This document shows, piece after piece, positions 1-64,000 of a stretch of DNA of 64,000 nucleotides. Numbering within the stretch: position 1 is the stretch's first letter; the number at the start of each line of letters is the position of its first letter. The DNA lies in contig JBIJDH010000005.1 of assembly GCA_044344255.1 (NCBI GenBank), positions 128,001 through 192,000 of the forward strand. The letters are read 5' to 3'. The DNA comes from Myxococcota bacterium (GTDB lineage Bacteria > Myxococcota_A > UBA796 > UBA2385). Under the pieces are notes generated by a model. That model was not told the origin of the DNA. It saw nothing but the letters and a program-made list of their open reading frames with translations, and did no database searches. A program made the position numbers and the translations under genes.

Positions 1-1653
1 GAGGCCCTGGCGGACAAGGGGGTCAAGGCGAAGGTCGTGCCCTCCCTCACCATCACCTCCCCCGAGGCGGCAGACTGGCTCGCGCCCGGCGACGTCACGG
101 TGGAGGGCACCAGCGCCTATGTGGAGCGGGTCGACGTCAACGGCGCCGCCGCGGCCTTCTCCAACGGTGACCGCTCTTGGAGCGTGCCCGCCACCCTCGA
201 GCGCGGCATCAACCTCATCGACGCCCGCGGCTACGAGGATGACGGCGATGAGCTCGTGGCCAAGGTGGGCGTGCTCGCCGGCACCTTCGGTGACCCAGGC
301 GTGCCCGTCGAGGACGCCATGCTCCTCCGGGTGAACCAGAGCGGCATCGACGAGATCCTGGGCTTGGTCGACAGCTACCTCTCCGTCGAGTCGATCAACG
401 ACATCGCGGTGGGGATGGGCTCCCTCTACAACACAGGCGCGCTGGGCCTCACGCTCGACGCCTACATCGACTCCATCGACTTCGGCACGCCCACCTTCGT
501 GGCCACCCCCGAGACGGGCAAGCTGCACCTCGACGTGGTCATCCCCGACCTCCTCGTCGACATGCGGGTCGAGATCACCGGCTGGACCGACGGCACCATC
601 CCCGCCGCCGTCTATGCAGACTCCGCGCGCCTCAGCGCCGATCTGCTCGTCAACGCCGAGGACGGCCGCCTCTCGGTGGACATGGTCGACCCCTCCATCG
701 AGCTCGAGGGCTTCGGCTACGACATCACCCTGCCCGACTGGCTCACCTGGGTGGACTGGGTGGCGGATCTGTTCACAGGCACCGTCCAGGGGACGCTGGA
801 AGACCTGCTGATCGAGCAGCTCCAGACCCAGGTGCCGGCGCTGCTCGACTCCACCCTCGCTGGCCTCGACCCCTCCTTCGAGACCGAGCTGATGGGCAAG
901 GCGCTCTCCCTCGAGGCCGCCTTCGCCGACGCCGACGTCGATCGGGACGGCATCACGCTCACCCTCGATGTGAACGTGACGATGCCGTCGGACGGCACCC
1001 AGAGCTACCAGGGCTACCTCCTCGCCGCGGGCGACGCCCCCGAGGTCGACCGCACGGCCGACATGGCGGCGGGCGTCTCCGACGACCTGCTCAACCGGCT
1101 GCTCTTCGAGGTCTGGCGGGCCGGCCTGCTCCAGATGGAGATCTCGAGCGAGGACATCTCGCTGCTCTCGCTCATCTTCGAGAAGCTGCACGCCACGGGC
1201 GGCTCGATCGCCCTCGACGCCCGACTGCCGCCGGTGATCATCGAGCAGGACGGCCAGCTCCAGCTCCAGGTGGGCGAGCTCGACACCCGCATCACCACCC
1301 CCGACGGCGAGTTCGGCACCGAGCTGCTCATCAGCATGACCGCCTTCGTCAACATCGAGCCCAAGCTGGAAGACGGGGTCCTCGGCGTAGAGCTCGGGGA
1401 CGCTGACCTCGACCTCACCGTCAAGGACAGCAACTGGGGCGTCGATCCAGACACCATCACCAACATGGTCAACGAGGCCCTCCCCGAAGACCAGGTCAAG
1501 CTGATGCTCAACGCCGCCGTGGTCTCCCTCGTGAGCATCGAGATCCCCGCCCTGCTCGGCTTCGAGCTCGACAGCGCCACCGTGGCCCGCGACGCGGGCG
1601 GGGCCTACTCCGACATCGAGGCCGACGTGGTCTACGTCGGCGTCGAGGAGTAG
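1..1653 (+). CDS. Acidic secreted or lipoprotein-type protein, Ig-like segment plus possible LBP/BPI(TULIP)-like region; 5' end truncated by the window
   Basis: Frame is open from base 1 to TAG at 1651-1653 with strong GC3 codon bias. Segments such as LLRVNQSGID and GVSDDLLNRLLFEVWRAGLL resemble BPI-like proteins (recognised by eye only). Confidence 0.55.
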   Translation, partial: EALADKGVKAKVVPSLTITSPEAADWLAPGDVTVEGTSAYVERVDVNGAAAAFSNGDRSWSVPATLERGINLIDARGYEDDGDELVAKVGVLAGTFGDPGVPVEDAMLLRVNQSGIDEILGLVDSYLSVESINDIAVGMGSLYNTGALGLTLDAYIDSIDFGTPTFVATPETGKLHLDVVIPDLLVDMRVEITGWTDGTIPAAVYADSARLSADLLVNAEDGRLSVDMVDPSIELEGFGYDITLPDWLTWVDWVADLFTGTVQGTLEDLLIEQLQTQVPALLDSTLAGLDPSFETELMGKALSLEAAFADADVDRDGITLTLDVNVTMPSDGTQSYQGYLLAAGDAPEVDRTADMAAGVSDDLLNRLLFEVWRAGLLQMEISSEDISLLSLIFEKLHATGGSIALDARLPPVIIEQDGQLQLQVGELDTRITTPDGEFGTELLISMTAFVNIEPKLEDGVLGVELGDADLDLTVKDSNWGVDPDTITNMVNEALPEDQVKLMLNAAVVSLVSIEIPALLGFELDSATVARDAGGAYSDIEADVVYVGVEE

Positions 1654-2627
1654 GGCGCCCCGGCGGGCACGCCTACCACCCGGCCCGCCAGCCACCAGGA
1701 GAGGAGCACCAGCGGGATCGAGGCCAGGCCGTCCGAGAGGTAGTGCCAGCCGAAGGCGAGCGTGGCGGCCCAGGTGAGCAGGGTGACGGGCACATAGAGC
1801 GGCAGCAGCCGCCGATGGTGCGTCCAGGCCGCGCGGCAGAGCAGCATGCAGTGTCCGACGTGCAGGCTCGGTAGCGCGGCGATGCCCACGAAGGCCCGGG
1901 CGGTGACGGGCTCCCCGGCCGCGGCGGCCGCGACCGCCGCGGTGTGGCTCTTGAGCAGCCACTCCTGGTTCGACCAGCTCTGGAGGCCCTGGTCGCGCAG
2001 CCAGGTGTAGGCCTCGCGGTCGGCGAAGCAGGGGCCGAGGGTGGGCCAGGCGGCCGTGAGCGCCACCCCCATCAGGTAGAGCAGGCCCATCGCGGTGACG
2101 AGGCGACGGAGGCCCAGGAGCTCGCGGTCGAGGAGGAGGAAGACCGAGAGGGTGAGGAAGATGTAGTCGTGGTGGTAGATGTCGTCGAGGAAGGCCATGA
2201 GCGCGGTGTTCGAGCTCAGGCCGAGGGCGGCGGCGCTGAGGTCGACCCCGGTGACCGCGGTCTCGAAGGCGCGCAGCGCCTCGTCATGGACGGCACCGTT
2301 CAGGATCGGGATGCGGGCCTTGATGTTCGAGTAGACGGTGAGGTAGGCGAAGAGGAAGGCCGTGCTGCGCAACAGGGCGATGTCGTTGGCGAAGCCCACG
2401 TTGTCCGGCTGACCACCCTTCCGCCGGCGCCAGGCGTGCCGCAGGCGGGTGGCCGTGAAGAGGAGGGCCAGGTTGAAGCCGAACATCGTGCTGTAGCCGT
2501 CCACGATGCGGCTCACCTGGAAGCCGAGGCCGGCCGCCTGGAAGCCGACGCCCACGAGCAGCAGGATGAGGCCGATCAGGCGCTCCTCCGGCAGCAGTCC
2601 GTCCCAGATCGCGCGCAGCACCTTCAT
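1632..2627 (-). CDS. PAP2-superfamily membrane phosphatase/phosphotransferase (AUR1/IPC-synthase-like, PAP2_3)
   Basis: Several TM helices; motifs PTLGP, AALPSLHVG and GWHYLSD. Confidence 0.8.
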   Translation of the reverse strand: MKVLRAIWDGLLPEERLIGLILLLVGVGFQAAGLGFQVSRIVDGYSTMFGFNLALLFTATRLRHAWRRRKGGQPDNVGFANDIALLRSTAFLFAYLTVYSNIKARIPILNGAVHDEALRAFETAVTGVDLSAAALGLSSNTALMAFLDDIYHHDYIFLTLSVFLLLDRELLGLRRLVTAMGLLYLMGVALTAAWPTLGPCFADREAYTWLRDQGLQSWSNQEWLLKSHTAAVAAAAAGEPVTARAFVGIAALPSLHVGHCMLLCRAAWTHHRRLLPLYVPVTLLTWAATLAFGWHYLSDGLASIPLVLLSWWLAGRVVGVPAGAPYSSTPT

Positions 2628-2673
2628 CCTCGACGTCCTTGTCTGTGCACGGGGCCACCTCTCTCGACGGGGG

Positions 2674-5043
2674 TCACTCTTCAGGGATCTCGCTGGGGTC
2701 GTCCGGGGGCTCTTCGGCGTCGGGCTCGGCCCCCTTCACCGCCGGGACGACGGTGACCTGCGCGATCTTGTGCAGCGTCGCGGTGCCGACGGCGCCGGGC
2801 ACGGCGGCCCCGCTCCAGGTGGTCCAGCCGACCCGCACCACCGCCTCCCCCTCGGGGACGTCGCGGGGGATCTTGAGGCGGAAGGTGTCCTCGACGGTGC
2901 GGCCGGGCGTCCACTCCCAGGTGGGGAGCTGGCCCGCCAGCGGGACCACGCTCGTCGCCCAGCGCGCCTCACCCACCTCGAGCACCGCGCGCAGCCTCCA
3001 GGTCTGGGCCAGGGGCTCGGTGGGGCGCCAGCGGCAGGTCATCCAGAGGCCCTGGTTGCGCACGGCCAGCTTGCCCTCGGTGCTGCAGGTGACGAGCTCC
3101 ATCCCGCCCTCCCAGCGGGCGATGGCGCCGCGGGGGTCGTCGGTCTGGACGCTCGCCTTCCACCGCTCGAGGAGGGCGGTGCTGCGGCCGTTGACCGTGG
3201 CCCGCCAGCCGCGGAGCGCGGCCCGCGCGGGGTCATCGGCCGGGAGGGGCTCGCCCCGCTCTTCGAGGGGGTCGCTGGAGAGGTCGTAGCGGAGGAGCGG
3301 GCCGTCCTGGTAGAGGTCGACCACCTTCTGGTCGCCCGCGCGCGCGGCGAGGCAGCGGAAGGAGCGCCAGCAGGAGTGGTAGAGCGGCCGGTCCGCAGGG
3401 ACGTCGGAGAGCAGGCTCTGGCCGGGGAGCCAGCCCCCGGTGCGCTCGGCGCCCACGAGCTCGAGCACGGTGGGCAGGATGTCGGTCTGGTCGCGGTTGC
3501 CCTCGATCCACCCGGTGCGGCCGCCGAGGACACCCGGGCCGTAGAGCACCATCGGCACGTGCAGGCCCTCGTCGTAGATGACGAGGTCGTGCTGGAAGCG
3601 CCCGTGCTCGCCGAAGGCCTCGCCGTGGTCGCCGACGACGATGAAGAGGGTGTTGTCGGCGAGGCCGCGCTCCTCGTAGCCCCGGATGAGGCGGCCGAGG
3701 AAGTCATCGACGTAGCGGACCGCGTCCTGGTGCTTGGCGGCGTCCCCCGTGAGGCCGGGGACGGCGACCGGCGGCCAGTCCTCGGGCACGCCGTAGTCGT
3801 GGTGGGAGGTCAGGGTGAGGTAGGTCGCGAAGAAGGGCTGGTCGGCGATGGCCTCCGCTCCTTCGGCCGCGCCGCTCGACCAGTCGAGGCCCGGGAGCAG
3901 CATCGCCGCGTCCTCCCGGCCAAAGTAGTTCACCTTGTCGAAGCCCTTGCTGGATAGGGTCTCCCGCGAACGGAAGAGGTCGAAGCCCATGTTGTGGACG
4001 AGGGTGTGGCGGTCTTCGAAGTCGCCGCTGGCAGTCTGAAAGAAGGCCGTGCGGTAGCCGAGCTCGCCCAGGAGCTCGGGTAGGCAGCGGCCGGGCATCC
4101 CGCCGGGGAGGGCCTCGATGATGCGGTAGTCGAGGCGGGCCACCTGACCGCAGAGGAGGGTGGTGATGGCCTTCGAGGTGTGCGGGACGATGGCGTAGAG
4201 CGAGCGGACGGCGAGGCCCTCAGCGGCGAGGCGGTCGAGGGTGGGCGTGGCCGGGCTCGGCGTCAACAGGGCCGGGTTGTACAGCGAGGTGTGGCGGGCG
4301 CCGGTGGACTCGAGGGCGACGAGGACCACGTTTGGCGGCCGCTCGGGCGCGTCGCGGCGAACCGTGATGGGCTCCAGGGTCTCCTTGGCGGGGGGCGCCT
4401 CGACGTCGTTCTTCTCGTTCTGGATGTCGTCCCAGAGCTGCACGAAGACCTGGTTCGACAGGGTTCGGAGGGGGGTGCGGGCGCGGGTGCCCGGGGCGAC
4501 GGCGTCGAAGATCGGGAGGGCGAAGAGCAGGGCCGTGGCGAGCAGCGTCGGCCGCCAGGCCACGGGCCGGGGCCGCCAGAGGGTGACGGCGAGGGTCGCG
4601 AGCAGCGTGAGCAGGGCGCCCGCGAGGTGGCCGGCGTGGATCTCAGACATCACCACCGGCAGCATCTGCTCGGCCGCCCCCAGCAGCTCGCGGATCGCGT
4701 CCCAGTCGGCGCGGGAGCCGGTGACCTTGGCGAAGCTCAGGTCGAGCATCTCGAGGACGGTGATGATCAGCGTGAGCGTGTGGAAGAGGGGCCGCAGCCC
4801 GGCGGAGACCCGCGGGGGGAGCAGGCGGAGGCCGAACAGCCAGGCGCCCACCCAGCCCGTCCAGAAGGCGAGGTCTTCTCGGCTCACCCGCCAGAGCTGG
4901 GTGGGGCCTGCCCTCGGCGAGAGGCTGAGGCAGACGAACACCCGCGTGACCGCCACGAGCGTCATCGGCACGAGGCCCCCCACGAGGACGGGCCAGACAT
5001 GGGCGCCGCCGCTTCGTGCGTCCGGGGTCGGCTGGTCCGCCAA
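2674..5043 (-). CDS. LTA-synthase-like membrane sulfatase/phosphotransferase (alkaline phosphatase superfamily)
   Basis: N-terminal TM helices; PNVVLVALES, catalytic Thr in PHTSKA, SHHDY, GDHGEAFGEHG and HVPMVLYGP. Confidence 0.85.
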   Translation of the reverse strand: MADQPTPDARSGGAHVWPVLVGGLVPMTLVAVTRVFVCLSLSPRAGPTQLWRVSREDLAFWTGWVGAWLFGLRLLPPRVSAGLRPLFHTLTLIITVLEMLDLSFAKVTGSRADWDAIRELLGAAEQMLPVVMSEIHAGHLAGALLTLLATLAVTLWRPRPVAWRPTLLATALLFALPIFDAVAPGTRARTPLRTLSNQVFVQLWDDIQNEKNDVEAPPAKETLEPITVRRDAPERPPNVVLVALESTGARHTSLYNPALLTPSPATPTLDRLAAEGLAVRSLYAIVPHTSKAITTLLCGQVARLDYRIIEALPGGMPGRCLPELLGELGYRTAFFQTASGDFEDRHTLVHNMGFDLFRSRETLSSKGFDKVNYFGREDAAMLLPGLDWSSGAAEGAEAIADQPFFATYLTLTSHHDYGVPEDWPPVAVPGLTGDAAKHQDAVRYVDDFLGRLIRGYEERGLADNTLFIVVGDHGEAFGEHGRFQHDLVIYDEGLHVPMVLYGPGVLGGRTGWIEGNRDQTDILPTVLELVGAERTGGWLPGQSLLSDVPADRPLYHSCWRSFRCLAARAGDQKVVDLYQDGPLLRYDLSSDPLEERGEPLPADDPARAALRGWRATVNGRSTALLERWKASVQTDDPRGAIARWEGGMELVTCSTEGKLAVRNQGLWMTCRWRPTEPLAQTWRLRAVLEVGEARWATSVVPLAGQLPTWEWTPGRTVEDTFRLKIPRDVPEGEAVVRVGWTTWSGAAVPGAVGTATLHKIAQVTVVPAVKGAEPDAEEPPDDPSEIPEE

Positions 5044-5146
5044 TTGGGCTCCTGCTGCGGCCGGGCGGGTCGGGAGGGGGCCCGCGCCGGGGGTGAAGGG
5101 CCCCTATACCGAACCGCCCGCCGCGAAGCCACGGCGGGGCGGCCGC

Positions 5147-6727
5147 CTACCGCCCCGCGCCCTCGCGCCCGTCCACGCCCTCGCAGCCTCGGTCGAGGGT
5201 GACCCGATCGTAGGGGTCGCGAGCGAAGGTCCAGGGGGCGTAGGTCTCGATGACGGGGTCTCCTGCGACCACGAAGGCGTGCAGGTTCGCCGCGCCCTCC
5301 GCGCTGTGGATCCGCGGCCCCCAGCCCACGGCGGGCGCCTCGAGGGTCTCGATCCGCTGGAGGCAGCCACCCGCCGGCTCCTGAGGCCAGGAGACGGTCG
5401 AGCGGGCGAAGAGCACCCCCGGTGGGATGGGCGCGTCCTCCTCCAGGGCCGTCCAGCCGGCGGCCTCGAGCTCGGACTGCCAGCCCCAGTGCCCGGCGAA
5501 GAGGCCCCGGCCCTCGGAGGCCACCCGCCGCGCGAGCTCCTGCTGGGCCACGGCGAGCCGCTGGTCGTCGATGGCGAGCGCCAGCCCGAGCGCGGGTGTG
5601 ATCACCACGGCGAGGGCGAGCAGGCGGGGCGGCGTGGCGCGGAGGGGGATGAGGGCCGCGGGCGCAAAGAAGGGCAGCCAGTAGCGGGCCGCCATGAAGC
5701 GGAGCTCCAGGAAGAAGGCCAGGCCGAGGGCCAGCCAGAGCGCGAGGAAGCGCTGCTCGCGGCTCCGATCGGGCAGGCAGGCCCCGAGGGTGGCCCCGCC
5801 GGCCGCCGTGGCGAGCACGGTGGCGAGGCCGGCGGCGAGCCGGTGATCGACGCTCCAGGTCTCGAAGGAGAGGGCGGTCGCGCCGAGGCCGAGCAGGGCG
5901 CCGAGCAGTGCGCCGAGCCGTGCGCCGGCCCCCGCGCCCCTTCGGGTGAGGCCGAGCAGGGGCAGCACCCCGGCCCCGCCGAGCATGGCCAGGGCCGCCA
6001 CCCCCTTTCGGAAGACGTCGCGCTCGCCCCCGGAGACCCCTTGGAAGCCTGTCATGGCGAGGAGGTGGAGCTCTCCGTACGCGTGGAGGTCGTGGGCCAG
6101 CAGCAGCCCGAGGGGGGTGGCCGCGGCGAGGCCCAGCACCCCCGCCGCGCGGACATCGCGGTGGAGGGCGGCCCAGAGCACGACGAGGGGGAGGAGGGCG
6201 ACCCCGCTGTAGCGGAAGAGGGCGGCGGCGCCGAGCAGGAGCGCCCAGGGCCAGCGCTGGTGGAGGCGACCGCCGGCCCGGACGAGGCCCCCCATGCCGG
6301 CGAGGGTGCAGGCCAGCAGGGGCAGATCGGGCGTGAGGGACTGGGCGGCGAGCAGGGCGATGGGGCTCCCCACGAGGAGGAGGGCGGCGGCGTCTGGGCG
6401 GTCGGCGAAGCGGGCCCCGAGGGCGCGGGCCCCCCAGAGGGCGACCGGCAGCCAGAGCCCCATCCAGGCGTGAAGGAGGGGCACGGGCGCGTCCAGGGCG
6501 ACGAGCGGCGCGAGCCACCAGCCGACGCCGGGCGGGTTGCTGAGCACGTCAAAGGCCCGCTCGGTGTGCCCCTGCCAGTTGATGAGGGCGGCGTGCGGTC
6601 GCCAGGGGTCTTCCACCGCGCCGCGCGCGAGCACGAGGAAGTTCGTGTCGTCGATGTGGACCGGCTTCCCGAGGAAGGGGAGCCAGAGCCCAACGAAGAG
6701 CAGCAGCAGGAGCAGGGGGCGGCGCAC
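5147..6727 (-). CDS. GT-C fold / ArnT-PMT-like integral membrane glycosyltransferase
   Basis: About 12 TM segments; N-terminal loop HIDD followed by SNPPG. Confidence 0.6.
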   Translation of the reverse strand: MRRPLLLLLLFVGLWLPFLGKPVHIDDTNFLVLARGAVEDPWRPHAALINWQGHTERAFDVLSNPPGVGWWLAPLVALDAPVPLLHAWMGLWLPVALWGARALGARFADRPDAAALLLVGSPIALLAAQSLTPDLPLLACTLAGMGGLVRAGGRLHQRWPWALLLGAAALFRYSGVALLPLVVLWAALHRDVRAAGVLGLAAATPLGLLLAHDLHAYGELHLLAMTGFQGVSGGERDVFRKGVAALAMLGGAGVLPLLGLTRRGAGAGARLGALLGALLGLGATALSFETWSVDHRLAAGLATVLATAAGGATLGACLPDRSREQRFLALWLALGLAFFLELRFMAARYWLPFFAPAALIPLRATPPRLLALAVVITPALGLALAIDDQRLAVAQQELARRVASEGRGLFAGHWGWQSELEAAGWTALEEDAPIPPGVLFARSTVSWPQEPAGGCLQRIETLEAPAVGWGPRIHSAEGAANLHAFVVAGDPVIETYAPWTFARDPYDRVTLDRGCEGVDGREGAGR

Positions 6728-6900
6728 ACCCCAGCCTACTCCGGCGGCGCGGCGCGCCAGGGGCCTTCGTGAGGAGGTGTGGGGAGGTGTGGGGGGAGGT
6801 GTCGGGCGTGTGGGAAGTGTGAGGGATGGCTGGGGGCCCCGGTTGGCCTATTCGGAGAGGGTCAGCCGACGCTGTCCTTGAACCCAGATTGGAGCCTCCG

Positions 6901-8499
6901 ATGCGCCTCGCCTCTTTCCCATTGTCCCTTGTCGCCGCCCTGTCCCTCTCCCTCTCCCTTGCCGCCTGCGGGGACAAAGAAGGCAGCTCCGGAAATTCGA
7001 CAGAGGAGGGCGACGCAGACACCGATGCCGACAGCGACGCCGATGCCGATGCCGATGCCGACAGCGACGCCGATGCGGACGCCGACAGCGACGCTGACGC
7101 CGACGCCGATCCCGTGGAGGTCGACGCCGACGGCGACGGTGTGTTGGAGGCCGACGATTGTAACGACGGTGACGCCACCATCCACCCGGGCGCGGCCGAG
7201 GTCTGGTGCGATGGCATCGACCAGGACTGCGACGACCAGGACGTCGGCGGCCACTGGCTGCTCGCCGATGGTGCAGATCCGGTGGACATGACCGCGACCC
7301 TCGAGGCCGCCACCGACGAGGCCCCCGCGAGCATCGAGCTCGTGGACGCGACCCTCCAGGTCTGCGGTGGGGAGTGGCCGGTCGCCATCACCGTCAGCGG
7401 CGAGGGCGCCATCGAGGGGGGTGACGGGGCCACCCTGCGTGTGCCCGCAGGCGCCTATGGGATCTGGGTCAATGGCAGCTCGGCGGCGACCCTCTCCGAC
7501 ATCCGGGTGACCGGCGGCTACGTCGCGGTGTATGGGGGCGCGGCCTCGGAGGTCACGCTCGAGCGGGTCGAGCTGGTGGACGGCTGGACGGGGATCAACC
7601 TCCCCGCCGATGGACACCTCGAGATGAACGACTCGGTGATCTCGGGTCAGGACGGCGCCGGCATGTGGACCGGGAACTCCGAGATCAACATTCACGGAGG
7701 CTCGATCACGGACAACTATTCGGGCAACAACGGTGCGATCACCCTGTTCGGAGGAACGCTCTCGGTGGACGGCACCACCTTCTCCGGCAACATCAGCGGC
7801 GGGAATGGGAGCGCGATCTACGTGTCGAGCGGCTCCGCCTCGATCGCGGGCTCGACGTTCACCAGCAACAGCGGGGCGATCGGCGGGGCCGCCTTCTTCT
7901 CCTTTCCGAGCGCGGTCTCTGTCGAGGACACCCGCTTTGTGTCGAACACCGCTTCGTCTACGGGCGGCGCGATCTACATCACCTCCGCGACCGAGACCGT
8001 TTCCTTCACCGACGTCACCTTCTCCAACAACATGGCGACGAGCTACGCGGGCGCCCTGGCGACGGACTACACCGACGTGACGATGAGCGGCGGCGCCTTT
8101 GAGGCGAACACCGCGGGCTACCAGGGCGGAGCGTGGTACATGAACGGTGACGGCTCTATCGCCGCCTCGGTCTCCGGCACCACCTTCTCGGACAATTGGT
8201 CGGTGAACTCCGGTGTGGTCGCGCTCACCGGCGGGAGCTGGACCCAGTCCGGCGGGACCTTCAGCCGCAACACCTCGACCGCCTGGGGCGGCCTCGTCAC
8301 CTTTGGCTGCTCGACGACCCTCTCCTTCAGCGCGGTCGCCCTCGGCTCGGGGGCCGACGCCAACTCCCCGGATGGAGTCTACGATGCGTCGGGTGACCTC
8401 TTTGACGGCGCCTCCCTCGACCTCTCCTGCACCAACGGCGAGTGTGACGGCGGCGCCTCGAACGCCTGCGACGGCGGGGTCTCGCACGCCGCGATCTGA
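6901..8499 (+). CDS. Surface lipoprotein: Asp-Ala repeat linker, MopE-related putative metal-binding motif, and beta-helix (polymorphic OMP GGAI/FxxN) repeats
   Basis: Lipobox LAAC; DADxDADAD repeats; DCNDGDATIHPGAAEVWCDGIDQDCD; repeated FxxN...GGA(I) motifs. Confidence 0.8.
   Translation: MRLASFPLSLVAALSLSLSLAACGDKEGSSGNSTEEGDADTDADSDADADADADSDADADADSDADADADPVEVDADGDGVLEADDCNDGDATIHPGAAEVWCDGIDQDCDDQDVGGHWLLADGADPVDMTATLEAATDEAPASIELVDATLQVCGGEWPVAITVSGEGAIEGGDGATLRVPAGAYGIWVNGSSAATLSDIRVTGGYVAVYGGAASEVTLERVELVDGWTGINLPADGHLEMNDSVISGQDGAGMWTGNSEINIHGGSITDNYSGNNGAITLFGGTLSVDGTTFSGNISGGNGSAIYVSSGSASIAGSTFTSNSGAIGGAAFFSFPSAVSVEDTRFVSNTASSTGGAIYITSATETVSFTDVTFSNNMATSYAGALATDYTDVTMSGGAFEANTAGYQGGAWYMNGDGSIAASVSGTTFSDNWSVNSGVVALTGGSWTQSGGTFSRNTSTAWGGLVTFGCSTTLSFSAVALGSGADANSPDGVYDASGDLFDGASLDLSCTNGECDGGASNACDGGVSHAAI
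7012..7110 (+). repeat. Coding low-complexity repeat (Asp-Ala/Ser)n
   Basis: gacgccgatgccgacagc-type tandem units. Confidence 0.9.
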
Positions 8500-8511
8500 C
8501 CTGGACACCCC

Positions 8512-8550
8512 ATCAGATCGGCGGGCCCCTCGCGCCGATCTGATTCATCT
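8512..8550 (+). terminator. Probable intrinsic terminator hairpin
   Basis: Perfect 12-bp stem ATCAGATCGGCG / CGCCGATCTGAT with a 9-nt loop, starting 13 nt after the stop at 8499; weak T-rich tail. Confidence 0.6.
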
Positions 8551-8598
8551 CTGGGCCCTGGCGTGAGAGAGAAGATCGGAGCGATGGGCATCGCCGAG

Positions 8599-8615
8599 TT
8601 GGCACGGTGGTTGCT
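8599..8615 (+). promoter_or_regulatory. Sigma54 (-24/-12) promoter
   Basis: TTGGCACGGTGGTTGCT matches the consensus YTGGCACGRNNNTTGCW exactly; lies about 45 nt upstream of GGAG-RBS/ATG 8660. Confidence 0.8.
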
Positions 8616-8659
8616 CTCGTCTTGGCTTCGCCTCGTTCATCCCTCGCATCGGAGAAATA

Positions 8660-9403
8660 ATGACCCACGACGCCACCCAGGTCCTCGAGTCTGACATCGC
8701 CCACATCCGCCGGGGCGCCCGCGCGGACATGGGGCAGGGAGCGGTCACTCCCGGATATTCGGCCAATCGGGGAGAGGTGGTGCGCATCCTGAACGGCGCG
8801 CTGGCGACAGAGCTCGTCTGCATGATGCGGTATCGGCGACATCACTTCATGGCCCGCGGGCTCGCCGCGCGCTCGGCGGCCGAGGAGTTCCTGACCCACG
8901 CCGGTCAGGAGCTCGTCCACGTCGATCAGCTCGCCGCGCGGATCGTGCAGCTGAATGGGGAGCCGAACTTCAACCCGAGCGGCCTCGCGGAGCGTTCGAG
9001 CGCGGAGTAAGTCGAAGGGGTGACGCTCGTGGACATGATCCGCGAGAACCTCGTGGCGGAGCGCATCGCCATCGACTCCTACCGCGCGATGATCTCCTTC
9101 CTGTCCACGGATGACCCCACCACCCGCCGCCTGTTGGAGAGCATCCTGGCGGTGGAGGAGGAGCACGCCGACGACATGGCCGACCTCCTCCGCGACCACC
9201 AGCCGGCAGAGGTCGAGGCCGCCCCGCCGTTGGAGGCGACCTCGACCCTGGAGGCCACCCCGACGCTCTCGACGGCCACCGCTGAGGTGGCTGTGGCGGC
9301 GACCAACACCGCTCCCGTCACCTCGGACACGGACCGCCACCGGGACCTCGGCCTGGAGGACCCTGCGGCCTCGACCGCGCTACCCGGCGGTCGGGTGCGA
9401 TAG
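8660..9403 (+). pseudogene. Bacterioferritin/DPS-like ferritin-family protein interrupted by an in-frame TAA (9008-9010)
   Basis: ALATELVC..RYRRH, ExxH motifs, LVAERIAIDSY and DPTTRRLLESILAVEEEHADD. ORFs 8660-9010 and 9020-9403 are in the same frame and read RSSAE*VEG where homologs have AEYVEG. Confidence 0.8.
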
Positions 9404-9567
9404 GCGCGCGCGCCGCCTCCGCCGTCGACGCCACGGGCATGGACGCGCCCTCTGTCTTCGACCTGGTCTGAGCTGCGCGCCGAGTGCCTCGTCGCGGCGC
9501 CGACGGCGGAGTACCTGTCGAGGGTCGGCGCCTGCCCGACCCCACCGACCGCTCGGAGCCCCGCCCC

Positions 9568-10221
9568 ATGACCGCACCCCGTCAACAGCTCGTCGTCCGC
9601 TGCTACATGATGTCTATCGACGGGTTCGGCGCCGGCCTCAACCAGCGGCTCGAGAGGCCCTTCGGTGACCACACCGAGGGCTTGACCGACTGGGTGTTCG
9701 CCACGCGCAGCGGCCGAAAGATGATCGGCCTCGAGGGCGGCGAGGAGAACGCCGATGACGCTTACCTCGCGCACAGCTTCGACAACATCGGCGCGGTCAT
9801 CCTCGGCCGCAACATGTTCGGCACCTCGCGCGGCCCCTGGACCGACGATGGCTGGACTGGCTGGTGGGGCCCGAACCCGCCCTACCACGCGCCCACCTTC
9901 GTCCTCACCCACCATGCGCGCGCGGCCCTCCCGATGGAGGGGGGCACCACCTTCCACTTCGCCACCGACGGGATCGAGGACGCCCTCGAGCGCGCCTTCG
10001 CCGCCGCCAACGGCAAGGACGTGCGCCTTATGGGCGGCGCCGCGACGCTGCGCCAGTACCTCGCCGCCGGCCTCGTCGACGAGCTGCACCTCGCGGTCAC
10101 GCCGATGCTGATCGGTCAGGGCGAGCGGCCCTTCCCCGAGGCGTCGCCGCCCCCCCGCTACGTCTGCGTCGAGCGCACCGCCTCGGCCGCGGTGGTCCAC
10201 CTGCGCTTCGAGCGCCGCTGA
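9568..10221 (+). CDS. Dihydrofolate reductase family (RibD C-terminal) protein
   Basis: MSIDGFGAG, GAVILGRNMF, WWGPNPPYH, GGAAT..QYL.AGLVDELHL. Confidence 0.9.
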   Translation: MTAPRQQLVVRCYMMSIDGFGAGLNQRLERPFGDHTEGLTDWVFATRSGRKMIGLEGGEENADDAYLAHSFDNIGAVILGRNMFGTSRGPWTDDGWTGWWGPNPPYHAPTFVLTHHARAALPMEGGTTFHFATDGIEDALERAFAAANGKDVRLMGGAATLRQYLAAGLVDELHLAVTPMLIGQGERPFPEASPPPRYVCVERTASAAVVHLRFERR

Positions 10222-10233
10222 TCGGCGGCGGAA

Positions 10234-10409
10234 CGATGGCCCCGAAGGGCGGTGCGATGGCCCCGAAGGGCAGTGCGATGGCCCCGAAGGGCAGTGCGAT
10301 GGCCCCGAAGGGCAGTGCGATGGCCCCGAAGGGCAGTGCGATGGCCCCGAAGGGCGATGCGATGGCCCCGAAGGGCGATGCGATGGCCCCGAAGGGCGAT
10401 GCGATGGCC
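10234..10409. repeat. 21-bp tandem repeat, 8 copies plus a partial copy (CGATGGCCCCGAAGGGCRRTG)
   Basis: Directly visible between two convergent genes; no unique spacers. Confidence 0.95.
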
Positions 10410-10456
10410 TTCGTTCAGCCGAGCCACCGCGACCGGGCGGAGCGCCGACGTCGGGG

Positions 10457-11380
10457 TCAAGGCCCGATCGGCAGCAGGGACTGGAGCAGCGGCAACAGGA
10501 GCGCGGCGTCGGCGCGGATGTTGTCGGCCTGTCGGCGGAGCGTCTCGGCGGTCTGTCGGGCGGCGTCTGCCTGGTCGGCGGGGGAGAGGGCGATGAGGTC
10601 GCAGCGGGGCTGGACCTCTCCCCAGAACTGCCCATAGGCGCAGCGGCGGATGTGCCCCTGGGCGAGCTCGGACTGGACGGCCCGGTCGAGGGCGCCGAGG
10701 CGGGCGGCGGCGAAGGACTGGAGGCCCTGCGGGCTCGCGAGGGCGCGGCGGAGCTCCTCCCGGCCGCTGGGGGCGCCGGGCGCGGGGCCGAGCTCGACCT
10801 CGGAGGCGGCGATGGGCCAGCGGCTGCGGCGGCTGAGCGTGACGCGGTCGGTGATGCCCGCCGACGAGAGGCGCAGCAGCACGAGGTCGTAGTCGTCCTC
10901 GGCGGGGTCCTGTGCGAGGTCGAGCCGCAGGCGGACCGCCCAGTCACCCTCTTCGGGAAAGAGGCCGGCCTCGTAGGAGAGGGCGATCACCGGCCCGTCG
11001 TCGCCCTCGTCGGCGCCCCCGTGGAGGGACCCCTGCTCGACGGCGAGGCTGCGCCAGCCCACGCCGCGTCGCTCCTCTTGGCCCCAGCAGCCCGCCGCGG
11101 CGGAGAGGCCGAGGCACCAGGACTCGCGGGGCCCGCTGCCGGAGGTGGAGGGCCCCTCGTGCGCCCAGCCGACGCTGTTCGTGACGGCGGCCCCATGGAG
11201 GCGGTGCGCGAGGGCGTCGAGCTCGGCGCTGGCGAAGGGGAGGCCGGCGTTGGGGTCAGGGCCCGCGGCCCGGCGCGGGCAGGCCAGGAGGCCGAGCAGC
11301 AGCAGGCCGCCGAGGGGGGCGACCGTGGAGCGCGGCGCTCGCGGCGGCCTGGGGCTTGGAGGTGGAGGTGGACGGTGCAC
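10457..11380 (-). CDS. Hypothetical lipoprotein
   Basis: LLLLGLLAC lipobox-like segment; start codon uncertain. Confidence 0.55.
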   Translation of the reverse strand: MHRPPPPPSPRPPRAPRSTVAPLGGLLLLGLLACPRRAAGPDPNAGLPFASAELDALAHRLHGAAVTNSVGWAHEGPSTSGSGPRESWCLGLSAAAGCWGQEERRGVGWRSLAVEQGSLHGGADEGDDGPVIALSYEAGLFPEEGDWAVRLRLDLAQDPAEDDYDLVLLRLSSAGITDRVTLSRRSRWPIAASEVELGPAPGAPSGREELRRALASPQGLQSFAAARLGALDRAVQSELAQGHIRRCAYGQFWGEVQPRCDLIALSPADQADAARQTAETLRRQADNIRADAALLLPLLQSLLPIGP

Positions 11381-11415
11381 GGTTGGCCTGTGCTACGGTT
11401 CGGGCGGAGGTGGTC

Positions 11416-13401
11416 TTGGGCGTGAGAGCGGGCGTCGTCAACGATGGGTCGGGGCCCGAGGTCCCCGATCAGCTCGACATGATGCCCGAGGTGCGGCGCT
11501 TCGCCCACCTCGTCCTCGACCGGGAGCTGCGCCCGCCCATCGCGATCGGCCTGCTCGGCGAGTGGGGCTCGGGGCGGAGCTTCTTCCTCGAGCGACTCCG
11601 ACAGGAGGTGCGCCGGGTGGCGGCGCGGGAGGGGTCGGCCGAGCGGCACGTGCGAAACGTCTGTGACGTCTCCTTCAACGCCTGGCACTTCGTCGACACC
11701 AACCTCTGGGCCAGCCTCGCCGCGGAGATCTTCACGGGCCTCGACGTCTGGGTGCGCCGCTCGCACACGCTGCCGCTGCACCTCCGCCGCGAGCGGGCGG
11801 GAGAGGCGCTGATCGAGGCCAAGACCGCCGAGGAGGCGGCCGAGGAGGCCCTCCGGCTGGCGCGGCGCCGAGAGGAGGAGGTCCGCGCCGACGCGGTCGC
11901 CGCCCGTCGGCGCGAGGAGCAGCGCCTGCGCGAGGTGGGCTCCCTGTTTGATCCCGACGTGGCGCGGGCGGTGCTCGACACCGAGAGCGGTCGACAGACC
12001 CGCGATCGACTGAACAAGGCCCTCTCCGACATCGGGCTGGCCGAGATCCCCGACGAGCTGCTCGGACAGGTTGCTTTCGGCGAGGACATCCGGGTGCGCG
12101 CCCGCAGCGGAGCGGTGCTGCTCTCGGCGATGGGGCGGAGCCTCTTCGCCTGGGATCCGCTCAAGTGGGCGATGATCTGCATCCTCTTTGCGTTGTCTGT
12201 CGTCCCCGAGCACCCCTGGTTCAAGGGCTTCGATGCCCACGTCCCGCAGGTCTTTGTCGGAGTGGGGGCGATCCTCCGTCAGGTGCAGAGCGCCTTCTCG
12301 CGGGTGCGCACCGTGGTGGAGCAGGGCTTCTCCCTAGAGCGACAGGCCGTGGCGGCGCGGGACGGGGTGCTGCTCCGCCGAATGGAGGCCCGCGAGGTGG
12401 AGGCGGCCGCCGAGACGGCGCGCCTGCGGGCCGCCGAGGAGGCCCTCCAGGCGGCGCGGGCTCGTTCAAAGCAGGCGGAGGACACGCTCAGCGACCTCCA
12501 GCCCCGCCAGCTCCTCGCCACGCTGAGCGCCGCCGCCGCCGCGGAGGGGGGGAGATACCGACAGGAGGAGGGCATCATCGCGGCCATTCGGCGTGACCTG
12601 TCGAGCCTCGAGCAGATCTTACGAGAGGACCCTGAGAACCTCGACCGCGTCGTGCTCTACATCGATGATCTCGACCGCTGCCCGCCCGACAAGATCGTCG
12701 AGGTGCTCCAAGCGGTGCACCTCCTGCTCGCCTTCGAGCTCTTCGTGGTGGTGGTCGCGGCCGATCCGGCCACCCTCGAGCGGGCCCTCGTCCAGCACCA
12801 TCAGGGCGGCGGCGGCCTCGACGGTCGCACGGAGGCCATTCACTGGCTGGAGAAGGTCTTTCAGATCCCCTATCGGGTGGGGCGCCTCTCCCGGCGCGGC
12901 TTCGAGAACATCGTGGACTCCCTCAGCGCGCCGACGGTCCAGGCGGTCGAGGAGGCCAACACCATCGAGCTGCCCCCGCTCGATCCCGCCCTCCGCTTCA
13001 CCCTCTCGCCGGCGGAGCTCTCCTTCATCCGCGGCCTTCACGGCTTCGTGCGCACTCCTCGCTGCGCGCGGCGCCTGTTCAATACGTACTACCTGTTGCG
13101 GGCCGGGGTCCCCGAGGCCGAGCTCCCGGCCTTCGTGGCGGAGGAGCACCGAGTCACCTTGACCCTCCTCGCGCTCGCCGTGTCCTGGTCGACGGGCGGC
13201 GCCCGCCTCCTCCGGGCGGTGGCGGCGGGGCAGGAGCCCCTCGAGGTCCTGCGTGCCCCCGAGGCGCTGGCGGAGCCGGGCGGCGCCGAGCTGGCGGCCG
13301 TCTTCACGGCGCTGCGACCCGCCCTCTCACCCCCGGGGCCGGTGTGGCCCCGGATGGCGGAGCGGGTGGCCCGCTTCACCTTCTGGGGCCTCGAGGGCTG
13401 A
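11416..13401 (+). CDS. KAP-family P-loop NTPase with coiled coils and TM segment
   Basis: IAIGLLGEWGSGRS (Walker A), FNAWHF, VVLYIDDLDRC (Walker B), WLEKVFQIPY, TPR..RRL.N. GGAGG RBS precedes TTG 11416. Confidence 0.85.
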   Translation: MGVRAGVVNDGSGPEVPDQLDMMPEVRRFAHLVLDRELRPPIAIGLLGEWGSGRSFFLERLRQEVRRVAAREGSAERHVRNVCDVSFNAWHFVDTNLWASLAAEIFTGLDVWVRRSHTLPLHLRRERAGEALIEAKTAEEAAEEALRLARRREEEVRADAVAARRREEQRLREVGSLFDPDVARAVLDTESGRQTRDRLNKALSDIGLAEIPDELLGQVAFGEDIRVRARSGAVLLSAMGRSLFAWDPLKWAMICILFALSVVPEHPWFKGFDAHVPQVFVGVGAILRQVQSAFSRVRTVVEQGFSLERQAVAARDGVLLRRMEAREVEAAAETARLRAAEEALQAARARSKQAEDTLSDLQPRQLLATLSAAAAAEGGRYRQEEGIIAAIRRDLSSLEQILREDPENLDRVVLYIDDLDRCPPDKIVEVLQAVHLLLAFELFVVVVAADPATLERALVQHHQGGGGLDGRTEAIHWLEKVFQIPYRVGRLSRRGFENIVDSLSAPTVQAVEEANTIELPPLDPALRFTLSPAELSFIRGLHGFVRTPRCARRLFNTYYLLRAGVPEAELPAFVAEEHRVTLTLLALAVSWSTGGARLLRAVAAGQEPLEVLRAPEALAEPGGAELAAVFTALRPALSPPGPVWPRMAERVARFTFWGLEG

Positions 13402-13417
13402 TCCGCTGAGCCCTCGG

Positions 13418-14011
13418 CTAAGACGCCGCGCCGTCGGCGTACGGAGGCGCTGGGTCGTATTGGATATATCGCTGAACCTCGCGGGCGAAGGGGGCGCCGT
13501 GGAGCTGGCCCACCAGCCACAGCGCCATGTCGATGCCGGCCGAGACCCCGGCCGCCGTGACGACGTTGCCGTCCACCACGTAGCGGGCGTCGGTGCGCAC
13601 GGTGACGGGGTGCTGCCGCAGCTCCTCCACACAGGACCAGTGGGTGGTGACCGCGCGACCCGTGGCCAGCCCGGCCGCCACGAGCACGAAAGCGCCAGTG
13701 CAGACGCTCGTGATCCAGGTGCAGCCCGGGGCCTGGGCGCGCAGGAGGTCGAGCATCGCGGGGTTGTGCATCTGACGGCGCCGCCCGTCGCCGCCGGGCA
13801 CGAGCAGCACGTCGAGGGCCGGCGCGTCGGCCCAGGCCATGGCGGGTACCACGACCATCCCCTTCGCGCAGCGCAGGGGGGCGGTGCCCTCGCCGAGGAT
13901 CAGCACGCGGTCTGTGCCGTTCATCTCGGCGGCGGCGGCGAAGACCTCATAGGGCCCGACGAAGTCGAGCTCCTCTGCGTCGGGGAAGACCAGCACACCA
14001 ATTGTGGCCAT
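13418..14011 (-). CDS. DJ-1/PfpI family protein
   Basis: EELDFVGPYEV, LLVPGG, SVCTGA, TAAGVSAGIDMAL. Confidence 0.92.
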   Translation of the reverse strand: MATIGVLVFPDAEELDFVGPYEVFAAAAEMNGTDRVLILGEGTAPLRCAKGMVVVPAMAWADAPALDVLLVPGGDGRRRQMHNPAMLDLLRAQAPGCTWITSVCTGAFVLVAAGLATGRAVTTHWSCVEELRQHPVTVRTDARYVVDGNVVTAAGVSAGIDMALWLVGQLHGAPFAREVQRYIQYDPAPPYADGAAS

Positions 14012-14151
14012 GAGGAGCGCTCCGGCGGGGGCGGGCCTGTCTATCCCGGCGCCTCGGCCCCGTCGTTGTTCCGGGGGTCTCGCCGCCTGGACCTCGCCGC
14101 CTGGACCGCCCCCCCGGAGGTCGATAGCGAGTCGGCCCCATCGGAGCCCCC

Positions 14152-14544
14152 ATGAAGCCGCGCCTGTCCGTCCTCCTGCCCCTCTCGCTCATCGCCCTCG
14201 CGGCGCTCGCCTGTGGAGGTGCCGAAGAAGCGGAGCCCCGCGCGGAGCAGGCCCCGGCCGCTGCCCAGGACGAGGGCGCGCTCCGCAGCGTCCTCGGCAG
14301 CACCGAGGGCACCTACGGCTGGGAGACCCAGGGCGGCACGCTCAGCTACGACTTCTTCGCCGACGGCCGCGTGCACATGCAGGGCCCGGACGGTGAGGCC
14401 ACCATGTGGACCGGCCAGTGGGCCCTCGCCGGTGACCAGCTCACCGTCACCGAGCCCAGCCACCCCACCGAGACCTTCTCCGTCGCCCGCGACGGCGACC
14501 GCCTCCTCCTCAACGGCACCCCCTGGACCCGCTACAAGCCCTGA
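14152..14544 (+). CDS. Small lipoprotein, hypothetical
   Basis: GGAG RBS; LAALAC lipobox; beta-rich body. Confidence 0.7.
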   Translation: MKPRLSVLLPLSLIALAALACGGAEEAEPRAEQAPAAAQDEGALRSVLGSTEGTYGWETQGGTLSYDFFADGRVHMQGPDGEATMWTGQWALAGDQLTVTEPSHPTETFSVARDGDRLLLNGTPWTRYKP

Positions 14545-14607
14545 GCGGCCCGACCCGGAGCGCGATCCGCGATAGACCGAGCTTCCACCCGCAGCCCAGG
14601 ACGCGCC

Positions 14608-17022
14608 ATGATTCGCCCTCGCCCGCCCTGGCGCCGTGTCCTCCTCCTGTCGGGTGCCCTGCTCTCGCCGCGCGTCGCCTGGGCGTTGAGCTGCGACGAG
14701 ATCCTGAACATGGTGATGGTCAACGTCCCCACGAACATCGTGGCGATGACGATCAAGGACAGCGGAGAGGACTTTTCGTCAGAGGTGCTGTCCTGCCTCG
14801 AACGGCAGGGCGCCCCCGCCGAGGTGCAGGCCGCGTGGCGCGCCCTCCGCCGGCCCACCTCGGACTCGAAGGCGAACGTGGCGCCGCCCGCTCCGGTCTC
14901 CCCGTCGGCCGCGCCAGCCCGGCCCTCCGCCGAAGGGAAGGTCCCGCCGGAGGTGCAGGCGGCGGTGGAGCTCGCGCGGGCGGGGAAGCACGATCGCGCC
15001 GCCCCCGCGCTCTTCGCGCTTGTCCAGTCGGGCCGCTTCCTCGAGCAGGAGCCGAGGCTCCTCTACCTCCTCGCCAGCAGCCTGGAGGCGCTCAATCTGG
15101 ACCACAGCGCTCAGATCCAGTTTATCGAGGTGGTCAAGAAGGGCACGGCCGGGGCGTACTTCTCTCCTGCGCTCGAGCATTTGGTGCACCTCGCCGAGCG
15201 GACGGGCGATTGGACGGACATTGATCGGATCTTCCCCAAGGTGCCACCCGAGGCCGTCCCGAGGTCCATTCGCGCGACCTATCACTATCGAATGGGTCGG
15301 CGCTCGCTGCGCGACGGTGACCTCACCGAAGCAAAGAAATTCCTCGACCAGGTGCCCGAGGGCTCCCTCACCTCGCTGCGGGCCCGCTTCCTCAGCGGGT
15401 CGATCTACGGCCGGCAGGCGAAGCTCAAGAGCGCGATGCGCATGTTCCTGGAGGTCGCTCGAGAGGCGAGCCGGGTGGACGCGACCGCAGGGGCCCAGCA
15501 GCGGGAGGTGGACCTCCTCGTAGACCTCTCCCTGCTCAACACCGCGCGGCTCTACTATTCGATTGAGCGGTACGCGAACGCGCTCGAGTATTACGCTCTG
15601 GTCTCGTCGCGAGGCCCCACCTATTCGACGGCGGCCTTCGAGGCGGCTTGGGCCGCCTTCATGATGGACGACCGGGCGGGGGCCCGAAGCCACCTCGGGC
15701 GGATCAATGGAAATGCCACGGCACCGAAGAAGCGCCAGACGCTGATCGACAAGGGGAGGTCCGACGAGGTGATCTGGCCTCTCTCCTATCCCGAGTCGGA
15801 CGTCCTCGCCGCGCTCATCGAGATCGAGGACTGCCGAGCGGACGCAGCCAGGGCGCGCCTCGACGCGGCGGACGCGCTGCGCCTGCCCCTGGCGAGTGAG
15901 CTCAGCTCCTTCGTGAAGGCATATGCCACGGAGGATGGAAAAAAACGGGCAGAGAACGCCTTCGATTCGTTCTTCCGTTCGGAGTCTGGCGACCTCGGCC
16001 ACAGCCGGGCGCTGCGACCCACTCTCCTCCAGGATCGAGAGCTGGCCGGGCTAGTCGATCACATCAGCCGGATGAACGTGGAGCGAGCCCGAATCCAGGC
16101 GCAGGGACAGGACTGGGGCGGCAGCGGCCTGACCGCGGCGCTGGTCGCCGGTGTCGCCGAAGACCAGACGCGGCTCCGTCGCAGGGCGGGCCTGGTGCTC
16201 CTGGGGGAGCTCGCGACGGAGGCCAACCGGCTGCAGGACATCTCTACGCAGGTGAGCCAGATACGATCGGAGCTGGCCTCAACCAGCGCGAGCGCCCGGG
16301 CGAGGTGCTCAGCCGGGGCGCCTGCCTCGGCGACCGCCGTTTCAGCCGCCGTGTCACTCCCTGTCCGACCCGCTCAGCCCCAAGCCGTCGCGACCCCCGT
16401 GACCGCGGATCGCGCTCGGGAGCGCGGCGGGCGCCGTGGGGCGGCCGAGGAGCCCGACGACGGCCTCCCCATCGCGGTGCGCGCCGCGCTGGAGCGCGCC
16501 GGTTGGACCCCGACGTTCAATCACTCGGCCACCTTCACCGCGGGGGACATCCTCCGGAGCGGCAGCAGCACGCCGGTGGTCTTCGGCAAGGAGTGTTTTA
16601 TCGCGGAGCCGCGGGAGGGGGGCTACAGCAGCCTCGACGTCATCCAGGCCTTGCAGGCCGGAGGCCGCCTCCCCCTGTTGGGAAGCACGGAGCTCCGCGC
16701 GGACGGCATGCAGTACAAGCAGGTGCGCTTCGCCGATCCCTTCGTCTCTGAGCTCTCGGAGATGACCATGACCCCGACGGAGCCCTGCCTGAGCTTCCTG
16801 CGGGCACAGCGGGTGAAAGGCGAGGACCTCTCGCAGTGGGTGGTGATTCAGGCGGTGATGAAGGCGGAGATCAAGGAGCAGGTCTGTCGGGAGCTCGAGG
16901 CGGCGGTTGGCCTCGGGGCGGTGGGGGTGTCTGCCGGGATGAGCAGCCAGTGTCTCCAGGGATCGAACGGGCAGGTGGCGGTCGCCTTCAAGCTGCGTCC
17001 GGTCCTCGACCTCATCCGTTGA
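14608..17022 (+). CDS. Secreted TPR protein resembling myxobacterial GltC-type gliding proteins, fused to an extra C-terminal domain
   Basis: Signal peptide (AWA|LSC); several TPR-like helical repeats; Pro/Ala linkers; distinct Cys-containing C-terminal domain. The GltC similarity is from recall only. Confidence 0.55.
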   Translation: MIRPRPPWRRVLLLSGALLSPRVAWALSCDEILNMVMVNVPTNIVAMTIKDSGEDFSSEVLSCLERQGAPAEVQAAWRALRRPTSDSKANVAPPAPVSPSAAPARPSAEGKVPPEVQAAVELARAGKHDRAAPALFALVQSGRFLEQEPRLLYLLASSLEALNLDHSAQIQFIEVVKKGTAGAYFSPALEHLVHLAERTGDWTDIDRIFPKVPPEAVPRSIRATYHYRMGRRSLRDGDLTEAKKFLDQVPEGSLTSLRARFLSGSIYGRQAKLKSAMRMFLEVAREASRVDATAGAQQREVDLLVDLSLLNTARLYYSIERYANALEYYALVSSRGPTYSTAAFEAAWAAFMMDDRAGARSHLGRINGNATAPKKRQTLIDKGRSDEVIWPLSYPESDVLAALIEIEDCRADAARARLDAADALRLPLASELSSFVKAYATEDGKKRAENAFDSFFRSESGDLGHSRALRPTLLQDRELAGLVDHISRMNVERARIQAQGQDWGGSGLTAALVAGVAEDQTRLRRRAGLVLLGELATEANRLQDISTQVSQIRSELASTSASARARCSAGAPASATAVSAAVSLPVRPAQPQAVATPVTADRARERGGRRGAAEEPDDGLPIAVRAALERAGWTPTFNHSATFTAGDILRSGSSTPVVFGKECFIAEPREGGYSSLDVIQALQAGGRLPLLGSTELRADGMQYKQVRFADPFVSELSEMTMTPTEPCLSFLRAQRVKGEDLSQWVVIQAVMKAEIKEQVCRELEAAVGLGAVGVSAGMSSQCLQGSNGQVAVAFKLRPVLDLIR

Positions 17023-17086
17023 GCGGCCCTGCGCGACTCCCGTCCATGGGAGGCGCGCCGCGGTAGAGTGCCCCTTGAGGTGCCCG

Positions 17087-17668
17087 ATGGCCGAAGCCGC
17101 CCGCAAGCTCCACCGGAGCTACGACGAACACCTGGCCTTGGAGGAGGAGACAGGCCTTCGCCATGAGTACCTGGACGGCGAGGCATGGGCGATGGCCGGG
17201 GGGACGATCCGCCACGCCGGGATCCAGGGGAACCTCTACGGCGCCGTGCGAGACGCCCTTCGGGGGCGCCCTTGCCGGCCATTCGGCTCCGACTGCAAGG
17301 TTCGGATCCCCGACACGGGCCTCGCCACCTACCCCGACCTCAGCGTCATCTGCGGCCCACCTCTCGTCCAAGTCGACTTCCCCCGCGCCGCCATCAACCC
17401 GATCCTGCTCGCCGAGGTCCTCTCGGACAGCACCGAGGCCTGGGACCGTGGCGGAAAATTCGCGCACTACCGGCGCCTCCCTTCACTTCAGTACTACCTG
17501 CTCGTGAGCCAGGAACCGCAGCGCGTGGAGCTGTACTCACGGTCCACGGAGGGCGCCTGGACCCTCACGGAGTATGCCCCCGGGACGAGCGTGCCCTTGC
17601 CGCTCCTCGGCGTCACGCTCCCGGTCGACGCGCTCTACGAGGACCTCGTCGACGAAGAGCTCGTCTGA
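17087..17668 (+). CDS. Uma2 family PD-(D/E)XK putative endonuclease
   Basis: HEYLDGE..AMAGG, YPDLSVIC, EVLSDSTEAWDRGGKF..Y. Confidence 0.92.
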   Translation: MAEAARKLHRSYDEHLALEEETGLRHEYLDGEAWAMAGGTIRHAGIQGNLYGAVRDALRGRPCRPFGSDCKVRIPDTGLATYPDLSVICGPPLVQVDFPRAAINPILLAEVLSDSTEAWDRGGKFAHYRRLPSLQYYLLVSQEPQRVELYSRSTEGAWTLTEYAPGTSVPLPLLGVTLPVDALYEDLVDEELV

Positions 17669-17735
17669 GCCGCCCTCCTCCCGCCGGAGGGGCGCGGCGC
17701 GCTCCGGCCGGACGGGCAGGGTGATAGCCGGCGGC

Positions 17736-19094
17736 GTGACTACCACCGCCCCCTCCTTCTCCTCGCTCGGGGTCTCCCCGGCGCTCTGTCAGCTCCTCCT
17801 CACCGAGGGCCTGCTCCACCCTACGCCCATCCAGGTGGCGGCCATCCCGCCGCTGCTCTTGGGGGGTGACCTGCGGGTGGAGGCGGCCACCGGAACGGGG
17901 AAGACCCTCGCCTTCGGCCTCCCGCTGCTGCAGCGCCTCGACCTCAACTGGCGTGCCCCGCAGGCCCTCGTCATCGCCCCCACCCGCGAGCTCGCGGCGC
18001 AGATCGTGGCGGAGCTCCGGCGCTTCGGCAAGGGGCTGCCGGGGCTGCGGGTCGTCGCCCTCTGCGGCGGGGAGCCGCTCTTCGGGCAGGCGCGGGCCCT
18101 CGAGGCGGGGGCCCACGTGCTCGTCGGCACCCCCGGGCGCCTCCAGGATCATGTCGAGCGGGGCACGGTCTCGCTGCGCGGCGTGGGCGTGGTGGTGCTC
18201 GACGAGGCTGACCGGCTGCTCGATCTCGGCTTCCAGGACGCCGTGGAGGGGCTGCTCCTGGCGGTGCGGGCGGGCGGGCGCGCGGTGCAGGGGGTGCTCT
18301 GCTCGGCCACCTTCCCCGCTGAGGTGCTGCGCCTCGCTGAGGCGGTGCTGCGGAGCCCCGCCGTGGTCACCGCCGCGCAGCCGCCCGCCGCCCTCGATCA
18401 GGCGGTGGTGCCCTGCGCCACGCCGGCCGACCGCCTGCCGGCGCTCCAGGCCCTGCTCGCGCGCCTGAACCCCCTCGCGGCCCTGGTCTTCTGCAACCAG
18501 CGCCAGACCGTCGACGAGGTCGCTTCAGCGCTCCCCGCCGCGATGGCCCTCCACGGCGAGCACGAGCAGGAGCGGCGAAACGACGTGCTCGCGGCCTTCC
18601 GGAGCGGGAGCTGCCGGGTGCTCGTGGCCACCGACGTCGCCGGGCGCGGCCTCGACGTGGAGGGGGTGGAGCTCGTCGTCCACTATGACCTCCCCCCCAG
18701 CCCCTCGGCCGCCACCCACCGGAGCGGGCGCACCGGGCGGGCGGGCGCCGCGGGCCTGTCGGTGGCCCTGCTGCTGCCGAACCACGTCTCGCGGTGGGAG
18801 GGGCTGCTCGGCCCCCACGTGCGGCGGGTCGAGCTCCCGGCCGCCCTCCACGCCGAGGCTCACCCCGACTGGCGCTGCGTGCGCGTGGGGGCGGGGCGGC
18901 GCGACAAGCTCCGCCCGGGCGATCTGCTGGGCGCGCTCACCCGCGACGTCGGCCTTCCCCCGGAGGCGGTGGGCCGGATCGAGATCGGCGAGCGTTGCAG
19001 CTACGTGGCCCTGCGCCCGGCCGAGGCGCCGCGGGCCCTGCGCGAGCTCAAGCGGGTCAAGGGCAAGGGCGTGCGGGTGGACGCGGTGCGGTAG
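17736..19094 (+). CDS. dbpA: DEAD-box RNA helicase, DbpA-like, with C-terminal DbpA RNA-binding domain
   Basis: Q motif, GTGKT, PTRELA, TPGR, DEAD, SAT, HRSGRTGRAG; C-terminal GRRDKLRPGDLLGAL. Confidence 0.8.
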   Translation: MTTTAPSFSSLGVSPALCQLLLTEGLLHPTPIQVAAIPPLLLGGDLRVEAATGTGKTLAFGLPLLQRLDLNWRAPQALVIAPTRELAAQIVAELRRFGKGLPGLRVVALCGGEPLFGQARALEAGAHVLVGTPGRLQDHVERGTVSLRGVGVVVLDEADRLLDLGFQDAVEGLLLAVRAGGRAVQGVLCSATFPAEVLRLAEAVLRSPAVVTAAQPPAALDQAVVPCATPADRLPALQALLARLNPLAALVFCNQRQTVDEVASALPAAMALHGEHEQERRNDVLAAFRSGSCRVLVATDVAGRGLDVEGVELVVHYDLPPSPSAATHRSGRTGRAGAAGLSVALLLPNHVSRWEGLLGPHVRRVELPAALHAEAHPDWRCVRVGAGRRDKLRPGDLLGALTRDVGLPPEAVGRIEIGERCSYVALRPAEAPRALRELKRVKGKGVRVDAVR

Positions 19095-19164
19095 CGCGGT
19101 TGGGATAGGGTCCGGGCTCTACCCGACGCGCTCCCCAAGGGGCGCCCTTCGCCCTGGAGCCCCC

Positions 19165-20187
19165 GTGTCCAAGAGCCCGATCCTCTCCGCCGGCCCGCTG
19201 CAGGGCATGCACTGGCCCACGCTCGACCCCTTCCTCTTCTGCGCGCACCACAACGACAACTTTCCTGCGGGAGACGCCGAGATGGCCCCGAAGGCGAGCC
19301 TCGCGGGGCGGCAGCTCGGGAGTGACTTCTCGCAGAAGGACGGCTGGAGCATGTACCACGGCGAGTCGACGCCGGGCTTCCCCCAGCACCCCCACCGCGG
19401 CTTCGAGACGGTGACCCTCGCCCGCAGCGGCTTCATCGATCACAGCGACTCGATGGGGGCCACCGCTCGCTTTGGGCGCGGCGACGTGCAGTGGATGACC
19501 GCCGGCAAGGGAGTGGTCCACTGCGAGATGTTCCCCCTCGTCAACGAAGACGAGGAGAACCCGACCGAGCTCTTTCAGATCTGGCTGAACCTGCCCGCCC
19601 ACAACAAGATGGTCGAGCCCTACTTCACCATGCTGTGGTCGGGGAAGATCCCGCGGCACAACCTGAAGGACGCCGCGGGCCGCTCGGTGGTGGTGACCAC
19701 GATGGCGGGCGCCCTCAACGAACAGAGCCCGCCGCCGCCGCCGCCCGACTCCTGGGCCGGCAAGCCGGAGAACCACGTCGCCATCTGGACGGTCGTGCTG
19801 TCGGAGGGGGCCCGCTTCACCCTGCCCACGGCGCCCGCCTCGGCCAGCCGGGTGCTCTACCTGTTCAAGAACAAGGGGGCGCGGGTGGCCGATCGCAGCT
19901 TCAGCGGGCCGCAGGTGGTGCAGGTGCAGGCCGACGCGCCGGTGACCGTCGAGGCCACGGGCGGCGTCGTCGAGCTGCTCCTGCTTCAGGGCAACCCCAT
20001 CCGCGAGCCGGTCGCCCAGCAGGGCCCCTTCGTGATGAACACGCAGTCCGAGCTCCAGGCCGCCTTCAGCGACTACCGCCGCACCCGCTTCGGCGGCTGG
20101 CCCTGGAAGCGGCCCGACCCGGTCCACCCCCGGGAGGAGGGCCGCTTCGCCATCCACGCCGGCGGCCGGCGGGAGCGCCCAGAGTAA
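19165..20187 (+). CDS. Pirin family protein
   Basis: DPFLFCAHH, GFPQHPHRGFETVT, QWMTAGKGVVHCE, GPFVMN; GGAG RBS before GTG. Confidence 0.93.
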   Translation: MSKSPILSAGPLQGMHWPTLDPFLFCAHHNDNFPAGDAEMAPKASLAGRQLGSDFSQKDGWSMYHGESTPGFPQHPHRGFETVTLARSGFIDHSDSMGATARFGRGDVQWMTAGKGVVHCEMFPLVNEDEENPTELFQIWLNLPAHNKMVEPYFTMLWSGKIPRHNLKDAAGRSVVVTTMAGALNEQSPPPPPPDSWAGKPENHVAIWTVVLSEGARFTLPTAPASASRVLYLFKNKGARVADRSFSGPQVVQVQADAPVTVEATGGVVELLLLQGNPIREPVAQQGPFVMNTQSELQAAFSDYRRTRFGGWPWKRPDPVHPREEGRFAIHAGGRRERPE

Positions 20188-20215
20188 ACAGGGGGAACCC
20201 GGGCAGGCGTCGGGG

Positions 20216-20713
20216 TCAGCGCTCGAGCTCCACGGTGAGGTCGGCGGTCACGGAGGCCCCGGTGCCCGCCTCGGCGCCCGTCCAGGTGGAGGGGACGGTG
20301 AGGAGCGTCGGGTCCGCGCTCGTCAGCGTGAGGTGGCTGCCCTTGGTGTGGTCGGTCACGAGCCCGACCGCGGTCTCTCCGACCGCGATCTGGACGCTCA
20401 GGTCTTGTGCGCCGTCCATCTCCCACTGGCCGCCCTCGGCGGTCACGTCCGACTTCGGATAGACCGAGACGCTGCCCTCCGCGTTTGGGATCAGCTCGTA
20501 GCGGATTAAATAGGTGGTGTAGTCACCGCCGCCACTCGAGAACTGGATGAAGCCGACGTCGTCGATCTCCACCGAGTCTCCGCCCTCCACGTCGATCGAG
20601 AGGCTGCGCAGGTCCCACCAGCCGATGGGCTCGTATCGACAGCCGGCGAGGGGCACCGTCGCGAGCAGGGCGTAGATCGAGAGGGCAGCGCGGGAGCCGG
20701 GGGAGCGGGGCAT
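20216..20713 (-). CDS. Hypothetical lipoprotein (last gene of a five-gene coupled operon)
   Basis: LAGC lipobox; TGATG overlap with the upstream gene. Confidence 0.65.
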   Translation of the reverse strand: MPRSPGSRAALSIYALLATVPLAGCRYEPIGWWDLRSLSIDVEGGDSVEIDDVGFIQFSSGGGDYTTYLIRYELIPNAEGSVSVYPKSDVTAEGGQWEMDGAQDLSVQIAVGETAVGLVTDHTKGSHLTLTSADPTLLTVPSTWTGAEAGTGASVTADLTVELER

Positions 20714-22002
20714 CAGAAATTCCCCTGGACGTTGAAGGACCACGACGAGACGTTGGTGGCGAAGGGATAGAGCGCGAGCAGCTCGGGGTCATTAAACAGC
20801 ACGGTGCCGCCGCCGCCGATCTTGCCGTCCTTCGACATCGCCCTCCCCTCCACCCGCGCCGAGACATAGGTGCCGCCCTCGACGCCGAAGATGGGCTGGC
20901 CGGGGAGGCGCACCATGCCGGCCTGCCCGAGGAAGCCTGTGCCGGTCGTGCCGGAGCGCTTGGCGTGGAAGCCGGGGCTGTGGACGCCGAGGGTGAGCAG
21001 GTGGAGCTGCTTCGTGGGCCGAGTGGCGTAAGCGCCGTGGACATCGACCCACTCAAAGAGGTCATCCTGCTCGACGTGGGTGGTGCGCAAGCGACCGACA
21101 CCGCCCAGGAGCCCGTCGAGGCCGCTCGCCGCCTCCGTCTCGGCCTCGGCCACCCCCTCGATCACGGGCGGGCCGAAGGAGAGGTCGCGGAGATAGACGC
21201 TCGAGTAGCCGAGGGGCTTGGAGAGGCGCCTCACGGGCATCCGGGTGCCCCCGGCCTTGAGCTGGCCGAGCACGCTCACGCCGTCAAAGCGCAGCACGCT
21301 CGAGACCCCGATGCCGAGGGTGTCTTCGCCGACGTCGGCGTAGAGGCCCTGAGAGCCCGCGTAGCCGGCGCGGGCGTGGACCCGCTTCGTCTCGTAGCGG
21401 AGGCCGCCGATCCAGTCCATCGCGAAGGCGCTGGCCCCCTCTTGGGTGGCCCAGCCACCGGAGATGGGGCCCAGCGCGGCGAGGGTGCCGGCGTACATCG
21501 GCACGGCGCCGAGCCAGAGCATCCCCCGCAGGAAGGGGTTCGGATAGGCCTGCTGGCCGAAGGTGACGCTCGAGCTGTAGAAGACGCCGAAGTTGCCCCA
21601 ATGGCCCGTCACCCCGATGTTGCCGGCCTGCATGTCGAGGGGGCGCACCTGGACACGGTAGTTGGAGGGACAATTGCCCTTTCCCTCCGCGCTGTTGTCG
21701 AAGGAGACCACCTGGGCGGCGTTGAAGGTAAACGTCCACTGGGCGGCGAAGGTGCCGCCGTCTTCGGGGGAGTCTTTCTCTCGGGCCACCGGGAAGAGCG
21801 CGCGCTCGGCGAAGGCGGTGGCGCTGTAGGTGTTCTGGTTGACCTGCAGGGCCGCGCGCGCGTTCTCGAAGCCTGCGGTGCCAGCGATGGGGTTACCGCC
21901 GTTGAGCGCGCAGTCGGTGCCCTCGGGGCGGAGGACGCCGTCGTCCGAGGCCCAGGCGGGGGAGAGGCCGAGCGAGAGGAGGCCGAGGAGGAGGCCCGTC
22001 AT
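20713..22002 (-). CDS. Putative outer-membrane beta-barrel protein
   Basis: Signal peptide (AWA); alternating beta-strand pattern; C-terminal SFNVQGNF (terminal Phe, BAM-like signal); ATGA overlap. Confidence 0.6.
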   Translation of the reverse strand: MTGLLLGLLSLGLSPAWASDDGVLRPEGTDCALNGGNPIAGTAGFENARAALQVNQNTYSATAFAERALFPVAREKDSPEDGGTFAAQWTFTFNAAQVVSFDNSAEGKGNCPSNYRVQVRPLDMQAGNIGVTGHWGNFGVFYSSSVTFGQQAYPNPFLRGMLWLGAVPMYAGTLAALGPISGGWATQEGASAFAMDWIGGLRYETKRVHARAGYAGSQGLYADVGEDTLGIGVSSVLRFDGVSVLGQLKAGGTRMPVRRLSKPLGYSSVYLRDLSFGPPVIEGVAEAETEAASGLDGLLGGVGRLRTTHVEQDDLFEWVDVHGAYATRPTKQLHLLTLGVHSPGFHAKRSGTTGTGFLGQAGMVRLPGQPIFGVEGGTYVSARVEGRAMSKDGKIGGGGTVLFNDPELLALYPFATNVSSWSFNVQGNF

Positions 22003-22394
22003 GGGGCACCCCCTTCCCACTCGACCACCCAGTCGCAGCTCGGATCGGCGGCCAGCCAGGCCTCGATGTCATCGCCGAGGCCCTCCACCGTCTCGCAGGG
22101 GAGGTTTCGGAGGGTGTAGGCGCAGGAGAAGAGGTCTTCGGCCCCGAGCTCGTCGAGGCGGGGGTCGTCCGCCTCCCACTCGATGCAGGAGGTCTCGTCC
22201 TCGAAGTGTTCGAAGGCGGTGTTCGCGGCTTCGACGTCGCCCGTGCAGGCGTGGGTGCGGGCCGCGATGGCCCAGCCCACCTCCTTGCAGGGCTGGTCGG
22301 CGGGCATGGGCTCGACGAGGTGGCAGGCGGCGAGGAGCAGGAGGGCAGCCCCGAAGAAGGGGGGGGCAGACCCGAAGGCGAGGGCGCGGCTCAT
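21999..22394 (-). CDS. Cys-rich small lipoprotein
   Basis: LLAAC lipobox followed by six further Cys; ATGA overlaps on both sides. Confidence 0.7.
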   Translation of the reverse strand: MSRALAFGSAPPFFGAALLLLAACHLVEPMPADQPCKEVGWAIAARTHACTGDVEAANTAFEHFEDETSCIEWEADDPRLDELGAEDLFSCAYTLRNLPCETVEGLGDDIEAWLAADPSCDWVVEWEGGAP

Positions 22395-22792
22395 GGGAGC
22401 ACCACCGTGTTGGGCTCGACGTCGGCGATCTCGACCCAGTCGATGAGCGCGCCGCTCGGGCTGTCGCGGAAGGCCCAGACGTGACCCACGTAGGTCGGCT
22501 GGTCGTAGGCGGCGCCGGGGGTGAGCGTGTTGTAGGCGATCTCCGCGCAGAGGGAGTCGACCCACAGCACGGAGACGTCCGTCGCCCGCTGGTTCTCGAC
22601 GTGCAGGGTGTGGGCCGCGCCCGCCGTCGCCGCCGAGCAGGGGGGCGTGTCGCCGCCGTCGGCGCCGTCCCCGCCGTCGCCTGCGCCGTGGGCGGTGTCG
22701 GCCGGGAGCCGCTCGGGGAAGTAGGCGGGCTCCCCGCAGGCGGCGAGCCCGACGAGGAGGAGGGACAGGACCGAGGCCTTTCGTCCAATCAT
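22391..22792 (-). CDS. Lipoprotein with VHL beta-domain
   Basis: LAAC lipobox; VENQRATDVSVLWVD..AEIAYNTLTPG...QPTYVGHVWAFRD closely matches the pVHL beta-domain pattern. Confidence 0.8.
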   Translation of the reverse strand: MIGRKASVLSLLLVGLAACGEPAYFPERLPADTAHGAGDGGDGADGGDTPPCSAATAGAAHTLHVENQRATDVSVLWVDSLCAEIAYNTLTPGAAYDQPTYVGHVWAFRDSPSGALIDWVEIADVEPNTVVLP

Positions 22793-23691
22793 AGGGTCTC
22801 GACCTGCAGGGTGGAGACCGCCAGCCGAAGCTGTCGGGTGGTGGTGCGCCGCTCGAAGAGCTCGACCCCCTCGGGCAACCCGATGGCCTCGAGCTCTCGG
22901 CGGGCTCGGTGCAGGCTCACATAGAGCTGATTGGCGGACTGACGCAGCATGGTGAGGAGGTCTGACGTATAGACCCAACCCTGTCCGGAGGCCGGCACTT
23001 GGGCGTCCTCCATCCGCGCCCGCGCCAGCGTGAGCAGCAGGTAGTGGTGTGCGCGAGCGGGGAGGGAGTGGCGGATCCCGCCGAGCTCGGCGGTCAGCTC
23101 CACATACTCTTCATCCGGCGTGACCTTGAAGGAGAGGGCGAGGGCCGGCGCCTCGACGCGCTGTGCGCGGACCTCCGCCGTGGCCGCGACGGCCTCCGGG
23201 AGCGTGAGCGACCAACGGCGGCCGACCACGTCGACCTCTGCGCCGCTGCGCACCGGCCCGCTCTGGCCACCCTCGCAGCGGAGCCAGCCCTCCTCGGGGT
23301 CATAGACGATGACCACGACGGGGTCCTCGGGGCTCGGGATGGCGAGGAGCTCGTCCTGCCCCTCCAGATAGAGCTCCCCGGAGCGGGCGCAGGGGGCGGG
23401 GGGCGCGTCGTCGGCGAAGGTCATTCGCTCGCCGGGCCGACCGAGCTCGATGAGGGCGCCCGACACGAGCGGGGCCACCTCGCCCGGCCCGAGGCGCCGC
23501 CCTTCGAGCCAGGTCCCGTTCCGGCTCGCGAGGTCGCGGAGCGTCCAGCGCTGCCCATCCCAGGCGATCGCGGCGTGTTGTGCGGATACACCGGCCGCGT
23601 CCAGCACCGTGTGCATGGCGCGGGAGCGGCCGATGAGGTGGTGAGGGAGGACGGGGAGGGGGTTCCCCCGCGGATCGTGGATCTTGGCCAT
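22789..23691 (-). CDS. FHA domain protein with C-terminal winged-HTH-like domain
   Basis: IGRS, VSAQHA, DLASRNGTW (FHA). C-terminus LLLTLAR...GWVY..DL..ML....NQLYVSLHRARREL. Confidence 0.85.
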   Translation of the reverse strand: MAKIHDPRGNPLPVLPHHLIGRSRAMHTVLDAAGVSAQHAAIAWDGQRWTLRDLASRNGTWLEGRRLGPGEVAPLVSGALIELGRPGERMTFADDAPPAPCARSGELYLEGQDELLAIPSPEDPVVVIVYDPEEGWLRCEGGQSGPVRSGAEVDVVGRRWSLTLPEAVAATAEVRAQRVEAPALALSFKVTPDEEYVELTAELGGIRHSLPARAHHYLLLTLARARMEDAQVPASGQGWVYTSDLLTMLRQSANQLYVSLHRARRELEAIGLPEGVELFERRTTTRQLRLAVSTLQVETL

Positions 23692-23787
23692 GGGCCGAGG
23701 ATAGCATGGCGCTCCGAGGGCGCCCGTGGACGCCCCCTTCGACGGGCAATAGGTGCGGCGGGGGCGTGGCGCGCGCCCTGGCGCGTG

Positions 23788-23831
23788 GATCTCGCGTTGA
23801 TCTCGCGTTGATCTCGCGTTGATCTCGCGTT
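23788..23831. repeat. 4 x 11-bp direct repeat GATCTCGCGTT in a divergent promoter region
   Basis: Four exact copies, flanked by degenerate partial copies. Confidence 0.9.
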
Positions 23832-26800
23832 CATCTTCTGAAGCGGAGCTGAGCATCCCGGTCTCCCCTTCCGACCCCTCGCCTGACCTCGCCCCCAGGA
23901 CGCTGCGGGCCTGGCGCTGTCCGGCCTGTGGTGCGACCGCCTGGCTCCATCCGCCGATGGCCGCCGAGCCCCTGTGCTGCGCCCTCTGCCGAGCCTGCCT
24001 TCCGCCGGGCGCCGCGGCGACCGCCCGCTGGCTGTACCCGGCGCCGATGGGCGGCGCGGGCCGGGATGTCTCCCCGGCCGCCTCGCCGGCCGCCTCTCCG
24101 ACCCCAGCCACCGCGGCCACCCTTGATCCGGCGGCTGACCCCACCCTGAGCGTGGCCGCCGCGCCCGCCCGGCGGGTGATCGGTCGATACGCGCTGGAGT
24201 CGGAGCTCGGCCGCGGCGGAATGGGGGTGGTCTACGCGGCCCGCGACGGGGCCCTGGATCGAGCGCTCGCGCTCAAGGTGTTGATCGCCGGGGCCTACGC
24301 CTCCGAGGAGGCGCGCCACCGCTTCATCGCCGAGGCGCGCGCGGTGGCGGCGCTGAAGCACCCCTCGCTCGTGCCCGTGTTTGACATGGGCGAGTCGGAC
24401 GGGCTCCCCTGGTACGTGATGGAGCGTGTCCACGGGCCCACCCTCGATGACGTGATCCGAATCGGCGGCCCCCTCCCGGAGGCAGAGGCGATCCGTGTCA
24501 CGGCGCTCGTGAGTCGGGCCGTCCACCACGCCCACGAGACCGGCCTCGCCCACCGCGACATCAAGCCTGGCAACGTGCTGATGGAGGGGGATGGCCGCCC
24601 GCGGGTGACCGACTTTGGCCTCGTCCGCCCCCTCGACGGGCCGATGGGCGTCACCGCGACGCAGCAGGTGCTCGGCACGCCGGCCTATCTGGCGGGGGAG
24701 GTGGCCCGGGGAGAGTCGGACATCGACTGGCTGCGGGTGGATGTCTTTGGGCTCGGCGCCCTGCTCTATACCGCCCTGTCGGGCCGCCCCCCCGCGCTGG
24801 GCCGGAGCAGCGCGCAGGTGCTATCGGGGCCCCCTCGCCGTGTCGCTGCTCGGGCTGCTGACCGTGGCGGTCGCCATCGGCTGGTCGCCCACCCTCGCCT
24901 GGCTGGCCCGGCGCGAGCGGGAGGCGGGGGCCCGCGCGGCCTGGACGGCCATCCAGGCGATGCCCGAGGGAGATGTGCGGGCCGCCCAGGAGGTCGAGCT
25001 CGCCGGGAGCCCCGTCTGGCAGGGCACCGCGGCCGTCGCGGAGGCCTGGCTCTCGGTCGGTGACCGCCTCGCGGCGAAGCCGGAGGTCCGGGGCGAATAC
25101 TGCCCTCGCTCGGAGGCCCAGGTCGCCGCCTGGGCCCGCGCCCTCGTCGAGGCGCCCAACGACCGCCTGCGGGGGGACGCCCTCCGCCGCATCGCGCGCT
25201 TCAGCGCGGATCATGTGCGGATCGACGCGCTTGGGCAGGTCCTCCAGGCGATGCGGGGCCTGTCGTCGGGCTCGGTCTCTGCCGCGGATCGCGCCCCCCT
25301 CGCGCTCACCCACGCGCTCTACACCGGAGACGTTGACGCCGCAGGGCGCGCCTGGGACGAGGCGGTGGCGCTCCACAGCCCCGAGGCGTCCCTCTTCTCG
25401 GATCCCCGTCTGCGGCCTGCCTTCTTCGATGACGCCGAGCAGATCGAGCTCCGGGGTGAGGCTCTGACCCTGAACCTGCCGCTTGACCCCTCGCCGAGCG
25501 CCTTCACGGTGCGAAGCGGCGAGATGCTCAGCCTCGTCTCCCTGCTGCCCGACGTCCACCGTGTGGCCGGCCCCGTGCCCTGGCCCGCGGCCGCGCCCTC
25601 CTTCCCCATCTGGACCGCCGCGGGGCCCCGGCCTCGCCGCCCGAGCGAGACCTCTTGGTAGAACCAGATCTGCGACGTCGACGGGGACGGTGAGACCGAG
25701 CGGTATGTCGTGTGGGAGCGCGACCTCCTCCGCGTGGATGAGGCTCACCCCGACGGCGCCCCCATCATCCCGGAGCTCGGCCGCAGCAACTCGGAGCTGC
25801 GGCTCCACTGCGCCGACGTGGACGGGGACGGTCAGGACGAGCTGCTCGTGGGGCTCGGCGAGTGGAGGGGCTACGACCTGCGGGTCTATGAGGGTGGCCC
25901 GGAGGGCTACCACCTCCGCGCCCGCACCGGGCGCACGGCCACCACCGCCATCACCACGGTGCCCGACCCGGCCGGCCCGGGGCGCCTCATCGTGAGCCTC
26001 GAGGCGGACACACACTCGAACGCCAACCGGCATGGGCTCCACGATCCGGACGGCCCTCCCAGCGCCGTCCTCCTCCGTCGCCTGGAGGGGGACCGCCTAA
26101 AGGACCTTTGGGCTTGGCCCCTCCCGGGGGAGTTTGAGCGGGTGGGCGCCTTCGCCGCCGGAGACCTCGACGGGGATGGCGCGGAGGAGCTCGTCTTCGG
26201 GCTCTCCTCCGGCTCGCACTACCTGCTCTTCCTCGGCCGCCTCCGCGCGGACGCCGCGGGCTTCGCGTTCGGCGTCCACCCGGGGCTCTATCCGTACGCC
26301 CTGCAGCAGCTCGACGGGGACCCTGCGCCCGAGCTCATCGTCGGGCGCTTGCCCCCGGGCGAGACGGTGCCCACGGCCTCGGAGGTGCGGTGGATCCTCG
26401 GCCGCGGGGGCGCCGGCTTCCCCTCGCTCCCCCCCGCTCCCCCTGCCGCGGGGCTGGAGGTGCCCGCGCCGGACCTCCGCGGAGGCGCGGAGCGGGTGTG
26501 GCGGGACGCGGCCCTGCTCTTCGGCGCGGGCCTCCGGCAGAGCGCAGCCGAGCTGCTGCTCCGCTCGGCGACCGAGGCGCACGATCCGCTCCGCGCGACG
26601 GCGGCGGCCGATCTCTGGACGACGATGGGCCACGAGGCCGACGCGGCGCGGGCCGAGGAGCAGGGCGCCTGGAGCTCGCCCCCGGGGGACGCAGCGCCTC
26701 GCTGGCAGGCCGCGGTGGAGCGCTGGCTCCACGCCGCGGAGCCGGACGAGGCGCTCCGGGTGGCCGAGGCCTGGCGCGCCGCCGATGGGGCGGGGCCGAG

Positions 26801-28199
26801 CGGCGCCCTCGCCGACCGCCTCCAAGCCTGGTCGACGGCCCGCGCCTCCTCCTTGCGCCTGGAGCCGGGGGTGGCCCCCGGGGCGGACTGGGAGGTGGTC
26901 GAGCCGCTCGCCTTCGATCTGCGCGCCGGCCAGACCCACATCGACAGCCTCGGCGGCCAGCCCCGCCTCGCGGCCCTCTCCCTGCAGCCGACCGGCGGCC
27001 CGGTGGCCCTCTTCCTCGACCTCACCATCGAGCGCCTCGAGTGGAACAGCGCCTCGCGCGTGGGCTTCGGTGGGGGCCCCCTCCGCTCCGGCGTCACCTT
27101 CGGGGCCTCCGGGGCTGAGAAGGTCCACACCTTCCGGGCCTTCTTCGAGGGATGTGTGGGGGACGCCGAGCAGCCCTCCTCCATGAACCAGCACCTCACC
27201 CTCCCGCCAAGCCCGACCGCCGAGCGACCTGCCTTCCGCATGCGGGCCCGCTTCTCGTGGTCTCCAGGAGACGGCGTCTGGCGCTGCTCCATCGAGCTCC
27301 CCGATCTGGGGCAGGCCCACAGCGCGGCCCGCCCCCTGGCCCTGCCCGCCGCGCTCGACCTGAGCCTCGGGGACCTCCGCGAAGACACGGGTTCCTGGCA
27401 GCGCTTTCGGCTGGATCGGCTCGAGGTGTGGGGCGTCCGTGCGGCGCCGACGCGCGGAGACCCGCTCCAGGCCGCCCGTCAGGCCGCCCTCCGGGAGGAC
27501 CCCACCCGGGCGCTCGCGCTCCTCCCCTCGGACGCCGCCCTCGAGCGCGCGATCCTCCTCGGGAGGCTCCGCCGCCCGGCGGAGGCCATCGCGGCCTTTC
27601 GGGTGGCCCTCGAGACAGACCGCCCCACCCTGCTCCGGCGGGTCGCCTGGCTGCTGCGCGCCCACCGCGACACCTACTCCCCCCTCCTCCGAGCGGCGAG
27701 CGGCCCCGACTGGCCCACGCTCTTTGACGCCGCCTGGAACATCCCCGTGATCGGAAATCACCAGGCCCCCTGGATTGACGAGGCCCTCCGCACGGAGCTC
27801 GAAGCGGTGCCGCTCCCCGCCGTGGGAGGTGACCCCGCCTGGTTCGTCCTTTGCTACCGGGCCATGGCGCTGCTCCATGGCCCTGAGCCCGAGCGGGGCC
27901 GCGCCGCCGCCGCCGAGTGGCTCGCGGCCTTCGACCGCCTGTCGCCCGGCGTCGAGGCCCCGGAGCGTCGCCTCGCCTCCCTGCTCCACCGTGAGCTCGC
28001 CCTCGACGCCCTCACTCGGGGCGACCGCGCGACCGCCCAAGTCGAGGCAGACCGCGCGGTGGAGCGCTCTCCCACGCCCACCTTGGCGCCAGACTTCTTT
28101 CGCCTGTCGCCGGTCTGGCAAGCCGCGGGCCTCCCAGTCCCGGTGAGCCGCCCCGCCCCTGAGCCGGGCACTCCGAGCCCTCCGCCGTGGGCGGATTAG
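23819..28199 (+). pseudogene. Large Ser/Thr kinase - TM - helical/TPR - FG-GAP repeat protein, disrupted by a frameshifting deletion near 24820-24830 and an in-frame TAG at 25659-25661
   Basis: GRGGMGVVY, ALKVL, HRDIKPGN, DFGL, GTPAY. The kinase C-lobe stops abruptly and the TM helix continues in another frame. ORFs 24615-25661 and 25710-28199 are in frame. DVDGDG/DLDGDG repeats. Start uncertain. Confidence 0.75.
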
Positions 28200-28208
28200 G
28201 GGGGCCAC

Positions 28209-28925
28209 ATGCCCGACTTCCCCCTCGCCACGGCCCACGGTCCCTTCGTTGAGCTCTTTCCGGACGTGTTCGTCGTCCAGAGCGCGTTCACGATGGGCCC
28301 CCTGTTCAGCATCACACGCAACATGATCGTGCTGCGCGAGCACCGTGATCTCACGCTGGTCAACGCGGTTCGACTCAGTCCGGCGGGGGAGGAGGCGCTC
28401 CTCGGGCTCGGAGACGTGCGGCACCAGGTCAAGATCGGACACTTCCACACCCGCGACGACGCCTACGTCCGCGATCGGTTCGGCGGGACGTTCTGGGCGC
28501 CTGCACCTGCCGACCACACGACGCAGAGGCTCGTGGAGGGGGCGCCCGGTCCGCACAGCCGCGCGCGGGTGTTCGTGTTCGAACACACCGGGGCTCGAGA
28601 GGCCGCTTTGGTGCTCGACCAGGCCGAGGGGGGGCTGCTGGTCACCTGCGACAGCGTGCAGCACTGGCCGGACACGGAGGGCTGCTCCTTCCTCGGCGGC
28701 TTGGTGACCCGAGCGATGGGCTTCCTCAAGCCACCGGCGAAGATCGGACCGATCTGGGCGAAGCAGCTCACGGCAGGGAAGCCCTCCGTGCTCCGGCCGG
28801 ACTTCGATCGGCTGCTCTCGATGGGCTTCGCCCACCTGATCTCGGGACACGGCGCGCTCCTGCGGGATGTCGCGGCCCAGGAGCTCACCCGGAGCGTGGA
28901 TGTGACCTTCTCTGGGCGGCGATAG
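28209..28925 (+). CDS. DUF4336-like / metallo-beta-lactamase-fold protein
   Basis: RNMIVLR, GHFHTRD, LVTCDSVQ, LISGHG. Confidence 0.65.
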   Translation: MPDFPLATAHGPFVELFPDVFVVQSAFTMGPLFSITRNMIVLREHRDLTLVNAVRLSPAGEEALLGLGDVRHQVKIGHFHTRDDAYVRDRFGGTFWAPAPADHTTQRLVEGAPGPHSRARVFVFEHTGAREAALVLDQAEGGLLVTCDSVQHWPDTEGCSFLGGLVTRAMGFLKPPAKIGPIWAKQLTAGKPSVLRPDFDRLLSMGFAHLISGHGALLRDVAAQELTRSVDVTFSGRR

Positions 28926-29166
28926 AGGCGGCGCCGCTCGAGGAGCGGCCGCCGCGGCGGCCTGCGTCCTCACGGCCGTTGATGTCCCCTGCAGCCCGCT
29001 CTGCGCCTACGCGACCCCCGCGGCCGACCCCTACGAGGAGCCGCTCGGCGACTGCGGGAGCGAGGCCACCGCGGCGACGGGGATGTGAGGCCGACGCAGA
29101 GCGCCGCCCTGTCCTGGGCCGACCGGGTGTGATCTGGACCGCGGCGTCCCGGCTTGCCGAGGAGGG

Positions 29167-30333
29167 TCAGGTGCTCGGTGGGGCCGCGCGGGTCGTCAGC
29201 GCCGCGCTCGAGAGGCCGATGAGGCCGAGCGCGGCCACCCCACCGGCGAGCAGCGGCCCGTACCGCAGCCCCAGGAGGCGCCCGAGGCCGACCAGCCCGA
29301 ACATCACGCCGAAGCCGAGCAGCGCGCTGTTGTTCCCGAGGTTGTTGAAGGCGCTGATCCAGGCGGCGCGCCCCTGCTCGGCCTCCCGGCTTACATGTTC
29401 GCGGAAGGCGAGCTGGAAGGCGGCGAAGGCGACGCCGAGCAGCGCGGTCACTGGAAACACCACCGCGGGCTGGGTCGCCAAGGGGGAGCCGAGCGAGAGC
29501 CCGACGCCGATCATCAGCGCGGGGGCCGGCAGCATCCACCCGAGGCCGAGGCCGCCGCGTAAGAGAGGCCCCGCCGCCACGGTGCTGACGATGGCCGCGC
29601 CGTAGGCGGTGGTCACGAGCAGGCCGCCAAAGGCGGCGGCGTCTGCGCGGTGGTGGAGGTCGGAGAGGGCGTAGACGATGTTGCTCGCGAGGAGGAAGTA
29701 GGCCGCGTAGATGATCACGGCGGCCCCCACCAGCACCCGCTCGCGACCGTGGAAGGGCTCGACGGGCCCCGCGACCGCAGGCGGCGGGGCGGGCGGCGCC
29801 GCGGCCACCGCCCAGGCCGATCCCAGGGAGAGGGCGCCGAGGACCGCGAGCCCGAGGCGCATCGCCGCGCCGCCCGCTGGAAAGAGGCCGAACCACAGGG
29901 GCCCGAGCCACATGCCGCCGAAGCGCAGCGCGGTGCCGACGCGGTCGTTCATCCGGCGGCCCGCGGGGCCGGCCAGGGCGGCCGCGCGCCGATCGATCTC
30001 CTGGCCGGCGAAGTTCGCCGCCCCGCGGATGAGCACGTGCAGCAGCATGTAGAGGGGGATCGACCCCACCGAGAAGCCCAGGCCGACGAGCACGGTCACG
30101 AAGGTGAGCAGCGCCGCCCCGACCGCGCCCGGGCGGCGCCCGAAGCCCCATCGCAGCGCGGCGCGGACCCCGGCGATCGAGGCGAGGGTGCCCAGCAGCA
30201 GGGTGGTGGCCAGCCAGAGCTGCTTGTCTTCCGGAGCGGTCCGCGCGAAGAAGGCCTGGGCCGCCACGTTGAGCAGGCCGGAGGTGACGAAAGAGAGGAA
30301 GAGTAACGCTATGTTACGGGCGGCGATCATCAC
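29167..30333 (-). CDS. MFS-like 12-TM membrane protein
   Basis: Two six-helix halves joined by a Pro/Ala linker. Confidence 0.6.
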   Translation of the reverse strand: MMIAARNIALLFLSFVTSGLLNVAAQAFFARTAPEDKQLWLATTLLLGTLASIAGVRAALRWGFGRRPGAVGAALLTFVTVLVGLGFSVGSIPLYMLLHVLIRGAANFAGQEIDRRAAALAGPAGRRMNDRVGTALRFGGMWLGPLWFGLFPAGGAAMRLGLAVLGALSLGSAWAVAAAPPAPPPAVAGPVEPFHGRERVLVGAAVIIYAAYFLLASNIVYALSDLHHRADAAAFGGLLVTTAYGAAIVSTVAAGPLLRGGLGLGWMLPAPALMIGVGLSLGSPLATQPAVVFPVTALLGVAFAAFQLAFREHVSREAEQGRAAWISAFNNLGNNSALLGFGVMFGLVGLGRLLGLRYGPLLAGGVAALGLIGLSSAALTTRAAPPST

Positions 30334-30349
30334 GTCCGAGCGTTCCTGC

Positions 30350-31375
30350 TCATCGGCTCCACCAGAGCAGGGCGTGGGCGAAGAGGGGGGCCGTCAGCAG
30401 CAGGCTGTCGCAGCGGTCGAGGATCCCGCCCTGCCCGGGCAGCACGGAGCCCGTGTCTTTGACGCCGGCGTCTCGCTTCACGGCGGAGATCAGCAGGTCT
30501 CCCAGGAGCCCGAAGACGCTGATGCCGATCCCGATCAGCGCCGACAGGGCGGGGTGGAAGGGGCTCAGCCGCGACGAGATGGCCGCCGCGACCAGCCCGG
30601 TCACCAGGGCCCCGCCGATCAGGCCCTCCCAGGTCTTCTTCGGGCTCAGCACCGGAGAGAGCGTGTGGCGGCCGAAGAGCTTGCCGGAGACGTACTGCGC
30701 GGCGTCATTGGCCATCACGCAGAGGAGGAGCAGGGCGGCGAGGCCAGGCCCCCCGGCGGGGCCGACCCCAGCGGGGAGCTGGAAGATCCGCGCCACGTGG
30801 CTGAGGCCGAGCACGCAGAGCAGCACCCCGAGCTGGAGCCGCGGCACCGCCCCGAGCATCCCCTTGGGCCCCCGCAGGAAGGCGTGGGCGAGGGGCAGCG
30901 CCATGCCGATCCAGGCCGTGACCGCGGCGAAGAACAGGGTGGGGCCGCCGAAGGCGAGCGCCGCGTAGTGGATCGGCACCGCCGCGTAGGTCAGGGTGTC
31001 GGTGACCGGATGGCGGTCCTCTGCCGGGAGGAGGCCCATGTACTCGTGGAGGGTCCAGGCGCTCAAGGCGGCGAAGAGCCCGATCCCGGCGGGCGCCCCG
31101 ATCAACACCGTCGGGCCGCAGACCAGGGCGGGCGCCCACCAGGTGTTCACCGCCTGCCGGATGTTCCGAGCCTCGGGCCGCCGCAGGCGGGGGTGGAGCA
31201 GGGTGACCGCGCTGCAGGTGGCGATGAAGGCGTAGACGCTGAGCACCACGCCGAGTACGCCCGGGTCGAGAGACCGGCCGAGCGCCGGCGCCTCGCAGGC
31301 GCCGATGAGGGGCAGCAGCAGGGCGGCGACGAGGCGAGGATCGGGGAGCGCGCGGCGGTCGTTCGGGGTGTGCAT
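30350..31375 (-). CDS. Phosphatidate cytidylyltransferase (CdsA/YnbB family)
   Basis: NDAAQYVSGKLFG, SPKKTWEG, GDLLISAVKRDAGVKD.G..LPGQGGILDRCDS. Confidence 0.92.
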   Translation of the reverse strand: MHTPNDRRALPDPRLVAALLLPLIGACEAPALGRSLDPGVLGVVLSVYAFIATCSAVTLLHPRLRRPEARNIRQAVNTWWAPALVCGPTVLIGAPAGIGLFAALSAWTLHEYMGLLPAEDRHPVTDTLTYAAVPIHYAALAFGGPTLFFAAVTAWIGMALPLAHAFLRGPKGMLGAVPRLQLGVLLCVLGLSHVARIFQLPAGVGPAGGPGLAALLLLCVMANDAAQYVSGKLFGRHTLSPVLSPKKTWEGLIGGALVTGLVAAAISSRLSPFHPALSALIGIGISVFGLLGDLLISAVKRDAGVKDTGSVLPGQGGILDRCDSLLLTAPLFAHALLWWSR

Positions 31376-31532
31376 CGGCGGGGCTGCGGGCGCGGGGCGG
31401 CGAGGGGTGACTTGGGGTGCAGGACCGGCGGGGTGAGCGCGGCGGCGCCGACCTATCGCCGAGGCGCGCCGCGCGCCGCGCCGCCTCGCCCGGCGCGCGG
31501 CGTTAACGGTCGCGCCTGGAGCCTCGACCGTC

Positions 31533-32372
31533 ATGCCCGCCCCCGCTCGCCCCGCCCCCGCTCGGCCCGCCCCTGCTCGCCCCTCGCCGACCCCAACGCT
31601 CCGCTCGCTCCCGCTGTCCGCGCTCAAGCTCCGGGGCGAGCGCGCGCTGCGGTCGATCGGCCTCTATGAAGACCTCAAGCGCCTCCTCATCGAGGACGAC
31701 TTTCGCTTCCGCGTCCCCGAGGTGGGCTCCGTCCACGCCACCGCCGACCGCGTGCTCTTCCTCAACCTCACCTTCTGGGGGGCCGGCGAGGCCAGCGACG
31801 TGCTCGTCGAACCGGTCCTCGACGCCGACGTGCTCACCCACGCCGCCTGGCACCACGCCGCCCGGAGGGCCCTCGCCGACGGGGCCACCCCCTCCGCGGC
31901 GGCCCTCTTCCTCGGCGAGGCGGTCGCCAGCGCCTTTGACGCCTACCTCGTCGGCCAGCTCCTCCGTCAGGGGAAGCAGACGGACTTCCTCAAGACCCAG
32001 CTCCCGGCCATGACCGAGGCCATGCTGGGGGCCGGCCTCGAGGAGGAGGCCGTCCAGGCCCTCTTCGCGCGCATGGCCGAGGACCCGGACGCCGCCTTCG
32101 AGGCCCTGCGCGGGCTCCTCTTCGAGGTCTCCCTCGCCCTCTACCGGGCCCCCGACCTCGACGCCGCCGCCGCCGTCCTCGCCGCCGCCGCGGAGCACCC
32201 CTTCGCCGGCCTGCTGCACCACTACGCGCTCTCGGCCTGGGTGCTCTACGCCCGGGCCTACGCCGGCCCCGAGCGGGAGGTGGACCCTGCGGTGGAGCTC
32301 GACCGCGCCCTGCGGGCGGCCCCGGTGGCCCTCGACCACCTGGCCCAGGCCTGGCTGCGCGGTGGTGGGTGA
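31533..32372 (+). CDS. Conserved hypothetical helical protein
   Basis: Strong codon bias; RVLFLNLTFW, HAAWHH, GEAVASAFD. Confidence 0.7.
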   Translation: MPAPARPAPARPAPARPSPTPTLRSLPLSALKLRGERALRSIGLYEDLKRLLIEDDFRFRVPEVGSVHATADRVLFLNLTFWGAGEASDVLVEPVLDADVLTHAAWHHAARRALADGATPSAAALFLGEAVASAFDAYLVGQLLRQGKQTDFLKTQLPAMTEAMLGAGLEEEAVQALFARMAEDPDAAFEALRGLLFEVSLALYRAPDLDAAAAVLAAAAEHPFAGLLHHYALSAWVLYARAYAGPEREVDPAVELDRALRAAPVALDHLAQAWLRGGG

Positions 32373-32560
32373 GCGTGGGGCACGTCCGCCCGCGGCCCGC
32401 GAGTCGGCACGCGCTGGCGGCGGCCGCCCTGGGGATGGACCTCGGCAGCCCCTTTCAGCGGAGCCGCGGGGGCCCGGGGGGTTGGTGGATCCTCTCCGAG
32501 CCCGAGCTGCACCTGGGCGGTGACGTGCTCGTGCCTGAAGGTTCCCGAGATTGGGCGTAG
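32369..32560 (+). pseudogene. Uma2 endonuclease fragment
   Basis: PRPASRH...GGPGGWWILSEPELHLGGDVLVP is the myxobacterial Uma2 signature. It is cut at the PD motif and lacks the N-terminus. Confidence 0.75.
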
Positions 32561-32886
32561 CGTGGCGTCAAGGTCCAGGACGCAGGCCCCGCTCTCGCAG
32601 ACAGGAGGGGGATCGTCGCATTCGTCGGCGTCCGTGTAGGTGGCCTCGGGGAGGAATGTGGAGAACGACACCTTCGGTGTCGTCCGCATAGGCGGTCGAC
32701 AGGGTCCCCGTGGACTCGTCGGAGAAGGTCAACATGAGGGCCTCATTCGAGCTCGTCGTCGCTGCTGCTGGATCGTTCGGGAGGGTCGGCTGCCGGGCGC
32801 CCAACGGCCTGCGAGGCCCCAGAGGAGGGGGAGCCCTGTCCATCGCCCTCGGTGCCCACCGCCGCGGGCGGCGATAGCTCAGCCGG

Positions 32887-34122
32887 ATGGTGAGCCCCGT
32901 CCCTCCTCGCACCTCGCTCGGCCGTGACTGGCTCGTGCGGCTCCGTTGGGGGCAGCTCGTCGGGCTCTCGGCCACCGCGCTCTTTGGGGCCTTTGGGCTC
33001 GACCTCTCGCCGCAGCCCGCGGTGCTGGTGGGGCTGCTGGTGGCCATGGTGGCCTCGAACCTGGCCCTCGGGAGGAGCGAGCGGGAGGGCGCGCTCCCGG
33101 CGGCGATGCTGCTCGACCTTGGGCTGCTCACGGGGCTCTTGCTCGTGTCGGGCGGGGCGTCGAACCCCTTCAGCGTGCTCTACCTGCTGCACGTGGCGCT
33201 GGCGGCGGTGCTGTTGAGCCCGGGGTGGACCTCTGTCTTCACGCTGCTGGCGGTGCTCGGCTTCGGCGGGCTCTTCCCCTTTACGGACCCCCACGCCATG
33301 CACAAGGGCGGGGCGGGCGTGATGGCGGCTCACCTGTGGGGGATGTGGGCGGCCTTCGCGGTGACGGGGGCGGGCATCTCCTGGTTCGTCGCCCGCCTCG
33401 CCCGCGCGCTCCGAGATCGGGAGGCCGAGCTCGAGGGCCTCCGGCGGGATCGGGAGACGCGGGAGCGGGTGCTCAGCCTCGGCACCCTGGCGGCGGGGGC
33501 GGCGCATGAGCTCGGCTCGCCGCTCGCCGCGGTGGCGGTCTCGGCGCGGGAGGTGGAGTGGATGGCGGGCGACAACGTCGAGCTCCGCGAGGAGGCACGC
33601 TCGATCCGCGCGGCGGTCGAGCGGTGTAAGTCGATCGTCGGGCGGCTCACCCAGCGGGCCGGGGCCGGGCGGGCCGAGGCGGCGGAGGAGGTGGAGCTGT
33701 ACGGAATGTTATCGGCGTTACGCGATGAGCTCTCGCCAAAGGAGGCAGAGCGCTTGCGCCTCCCTGCCCCGGGCGAGGCAGCGTCGGTGCGCGCGCCGCC
33801 CGTGGCCCTGGCCGAGGCGCTGCGCTCCGTGCTCTCCAACGCCCTCCGCGCCGGCCCTGGGGAGGTCCGCGTGGAGGTCCGGGCCGAGGGGGCGACGCTC
33901 CGCCTGGAGGTGCAGGACGTGGGTGAGGGGATGGCGGCGGCCGTCCTGGCCCGGGCTGGTGAGCCCTTCTTCACCACCCGCCCGACCGGCGAAGGCATGG
34001 GCCTCGGCCTCTTCCTGGCTCGGCAGACCCTCGAGGGCCTGGGCGGCACCCTGCGCCTGCGGTCGAGCGCGGGGCGCGGTACGCAGGTCGAGCTGGTCAT
34101 CCCGCGGAGGAGCGAAGAATGA
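32887..34122 (+). CDS. regB: RegB/PrrB/ActS-family sensor histidine kinase
   Basis: WLVRLRW, SGGASNPF, AAGAAHELGSPL (H-box), EPFFTT, GMGLGLFL. Confidence 0.88.
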   Translation: MVSPVPPRTSLGRDWLVRLRWGQLVGLSATALFGAFGLDLSPQPAVLVGLLVAMVASNLALGRSEREGALPAAMLLDLGLLTGLLLVSGGASNPFSVLYLLHVALAAVLLSPGWTSVFTLLAVLGFGGLFPFTDPHAMHKGGAGVMAAHLWGMWAAFAVTGAGISWFVARLARALRDREAELEGLRRDRETRERVLSLGTLAAGAAHELGSPLAAVAVSAREVEWMAGDNVELREEARSIRAAVERCKSIVGRLTQRAGAGRAEAAEEVELYGMLSALRDELSPKEAERLRLPAPGEAASVRAPPVALAEALRSVLSNALRAGPGEVRVEVRAEGATLRLEVQDVGEGMAAAVLARAGEPFFTTRPTGEGMGLGLFLARQTLEGLGGTLRLRSSAGRGTQVELVIPRRSEE

Positions 34123-34721
34123 GCGTGTCCAGGTCGGCGGCGCCGGTCGTAGGGGAGGGGCGCAGCCTGCTCTTCGTGGAGGACGATGAGGCGCTGCGGG
34201 GCCGCCTCGCCCAGGCCCTGCGCCGCCGGGGCTTCGAGGTGACCGCCGTGGGCACCGCCGCCGAGGCGCGGGCCGAGGCGGCGCAGGAGAGCCCCGAGCT
34301 GGCCCTGCTCGACCTCCGCCTCCCCGATGAGGACGGCCTCGCCCTGGCGGCCTCGCTGCACGCCCTCGACCCCCGCACCCTCATCGTCATCCTCACCGGC
34401 TACGGCAGCATCCCCACGGCGCTGGAGGCGGTGCGGGTGGGCGTGACCTGGTTCATCACGAAGCCGGCGGACGCCGATGACGTGCTCGCGGCCTTCGCGC
34501 GCGGCGATGAGGGGCTGCGCCAGGCCCTCGGCCTCCCCGAGCCGGAGTCCCGGGCCGAGGTGGCGCCCCGCCCGGCGCCGACGCTGGCGCGCCTCGAGTG
34601 GGAGCACATCCAGCGGGTCCTCGCCGACTGCGGCGGCAACATCAGCCACGCCGCCGAGGCCCTCGGCCTGCACCGGCGCACGCTGCAGCGGAAGCTCTCG
34701 AAGCGGCCGAACCTCCGCTGA
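34119..34721 (+). CDS. regA: RegA/PrrA/ActR-family response regulator
   Basis: VEDD, DLRL, LTGYGSIPTA, KP; EWEHIQRVLADCGGNISHAAEALGLHRRTLQRKLSK (Fis-type HTH); ATGA overlap. Confidence 0.92.
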   Translation: MSVSRSAAPVVGEGRSLLFVEDDEALRGRLAQALRRRGFEVTAVGTAAEARAEAAQESPELALLDLRLPDEDGLALAASLHALDPRTLIVILTGYGSIPTALEAVRVGVTWFITKPADADDVLAAFARGDEGLRQALGLPEPESRAEVAPRPAPTLARLEWEHIQRVLADCGGNISHAAEALGLHRRTLQRKLSKRPNLR

Positions 34722-34736
34722 GCCCGGGGGCCTGGG

Positions 34737-34753
34737 TGCGACAACAGGCCGCA
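34737..34753. promoter_or_regulatory. RegA-type operator box TGCGAC-AACAG-GCCGCA
   Basis: Fits GCGnC-N5-GnCGC; the same motif recurs twice at 36587-36641. Confidence 0.7.
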
Positions 34754-34841
34754 GCGCCCGCGCCGGGTGGCGTGGATAGGCGGGTCCAGCGCTCGGGGGG
34801 CCCTCCTCCGAGGCCCCTCCTCGTCGCGTCCGGAGTGATCC

Positions 34842-35246
34842 ATGGTGCTGTTCCTGCTGCTCTTCGCCTGCAACAAGGGGGGTGACACCGGTGAGGCGGC
34901 CACGGCGCCCACGGTCGAGTGGCTCAACCCCATCGAGGGGGACAGCCTCACGGCGGGGCCACAGGCGGCCTCCCTGCTCGTTGAGCACTTCTCGCTCGTC
35001 GATCCGGCCAAACACAGCGAGGGCGGCGCGGCTGGGTACGTCGGCGTCTCGGTGGACGGCGCGGAGGTGCTGCTCACCGGCAGCACCACCTTTGAGTTCG
35101 ATCTCGTGGCCGGCGCCCACGAGATCGCCGCGACGCTGTACTACGACGACGGCGATGAGGTGAGCGCCAAGGACGGGCTCCTCTGTGAGGAGGGTGACGC
35201 CGGCTGCGCGACGGTCGAGGCGGTCGTCGCGGTCACCGTGAACTGA
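34842..35246 (+). CDS. Small lipoprotein, Ig-like, possibly metal-binding
   Basis: GGAG RBS; LLFAC lipobox; His and Cys residues. Confidence 0.65.
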   Translation: MVLFLLLFACNKGGDTGEAATAPTVEWLNPIEGDSLTAGPQAASLLVEHFSLVDPAKHSEGGAAGYVGVSVDGAEVLLTGSTTFEFDLVAGAHEIAATLYYDDGDEVSAKDGLLCEEGDAGCATVEAVVAVTVN

Positions 35247-35283
35247 AGGGGAGCGGCGCCCGCGTCCCGCCGACAGGTGGGCC

Positions 35284-36165
35284 TCAGGGCGTCCACAGGA
35301 CGCCCAGCCGCCCGTTGATCCAGGCGGGGGCCGCGCGGCCGAGCCCGCCGCCTGGCAGCTCGGCGCTGAGCGAGGGCAGGAGGCGGAGGGAGGGGCTCGG
35401 GCGGTAGGGCAGGGAGAGGCCGAGCTCGGCGGCCCAGGCCCCGCCCGTGTCGAACCAGGGGGCGGCGACGCCGAGCAGGTCGAGGCCCTCGGTGAGCGTC
35501 CAGCCGGCCACGAGGCTCGGGCGGAGGCGGTGCCCCGCGCCCGCCTCGAAGGGGTGCTGCCAGCCGAGGCCGAGCGCGTAGGGCCCCTGGCCGCTCCGGC
35601 CCTCATAGGACAGCGCGGCCGAGCCCACCAGCGCCCCGGCGCCGTGGACGTCGGCCCCCGTGACACCGTTGGCCTCGGCGGCCGAGCCGCCCGTCGGGAG
35701 GCTGAGGGCGACGGACAGGGCAGGGTCCCAGAGGTGGGGGCGCGGATCGCGGCCGCCGTCGCGGCGCGCCGACAGGCTGAGGTCCGCGAGGCCGAGATCG
35801 GCCTCCGCGGCGTCGCCGAGGCGATGGTCGAGGCGCTCCACCGGTAAGCCGGCTCCGAGCTGGAGCCGATCGGCCACCCGGAGCAGGAGCGCGGGCTGGA
35901 GCTGCAGCGCGCGGCGGTGGTCGGCCCCCGCCGGCGCCCAGGCGCCGTCGAGGCCATGGTTCCCCGTCCAGGCCCCGGCGCGGACGCCGAGGGCGAAGCC
36001 GAGGCGCTCCTCCGCGCCGAGCACCTCGGGGCTGGCGCCGCCGGCGGGCAGGCAGCAGGTGGCGGCTCGCGCAGATCCGCCCGTGAGCAGCCCCCCCGCC
36101 AACAGCGCGCCCCAGCGGCTGAGCCCGTGCGGCCGGTCGCGGGAGGCTCGAAGGGGAGGGGTCAC
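35284..36165 (-). CDS. Putative outer-membrane beta-barrel (MetA-pathway/SphA-like transporter) with N-terminal CC motif
   Basis: Signal peptide then TCC; GLADLSL and LSLPTG beta-barrel motifs; GTGA overlap with the upstream gene. Confidence 0.6.
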   Translation of the reverse strand: MTPPLRASRDRPHGLSRWGALLAGGLLTGGSARAATCCLPAGGASPEVLGAEERLGFALGVRAGAWTGNHGLDGAWAPAGADHRRALQLQPALLLRVADRLQLGAGLPVERLDHRLGDAAEADLGLADLSLSARRDGGRDPRPHLWDPALSVALSLPTGGSAAEANGVTGADVHGAGALVGSAALSYEGRSGQGPYALGLGWQHPFEAGAGHRLRPSLVAGWTLTEGLDLLGVAAPWFDTGGAWAAELGLSLPYRPSPSLRLLPSLSAELPGGGLGRAAPAWINGRLGVLWTP

Positions 36166-36551
36166 TCGACCTCGATCGTCAGCGTGTAACCTTCTGTTAT
36201 GGAGCCGTCGGACACCTCGCCCTCGATCTCCCAGGCGCCCGCCATGCTGAAGGAGAGAGGCACGGCGTAGTCCCCCTCCCCCTGCTCTTCGGCGGCCGTG
36301 GCCTCACCGCCGTGGTCCATGCCGCTCATGCTGGCGAGGGCGGTGACGACGAGCCCGGTCGCCGGCTCCCCCTCGGCCTCGACGTGGAGGTGCAGGGTCG
36401 ACTCGCCCTCCGAGAGCGGCGCCTCCGCGGTGGAGACGATCCAGGTGCCGCCGTCCGTCTCGGCATCGAGCACGAGCGTGTCGGGGCCGCAGGCGGCGAG
36501 CAGGAGGAGGGTGGGGGAGGCCAGGAGACGGGCGGTGCGGTGCGTGGACAT
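36162..36551 (-). CDS. YtkA/FixH-like lipoprotein with MxxMxH motif
   Basis: LAAC lipobox; SMSGMDHG; G.Y...L.FSMAGAWEI. Confidence 0.8.
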   Translation of the reverse strand: MSTHRTARLLASPTLLLLAACGPDTLVLDAETDGGTWIVSTAEAPLSEGESTLHLHVEAEGEPATGLVVTALASMSGMDHGGEATAAEEQGEGDYAVPLSFSMAGAWEIEGEVSDGSITEGYTLTIEVE

Positions 36552-36586
36552 GGGGCCTGGGTAGCGCGGCCGGCGCCGCCCGTGGA

Positions 36587-36641
36587 TGCGGCAAGGTGTC
36601 GCGGCCGCGGCGACGCTCAAGGGCTGCGACACCCTGCCGCA
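36587..36641. promoter_or_regulatory. Two inverted RegA-type boxes in a divergent promoter
   Basis: TGCGGCAAGGTGTCGCG (36587-36603) and TGCGACACCCTGCCGCA (36625-36641) are near-perfect reverse complements. Confidence 0.75.
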
Positions 36642-36700
36642 TGGGTGGGTCTCAGGCGAGCGGGTAGACGACTGGCTACCCTCTCTCCGTGAGCCCGCCG

Positions 36701-37597
36701 ATGCGCGACACCCTTGCCCTGTCTGTCCTCCTCACCCTCGCCGCCCCGCTCGCTTGCTCCGGCGACAAGGCAGACACGGGCTCCTCGGGCGGTCACCACG
36801 ATGGCGGATCAGACAGCGGGGGCGCGGAGGGGGTCGCCACCACCATTCAGTTCAGCGCGGGTGCGGGGGACACCCCCTTCTCCTGCACGACCCCGCTCAC
36901 CGGGCTCGGCCTCACGGCGACCACGTGGACGCCCTCCGATCTTCGGCTCTACCTCCATGGCTTCTCGCTGATCGACGCCGCCGGGGAGGCGACGCCCCTG
37001 ATCCTCGAACAGGATGGCCTCTGGCAGGTCGAAGACGTCGTGCTGCTCGACTTCGAAGACAAGACCGGGACCTGCTCCAACGGCACCACCGACCGGAATG
37101 ACCGGGTGGTGGGCACCGCCCCCGCGGGCGAGTGGACGGGCCTCCGCTTCTCGGTCGGTGTGCCCTTTGCGCTCAACCACGGCGACGCCGCCACCGCCCC
37201 TTCGCCCCTCAACCTGAGCTCGATGTTCTGGGGCTGGGAGGGCGGCTACAAGTTTGTGCGCATCGACGGCAGCAGCACGGGGCAGCCCGCGGTGCTCACC
37301 CACATCGGCTCGACGGGCTGCGTGGCGGGGGACGACGGCGAGATCACCGACTGCGCCCAGGAGAACGTCTCGACCCTGACGATCGAGGGCTTCGACCCTG
37401 CCGTGAACACCCTGCGGCTCGATCTGGCCGGCCTCTTCGCGGGCACTGACCTCGACGCCAACGCCGACGGCACCATGGGCATCTGCATGTCCGAGCCCTC
37501 CGATCCCGACTGCGGGCCGATCTTCGCGGCGCTCGGCATCGGCTTCGGCGGCGCGGCGGCAGACCCCACCGCGCAGACCACCTTCGTGGTGGAGTGA
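36701..37597 (+). CDS. mbnP: MbnP-family copper-binding lipoprotein (MXAN_0976/AZL_007920 type)
   Basis: LAC lipobox; DLRLYL, LLDFED..G.C, GVPFALNH, MFWGWEGGYKF (WxW), HIGSTGC, CMS....DC. Confidence 0.9.
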   Translation: MRDTLALSVLLTLAAPLACSGDKADTGSSGGHHDGGSDSGGAEGVATTIQFSAGAGDTPFSCTTPLTGLGLTATTWTPSDLRLYLHGFSLIDAAGEATPLILEQDGLWQVEDVVLLDFEDKTGTCSNGTTDRNDRVVGTAPAGEWTGLRFSVGVPFALNHGDAATAPSPLNLSSMFWGWEGGYKFVRIDGSSTGQPAVLTHIGSTGCVAGDDGEITDCAQENVSTLTIEGFDPAVNTLRLDLAGLFAGTDLDANADGTMGICMSEPSDPDCGPIFAALGIGFGGAAADPTAQTTFVVE

Positions 37598-38751
37598 GCG
37601 TGCGGGCCGCCGCGCTCGGGCTCCTGCTGCTCGCCTGCGCCGACAAGGGGGCCCGGAGCGGTGACTCGGACGCCGCCGACGGTTGGGACTGGGGCCTCCC
37701 CGAGGGCTTCCCCGAGCCGAACGTGCCCGTGGACAACCCCATGAGCGCCGCCAAGGTGGAGCTCGGCCGGTACCTCTTCTACGACGTGCGCCTCTCCTAC
37801 AACGAGACCCAGTCCTGCGGCACCTGCCACGAGCAGGACAAGGCCTTCACCGACGGGCGCGCCCAGGCCGAGGGCTCTACCGGCGAGGCGCACCGCCGCG
37901 GCTCGATGGCCCTCGGCAACGTCGCCTGGGCCTCGGGCCTCACCTGGGCCAGCGTCTCCGTGCGCACCCTCGAGGACCAGGCGCTGCTGCCGCTCTTCGG
38001 CGAGCACCCGGTCGAGCTCGGCATGGCGGGGCACGAGGATGAGCTCCTGCGGCGCTTCGCGGAGGACGCCGGTTACCGCGCGCTCTTCGGTGAGGTGTGG
38101 CCGGAGGACGCCGCGCCGGTCACCCTCGCCCACCTCGCCCAGGCCATCGCCGCCTTCGAGCGCTCGCTCGTCACCGCCGGCTCCCCCTACGACCGCTTCC
38201 GCTACGCCGATGACCCGGGCGCGATGTCGGCCTCGGCCCGTCAGGGGATGGGGCTCTTCTTCAGCGAAGAGCTGGAGTGCTTCCACTGCCACGGAGACCC
38301 GCTCTTCACGGACTCCACGGAGACGGCGACCTCCACCTTCGAGGAGCTCTTCTTCCACAACACCGGGCTCTACAACGTGGACGGGGCCGGCGCCTATCCA
38401 GAGCGGGATCAGGGCATCTTCGAGCAGACCGGCCTCGCGCTCGACATGGGGCGCTTCCGGGCGCCGCCGCTGCGCAACGTGGCGCTCACCGCGCCCTACA
38501 TGCACGACGGATCGATCCCGACGCTCGAGCTGGTGCTCGACCACTACGCGGCCGGCGGGCGGACCGTCTCGTCGGGGGAGGACGCGGGTGTGGGGAGCGA
38601 GAGCCCGGTGAAGAGCGAGCTCATCCAGGGCTTTGACCTCGATGAGGCGGACCGACAGCGCGTGATCGACTTCCTCCACGCGCTGACCGACGAGGGCTTC
38701 CTCACCGACGCGCGCTTCGGGCCGCCCGACTCCGCCTCTCCCCCGCTGTGA
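37594..38751 (+). CDS. mbnH: MbnH-family di-heme enzyme (bCcP/MauG superfamily, MXAN_0977 type)
   Basis: CGTCH and CFHCH heme motifs; LGRYLFYD, F.APPLRNVALTAPYMHDGS; GTGA overlap with mbnP. Confidence 0.92.
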   Translation: MSVRAAALGLLLLACADKGARSGDSDAADGWDWGLPEGFPEPNVPVDNPMSAAKVELGRYLFYDVRLSYNETQSCGTCHEQDKAFTDGRAQAEGSTGEAHRRGSMALGNVAWASGLTWASVSVRTLEDQALLPLFGEHPVELGMAGHEDELLRRFAEDAGYRALFGEVWPEDAAPVTLAHLAQAIAAFERSLVTAGSPYDRFRYADDPGAMSASARQGMGLFFSEELECFHCHGDPLFTDSTETATSTFEELFFHNTGLYNVDGAGAYPERDQGIFEQTGLALDMGRFRAPPLRNVALTAPYMHDGSIPTLELVLDHYAAGGRTVSSGEDAGVGSESPVKSELIQGFDLDEADRQRVIDFLHALTDEGFLTDARFGPPDSASPPL

Positions 38752-38791
38752 TGCTCCGCTGGGATTCTCCGCTGTGATTCTCCGCTGGGAT
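38743..38791. repeat. About 4 x 13-bp direct repeat CCGCTGKGATKCT
   Basis: ccgctgtgatgct ccgctgggattct ccgctgtgattct ccgctgggat. Confidence 0.85.
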
Positions 38792-38896
38792 GAGCGCGGA
38801 CCCGGCCCGATGCGCGGCGCGGTGCGCGCTCATCGCCGGCGGCGCGAAGAGCTGGACATAGCGGAGGTTGAACCGTTCGGCGGGGGTGCGGGGCGC

Positions 38897-38913
38897 CTGG
38901 CACGGCGCGTGCG
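38897..38913 (+). promoter_or_regulatory. Probable sigma54 promoter
   Basis: CTGGCACGGCGCGTGCG has GG-N10-GC spacing and two mismatches to the consensus; lies about 50 nt upstream of ATG 38964. Confidence 0.6.
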
Positions 38914-38963
38914 AAAGGGTCCTGCACGCCAACCCGGCGCCCACCAACCCCTGGAGCCCCCCC

Positions 38964-39080
38964 ATGAACGCCCCCGTCAAGCCCGTCTTCGCCGCCTCCG
39001 CTCGCTCCACCCTCTCCGTCACCGTCAAGACCGGCATCCGCGCTGGCCGGGCCGCCGAGGAGGAGCAGAAGCGCGGCTGA
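38964..39080 (+). CDS. Putative RiPP (graspetide) precursor peptide, 38 aa: MNAPVKPVFAASARSTLSVTVKTGIRAGRAAEEEQKRG
   Basis: GGAG RBS 7 nt before ATG; high-GC3 codons; followed by a hairpin, an oxygenase and an ATP-grasp gene. Confidence 0.75.
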   Translation: MNAPVKPVFAASARSTLSVTVKTGIRAGRAAEEEQKRG

Positions 39081-39090
39081 GGGACAGAGA

Positions 39091-39117
39091 CGGAGCGGGT
39101 CGATTCGGCCCGCTCCG
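39091..39117 (+). terminator. Stem-loop after the precursor gene (attenuator or mRNA stabiliser)
   Basis: CGGAGCGGGTCG-ATT-CGGCCCGCTCCG: 12-bp stem with one G:U pair, followed by gtcctttggctt. Confidence 0.65.
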
Positions 39118-39203
39118 GTCCTTTGGCTTCACTCGATCTCCCTCTCCCGCTCCCGCTCCCTCTCCCGCTCCCTCTCCCCGCGCTGCCGCTGCCGGAGCCC
39201 CTC

Positions 39204-39827
39204 GTGAGCCGCCCCTCTCCCCTTGGTCACTCCCCGATCCGGCTCTCCCAGCGCCCCGAGGTCTGGATGGTGGATGGGTTCATCGACCCCGGCACCGCCG
39301 CCGCCCTCTCCGCCCTGGGGAGGGACACCGAGCGTGCGCGGCTCGCGGAGAGTGAGCCCACGATCAACGAGACGGGCTTCTGCCTCGAGGTGCCGATCGA
39401 GGGGGCGCCCCTCCTCGAGACGCTCCGGGAGCGGATCGAGGGCCTCTTCGAGGTGCAGAGCGACGTCTACGACTGTATTCGGTATCGAAATTATCGACCG
39501 GGTGAGGGGCACCCCGCCCACCTCGACTGCTACGAGATCGAGGGGCGGGAGCTGATCGCCACGGCCCTCCTGTCCCTGCGGGACACGCCGGCCGGGGGAG
39601 AGACGGAGTTCACCGAGGTGGGCCTCGCTGTCCCTCCTCGCCTCGGTCGCCTGCTCTGCTGGTACAATCACAGCCCGGACGGCGCGCGGGACCCTCTCTC
39701 TCGCCACGGCGGCCTGCCGGTCATCGAGGGAGAGAAGGAGGTGCTCCTGTACTTCATCTACAAGCAGAAGGAGTACGCCGCCCACCGTCCCTTCGCTGCG
39801 GGCGAGACCGAGGTGGCGGGTGGATGA
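39204..39827 (+). CDS. 2OG-Fe(II) oxygenase, prolyl-4-hydroxylase-like
   Basis: Y.PGE..PAHLD (HxD), ATALLSL, GGETEF, RHGGLPVIEGEK (distal His and 2OG-binding Lys). GGAG precedes GTG 39204; alternative start TTG 39123. Confidence 0.85.
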   Translation: MSRPSPLGHSPIRLSQRPEVWMVDGFIDPGTAAALSALGRDTERARLAESEPTINETGFCLEVPIEGAPLLETLRERIEGLFEVQSDVYDCIRYRNYRPGEGHPAHLDCYEIEGRELIATALLSLRDTPAGGETEFTEVGLAVPPRLGRLLCWYNHSPDGARDPLSRHGGLPVIEGEKEVLLYFIYKQKEYAAHRPFAAGETEVAGG

Positions 39828-40803
39828 GACGATCCTCGTCCTCACGGCCTCGACCCTGGCCGACGCCGGGGTCGAGCGGGTCTGTGAGGCCCTGCGCTCC
39901 ACCGGGCGCCGCGTCATCGAGGTCGACTCCGCGCGCTTCCCGCTCGACACCCAGCTCTCTGTCGACCTCGATCGCGCCACCCTCCACGACGGTGAGACCG
40001 TGGAGCTCGACCACGTGAGCGCGGTCTGGCACCGGCACACCGACGTCGCGGGCGCCCTCGGGGACGCCCTTGACCCCACCTGGCGCGACGCCGTCGTCCG
40101 GCAGTCCGAGCTCGCCCTCGCCGTGCTGGCGGCCGACCTCCCTTGCCTGCACGTCGATCACCCCGACCGCACCGAGGCCGTGCCCGGCTCACCGGGCATC
40201 CTCCGCCTCGGCCGCGCGGCTGGCCTCGATGTGCCTCGCACGTTGGTCTCGAACCACCCGGGTCGGGTCCGGGACTTCGTGCGCGGCTGCGAAGGCGGCG
40301 CGGTGCGGAAGCTCCTGCACAGCTCCTCGGTCATCATCCACACCGAGGCGGGCGACGTCCGGGGCAGCACCGAGGCGGTCTCCCCCGACGATCTGGTCGA
40401 TGACAGATCCATCGCCGCCTGCCCGATGGTGTGGCAGGAGCGGGTCCCGAAGCTGCGCGAGCTGCGGGTGACCGCGGTGGGGCGCCGCCTCTTCGTCGCC
40501 TCGATCGACCCCCGCGCCTCGGTCCAGGGCGCGGTGGACTGGCGCCAGGACCCTGCGCTCGTGCGGGCCTTCGAGGTCGACACGCTCCCCCCAGCGGTGG
40601 AGGCCGCCGTCCACCGGCTGCTCGACCGCCTCCGCCTGAACTTCGCCACCCTCGACATCATCCGCACGCCCGAGGGGCGCCATGTGCTGCTGGAGGTGAA
40701 CACGCTCTCCTTCTTCGCCTTCGTCGAGGACGCGACCGGCCTGCCCATCTCCGCCGAGCTGGCGCGCCTGCTGGCCGGAGAGGTGCCCTCGCGGGCGCCC
40801 TGA
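39820..40803 (+). CDS. MvdC/MvdD-like ATP-grasp peptide ligase (graspetide synthetase family), divergent
   Basis: ILVLT, D.ARFP, VSAVW.R, GL.VP.TLVSN.P, CPM.WQE.VPK..ELRVT.VG, VDWR, LEVN, GLPIS; overlaps the oxygenase stop. Confidence 0.85.
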   Translation: MDETILVLTASTLADAGVERVCEALRSTGRRVIEVDSARFPLDTQLSVDLDRATLHDGETVELDHVSAVWHRHTDVAGALGDALDPTWRDAVVRQSELALAVLAADLPCLHVDHPDRTEAVPGSPGILRLGRAAGLDVPRTLVSNHPGRVRDFVRGCEGGAVRKLLHSSSVIIHTEAGDVRGSTEAVSPDDLVDDRSIAACPMVWQERVPKLRELRVTAVGRRLFVASIDPRASVQGAVDWRQDPALVRAFEVDTLPPAVEAAVHRLLDRLRLNFATLDIIRTPEGRHVLLEVNTLSFFAFVEDATGLPISAELARLLAGEVPSRAP

Positions 40804-40861
40804 CTGGGGCCGCGCGGCGGCGCCGGTGGCCGGGGGCTGGGACCGCGAATAGTCCTTCTGC

Positions 40862-41278
40862 ATGACCCGATTGCGGCAGCCTGCCCCCGACTTCGCCTCC
40901 GCAGCGCTTCGGCACCTTCGTGACGCCGATGTCCTGGTGACGACCTCGCCGGTTCAAAGCCTACACCTCGCGGGGTTCGGCCCGGAGTGCGCTCGAAAGG
41001 CGGCTCTGACGAGGGGTTGGGCGACTCGGGCGCTCGGTCACGACGCGGCCCAACCCGAGCTTGTCGCCTGGGCGCTCGATCTGGACGGGGTCGCCGCTCG
41101 AACTGTGGGCACCCCTGCACCCGACCTCGGCTGGCGGCCGGACTGCCGCTATTGGGCCTCCGGCGCTCGAACCGGCGCCGAGGCGCGTGCGATGGTGGAC
41201 CGGTGCGCCGCGGACGCTATGCCCATCCTCGTCCGCCTCTGGGCCCAAGGGCGGTGGGCGGGAGATAACGAGTCATGA
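40862..41278 (+). CDS. Small HEPN-like protein
   Basis: A..RHL.DA..L, HLAGFGPECARKA (compare HEPN YLAGYAVECALKA), GHD, W....RY. Confidence 0.6.
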   Translation: MTRLRQPAPDFASAALRHLRDADVLVTTSPVQSLHLAGFGPECARKAALTRGWATRALGHDAAQPELVAWALDLDGVAARTVGTPAPDLGWRPDCRYWASGARTGAEARAMVDRCAADAMPILVRLWAQGRWAGDNES

Positions 41279-42591
41279 CGCTTGATTATCAAGATGTCGT
41301 GCCGGAGGTGCTGCGCGTCTTCGTGGAAAGTCGGGCCTGGGGGGCGGGGGTTCGAGCCCTCATCGTGCGCACCCTGCACGGAGCGGTCCGGCTTGTGCTT
41401 GACGCTGACCATACACAGCCCGAGCACATCAGCGAGCTTGAACAGTCCCTGGTGACAGCGCTCGGACCGTGGTTTCGGGGCCCCGTGATCGCGCCGAACA
41501 TCGTCCCGGAGGGCCTGCGACGGATCGCTCGCGAGCTTTGGAGAGGAGCCGAGGAAACCGCTCGACAAAAGCCGGATTGGGCGGATCGCTGGCCGACCGG
41601 CTGGCCTGCGGAGGTCCCTGGCGCCCTCCCTGGTTCGCCGGCCATCGCGCTGGGCGGGCGAGTGGAGGCCCGTCAGGAGGCCCTGGGCAAGGAGCCCTGG
41701 GTGGCCCCGGAGCTCGGGCATGCGCCCTGGCCGATGGCGCCCCGGACCCCGCGCATCACGGCCTTTCACGGGTTCAAGGGTGGTGCAGGCCGCACCACCG
41801 CCCTGGGGATGCTGGCGTGGCTTGTGGCCGCGCGACGCGAGCGGGTTGTGTGTGTCGATCTCGACCTGGAGGCACCGGGGCTGTCCTATTTTCTCCCGGG
41901 AGATCAGCCGGTCCAGCGGGGCGTTATTGACTTTCTGCTCTCCCACGCGGCAACTGGGCAGGGGGGGGCACTTCCTGTGCAGGCGGTGCAGATTCTTGGT
42001 CAAGAGCTCCACGTCGTGGCGGCTGGAGTGGTAGACGACCTGTATGTAGAGAAGCTCAGTCGCCTGGATACGCTCCACGGCGACACCAGCCGGAGTCCTG
42101 TCCATCTCGCCCTGAATGAGCTCTTGGAGCGCATCAAAAGGGACATCAAGCCGCAGCACATCTTCCTCGATTGCCGAGCCGGTTTGCATGACTTGGCCGG
42201 CCTCGCGCTGAACGATCTGGCTCACGTCAACGTGTTTGTGGGTCGTGGTGGGGTTCAGGAGATGGGCGGCCTCTACGCCTTGTTGCGTCGACATACGAGT
42301 CGCAGGGCGTCGGACGATCAGCTCCTCTTATTCCTGCGTACCTTTCATCCGCTTCCAATCGAGCCGGACCGCCTCGACCGGCAGCGGCAGGCGCTCTTTG
42401 AGCTTTGCACAGAAGTGATCAAGCCCTATCTCCCGCAATATTCGGACCAGGGAGCGGCGCACGATCCTGCTCCCCTGGGCTACCACGACGAGGTCACTCG
42501 AGCGGACCACTTGGGGAAGATCCCGATGCTGGCCATTCAGCACCCTCTCGTGGTAGAGGCCCTGGCCCGGCTGGAGGCGCTTTGGACATGA
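41275..42591 (+). CDS. ParA/MinD-like ATPase with variant KGGxGR Walker A and an N-terminal extension
   Basis: AFHGFKGGAGRTT, VDLDLEAPGL, IFLDCRAGL; ATGA overlap. Confidence 0.85.
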   Translation: MTLDYQDVVPEVLRVFVESRAWGAGVRALIVRTLHGAVRLVLDADHTQPEHISELEQSLVTALGPWFRGPVIAPNIVPEGLRRIARELWRGAEETARQKPDWADRWPTGWPAEVPGALPGSPAIALGGRVEARQEALGKEPWVAPELGHAPWPMAPRTPRITAFHGFKGGAGRTTALGMLAWLVAARRERVVCVDLDLEAPGLSYFLPGDQPVQRGVIDFLLSHAATGQGGALPVQAVQILGQELHVVAAGVVDDLYVEKLSRLDTLHGDTSRSPVHLALNELLERIKRDIKPQHIFLDCRAGLHDLAGLALNDLAHVNVFVGRGGVQEMGGLYALLRRHTSRRASDDQLLLFLRTFHPLPIEPDRLDRQRQALFELCTEVIKPYLPQYSDQGAAHDPAPLGYHDEVTRADHLGKIPMLAIQHPLVVEALARLEALWT

Positions 42592-44195
42592 ACACGGACC
42601 TGAGTTCGGTCGAGCGACGGAGACTCCAGGGCCTGTTGGTGGATGCGCTCGCGCCAGAACATCCACAGGTCCCGGATTCGAGCATTATCGCGTCTTTCCT
42701 CCCCCTCCGTGTACACGAGACTATGTTGAATGGGCGGCGCTTCCTTGTGGAGGGTGAGCGGGGTGCTGGTAAGACGGCGCTCTTTCGCTTCATGCGAGCC
42801 TTGACACCGACCGTGTTGCCGATTGTCTTCCCGCAGGCGCCGCCGGGGCTCCGCTGGGTGACCGGCTTCGAAGACTCCAGGGCCTTTCCCAACCCGCAGG
42901 CGCTCTACGATTGGGCTGAGCGCGCTTCACCGCAGGTGATGGAGCGCGCCTGGTTCGCGCTCTTGGTGGAGACGCTGGCTCGGCACCTGCCCGACACGCC
43001 GCTCCCACCGTCAGTCGCCGACGCGCTGCGGCCGTTGAAGGAAAATCCCTCCGACGTGGCGAGGTGGGTGCTCTCGTTCGAGCCGGTGGCCGGCCTATCG
43101 ATGGCGTGGATGGACACCCTCGAGGTTTACCTCGGAGCGAGCAGCTCGACGATCATCATCGCGTATGATGATCTTGACATGATCTCGCGGGCCGCGGACC
43201 TTCGCACCGCGGGTCGGCTGTGTGGAGCGCTCACCGGGACCTGGATCACGCTGTCTCGGCGGCTCCAACGGGTACAGGCCCGGATCTTCATTCGGCCCGA
43301 TCTGGCCGATCTCACCCGCTCTGCCGCGACAGACGCGAGCAAGTTGCGGGACAGCTCAGTCACCCTCCGTTGGTCAGGGGAAGACGTGTTCCGTGCCCTG
43401 CTCCGGCGGGTGGGGAGCCAGAAGGCCCTGCGGGACTGGCTCCGAAAGGCCCCCGCGGCGGTGGATTTCAGCCGTCGCCCGACGCTGGGATGGATGCCCC
43501 CGAGCGTCCTCCCATCGGTACCCACACAGCTTTCCCTCGGTTTTGCAGCGTCGCCGGAGGGCTTGTCCGAGAGCAGCCAGCGGGCTTTTGCCGAGCGCCT
43601 CCTTGGCGCCACCATGGGGAGCGGCTCCAATAAGGGCTACACCCACACCTGGATCCTGAATCACTCCGCCGATGCGCGGGGCACCGCGCTTCCGCGCGTC
43701 ACCTTCAACCTGATTCGAAAGGCGGCTGAGCTTGCGATGGTCAGGGGTGAGGGGATCCACGGCCTTCACTTGATCGGTACCGCGCAGCTGGAGGGGGCGC
43801 AAGCGGAGGCGGGGAGACAGCGCCTTGATGAGCTGAAGGAGTTCCACCCGGTCGTTCGGCGGCTCGAAGCCCTTCGGGGCGAGTCGCTCCCGAAGCCGTT
43901 TGGAGAGGCGGCCGCTCTCCTCGGCCGTCATCCTGTGGAGGAGGATGCGCTCGGTACGGACGGGGAGGCCGTGATCCGGGCCCTGATGGGGATCGGTGTC
44001 CTGGTACGTCGGCCACCGTCCCGGCGCCGCCCCGGCTCCGTGCCGTCGAGTGACCCCGCCTCGGAGGAACAGCGGATCGATCTCCCCGACCTCTTTCGGA
44101 AGGCCCTCGACTGTGGGCGGAAGGGCGGGCCCTTGCAGCTCTCTCGACCGGAGTCGACGCACGGGGGGCGCGACCGAGGGCCCGGCGCCGGATAA
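42588..44195 (+). CDS. P-loop ATPase (Sll1717-like / STAND-like)
   Basis: LVEGERGAGKT, IIIAYDDLD, IFIRPDL, LRWS.EDVFRALLRR, D.....PR; ATGA overlap. Confidence 0.8.
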   Translation: MNTDLSSVERRRLQGLLVDALAPEHPQVPDSSIIASFLPLRVHETMLNGRRFLVEGERGAGKTALFRFMRALTPTVLPIVFPQAPPGLRWVTGFEDSRAFPNPQALYDWAERASPQVMERAWFALLVETLARHLPDTPLPPSVADALRPLKENPSDVARWVLSFEPVAGLSMAWMDTLEVYLGASSSTIIIAYDDLDMISRAADLRTAGRLCGALTGTWITLSRRLQRVQARIFIRPDLADLTRSAATDASKLRDSSVTLRWSGEDVFRALLRRVGSQKALRDWLRKAPAAVDFSRRPTLGWMPPSVLPSVPTQLSLGFAASPEGLSESSQRAFAERLLGATMGSGSNKGYTHTWILNHSADARGTALPRVTFNLIRKAAELAMVRGEGIHGLHLIGTAQLEGAQAEAGRQRLDELKEFHPVVRRLEALRGESLPKPFGEAAALLGRHPVEEDALGTDGEAVIRALMGIGVLVRRPPSRRRPGSVPSSDPASEEQRIDLPDLFRKALDCGRKGGPLQLSRPESTHGGRDRGPGAG

Positions 44196-44216
44196 CGAGA
44201 CCGTCGGAGGTCGCCC

Positions 44217-46394
44217 TTGCCCCACACGACCCTGCTCCTGTCCCTCCTCCTCGCCTGTGGGTCGGGCAAGGTCGGCCGAGATGAGGCCGACGGGGCCGAC
44301 GGCGCGGATGGCGCCGACGGTGCCGACGGTGCCGACGGGGCCGTGGGAGACAGCGGCCTCAGCGGAGACAGCGGCTCGGCGGATGGCTGTCCGACCCTCA
44401 CCCTCGCCGTCGCGCCCCGGCCGGCTCAGCTCGAGGGCGTGATGGCGGAGTGGGCGGTCGAGGCCGACGCTGTCGACGGCGAGCGCATCACGGTCGAGGT
44501 GGCGGCCGACTCCGCTGGCGACGGGGTGTCTGTCGCGGGCACCCTCGCGGCCACGGTCGAGGCCGGAGTGGCCACATTCTCTGAGGTGGAGCTGGTCGGG
44601 ACCGGTGAGGTCACCCTCCACCTGCGCGCGGCGGACTGTGAGCCCGGGCTCGCGGTGGGGCCGCTCGTGGTGGGCTCCTCGATGCGCTTCGAGCCGGTCT
44701 ACCTGCCCGGCGGGCGGGTGGGCTCCGGGTACTTCGAGCTTCGAGGCTGGGACGCGGTCGAGGCCGGCGCCCTGCCGCCGGGCCTCGACTGGGCCGCCGG
44801 CGCGCTCAGCGGCCTCCCAGAGGCCACGGGGGCCTATTCATTCGAGGCGGCGGCCTCGGAGGGGAGCGCGGTTATTCGGTACGGGGTCCAGCTCCCGGTC
44901 TTCCCGAGCGACGACGCCCTGTCCTCCGCCCCGGCCGACCTGTCCCTGCCCGGCCCCTACGACGCGGACAGCGTGGAGCTGAGCATCCCGAGCGTCTCGA
45001 CCAGCCGCGGCACGCTCTCGGGGGTCGCGGTTCGCGTCGCCTATCCCACAGACCCCGACGGGGCGATGGCGGAGGGCCCCTTCCCGCTCATCGTCTTTCA
45101 CCACGCCGCCCACAGCCCGTCGCAGATCTACGATGATTATACGGAGCTGCACGGCCACTGGGCGACCCACGGCTACGTGGTGGCGAGCGTCGATGGGAGC
45201 GCGCTCGTGTCCTCCTCCCAGAGCTGGGACAACCTGAGCGACATGAGCGCGGTCCAGCTCGCGGGGCGGGAGCTGTTGCTCGCCGAGAGCGCCGACGAGA
45301 CGACCGCCTTCGCCGGGCGGATCGATCCCGACCGGGTCTTTGTGGCCGGTCACTCCCGCGGGGGTGGCGCCAGCCTGATCTCGCTCTGGCGAGAGCCCGC
45401 GCTGGCCGGGGCCCTCTGCTTCGCCCAGGTGAGCCCGCTGCAGACGCCCGATCCCGACTGGGGAGACCCCGAGGAGAACGGCGACCGGCCCTTCCCGGAG
45501 CGCCCCCTCCTGTTCCTCGCCGCCGGGGACGACCTGGACGAGCCCTGGCCCCTCCCGCACTCGGCCTATGACCAGAACAGCGGCCCCACCGTATTTGTCG
45601 TCGAGCATGGCACCAACCACGAGTGGGCCTATGATGAGGGCACCCCCGGCTGGACCACGAGTGACTCCGACATCTCCTGGGGTGAGCGACACGCCCTCGA
45701 TCAAGCCTGGTCTACCGCCTTCCTCGAGCGCTTCGCGCGGGGCGATCTCGATTACGAGGCCTCCCTCTTCGGCGCCCCGGCCCTGAGCTCGACCCTGAGT
45801 GACCGCGGGGTGAGCACGAGCGGCCGTCGTTACCTCGACAGTGAGCTGCTCGTCGATGACTTCAGCGGGGAGACTGGAGAGGACCTCCTCGGCGGTGTCG
45901 TGGAGGGCGGCGGCCTCGACACGAACGAGAACGCGCCACCCTATACAGACGGGCTCGTCGCCGCCGGCCGGGGGAGCACGCAGGTCGAGCGGATCGCCGA
46001 TTGGACCCCCGCCCGTCGCCTCGGCTGGGGGGAGGAGGAGGCGAGCCTGCGCTTCAGCCTGTCCCCGGAAGGGGGGGGCATCGACCTCCGGGAGCAGCGT
46101 GCGCTGCACCTCCGCCTGTCGGCACCCTGCGCGCCGCCTCCCGGGGACTGTGAGGAGGTAGAGCCGTCCTTGTCGGTCACCCTCATCGACGCCGACGGCG
46201 CCGAGCTCTCCGTAGAGGCGGAAGAGGGGATGGGCGCGCTGGGCGTCGTCGGTCGGCACTGGGGGCAGGTCGTCCTCCCCCTCGACAGCTTCCTGCCGGT
46301 TGACCTCTCGCGGGTGGTGGCGATCGAGCTCCGCTTCGCGGCGGCCGCCCCTCCGAATGACGAGCTGTGGGTGGACGACCCCCGCCTCGAATGA
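44217..46394 (+). CDS. Lipoprotein alpha/beta hydrolase (chlorophyllase/PAF-AH-like) with GAD repeats and Ig-like domains
   Basis: LLAC lipobox; (GAD)n; PFPLIVFHH, ATHGYVVAS, GHSRGG nucleophile elbow. Confidence 0.8.
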   Translation: MPHTTLLLSLLLACGSGKVGRDEADGADGADGADGADGADGAVGDSGLSGDSGSADGCPTLTLAVAPRPAQLEGVMAEWAVEADAVDGERITVEVAADSAGDGVSVAGTLAATVEAGVATFSEVELVGTGEVTLHLRAADCEPGLAVGPLVVGSSMRFEPVYLPGGRVGSGYFELRGWDAVEAGALPPGLDWAAGALSGLPEATGAYSFEAAASEGSAVIRYGVQLPVFPSDDALSSAPADLSLPGPYDADSVELSIPSVSTSRGTLSGVAVRVAYPTDPDGAMAEGPFPLIVFHHAAHSPSQIYDDYTELHGHWATHGYVVASVDGSALVSSSQSWDNLSDMSAVQLAGRELLLAESADETTAFAGRIDPDRVFVAGHSRGGGASLISLWREPALAGALCFAQVSPLQTPDPDWGDPEENGDRPFPERPLLFLAAGDDLDEPWPLPHSAYDQNSGPTVFVVEHGTNHEWAYDEGTPGWTTSDSDISWGERHALDQAWSTAFLERFARGDLDYEASLFGAPALSSTLSDRGVSTSGRRYLDSELLVDDFSGETGEDLLGGVVEGGGLDTNENAPPYTDGLVAAGRGSTQVERIADWTPARRLGWGEEEASLRFSLSPEGGGIDLREQRALHLRLSAPCAPPPGDCEEVEPSLSVTLIDADGAELSVEAEEGMGALGVVGRHWGQVVLPLDSFLPVDLSRVVAIELRFAAAAPPNDELWVDDPRLE

Positions 46395-46402
46395 GCGGTT
46401 GC

Positions 46403-49400
46403 CTATCGGTGGGGGTTGGCGCCCGTCCAGCCCGGAACCAGGACACGCGACAGGCGGAGCGGGTCTATCACCCCCTCCCGCGCCATCCAGGCCCGGCCCA
46501 CGGGGTTCGGCTGACCGAGGTGGTCGAGGGTGATCCGCGCGGCGGCGGCGTGTAAGGCCATGTCGGCCTCATCGAAGGCGCGCACCGCGCTGTCGAGCAG
46601 GCGGAGGCCCTCGTCGGCTCGGCCAGACAGGAAGGAGAGGGCGCCCTGGATGGAGAGCGAGAGGTTGGGGCCCCAGGGGAGATCTTCCGCGGCGAGGCCG
46701 CGGGCGTCACGCTGGATCGCCTTCCGGAGCGTCTCTGCCTCCGTCCCCCGGACGGTACCGGCGTCGAGGCGGGTCAGCGCGACGCGGGCTCGGAGGTGGG
46801 TGGCCTCGATGCGCACCATCTGCAATCGCAGCATCTGGGCGTTCTTCATGCGCGGCCAGGCCTGGCTCAAGCGGTCCCAGGCGGCCTCTGGCTGTCCGAG
46901 GTAGAGGTCGAGGTGCACGCGGGCGATGAGGTGCATGTAATGCTGCGTGTGGAAGCCCGACTCGCCGCTCCACAGGCTGATGGCGTCGTCGGCCTGGCGG
47001 CGGGCCTGTCCGGGCTGGTCGAGCGCCAGCCAGGCGAGGTTGGGGAGGCCCGTGGACAGAGAGGCCGCGCCGAGCATGTTCCCGCGCTCGCGTGCCTCTT
47101 CGAGCAGGGCCGGGAGCCGCTGCCGCATGTGGCTGAGCTCCCCCAGATAGGCGGTGGACCACATGCCGAAGATGTGGGCGTTGGTGAGCTCCCAGGTCAT
47201 CCCGGGGCGGTGGGCGCGGAGCAGCGCCTCGGCCGCCGCGGCGCTGTCGCGGGCCTCTCGGAAGCGTGCGGAGAAGAAGGTGCTGGCGCTCGTGCAGATG
47301 AGGGTGATCGCTGCTTCGGCGGGATCGGCCGTGGCCGCGGTGATGCGGCGGGCGGCCTCGAGCGCCTCGGCGGCGCGGCGGCGGTTGGGGGCGCCTCCCT
47401 CGCTCGAGATGAAGGCGGCCTCTGTCCCGAGGGCGCGGGCGACCCGCGTGGGCTCGCCGCAGTCCAGGGCGAGCTGAGTGTATCGGCACTGGAAGACCGC
47501 CGAGCGGACAGAGTCCACCCAGCAGAGGCCGACCGCGGTGGCCCAGCAGGCGTCCACCCGCTGGAGGGTGGCGGGCTCGAGGTCCTCCGCCCGCCGCTCG
47601 CGGTAGCCGAGCCCGCGGAAGCGCAGCCGCAGCCGTTGGAGCACGAGGGCGGCCAGGGCGGCGGTGGGATTTCCGGGGAGGGAGAGATCCATCCCCTGGA
47701 GCACGCTCTCGAGGGTGCGCAGGCCCTCCTCGAGGTGCCCGCTCCGGAGCCAGTGTTCGGCCGCCTGTCGCTGGAGCTCGGCCCGGCGCGGATCATTCGG
47801 GGCCTGTCGGGAGAGGTCTCTGGCGGCCTCTGAGAAGGCGACGGCGGCCTCTCCGCCGAGCCCAGAGGCGGCCAAGGCCTCTGCCCTGCGACGGAGGAAG
47901 TGCCAGCGGGCAGCCCCCTCCGGCAGCAAGCGGAGCACGAGCTGGAACTGCTCGGCGGCGAGGTGGAAGGCGAAGGTCGACATCGCCTGCTCCGCTGCGA
48001 CCTCGGCCTGGGCCTGGGCCAGCTCGGTCTGTCCGCTCTCGAGGTAGTGACCGATCAGGTGGCGCGGATCGGCGCCCTCCAGGGTGACGAGGGAGCGGGC
48101 GAGCTCGGCGTGGAGGGCCTGGAGCGCCGGCGTGTCGAGGCTGGCGAGCACAGCCTCGCGGACCGCGTTCTGGAAGAGGTCGAGGCGGGCCTGGCCGCCC
48201 GAGATGACCCGCCGGAGCAGGTGCGCGGAGAAGAGCTGGGCGGTGACACGGGGGGCCTGGTCGCCCACCCGGGCGGCGGCGGTCGCGGCGGCGGCGTCGA
48301 GCGGGCGGCCCGCGACCACCACCACCTCGAGCAGGCGTCGGGCGGGGGCGGGCAGCGCGGCGACTCGGGCCCGAAGCAGGTCTTGGAGGGAGGGCGGCGG
48401 CCCGCCGGCGCGGGCCCGGAACGAGCGGGTGAGCTCGGCGGTGAGCAGCGGCGAGCCAGCGCCCTCGGCGACGAGGGTGGAGATGGGCACGGGCGCCTCT
48501 CCCTCGTCGGAGAGCAGGCGGTCGACCAGCACGCGGGCCTCGTCGTTGGAGAGCCGGCCGAGCTCGATTCGAACCTGGGGCGCCTCGGGCATCCCGGGGG
48601 CGTCGGGCTGGAGGGCGCCGATGAGCGCGCCCTCGGCCCGGTCTTCGGTCCGGTACGAGAGGACGATGAGGACCGGCGGCGCGTCCGGCGGGCGGATCAG
48701 CTCGCGGAGGGCGAAGGCGCTGTCGAGGTCGCCCCACTGGAGGTCGTCGATCCAGAGCACGATCGGGCGGTCGCGGCCGAGGGCGCCGAGGAGCTCGCGG
48801 AGGGCCTGGAAGGCGCGGCGCCGCTGCTCTGTGGGCCCGCCGTGCCGGTGTTCGTCGCTGTGCCAGGGGATGTCGGGGACGCCGGTGAGCACGGGGAAGA
48901 GGCGGACCAGCCCCGGGGCGGAGGGCGGCACCGTGCGCGTGCGCAACAGGGGCGACATCTGGAGGAGGTGGCGGCTGATCCCGTCGATGAGCGCGTCGAG
49001 GGCCTGGAAGGGGACGTGCTCGGCGGGGTGGCAGCGGCTCGTGAAGGAGAAGGCCGTGCCGGCCTGCCGCAGCTCGTCGAGGAAGTGCTCCACCAGGGCA
49101 GACTTGCCCATGCCCGCGGCGCCGCTGAGCTGCACGAGCCCTGCGCCGTCACGACGGACGGCGCCGAAGGCCTCGTGGAGGCGGGCGAGGGGCTCGGCTC
49201 GTCCGACAAAGATGGGCTCGCCGAAGGTGGGGGCGGCGGCGAGGTCGGGGCTGCGGGAGACCCCGAGGGCGGCGCGGATGCCGATGGCGTCCGGACGGCG
49301 GCTGGGATCGGGGTCGAGGAGGGCCCACACGAGCTGCTCGAGCTCCGGGGGGACCTCCGGGGCGACCTGTCGGAGGGGGACGAGGTCGCGGGCGTCCTTC

Positions 49401-50131
49401 GCCGCCAGCACGTCGATGAGCTGGCCCTGGAAGGGCTTCTTGCCGGAGATGGCCTCGTAGAGCACCACCCCGAGGGCGTACCAGTCCGAGGCGGGCGAGA
49501 GGGCGGTGCCCCAACCTTGTTCCGGTGCCATGTAGGCGATGGTGCCCACCACCTTGCTCAGCCCGGCGAGGTCCCGGGCCCGCGGTGTCAACAGGGTGAC
49601 CACGCCGAAGTCGAGGATCTTCAGTCGGCCTTCGCGGTTGACGAGCACGTTGCTCGGCTTGATGTCGCGGTGGAGGTGGCCGGTGCGGTGCAGCGCGTCG
49701 ATGCCGTCTACGAGCTGGCCGGTCAGGGAGCGCAGCGCGTCGAGCTCGACGGGGTTGAGCTGGGGATCGGCTTCTCCAGCCTCTCGTCTGCGCTCCACAC
49801 CCCGTCGGACATGCTGGACGAAGGTGCGTCCGTCTACGAGCTCCATGGTGAAGAAGCACTGACGGCCGTGGGTCTTCAGCTCGTAGAGCGTGACGAGATT
49901 GTCGTGGACGATCCCGGCCAGCGCTCGAAACTCCTGCTTGAGGCGATAGATCTCTTCGCCTTCCGGCCAGTGGAGGGTCTTGGCGGCCATACGCCGCCCG
50001 GTGGCGTCTTCGACCTCGTGCACCACGCCCATGCCGCCGGAGCCGAGGCGCCGGAGGATGCGGTATTCACCATTTCCGTCGAGAGTTTCCACGCTCGGAA
50101 GAATATGTCCCGGCGGTGCTCGCCCGGCCAA
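46403..50131 (-). CDS. Ser/Thr kinase - AAA ATPase - TPR protein (PknK-like)
   Basis: GSGGMGVV, HRDIKPSN, DFG, GTIAYMAPE; FVGR, GAAGMGKS, WIDDLQWGD; helical C-terminus. Start uncertain. Confidence 0.9.
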   Translation of the reverse strand: MAGRAPPGHILPSVETLDGNGEYRILRRLGSGGMGVVHEVEDATGRRMAAKTLHWPEGEEIYRLKQEFRALAGIVHDNLVTLYELKTHGRQCFFTMELVDGRTFVQHVRRGVERRREAGEADPQLNPVELDALRSLTGQLVDGIDALHRTGHLHRDIKPSNVLVNREGRLKILDFGVVTLLTPRARDLAGLSKVVGTIAYMAPEQGWGTALSPASDWYALGVVLYEAISGKKPFQGQLIDVLAAKDARDLVPLRQVAPEVPPELEQLVWALLDPDPSRRPDAIGIRAALGVSRSPDLAAAPTFGEPIFVGRAEPLARLHEAFGAVRRDGAGLVQLSGAAGMGKSALVEHFLDELRQAGTAFSFTSRCHPAEHVPFQALDALIDGISRHLLQMSPLLRTRTVPPSAPGLVRLFPVLTGVPDIPWHSDEHRHGGPTEQRRRAFQALRELLGALGRDRPIVLWIDDLQWGDLDSAFALRELIRPPDAPPVLIVLSYRTEDRAEGALIGALQPDAPGMPEAPQVRIELGRLSNDEARVLVDRLLSDEGEAPVPISTLVAEGAGSPLLTAELTRSFRARAGGPPPSLQDLLRARVAALPAPARRLLEVVVVAGRPLDAAAATAAARVGDQAPRVTAQLFSAHLLRRVISGGQARLDLFQNAVREAVLASLDTPALQALHAELARSLVTLEGADPRHLIGHYLESGQTELAQAQAEVAAEQAMSTFAFHLAAEQFQLVLRLLPEGAARWHFLRRRAEALAASGLGGEAAVAFSEAARDLSRQAPNDPRRAELQRQAAEHWLRSGHLEEGLRTLESVLQGMDLSLPGNPTAALAALVLQRLRLRFRGLGYRERRAEDLEPATLQRVDACWATAVGLCWVDSVRSAVFQCRYTQLALDCGEPTRVARALGTEAAFISSEGGAPNRRRAAEALEAARRITAATADPAEAAITLICTSASTFFSARFREARDSAAAAEALLRAHRPGMTWELTNAHIFGMWSTAYLGELSHMRQRLPALLEEARERGNMLGAASLSTGLPNLAWLALDQPGQARRQADDAISLWSGESGFHTQHYMHLIARVHLDLYLGQPEAAWDRLSQAWPRMKNAQMLRLQMVRIEATHLRARVALTRLDAGTVRGTEAETLRKAIQRDARGLAAEDLPWGPNLSLSIQGALSFLSGRADEGLRLLDSAVRAFDEADMALHAAAARITLDHLGQPNPVGRAWMAREGVIDPLRLSRVLVPGWTGANPHR

Positions 50132-50226
50132 CCGCGCGCGTCGCCAGATCGACGGCTGGCCGGGCGCGGGCGGGGGTCGGCGAGAAAGTTTTGACTGCGC
50201 TTGCTTCCGGCGCCGCGACGGCTACC

Positions 50227-51183
50227 ATGGGCGCCGGAGAGCTGCCCATGTCGCGCCTCATTTCCGCGGAGCCCCCTCCTCCTGGTTCCGCCCCGCTGGA
50301 GGCGATGCCGGGGCGTTCGAGGGAGCCCGCCGAGCGCGGGCCCGGCGGCCTCCAGGTGTTCCTGCCGCACTTCCTCGCCAATGTGCTGGCGATGGTGGGT
50401 ATCGCCTGCTCGGTGTTGTGGGTGGTGCGCGGAGATCGGGCCGCCGAGCAGGTGCGCCTGGACGCGATGCAGGGCGAGCTGCGAGCGCTGCGCCAGGAGC
50501 GGGACCGGCTGAGTGACCTCACCCATGCGCTGGCCCAGGAGGCCCACGACACCGACGTCGAGGCTCGCCTCGTCCACGCGCGGCTCGAGCAGACGGAGGG
50601 GCGGCTCCAGGCCCTGACAGAGCCGTCCCGCGGTCGCGCGGCCGGTCGCTCGCGCAGCGCCGAGCTTGTCGTTGAGCTCCCGCGGCTGGCCGCCCTCGGC
50701 GCCGCCTCACCCGCTGGCGCTGCCTCGTCTGCTGCGGTCCACGCCCCGGCGGGGCTCGCGCCTGGGTTCGAGGCGCCGGCCGTCCCTGCGGTCTCTCCTG
50801 CGCGCGAGACCGGCGCCCAGGCCCTGGCCCGCGCCATCGGGGCCGGCCCCTTCGAGCCCTCGGAGGTTGAGCTCGACATCCCGCGACTCAACCCCGAACG
50901 CAGCCAGCTCGACCGCGATCGTGCCCTCGTCGCCTGGCGACAGGTGATGATCGAGGCGGCCGAGGCCGAGTGCGGCTCCTGGCGAGGCGCCGACGGGCGC
51001 TGTGAGTCGGATGTACGCTCCCACCTCTGGCCCTTCGGCCGTGAGGCGGTGGACTGCATGCTGTCGGGCAACGCCATCCCCGACTACGTGGCCCACATCC
51101 GGCCAGAGAGCACGCCCACGCACTCGATCCCGCTGCAGAACGGGGCCGTGATCCTCTGTGACGGGGCCCTCGACAACCCCTGA
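50227..51183 (+). CDS. Hypothetical membrane-anchored coiled-coil protein with Cys-containing C-terminal domain
   Basis: One TM helix, a coiled coil, a Pro/Ala linker and four Cys; start uncertain. Confidence 0.6.
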   Translation: MGAGELPMSRLISAEPPPPGSAPLEAMPGRSREPAERGPGGLQVFLPHFLANVLAMVGIACSVLWVVRGDRAAEQVRLDAMQGELRALRQERDRLSDLTHALAQEAHDTDVEARLVHARLEQTEGRLQALTEPSRGRAAGRSRSAELVVELPRLAALGAASPAGAASSAAVHAPAGLAPGFEAPAVPAVSPARETGAQALARAIGAGPFEPSEVELDIPRLNPERSQLDRDRALVAWRQVMIEAAEAECGSWRGADGRCESDVRSHLWPFGREAVDCMLSGNAIPDYVAHIRPESTPTHSIPLQNGAVILCDGALDNP

Positions 51184-51299
51184 CGCTCGACAGGCCCATC
51201 CCGTGAATAGCCGAAGCTTCGGGGCCTCCGGCGGGAGTCGGCGCTTGACGAGGGGTGAGCGGGGGCATAGGCCGTGCCCCCTGTACGACGGGAGCGTGT

Positions 51300-51620
51300 A
51301 TGGCCCGAATCACGGTCGAAGATTGTCTGGAACAGATCCCCAACCGCTTCTCGCTGGTGCTGGTCGCCGCTGAGCGCGCGAAGCAGCTCCTCAAGGGCGT
51401 GGACCCGCTCATTGAGGATGGGCGCACCAACAAGGAGGTGGTCACCGCGCTTCGAGAGATCGCGGCCGGTCGTGTGCACGCCGATCTCTCGTCCTTCGAT
51501 GAGAACGAGTCGCTGCGGAGCTTCGCCGGTCCCGCCTCTCGGGAAGACCTCCCGCCCGCCGCCGACGAGGACGACCTCCCCCCCGCTGCCGATGACGACC
51601 TCCCGCCGGCCGCTGATTGA
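51300..51620 (+). CDS. rpoZ: RNA polymerase omega subunit with acidic repeat tail
   Basis: [30 protein letters not shown]...[13 protein letters not shown]. Confidence 0.96.
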
Positions 51621-51652
51621 TCAGAGACCCTGCAGGGTCCTCGGAGTACGCC

Positions 51653-51862
51653 ATGGAAAAGAAACTCGAAGCCCTCTTCGACAACCGCGTCGTCGAACGT
51701 CACATCGGCAAGGGCCTCACCGACCAGGCTGCGTATGAGGCGTATCTCGCCTCTCTGGAAGACGTGGCCGACAAGGCTCGTAATTCCGACGTGAAGTTCA
51801 CGCACTCGGGCTTCGGCCGGCGCGGCCGCACCTACCCGCTCTCGACCGACACCTCGGACTGA
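51653..51862 (+). CDS. Small conserved hypothetical protein
   Basis: GGAG RBS; FD.RVVER.I.KG......Y..YL.SL.DV..K pattern. Confidence 0.7.
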   Translation: MEKKLEALFDNRVVERHIGKGLTDQAAYEAYLASLEDVADKARNSDVKFTHSGFGRRGRTYPLSTDTSD

Positions 51863-51892
51863 GCGTTCGGGCGGGGAGCGCGCCGGCTCCGC

Positions 51893-53293
51893 TTAGACCT
51901 CGGTAGAGGCCTCTCCTTCGGCGGCGGAGGTCGCCGCGCCGGGGCGAGCGCCGCGTGGGAGGAGCCAGCGGCCCAAGAGATAGCCGCCGACCCCCGTCAC
52001 GCTGGAGGCCCCGAGTACCGCCAGCTTCGCGGTCTCCAGCGTCGGGCCCGGTGGGAAGGCGAGCTGGGCGATGAAGAGGGCCATGGTGAAGCCGATGCCG
52101 GCGACGCCGCCCACGACGGTGATGTCGGTCCAGCGTATGCCGCGGGGCAGCGCGGCGAGGCCGAGCGCCGTGGCTAAGCGCGCCAGGGTGAAGACGCCGA
52201 CGGCCTTACCCACCGCGAGGCCGACCGCGATGCCCGCGAAGACGCGCCAGCCTCCCCCCTGGAGGTTGAGGGATCCGAGCGAGACGCCCGCGTTCGCGGC
52301 GGCGAAGAGGGGCATGACCAGCCAGGCGACCCAGCCGTGGAGGGCGTGCTCGAGCCGCTCGACCGGCGAGATCGCCTCTCTCGCCGCTCGGGAGACCGTG
52401 TCGAGCTCCTCTTGGATGTCGAACCCACCCTCCCGGGTGACCTCCCGCACCCGCCGCGCGGCCTCCTCCGCTGCATCCGCGAAGGCGTTCGGACCGAGCC
52501 ACACGCCCACGGGGGTGGCCAGGCCGATGAGCACGCCGGCGAGGGTGGGGTGCACCCCCGAGGCGTAGGTGGCGCCCCAGGTGAGGAGCGCGGGCCCGAC
52601 GTAGGCGGCGGTGCTCCGGACCCCGAAGAGCTGAAGCCCGCCAATGGCCGCGAGCCCGAGGCCCGCGAGCCCGAGGGCGCCCGGGTGGACACCTCCCGAG
52701 TAGAACAGCGCGATGACGACGATGGCGCCCACATCGTCGATGACGGCGAGGGCGAGCAGCAGGACGCGGAGCGCGGGGGGGACCCGGTCGCCGAGGAGGG
52801 TGAGGGCGCCGACCGCGAAGGCGATGTCGGTGGCCATCGGCACTCCCCAGCCGGCCGCGGCGACGGTGCCGGCGTTGAAGGCCACGTAGATGAGCGCCGG
52901 GACGATCATGCCACCCAAGGCCGCCGCGATCGGCAAGGCGGCCCGGCGGAGCTCACTCAGCTCTCCGCGGTAGGCCTCTCGGCGGATCTCGAGGCCGACC
53001 ACGAAGAAGAAGACCGTCATCAGGCCGTCGTTCACCCACCAGCGGAGGTCGCGGGAGAAGGAGAACGGGCCGAGATTGAAGCCAAGGGGGGTGGTCCAGA
53101 GCGCCTCGTAGAGGTTCGCCCAGGGTGTGTTGGCCCAGACCAGCGCGGCGGTGGCAGCGCAGAGGAGGACGACGCTGCTCGCGGCCTCGACCGCGAGGAA
53201 GCGCTCCACCGGCGCCCGAAACAGGCGGGCGAGGCGACGGGCGGGCGACCAGGAGCGGGGAGGGGCCGAGGTGGGGCCCGGAGGAGCGCGCAT
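51893..53293 (-). CDS. nhaA: Na+/H+ antiporter NhaA
   Basis: WVNDGLMTVFFFVVGLEI, GWGVPMATDIAFA, LAVIDD, GIGFTMALFI. Confidence 0.95.
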   Translation of the reverse strand: MRAPPGPTSAPPRSWSPARRLARLFRAPVERFLAVEAASSVVLLCAATAALVWANTPWANLYEALWTTPLGFNLGPFSFSRDLRWWVNDGLMTVFFFVVGLEIRREAYRGELSELRRAALPIAAALGGMIVPALIYVAFNAGTVAAAGWGVPMATDIAFAVGALTLLGDRVPPALRVLLLALAVIDDVGAIVVIALFYSGGVHPGALGLAGLGLAAIGGLQLFGVRSTAAYVGPALLTWGATYASGVHPTLAGVLIGLATPVGVWLGPNAFADAAEEAARRVREVTREGGFDIQEELDTVSRAAREAISPVERLEHALHGWVAWLVMPLFAAANAGVSLGSLNLQGGGWRVFAGIAVGLAVGKAVGVFTLARLATALGLAALPRGIRWTDITVVGGVAGIGFTMALFIAQLAFPPGPTLETAKLAVLGASSVTGVGGYLLGRWLLPRGARPGAATSAAEGEASTEV

Positions 53294-53364
53294 GGCGACC
53301 TCTCGTGGCTGGCGGCCCGACCAGCGCTGATCCTGCAACGAAGACCGCTGCACCCGTCTGTCGG

Positions 53365-53976
53365 CTATTTTGCGGGCGCAGCTTTGTCGACGGGGCAGGA
53401 GAGGCGGGCGACCAGCGCCGGCAGACCGATCAGCGCCCGACCGCGGTGGCTGACGCGGTTCTTCTCCGCCATCGAGAGGTCAGCCATGCAGCGGCCGGGG
53501 ACCTCGTCGGGCCAGAAGAGGGGGTCGTATCCGAAGCCCTGGCTGCCTTGGGGCAGGTGGCCGATGTGGCCCTCGCAGGCGCCCGAGAGGGTGGCTTCGC
53601 CGCCGGGGCCGACCACCGCGATCACGCAGCGAAAGCGCGCCCGCCGATCGGTGACGCCGTCCAAGGCCCGCAGCAGCGCTCGATTGTTGGAGGCCGCCGT
53701 GGCCTCCGGCGTGTACCGCTTGGAGTGAACCCCGGGGGCGCCGCTAAGGGCCTCCACTTCGAGACCGGAGTCGTCTGCGACCGAGAGGAGCCCGGTCTCG
53801 GCGTAGACAAAGCGGGCCTTCTGGAGCGCGTTCGCCTCGAAGGTGTCGCCGTCCTCGGGGGGCTCGGGCACTCGGGGGTGCACGTCGAGCCCCTCGACCT
53901 GGAGGGGCTGCCCCGCGAAGAACGCTGCCACTTCCTCAAGCTTGTGGGCGTTCGTGGTGGCGAGGAGGATGCGCAT
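53365..53976 (-). CDS. rdgB: Non-canonical purine NTP pyrophosphatase RdgB/HAM1
   Basis: ATTNAHK, TFEANALQKA, ADDSGLEV, GFGYDPLF, EKNRVSHR. Confidence 0.95.
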   Translation of the reverse strand: MRILLATTNAHKLEEVAAFFAGQPLQVEGLDVHPRVPEPPEDGDTFEANALQKARFVYAETGLLSVADDSGLEVEALSGAPGVHSKRYTPEATAASNNRALLRALDGVTDRRARFRCVIAVVGPGGEATLSGACEGHIGHLPQGSQGFGYDPLFWPDEVPGRCMADLSMAEKNRVSHRGRALIGLPALVARLSCPVDKAAPAK

Positions 53977-53996
53977 GGGACGCTCCGACGGGGCGC

Positions 53997-55346
53997 TCAG
54001 GTGGCGCCGGCGTAACGCCGCGCCTTGTCGATGCGGCTCCGGCACTTCTCGATGCCGAGCAAGGCCAGCACCGGGGCGAGCTGGGGGCCCTCGCGGTTGC
54101 CGGTGAGCACCATGCGCAGCGTGCCCAGCGCGCGTCCCGGAGCTTCGGCCTTGGCGCGGAAGCGGAGCACGGCCTCTTGCCACTCGGCGTCGCTGCCGGT
54201 GGTGACCACCTCCAGCGCCCGCTCGAATTCGGTCACCAGGGCCTGCGTGGTGGGCAGGCGGATGGTGCGGGCCATGTCCTTGTCGTAGTCCACTGTCGGG
54301 ATGAGCAGCAGGGAGGCCAGCAGCTCGGCGTCGGCCAACGTGTTCATCTCGGCGGTCGCGGTGGCGACGAAGCGGGCCTGCCAGCCGGCCTCGCGCTCGG
54401 CGATGGGGTAACCGCGGCGGGTGAGGTGCTCAGAGACGGCCTGGATGCGCTCGGCCTCGGGTAGGGCCCGGAGCACCGCGCCGTTGGCGGAGCGGAGGGA
54501 GGCGACGTCGAGGTCGGGGACGACGCTCGCGAGGTCGGTGAGCGAGAAGCGGGCCGCCATCGCGGCGACGTCGATGTCATCGCCCGGATCCCAGCCGGCG
54601 CGAGCGATGGCCTGAATCACAGCGCGGGGGTGGTAGCCGCCCGCCCGCAGCTCACCGATGGCCAGCGCACCGGCGGTGCCCTTCCATTCGGGGAGGATGG
54701 CGAGGCGGGGGAGCTCCCAGCCGAGGGCCTTGGCGATGATCGCCCGGTAGGGGATCTCGGCGGCGAAGCGCTCTTCGACCATCCCGATGTCGGCCTTGGC
54801 GACCTGATCGTCGACCAGGGCGGCGAAGGCGGGCATCGGCCCCCCCTCGCTCCGCGTGAGCGCGAAGTCGAAGTCGGGGGCGGCCGTGGAGCTGCGCCCC
54901 TCGACCGTGGTGATGGTGACGGAGGTACCGGGAGGCACGATCAGCCGGATGCTCGGCGCGCGCCCGCCCTTTCGGAGGGCCTTGCGGTCATCCTCGGAGA
55001 GGAGCCGGCAGCGGCCGTCGTATTGCACCGCCTCCGGGATCCCGGAGCTGTTCGGCTGCATCTCACGGAACTCGGTCGCACCGCAGAAGCACTGGTAGGC
55101 GTGCCCGCTGGCGATGAGCCCGTCGCAGGTCGCGGCGTAGCGGTCCACGCGGGGAGCGCTGGTCATGCCGTCTGGCTCGACGCCGAGCCAGGCGAGGTCG
55201 TCGAGGGCGGCGGGGCTCTCGTTGGAGGCCACGACGTGGCCGCCCTGGGCGCGGGTCCAGAGCGTGCTGAAGAGGCTGAGGCGAGCCTGGGCCAGATCCA
55301 GCGATCGACCCGGCAGGAAGTGCAGGCGGAGGCGCAGCTCGGACAG
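53997..55346 (-). CDS. Degenerate glutamyl-tRNA synthetase-like protein (no HIGH or KMSKS motif)
   Basis: L.WLG...D, AYQCFC, YDGRCR, GY.P.A, anticodon domain LR..LTG...GP.L....LLG. The reading frame extends upstream of the track ORF to CTG 55346, which has a GGAG 6 nt upstream. Confidence 0.75.
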   Translation of the reverse strand: MSELRLRLHFLPGRSLDLAQARLSLFSTLWTRAQGGHVVASNESPAALDDLAWLGVEPDGMTSAPRVDRYAATCDGLIASGHAYQCFCGATEFREMQPNSSGIPEAVQYDGRCRLLSEDDRKALRKGGRAPSIRLIVPPGTSVTITTVEGRSSTAAPDFDFALTRSEGGPMPAFAALVDDQVAKADIGMVEERFAAEIPYRAIIAKALGWELPRLAILPEWKGTAGALAIGELRAGGYHPRAVIQAIARAGWDPGDDIDVAAMAARFSLTDLASVVPDLDVASLRSANGAVLRALPEAERIQAVSEHLTRRGYPIAEREAGWQARFVATATAEMNTLADAELLASLLLIPTVDYDKDMARTIRLPTTQALVTEFERALEVVTTGSDAEWQEAVLRFRAKAEAPGRALGTLRMVLTGNREGPQLAPVLALLGIEKCRSRIDKARRYAGAT

Positions 55347-55376
55347 GGGGTGCTCCGGGATCGGCGGGGTTCGCGA

Positions 55377-55880
55377 TCAGGCCGTGGCGGGCGGCGGGGT
55401 GAAGATCTGACCGATCTCGTCCTGGATCGTCTTCTCATCGGTGTCTTTGGCCACCGAGATCTCCTGTACGAGCAGGCTGTGCGCCTGATCGTACATCTTG
55501 CGCTCCCCGAAGGAGAGGTTCTTGTCCATGCGGAGCAGCGCGAGGTCACGGAGGACCTTGGCTACCTCGATGGGATCGCCGGTCTGGATCTTGTTGAGGT
55601 ACTCGCGATACCGCCGATTCCAGGTTTGGTTGTCGGTGGGCACGTCGCGGTCGCGGAGGACCTCGTAGACCTTGTCGACCTGGACCAACGAGATCACGCC
55701 GCGCATGCCGAGCGCGCTCGCGTTCTGGACGGGGACGCGGATCGTCATCCCGTTGTCGAGGATCTTGAGGACGTACATCGTCTGGCGGATGCCGTCGTAA
55801 TCAGAGGTCTCGACGCCTTTGATGACCCCGACACCGTGACCCGGGTAGACTGCCTTGTCCCCGACCTTGAAGTCCATCAT
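55377..55880 (-). CDS. cdnL: CarD/CdnL family RNA polymerase-binding regulator
   Basis: FKVGDKAVYPGHGVG, TWNRRYREY, LSFGERKM. Confidence 0.93.
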   Translation of the reverse strand: MMDFKVGDKAVYPGHGVGVIKGVETSDYDGIRQTMYVLKILDNGMTIRVPVQNASALGMRGVISLVQVDKVYEVLRDRDVPTDNQTWNRRYREYLNKIQTGDPIEVAKVLRDLALLRMDKNLSFGERKMYDQAHSLLVQEISVAKDTDEKTIQDEIGQIFTPPPATA

Positions 55881-56133
55881 CCACTCCACAATGCGACCCA
55901 CAATGCGACCAGGGACCCTCAAGACCGAGCGGTGATGGCTCGATCAGATCCGCAGGCTCCCTCTGTTCGCCGACTTTTCCGGAGCCTGGCACCTCGTTGG
56001 AGGAGCGACGAGCGGTTCCGGTTCTGCGAAGCCGAGGTATTCTGCGGCGGGCGCATTATATGCACCGGCCGCCGTTGGTCAACCCTCTGCAAGCGCTTGG
56101 TTGAAGGGAGCCCTGGACCGTGGGGTCTGCCCG

Positions 56134-57141
56134 ATGAGCCCGCTCTCCCGCCTGGTCGTCGCGCCCGTGCTGCGCCCGATGTTGTTGTCCTGGGGGGCGA
56201 TCACCGGCCTCGGCCTTGCCTTGTTCGCGGCGCAGGCCCTGGCTCGAGCCCCTGTGCTGCCCTCGCCGGTGGGGGCGCTCTGGGTGCTGCTCGGCTTGCT
56301 CCCCGCGGTGGCCGCGGTGGGGCTGCCGGTGAGCCTGCTCTTCGGGGTGGTGGCCGCCGCCGAGCGGAAGGCCCGCGAGGGGGAGTGGTTGGCCCTCGCC
56401 GCCTCGGGGCTGCCGGCTCGCCGCCTCGCGCCCCCCTTGCTCGTGCTCGGTTTGGTCGGCGGGATCGTCGAGGCCGGCCTGACCCACGGGCTCGAGCCGA
56501 TGGGGAGGGCGACCGTGCGCCGTGCGCTCGAGGGGGCCGTGTCGGAGCTCCGGCTGCAGCCGGGGCAGCCCGCGGTGATCGGCGAGCTGCTGCTGCTGGC
56601 GGGTGGGGTGGAGGGGCCGCGGATGACCGACCTCTTCGTCGCCGTCGGGGACACCGCGCTCGCCGCGCGAGGGGGGCGGGTGGAGGCGGGCGTGCTGGTC
56701 GTGACCGACGGCGAGGCCGAGGGCCGCGGGGCGGGCGGTGGGGCCTCTCTCTGGTCGCTCACCTTCGAGCGCGCCCGCCTCCCGCTCGCGGCGGGTGGCC
56801 TGCGGGTGGAGGCGGCGGAGCGAGACGACCGCGCGCTGCTCGACCTCATCGACCGGATGGAGGCGAAGGGGCGGCGAGCCGACTTCGAGCGGATGACGCT
56901 CTACAAGCGCAGCGCCCTGCCCCTGTCGGTGCCGCTGCTCACCCTGCTCGGGCTCCCGCTCGGCGCTCGGCGGGCGCGCCCGGCCTTGGTCGCGGCGGGG
57001 ACGGTGCTCGGGTGGTGGGTGTTGATGCGGCTCAGCGATCAGTCGGTCTCGACGGTGGGGGCCCTCTTGGCGAGCGGGATCCCGCCAACTGCGCTCGCGA
57101 TCGCCGCCCTGGTGGGCTGGTCGCGCTGGGGGGCGCGTTGA
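56134..57141 (+). CDS. LptF/LptG family permease
   Basis: LP.SLLFG, EGEWLAL.ASG; 3+3 TM arrangement with periplasmic domain; R.ALP. Confidence 0.75.
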   Translation: MSPLSRLVVAPVLRPMLLSWGAITGLGLALFAAQALARAPVLPSPVGALWVLLGLLPAVAAVGLPVSLLFGVVAAAERKAREGEWLALAASGLPARRLAPPLLVLGLVGGIVEAGLTHGLEPMGRATVRRALEGAVSELRLQPGQPAVIGELLLLAGGVEGPRMTDLFVAVGDTALAARGGRVEAGVLVVTDGEAEGRGAGGGASLWSLTFERARLPLAAGGLRVEAAERDDRALLDLIDRMEAKGRRADFERMTLYKRSALPLSVPLLTLLGLPLGARRARPALVAAGTVLGWWVLMRLSDQSVSTVGALLASGIPPTALAIAALVGWSRWGAR

Positions 57142-57971
57142 CCGCCCCCCGCCTCGTCTTCAGAGCGGTGTTCGGCTGGACCGCCCTGGTGCTGCTGCTG
57201 GCCCTCGGCCTCGTCACGTTGACCACCGCCGTCGAGACGACGGCCTCGGCCCCGCACGCACTCCTCGCCGCCCTCCTCCGCGGCCCGGGCCTGCTGCTCC
57301 CGCTGCTCCCTGCGGCGGTGGGCCTCGGCGCGGGCCTCGCGGCGGCGCGGATGGAGGCGCGGGGTGAGCGCGCGGCGCTCCAGGCCTCGGGCCTCGGGCC
57401 AGGGCGCACGGGGCGGGCGGCGGCGGCGGCGGGGCTGCTCTGGGCCCTGCTGGGGGCGGGGCTCCAGGGCGGCCTCGTCTGGCCGGCGGAGCGCGCGGCC
57501 CGGGCCTGGGTGCCGGCGCCCACCGCCGACTGGGTGCTGCTCGACGGCCTCGCCCTCCGCCCCGCGGACGAGACCGCGATCCGGGTCGGCGAGGGTCGGC
57601 TCGAGCGGGTGGCCGCGGGGGAGATCGATCCCGCCCGCTTCGTCGAGGCCCGGGAGCTCGAGCGCCCCGCCCAGAGCCGCCTCCCGCTGCTGTGGTCCCA
57701 CGGCGGCCCGGCCGGCCTCCGAGAGCTCCAGGGTCGAGGCGGGCGGCTGGTCCAGGCGGGCCTCTTGGCCTGGCTCTGCTGGCTGCCCCTCGGCCGCTCA
57801 CCGGGGTCGCAGGTGGGCCTCGCCTTGCTGCTCAGCCTCGGGCTCTGCGGTGGGGACCTCCTCTTCGGCGCCCTCGCTGCCCAGGGCCGCCTCGGTGGGC
57901 TCGTCGCCGTGGGCCTGCCGGTCGTCATCCTCTCCGCGATCCTGGTCTTCGGCCTGCGCCGGCGCGGCTGA
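57138..57971 (+). CDS. LptG-like permease (short, divergent)
   Basis: TTGA overlap; LLP....G, RGE.AAL.ASG. Confidence 0.65.
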   Translation: MTAPRLVFRAVFGWTALVLLLALGLVTLTTAVETTASAPHALLAALLRGPGLLLPLLPAAVGLGAGLAAARMEARGERAALQASGLGPGRTGRAAAAAGLLWALLGAGLQGGLVWPAERAARAWVPAPTADWVLLDGLALRPADETAIRVGEGRLERVAAGEIDPARFVEARELERPAQSRLPLLWSHGGPAGLRELQGRGGRLVQAGLLAWLCWLPLGRSPGSQVGLALLLSLGLCGGDLLFGALAAQGRLGGLVAVGLPVVILSAILVFGLRRRG

Positions 57972-57989
57972 TCGGCGCGCGGGAGCGGT

Positions 57990-59279
57990 TCAGGGCGTTC
58001 GCCGTCGGCGGACGAGGCGGTCGACGTTGCCGAGCAGCGCGTGGTCGACGGCGGAGAGCGCGGTGTGCACCGCCGAGCCCGCGGGGCCCTGGATCGCAGG
58101 GGCGGCGCGGGTGCGCCAGGCGCGCAGCACCTCGGAGGCGGGCACGGTCTCGGGCGGGCGCGCCGGTGAGTAGCGGCCGTCCTCGGACTCGAGGAGGAAG
58201 CCCGACTCCTCGAGCACCTCGAGGGCGCGCTGCACATGCCGCGGCTCGGCGCCGGTGAGGGCGACCACCGCCTCCTTCGTGGGGGCCCCCTCGTCGCCCA
58301 TCCAGCGCTCGACCACGACCGCCAGCACGTTCAGCGCGAAGAAGCCGTCGGCCTGACGGTCCCCGGAGAGGGGGTCGACGGCGCGGCGGCGCTGGGAGTC
58401 GACGAGGGCGCCGTGGTTCTGGACCAGCCAGGCCACCTCGACCCCGAAGAGCACGATGAGCCAGAGGGTGTAGGTCCAAATCAAGAAGACCGGGAGGAAG
58501 GCCACCGAGCCGTAGATGCGCGCGAGGTTGTCCTTTGTGCCGAGCATCTCGGTGTACTCGCCGAAGCCGGCCTTGGCCGCCTCGAATGCGATCGCGCTCA
58601 CGAGGCCGCCGGTGAGCGCGGCCCGCCAGGACACCGGCGTGCAGGGGAGGAGGCGGATCGCGCTCACGAGCGCGGTGGCCGTGATCAGCACCGGCAGGAC
58701 GCGGCCGAGCAGCCGGGCGTCGGAGGCCGTGGCGCCGAGGCGGGCGGAGAGCACGAAGCCCGTGGCGATGAGCAGGGGCCCGAGCGTGATGCCTGCATAG
58801 AAGAGCACGAAGCGGAGGAGCCAACTGCGCTTCACGCGGGTCTGGAAGATGTCGTTGTACGCGAGCTCGGCGTTAAAATAGAGCTGGGCCCCGATGAGCA
58901 TGATGCCCACCACGCCGAAGATGCCGAGCGTGCCGATGTTGGCGCCCACGAGCAGGGTGTCCAGGGCCGAGCCCACCTCCTCGACGCTGTCGGCGAGCAT
59001 GGAGTCGTAGAGCACCGCCCGCACGGCGCCGCTCGTGGTGGCGGCGAGGCCGAGCGGCCCGGTCAACGCGAAGCCGAGCACGAGGATGGGTACGATGGCC
59101 ACGGCGGTCCAATAGGAGAGCATCGCCGCGCGGACGTGGAGGCGGTCGCGGATGAGCTCGCGGACCAGCACCACGAGCACGTGGATGAGCTCGACCACCC
59201 CGCGGAACAGCGGGGAGCCCGCGGGGCCGAGGCGCCCGGCCGCCGCGTCCTCATAGAGCCGACGGAACCACGTCCACAT
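57990..59279 (-). CDS. YihY/BrkB family membrane protein with C-terminal wHTH
   Basis: RAAMLSY.T...IVP, YGS.A.LP.FL.W.Y..W.IVLFG.E. Confidence 0.9.
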   Translation of the reverse strand: MWTWFRRLYEDAAAGRLGPAGSPLFRGVVELIHVLVVLVRELIRDRLHVRAAMLSYWTAVAIVPILVLGFALTGPLGLAATTSGAVRAVLYDSMLADSVEEVGSALDTLLVGANIGTLGIFGVVGIMLIGAQLYFNAELAYNDIFQTRVKRSWLLRFVLFYAGITLGPLLIATGFVLSARLGATASDARLLGRVLPVLITATALVSAIRLLPCTPVSWRAALTGGLVSAIAFEAAKAGFGEYTEMLGTKDNLARIYGSVAFLPVFLIWTYTLWLIVLFGVEVAWLVQNHGALVDSQRRRAVDPLSGDRQADGFFALNVLAVVVERWMGDEGAPTKEAVVALTGAEPRHVQRALEVLEESGFLLESEDGRYSPARPPETVPASEVLRAWRTRAAPAIQGPAGSAVHTALSAVDHALLGNVDRLVRRRRTP

Positions 59280-59309
59280 GGGAGCCCCCTTCGACCTTCG
59301 GCCGGCCGT

Positions 59310-61445
59310 TCAGACGTCGAGGCCGATCACGGCCCACTCGAGGGTCGGCGGCGCGCGCTTGATGCCCGTCCCCTTGACCCAGACCCGGCCGCCGCTCGGC
59401 AGGCGACGGAGGGGGCTGAGGTCGGTGACCTGCGGGCAGTCGGAGAGGATGAGGGCCCGGAGGCCGCGGAGGGCCGACAAGGGGGTGAGGTCGCGGAGCC
59501 CATGGCAGCCGTGCAGGGCCAGGGCCTGGAGGTTGGGCAGGCGGGAGAGGGGCTCGAGGTCCTTGATCGCGGTGCAGCCGCCGAGGTCGAGCCAGCGCAG
59601 CTCCGAGAGGGAGCCGAGCGGCTCGAGGTGCTCGATGCCCACGCAGCCGCGGGCGTCCATCCACTGCAACTTTCGGTTGAAGGCGAGGGGGGAGAGGTCG
59701 GTGACCCGGACGCAGCCGTGCAGGTCGAGTCGGCTGAGCTGGCGGAGGTGGGAGATCGGACCGAGGTCTACGATCTCCGCACAGTCGGCCAGCGAGAGGG
59801 CGACCTGGTCTTCGAGGGCGGCGAGGGGCCGCAGGTCGCGGGTCCAGGGGGGGACGCGCCCCCGGTCGGTCGCCCAGCGTCGGATGGCCTCGCCGACGAG
59901 GCGATGGGCGGCGGTGCGCATCTTGTCGGGCACGGCGGTGTGATCGCGGATGGCCTGGGCGAGCGGGCCGAGCGCGTCCATGTCGGCGAGGGTCTGGCGG
60001 CGACCGCCGCCGAGGAGCTGCGTGTAGACCTTCTCGGCCTGCGCCGGATCGGCCGCGAGCTGCTCGAAGACCTGTCCGAGCTCGACCGCACCCTCTCGTC
60101 GGCGGGCCCAGCCCTTGAGCGCGGCTACCGACTGGGCGCTCGGGGCCTCGGCCTGGAGCGATCGGGCGATGCTGCCCGCCGCGAGGTGGACCTGCAGCTC
60201 GGCGGAACAAAAGCGGACGGAGCGGTCGGTGGCGTCGAGGAAGGGGGCGCGCTCCAGCACCAGCTCGACGAAGGTGCTGGCGACGACCTCGCCGGGGTCC
60301 TCCTCGTGGGTGGCACGGGCGGCGGCGCGGGCGAGCTCGGTGACCTCCTCTTGCGGGACACCGCCGTCCCCCTGGCCAGAGCGCGCCGCGAGGTCGCCGA
60401 AGAAGCGCCGCCGGGCCTCTCCGCCGAGGCCGGAGGCGTCGCCGAGGAGCCCGATGGTGACGTCGCGGAGCTGATCGAGCAGCCCGGGGAGGCTGTTGGA
60501 GAGCCCTCCCGGACCCTCCCGCGCGAGGGCGAGCAGGGGGAGCCAGCAAGGCAGGCGGCTCCCGAGCCTGCGGGAGGCGACCTCGAGCTCCGCGGCCAGC
60601 GCTCGGCCCTCCGCCGCCTCGGCCTCCGGGGTGAGGTGGCGGAGGGAGGTCCAGCGCTCCGACCAGGCGCGGACCTGGTGGGCGTCGAAGGGGTGGATGT
60701 GCCAGGCGGGCACCTCCACCTCGGCCGAGGCCGACACGGTGGCCAAGGACGGCGGCAGGTCTTCGTCGGGGGAGACCTCCTCCCGGAGCGGCAGGGCGCC
60801 GTAGCGGGCGGCGTCGGCGGTGATGAGCCAGGTGCAGGAGGGGAAGCGCCACATCCCGTCGAGGATCGCGTCGCGGAGGGCCTCGCGGGCGCCACGGTCC
60901 TCGACCTCGTCGTAGCCGTCGAGCACGAAGAGCACCTGCCCGCGGTCGAGGAGGGCCAGCAGCACGCTGTCGAGGCCGGGGTACCACCAGGGGCGCCCTT
61001 GCTGGAGGGAGAGCAGCGCCTCGACGGTGCGCCCCATTCGTTGCACGGCGAGGCGCCGCAGCGGGAACCAGAGCGGCACCATCCGGCCGAGGCGGTCGAT
61101 CACCGGGTTGTGCGTGGGGTCGGTCAGGGCGTGGATGAGCTCGGCGGCCAGGGTGGAGCGACCGCCCCCGCGCGGGGAGAGGAGCACGATCCTGCGGTGC
61201 AGGTCGAAGAGATCGAAGAGGTCGACCGTGGCCGAGGCCTTGCCTGCGACGGCCGGCGAGGGCCCGAGGCGGGGCGGGATGTAGAGCTCGCTCAGCGGTA
61301 CGAGCCCTCCGCTGCCACCGCGCGGAGCGGGGACAGGCAGCGAGGCGTGCGCCTGCCGGTGCCAGGCCAGGTAGCGGATGAGCGAGCCGTGATCCCAGGG
61401 GTTGAGGAAGGCCCCGGGGTCGGGCGTGGAGCTGGAGCGGTTCAT
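59310..61445 (-). CDS. NACHT-like NTPase with C-terminal leucine-rich repeats
   Basis: L.ELYIPPRL, IVLLSPRGGGRST, VLFVLDGYDEV; about six LRRs of the form L..L.L.GC..I.DL.PL. Confidence 0.8.
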   Translation of the reverse strand: MNRSSSTPDPGAFLNPWDHGSLIRYLAWHRQAHASLPVPAPRGGSGGLVPLSELYIPPRLGPSPAVAGKASATVDLFDLFDLHRRIVLLSPRGGGRSTLAAELIHALTDPTHNPVIDRLGRMVPLWFPLRRLAVQRMGRTVEALLSLQQGRPWWYPGLDSVLLALLDRGQVLFVLDGYDEVEDRGAREALRDAILDGMWRFPSCTWLITADAARYGALPLREEVSPDEDLPPSLATVSASAEVEVPAWHIHPFDAHQVRAWSERWTSLRHLTPEAEAAEGRALAAELEVASRRLGSRLPCWLPLLALAREGPGGLSNSLPGLLDQLRDVTIGLLGDASGLGGEARRRFFGDLAARSGQGDGGVPQEEVTELARAAARATHEEDPGEVVASTFVELVLERAPFLDATDRSVRFCSAELQVHLAAGSIARSLQAEAPSAQSVAALKGWARRREGAVELGQVFEQLAADPAQAEKVYTQLLGGGRRQTLADMDALGPLAQAIRDHTAVPDKMRTAAHRLVGEAIRRWATDRGRVPPWTRDLRPLAALEDQVALSLADCAEIVDLGPISHLRQLSRLDLHGCVRVTDLSPLAFNRKLQWMDARGCVGIEHLEPLGSLSELRWLDLGGCTAIKDLEPLSRLPNLQALALHGCHGLRDLTPLSALRGLRALILSDCPQVTDLSPLRRLPSGGRVWVKGTGIKRAPPTLEWAVIGLDV

Positions 61446-61455
61446 TCGCGTGGGT

Positions 61456-62361
61456 TCAGGACCGTTCGGCGGAGCGGCCCGGCACCCGGCGATCGATCAG
61501 GGCCGCCAGGAGCGCCTGCGCGGTCGACGCGTCGAGCAGGGCGTCGGCCAGCCAGTCGGCCTCTTCGGAGGAGGGCGCAGCGAGCAGCGCGGCGCGGGCC
61601 TCCGCCTCGGCGGGGAAGCGCCGCTCGAGTTGGCGGGCGAGGAGCCTGCGCTGCCCTTCGGCGATGCCTTCGGCGATGCCTTCGGCTTTGCCCTCGGCCT
61701 TGCCCTCGGCTTTGCCCTCGGCTTTGCCCTCGGCTTTGCCCTCGGCCTTGCCCTCGGTGTGTCCCTCGGCGCGGACCTCGTCGAGGTCGCGGTATCCGAA
61801 ACGTTGGAGCATGTTGCGCAGGACGACGGCCTCTGCGGCGCCAGGGCTGTAGAGGGCCTCGACCGGGACGGGGTTCTCGAGCACGCCGGGGGCGTGGAGC
61901 CACTCGCCTGCGACCCGCGTCACGCGCGGGCGCCCGGGCTCGTAGACCTCGACCCTCCGAGGCCCGTCCAGCCGCACCACCCACAGGTGCTTCGTCCCTG
62001 CGGCCAGGAGCTCTTCGATCTTCAGGCGGAGCTCGGTGAAGTCCTGCCCGGGCCCCGCGTACTCGATGGCCAGCGGGGGCGCCTTCCGCTCCCAGTCGTC
62101 GTCGCCGCCCTCGTCGCTGAAGACGGCCACGTCGGGCGCGCGGAGCATGCCGGGGTGTGTGCTGACCCCGAGCTCCACGCCGGCCCGCTTAACGAGCGGG
62201 TCGCTCTTGACGATCGCCGCTCCCCAGGCCTGGGCCTCGCTGCCGCCCTTCTTCGTCGGCAGGCACTCGACGCGCCGACCGTTGGAGAGCTCGACGGGGT
62301 CTCCGCTGCGGATCTGGTCGGCGGTCCAGGATGGGGTCGGGCTCAGGAGTGGTTCAGGCAT
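61456..62361 (-). CDS. Uma2 family endonuclease with (EGKA)n repeat and DUF4351-like tail
   Basis: ELSNG, RAPDVAV, PPLAIEYA, WVV; EGKA repeats; LLARQLERRF. Confidence 0.85.
   Translation of the reverse strand: MPEPLLSPTPSWTADQIRSGDPVELSNGRRVECLPTKKGGSEAQAWGAAIVKSDPLVKRAGVELGVSTHPGMLRAPDVAVFSDEGGDDDWERKAPPLAIEYAGPGQDFTELRLKIEELLAAGTKHLWVVRLDGPRRVEVYEPGRPRVTRVAGEWLHAPGVLENPVPVEALYSPGAAEAVVLRNMLQRFGYRDLDEVRAEGHTEGKAEGKAEGKAEGKAEGKAEGKAEGIAEGIAEGQRRLLARQLERRFPAEAEARAALLAAPSSEEADWLADALLDASTAQALLAALIDRRVPGRSAERS
61653..61770 (-). repeat. 12-bp coding tandem repeat (EGKA/EGIA)
   Basis: gccgagggcaar units. Confidence 0.9.
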
Positions 62362-62434
62362 AGGCCATCCTACCCGGAAAGGTCCGGCCGTGCAGGCGGG
62401 GGCGGCCGAGCGGCGGTCGAGCGGCGGTCGAGCC

Positions 62435-64000
62435 TCAGGTCGTGCCGCGGTCTTCGACCTTTTGGAGCCGATCTCGCAGCGCCTTGTTCTCGTCGCGGAG
62501 CTTGTCGAGGTCGGCGCGCAGGGTGGAGAGGCCGGCCTCGGTGCTGCGCCCGGCGGCGACGCGGTTGGCCGCGTTCCAGGCGGTGCGGGCGAGGCGCCCG
62601 TCGCCGTCGCTCTCGTGGATGGCGTGCAGGAGCGCGAGGGAGCGCGGGTCCTTCGCGGCGCCGAGCCCGCCGATGGCGGCCATGCGGACCCGGAAGGGGG
62701 CCTCACGGGCGAGCTCGAGGAGGGCGTCTACGGCCGGGCGGCGGGTGGACTCGACCTCATCGGCGAGGCGGCCGAGCGCGGCGGCGGCGGCGGCGCGGGG
62801 GCGGGCGCCCTTGTCGGGGCTGGTCCAGGAGAGGAGCAGCGGCAAGGCGGCGGGATCCTGGGCGGCGCCGAGGGCCTCGAGAGCGCGGCTGCGCAGGAGG
62901 TCGTTCCAGGCGTCTCGACGGAGCGCCGCCTCGGCCCGGGCGAGGTTGCCGGGGGCCCGCAGGCGCCCGAGCGACTTGATGAGCTCCCCCTCCACCTGGA
63001 GCGAGGCGTCCGGCGCCTCGGCCCGGGCGAGCAGGGCCTCGACCACCTTGCGGCTGCGGACGCCACCCAGCGCGGTCACGATGGCCTTGCGCACCTTGGG
63101 GTGCGGATCGTCGAGGGCCAGGATGAGGGCGGCCTCCGCGACCTCGCCGCCCCGCTTGCCGAGGAGGCCGGCGAGCTCCACCCGCACCCCCCAGAAGGTG
63201 TCGGCGCGGAGGGCGGCGCAGAGGCCGGTGATGGCGGCCTTGGAGCCGTCCTTCAAGAGCGCCTGGCCGGCGCGGACGCGGCCGACAGGGCCCGGATCCT
63301 GCTGCAGCGAGGAGAGCAGCCAGCCCCGCGGCCCGGAGAGCGTGAGCTCGAGCAGCGTGCTGAAGTGCGCGTCGACCTCGACCCGCAGCGGCTCCTCGGC
63401 GAGCGGCAACAGGAAGGAGCGCTCGCGCTCGGTGACCCGGAGGACCCGCTCGACCGGCGTGCCCTCGGCGCCGACGACGCGCAGCGAGAGCGGGAAGTGG
63501 AAGGCCTCGCTGACCCCCTCCCCGGACTGGGTCTGCTTGACGGAGACGCTGAGCGCGCCTTCGCCGTAGGCGAGCGAGACCTCGACGGTGGGGTGCCCGG
63601 CCCCCTCGACGCGGCTCTGGAAGAAGCCGTCGAGGTTGCGGCCGCTGGCCTCCTCCATCGCCCGCTGGAGGTGCCGGGTGTGGACGGTGCCACCGCCGTG
63701 CCGCTCCAGATACTGGCGGGTTCCGGCCCAGAAGGCGGCCTCGCCGAGCTCGGTGCGCAGGCTGTGGAGCACGAGGCCGCCCTTCTCGTAGAGGTGGCGG
63801 TCGAAGAGGTCGATCGGGTTCTTGAAGCGGTAATGGACGATCGAGCGCCGGTAGGAGCCGCCGTCCTCCTCCAGATAGCCCTGGAGCTGGCCGTACAGGC
63901 CGTACTCCGCCTCGTCGGCGCCGAGGTCGTGGCGGGCCCAGAGGTACTCGCTGTAGGTGGCCCAGCCCTCGTTCAGCCAGGCCTGGCTCCAATCCTGGCA
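62435..64000 (-). CDS. pepN: M1 family aminopeptidase with HEAT repeats and C-terminal coiled coil (5' end outside the window)
   Basis: WLNEGWATY and YEKGGLVLH (M1 catalytic Glu/Tyr motifs); HEAT repeats. Confidence 0.88.
   Translation of the reverse strand, partial: CQDWSQAWLNEGWATYSEYLWARHDLGADEAEYGLYGQLQGYLEEDGGSYRRSIVHYRFKNPIDLFDRHLYEKGGLVLHSLRTELGEAAFWAGTRQYLERHGGGTVHTRHLQRAMEEASGRNLDGFFQSRVEGAGHPTVEVSLAYGEGALSVSVKQTQSGEGVSEAFHFPLSLRVVGAEGTPVERVLRVTERERSFLLPLAEEPLRVEVDAHFSTLLELTLSGPRGWLLSSLQQDPGPVGRVRAGQALLKDGSKAAITGLCAALRADTFWGVRVELAGLLGKRGGEVAEAALILALDDPHPKVRKAIVTALGGVRSRKVVEALLARAEAPDASLQVEGELIKSLGRLRAPGNLARAEAALRRDAWNDLLRSRALEALGAAQDPAALPLLLSWTSPDKGARPRAAAAAALGRLADEVESTRRPAVDALLELAREAPFRVRMAAIGGLGAAKDPRSLALLHAIHESDGDGRLARTAWNAANRVAAGRSTEAGLSTLRADLDKLRDENKALRDRLQKVEDRGTT

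Follow-up and report, generated by a model that had tools for sequence, protein, structure and literature searches.

Class II HEPN proteins (PF05168) are abundant across prokaryotes and, in the accessible part of their description, pair with MNTs, carry a conserved tyrosine, lack an RNase motif and are biochemically unstudied (PMC7641770). In the dyad of MAE_18760, a HEPN protein of another family, with a conserved Rx4-6H motif, sits beside a ParA/Soj ATPase that takes the position equivalent to the MNT and is its proposed antitoxin; the available sections describe two genes only (Anantharaman et al., 2013, PMC3710099). AbiV, according to the portion of the preprint at hand, is a demonstrated anti-phage rRNase that uses the motif 91-RNHKSKH-97 and has RNA as its antitoxin, comes with no ATPases and counts 1UFB and 3O10 among its nearest structural homologs (bioRxiv 10.1101/2024.05.05.592566). 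Closest of all is HINPO, described by Li, Burroughs and Aravind: a HEPN protein, an N-terminally extended ParA and an ORC-CDC6/STAND ATPase, in that order, with arginine for the Walker A lysine and PG after sensor-1 (ConB2), with B-C fusions, and found in myxobacteria and filamentous cyanobacteria.

The operon analysed here lies in a window (the whole stretch of DNA that was analysed) of 64,000 nucleotides and comprises the following features:

Gene A (gene 1), 40862-41278, plus strand, 138 aa: HEPN protein by modelled fold; PDC-M28A; PA-HEPN1 position of HINPO.
Gene B (gene 2), 41275-42591, plus strand, 438 aa: ParA/MinD (SIMIBI) ATPase of the KGGxGR type; PDC-M28B.
Gene B N-terminal domain (residues ~1-148), 41275-41718, plus strand: probably an inactive minimal-nucleotidyltransferase (Pol-beta) fold.
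Gene C (gene 3), 42588-44195, plus strand, 535 aa: ORC-CDC6/STAND-like P-loop ATPase (Sll1717 family); PDC-M28C.

PADLOC gave PDC-M28 as the best and only system for each gene, in the order A, B, C and at similar lengths (138, 438 and 480), with E-values of 1.4e-6 for gene A (residues 9-51 only, profile positions 3-46 of 138), 2e-39 for gene B and 2.4e-37 for gene C. The operon is also like HINPO in every feature listed above, and no architectural difference between them was found. By sequence, then, it appears to be both PDC-M28 of PADLOC and HINPO, each a computational prediction of an anti-phage system; the PDC set comes from Payne et al. (bioRxiv 10.1101/2024.01.29.577857), whose accessible text presents PDCs as predictions and only the HEC systems as assayed. 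A first-pass annotation of this DNA had taken the triad for an uncharacterised, unnamed system and had listed a match to a described system as counting against that proposal; the triad matches two. The discovery is accordingly modest, the system having been catalogued twice by computation, and what is new here is the HEPN class assignment, the alternative-site residues, the near-constancy of the HEPN and the MNT-like N-terminal domain of gene B. Equating PDC-M28 with HINPO also makes PADLOC output readable in the light of the HINPO preprint. The main text of that preprint contains none of PDC, PADLOC or the abbreviation MNT (its supplements might make the links), and the literature covered, which included few subscription papers, mentioned PDC-M28 in no paper and HINPO in its preprint only, held nothing relevant on KGGVGR, and reported no experimental test of any HINPO or PDC-M28 member.

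Both the A/B and B/C junctions are ATGA, the 4-base stop/start overlaps noted in the first-pass annotation, and a gap of exactly -4 recurs at 31 A-B and 36 B-C junctions among 64 homologous three-gene loci, with starts picked by script. The A/T-richer codon ends from which that annotation suggested horizontal acquisition are borne out: GC3 is 0.759, 0.735 and 0.790 in A, B and C as compared to 0.920 +/- 0.034 (lowest 0.80) in 50 further window genes with 100 codons or more, which places the triad in the lowest 0.1-1.1% of 5,726 genome genes called by our own simple caller, one that may under-call low-GC3 genes. These data suggest that acquisition is probable. An ATP-grasp peptide maturase flanks the triad on one side and a lipoprotein hydrolase on the other, with no insertion-marking repeats in these flanks and no contig joining both of them as it would where the site is empty (the listed joints had sides shorter than 30 letters). 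Neither A, B nor C occurs within ~1.5 kb of the ATP-grasp orthologs of relatives (4 loci), where the downstream gene was likewise not found, so that synteny is not established; gene A is patchily distributed, being carried by 2 of 40 relatives. No sigma-70-like promoter was found at the triad, and terminators scored no better than chance.

Gene A is a HEPN protein by its predicted fold. Its AF2 model (pLDDT 88.8) has HEPN proteins as its best six VIA rows, 1ufb first (Z 11.5, rmsd 2.7, 114 aligned), with 1UFB and 3O10, the structures also near AbiV, as the top two and AF0298 (2hsb) third. Foldseek returned no match for the model at E 0.001, direct Pfam and NCBIfam scans returned none for the sequence, and Pfam produced only noise for 37 close homologs. 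Among 62 more diverse homologs, 33 match PF05168 (E 1.9e-9 at best; no match for the query) and three weakly match PF18728. These homologs revealed several clues to its class: firstly, the canonical Rx4-6H is absent from gene A, and RY followed by H is found in only 3/62 aligned homologs; secondly, the RX4HXY motif of class I HEPN/MNT (type VII toxin-antitoxin) is likewise missing, the invariant arginine having no conserved histidine after it; thirdly, the tyrosine characteristic of class II, Y97, is conserved in 62/62. Gene A thus has the HEPN fold that the first-pass annotation had proposed, without the canonical motif, and its sequence family points to the HEPN-T/PF05168 type (class II, MNT-partnered). 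Membership in the MAE_18760 dyad was rejected on the same two grounds, the lack of a conserved Rx4-6H and the PF05168 matches.

Five residues of gene A (E42, C43, K46, R96 and Y97) are invariant across all 62 homologs, H60 is kept in 61, and H18 and H60 are near-invariant at ~30% identity. The available description of AF0298-like HEPN-T proteins includes a helix-2 acid, an inserted histidine and a motif arginine (PMC3710099), and because E42, H60 and R96 match this set we regard these three, with invariant Y97, as a candidate alternative active site. Since gene A lacks the canonical RNase motif, we infer RNase activity rather than read it from the sequence. By analogy with AbiV, whose E67 and K70 make dimer contacts in the accessible part of that preprint, the ExxxK of gene A could instead be structural. 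A catalytically inactive HEPN, acting as a sensor or adaptor that binds RNA or nucleotides, with the ATPases as effectors, would fit the missing Rx4-6H and the partial accounts in which MNT-fused HEPNs typically lack catalytic residues; the invariant E42, K46 and R96 and near-invariant H18 and H60, which fit the described alternative site, make this quite improbable.

Gene B carries KGGAGRT at 168 and DLDLEAPG at 195, so that arginine replaces the Walker A lysine and PG follows the sensor-1 DxD as described for ConB2, and it begins with an extension of ~150 aa; it matches NF047398 at 135.7 bits (cut-off 90). The earlier reading of this gene as a MinD/ParA ATPase with GR for GK, a long N-terminal domain and no parB nearby therefore holds. 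Ordinary ParA/MinD positioning or partition, with its neighbours present by chance, could draw on the Pfam ParA/MinD-like matches, which are weak and all under cut-off. ParABS ATPases, however, have KGGxGK[ST] rather than KGGAGRT, a Pfam scan of 54 window proteins found no ParB family member, the presence of such ATPases is patchy (any KGGVGR ATPase in 20/301 genomes), and the fixed linkage to a HEPN protein and a second ATPase largely refutes this explanation, to which we give almost no credence.

The N-terminal domain of gene B resembles MNT antitoxins weakly. Its AF2 model (pLDDT 81.8; order alpha-beta-beta-alpha-beta-alpha) has MNTs as its best four VIA rows, two of them from HEPN-MNT complexes, at Z 5.0-5.5 over 85-87 aligned residues, which falls short of what a best hit in this tool typically reaches (next row Z 4.7). 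NTP_transf_2/Polbeta matches appeared as rows 9-10 in ESM Atlas (TM 0.63 and 0.57 by target, below the bar), and Foldseek put acyl-CoA ligase C-terminal domains at the head of its list, where no match was significant at E 0.001. The nucleotidyltransferase motif GS-x8-12-DxD is present in 1/50 homologous N-terminal domains, which share one conserved Asp only (Thr in the query). On the model, the domain is probably an inactive minimal-nucleotidyltransferase (Pol-beta) fold, whereas the HINPO authors hold it to be distinct from MNTs and propose a nucleotide sensor.

The operon is thus like class II HEPN/MNT pairs, as far as the accessible sources describe them (PMC7641770, PMC2701414, PMC3710099), in having an RX4H-less PF05168 HEPN with a conserved Tyr and an adjoining MNT-like fold. 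It differs in that the MNT-like domain has no GSx10DxD, is fused to ParA and follows the HEPN on its 3' side (dyads of MNT and HEPN nearly always have the MNT 5', in the excerpts available), and in that a third gene is present. We therefore rejected membership in this toxin-antitoxin class, which has a stand-alone MNT with GSx10DxD. An MNT-partnered HEPN class beside an MNT-like ParA domain nonetheless suggests that a toxin-antitoxin pair was rewired and brought under the control of ATPases.

In gene C, GERGAGKT lies at 56 and IIIAYDDLD ends at 197, in agreement with the intact Walker A and B motifs first reported for it; the Walker A residues G56, G59, G61 and K62 are invariant in 70/70, as is D194 of Walker B. 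Its first ESM Atlas matches are Sll1717, PF24389 and nSTAND1 clusters (0.96-0.98), NF047389 scores 74.4 bits, just below the cut-off of 75, and a fused homolog (L058) exceeds the PF24389 cut-off; from a sequence pattern we infer a C-terminal winged helix. PDB sequence searches with the A, C and N-terminal-domain profiles found nothing significant (best 1wol, E 0.54, and Avs4, E 0.019).

We consider it an even call that the HINPO/PDC-M28 operon acts in phage defence by abortive infection. In this model the HEPN protein would be a non-canonical RNA-cutting toxin acting through E42, H60 and R96; the ParA protein would likely hold it inactive through binding by its nucleotidyltransferase-like domain; and the ORC-CDC6-like ATPase would sense the invader, by phage DNA or a phage protein, whereupon the HEPN would be released. 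The proposal of the first-pass annotation, a HEPN effector controlled by a switch of two ATPases, remains plausible on sequence, and genes B and C may form one nucleotide-dependent switch, since they are fused in 9/80 loci. The ancestor may have been a class II HEPN/MNT toxin-antitoxin pair, with an MNT that is no longer catalytic and now binds the toxin to restrain it, given that PF05168 pairs with MNTs and that the four best structural matches of the domain are MNTs. More tentatively, and as a possibility to which we lend less than even weight, such a pair became an immune switch in which an AMPylation-dead MNT serves as docking antitoxin on an Arg-variant ParA, the ORC-CDC6-like sensor strips it away with ATP, and the HEPN cuts RNA via E42/H60/R96; the HEPN would then be the first RNase to be demonstrated among PF05168 (RX4H-less) members. 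This compact, intact copy with named residues offers a test case for two questions: whether RX4H-less HEPNs are RNases, and whether ParA-type ATPases with an arginine Walker A are toxin switches or DNA-coating effectors.

The A-B-C arrangement recurs in many phyla in fixed order, confirming conservation of the triad: 64/80 loci have three separate genes and B and C are fused in nine (a single-sequence gene B query found no loci; an alignment query succeeded). The HEPN is near-obligate and almost never lost, being present in 74/76 loci with enough upstream sequence. In a sample of 30 KGGVGR loci picked without regard to HEPN, it accompanies 18/19 that include a C-type partner (in the one miss, <400 bases lie upstream), 0/11 without one, and 12/12 where the N-terminal profile matches. 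Fused cyanobacterial forms keep the HEPN, with an N-terminal domain that cannot be aligned with that of gene B (hhalign probability 0.8%). These counts bear on the model of Li, Burroughs and Aravind, in which invader DNA is sensed by the ORC-CDC6-like ATPase and, under its guidance, coated by ParA multimers, nucleotide sensing falls to the inactive nucleotidyltransferase, and the HEPN serves as a backup death effector only, whereas in our reading the HEPN is the main effector and the N-terminal domain is likely an antitoxin of MNT descent. Their own text argues for coating, as do the nine loci in which B and C are fused and A stays separate and the two with B and C but no A (L068 and L073, the latter retaining its N-terminal domain). 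A backup effector, however, might often be lost or swapped, and the same HEPN family persists in the counts above; moreover, L068 resembles a deletion that also took half of the N-terminal domain. We regard the coating model as doubtful, if a serious contender.

Neighbouring genes match a PADLOC model at 200 bits or more in 29/243 cases as compared to 2/162 control genes (Fisher p 3e-5; controls from one phylum only, neighbours of the same locus not independent), and with six generic matches removed, 23 defence genes in 13/71 loci remain against 0/162 controls. Three of 246 neighbour proteins were left unscanned, as was L059, a duplicate of L058 that is in the 80-locus tally. The defence-island enrichment that the first-pass annotation had wanted checked is thus seen across genomes; this copy has no defence gene among its scanned neighbours or window proteins, and 58/71 homologous loci have no specific one within two genes. 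This context fits ParA coating equally well. It bears differently on a mobile toxin-antitoxin module for stress or addiction, under ATPase control, that gathers in defence loci and does not itself stop phage: the lack of a defence neighbour here, between maturase and hydrolase, favours such a module, and HEPN-T/MNT pairs are, in the accessible accounts, mobile and have a proposed role in stress. Against it, the triad is embedded in BREX (L076, L035 and L016) or Hma (L029) in 4/71 loci with scanned neighbours, and the neighbours are defence-enriched. Two large ATPases, moreover, exceed what simple toxin-antitoxin modules carry, and we hold this alternative to be unlikely.

In one metatranscriptome an RNA contig covers 41909-42248 at a depth of 2.9, too little for a claim of expression. 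In two public runs that were not flagged as the source, long contigs span most of the triad with 0 letters different.

The three genes at 40862-44195 are an intact member of an already named system. As the first-pass annotation had described, they are coupled by an ATGA overlap at both junctions (A-B and B-C):

40862-41278, + strand: gene A, HEPN protein, 138 aa
41275-42591, + strand: gene B, ParA-like ATPase with an N-terminal domain, 438 aa
42588-44195, + strand: gene C, second P-loop ATPase, 535 aa

The codon-usage difference noted on first reading was borne out: GC3 is 0.759, 0.735 and 0.790 for A, B and C, compared with 0.920 +/- 0.034 in 50 further genes of the window. Genome-wide (5,726 genes, our own gene caller), all three lie within the lowest 0.1-1.1%. 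The genome carries one copy each of A and C (profile search) and one full-length B. The triad was probably acquired horizontally. Most of it is covered, with 0 differing letters, by long contigs of two lake-water runs that do not carry the source flag, which rules out an assembly artefact.

PADLOC matched the three genes to the corresponding subunits of a single phage defence candidate, PDC-M28: A to PDC-M28A (E 1.4e-6, residues 9-51), B to PDC-M28B (E 2e-39) and C to PDC-M28C (E 2.4e-37). B also exceeded the cut-off for NF047398 (KGGVGR-variant ATPase), and C scored 74.4 against NF047389 (cut-off 75). The same arrangement is defined as HINPO in an October 2026 preprint (Li, Burroughs, Aravind): HEPN upstream of a ParA whose N-terminal domain is an inactive Pol-beta nucleotidyltransferase, and downstream an ORC-CDC6/STAND ATPase, in some cases fused to the ParA. 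The first reading, which did not recognise a named system here, is therefore not supported on this point. In the portion available of the PADLOC candidate paper (bioRxiv 10.1101/2024.01.29.577857), assays are confined to HEC systems, and the literature searched yielded no experimental test of HINPO or PDC-M28.

Comparison of the predicted model of A (pLDDT 88.8) with 48,161 chains gave HEPN proteins as all six best matches (1ufb, Z 11.5; 3o10, 11.4; 2hsb, 11.2; 4nqf, 9.9; 1wol, 9.8; 8jbc, 8.2); such values are by themselves indecisive for a helical bundle; however, PF05168 is also matched by 33 of 62 A homologs. The HEPN reading of this gene thus held for the fold and failed for the canonical RNase motif: no conserved Rx4-6H was found across the 62 sequences. 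Instead, E42, C43, K46, R96 and Y97 are kept in 62/62 and H60 in 61/62. The sections available of two papers describe, firstly, an alternative AF0298-like HEPN-T site comprising a helix-2 acid, a His in the helix 2-3 insert and the motif Arg (Anantharaman et al., PMC3710099), and secondly, PF05168 HEPNs as class II partners of minimal nucleotidyltransferases (MNTs) that share a conserved Tyr, lack the RNase motif and are biochemically unstudied (Yao et al., PMC7641770). From the conserved residues and the alternative site, RNase activity of A is plausible; that the HEPN is inactive, as the missing canonical motif might suggest, we consider very unlikely. By analogy with AbiV, E42 and K46 may be dimer contacts.

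The Arg noted in place of the Walker A Lys of B is present (KGGAGRT) and, with DLDLEAPG, matches the signature of the HINPO ParA group (Walker A Lys to Arg, PG after sensor-1); the ParA core motifs are intact. The N-terminal domain is modelled (pLDDT 81.8) with the order helix-strand-strand-helix-short strand-helix. Its four best structural matches are MNTs (8xeh_E, Z 5.5; 1wot, 5.4; 1no5, 5.1; 5yep_A, 5.0), followed by acyl-CoA ligase and KH-like domains at 4.7 and below; Foldseek gave no significant match and ranked ligase domains top. The catalytic motif occurs in 1/50 homologs, and the query deviates at two conserved positions (D33 to Thr, R135 to Glu). The model points weakly to a nucleotidyltransferase fold, agreeing with the HINPO preprint at superfamily level.

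Both Walker motifs of C are intact, as first read: neither Walker A nor the Walker B Asp varies in any of 70 sequences. In the ESM Atlas, C groups at 0.96-0.98 with Sll1717, ORC-CDC6-like and nSTAND1 clusters; it is also placed there with the C-terminal portion of ParA fusions. Its sequence suggests a C-terminal winged helix. Some C proteins bear long C-terminal extensions (L011, 9314-11614, TPR; L022, 1682-4192; P0162), which suggests added sensor domains.

The triad is conserved. Of 508 confirmed GTDB stretches, the best 80 were taken; they come from myxobacteria, cyanobacteria, Acidobacteriota, Planctomycetota, Chloroflexota, Bacillota and others. At 64 of these loci A, B and C are separate and in order, and nine have a B-C fusion. 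Upstream sequence suffices at 76 loci; A was found at 74 of them and is missing at L068 and L073. C is missing at L070. In a second set chosen by the KGGVGR model alone (30 of the 31 places it marks across 301 genomes from the phylum, counting the window's own locus), 19/30 have a C-type partner; HEPN accompanies 18 of these 19 and none of the other 11. Distribution is patchy, with A in 2 of 40 relatives, and a housekeeping role seems to us scarcely credible.

Six fused B-C loci (L058, L061, L062, L063, L065, L077) are mostly cyanobacterial and keep HEPN upstream; their N-terminal domain is not alignable to that of the three-gene form (hhalign 0.8%), and we take it, by motif, to resemble BolA. 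L049 has a three-gene copy (7566-10885) and a fused B-C copy (13465-16197) less than 3 kb apart. The locus is common to two Alicyclobacillus species (L068, 7658-7837; L045, 7307-8185), one of which has lost the HEPN gene and the first half of the B N-terminal domain and kept the ParA core and C.

The neighbour scan covered 71 loci, with at most two genes taken per flank (243 of 246 proteins). Four triads lie inside known defence systems:

L076, BREX: PglW, PglX, triad, BrxC, PglZ
L035, BREX: PglW, triad, PglX
L016, BREX: triad on the opposite strand, between PglZ and BrxD
L029, Hma: HmaB, triad, HmaC

At nine further loci the triad adjoins PglX, Hma-like genes, a type I specificity subunit, PtuA (Septu), NsnA (Menshen), retron XIII or a DpdJ-like helicase. 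Defence matches of at least 200 bits were found for 29/243 neighbours and 2/162 control genes, of which 12 arbitrary stretches supplied 111 and the window 51. The p of 3e-5 overstates the enrichment, since all controls belong to a single phylum and neighbouring genes do not count as independent observations. The suspected defence association is thus seen across loci and not in the window, where the triad has an ATP-grasp peptide maturase on one side, a lipoprotein hydrolase on the other and no defence gene nearby. A defence role of some kind is likely; a toxin-antitoxin module outside defence we judge improbable.

For mechanism, we lean, about evenly poised between belief and doubt, to an abortive system in which A would act as the toxin, held by the N-terminal domain of B, with B and C together forming the switch. 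We favour it because HEPN is near-obligate, its class is MNT-partnered and the neighbouring domain is MNT-like. Against it stand the weak MNT fold match, a gene order that departs from the usual one with the MNT at the 5' end, the different N-terminal domain of the fused cyanobacterial forms, and L073. The preprint's model, in which ParA coats DNA with HEPN as backup, we find rather unlikely. In its most far-reaching form, which we think less likely than not, the triad would be a toxin-antitoxin-derived switch with a non-canonical RNase HEPN.

Other genes in the window include:

8660-9403, + strand: ferritin-like gene, PF00210 in two halves, one in-frame TAA at codon 116
11410-13401, + strand: stand-alone KAP-family P-loop NTPase, 663 aa (PF07693; partial QatA match)
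36689-38751, + strand: MbnP (PF20243), then di-haem cytochrome c peroxidase (PF03150), an MbnP/MbnH-like pair
38886-40803, + strand: short ORF, 2OG-Fe(II) oxygenase and MvdD-like ATP-grasp maturase, in order
59313-61445, - strand: 711-aa protein with NACHT and leucine-rich-repeat matches, a bacterial NLR-like architecture

The KAP-family NTPase, 27 kb from the triad, is a possible conflict gene. Directly upstream of the triad, 38886-40803 looks like a small RiPP cluster, whose short ORF, ending TVKTGIRAGRAAEEEQKRG, is presumably the precursor; we likewise take the peroxidase to be MbnH-like. The ferritin-like gene is a pseudogene or a sequence error.
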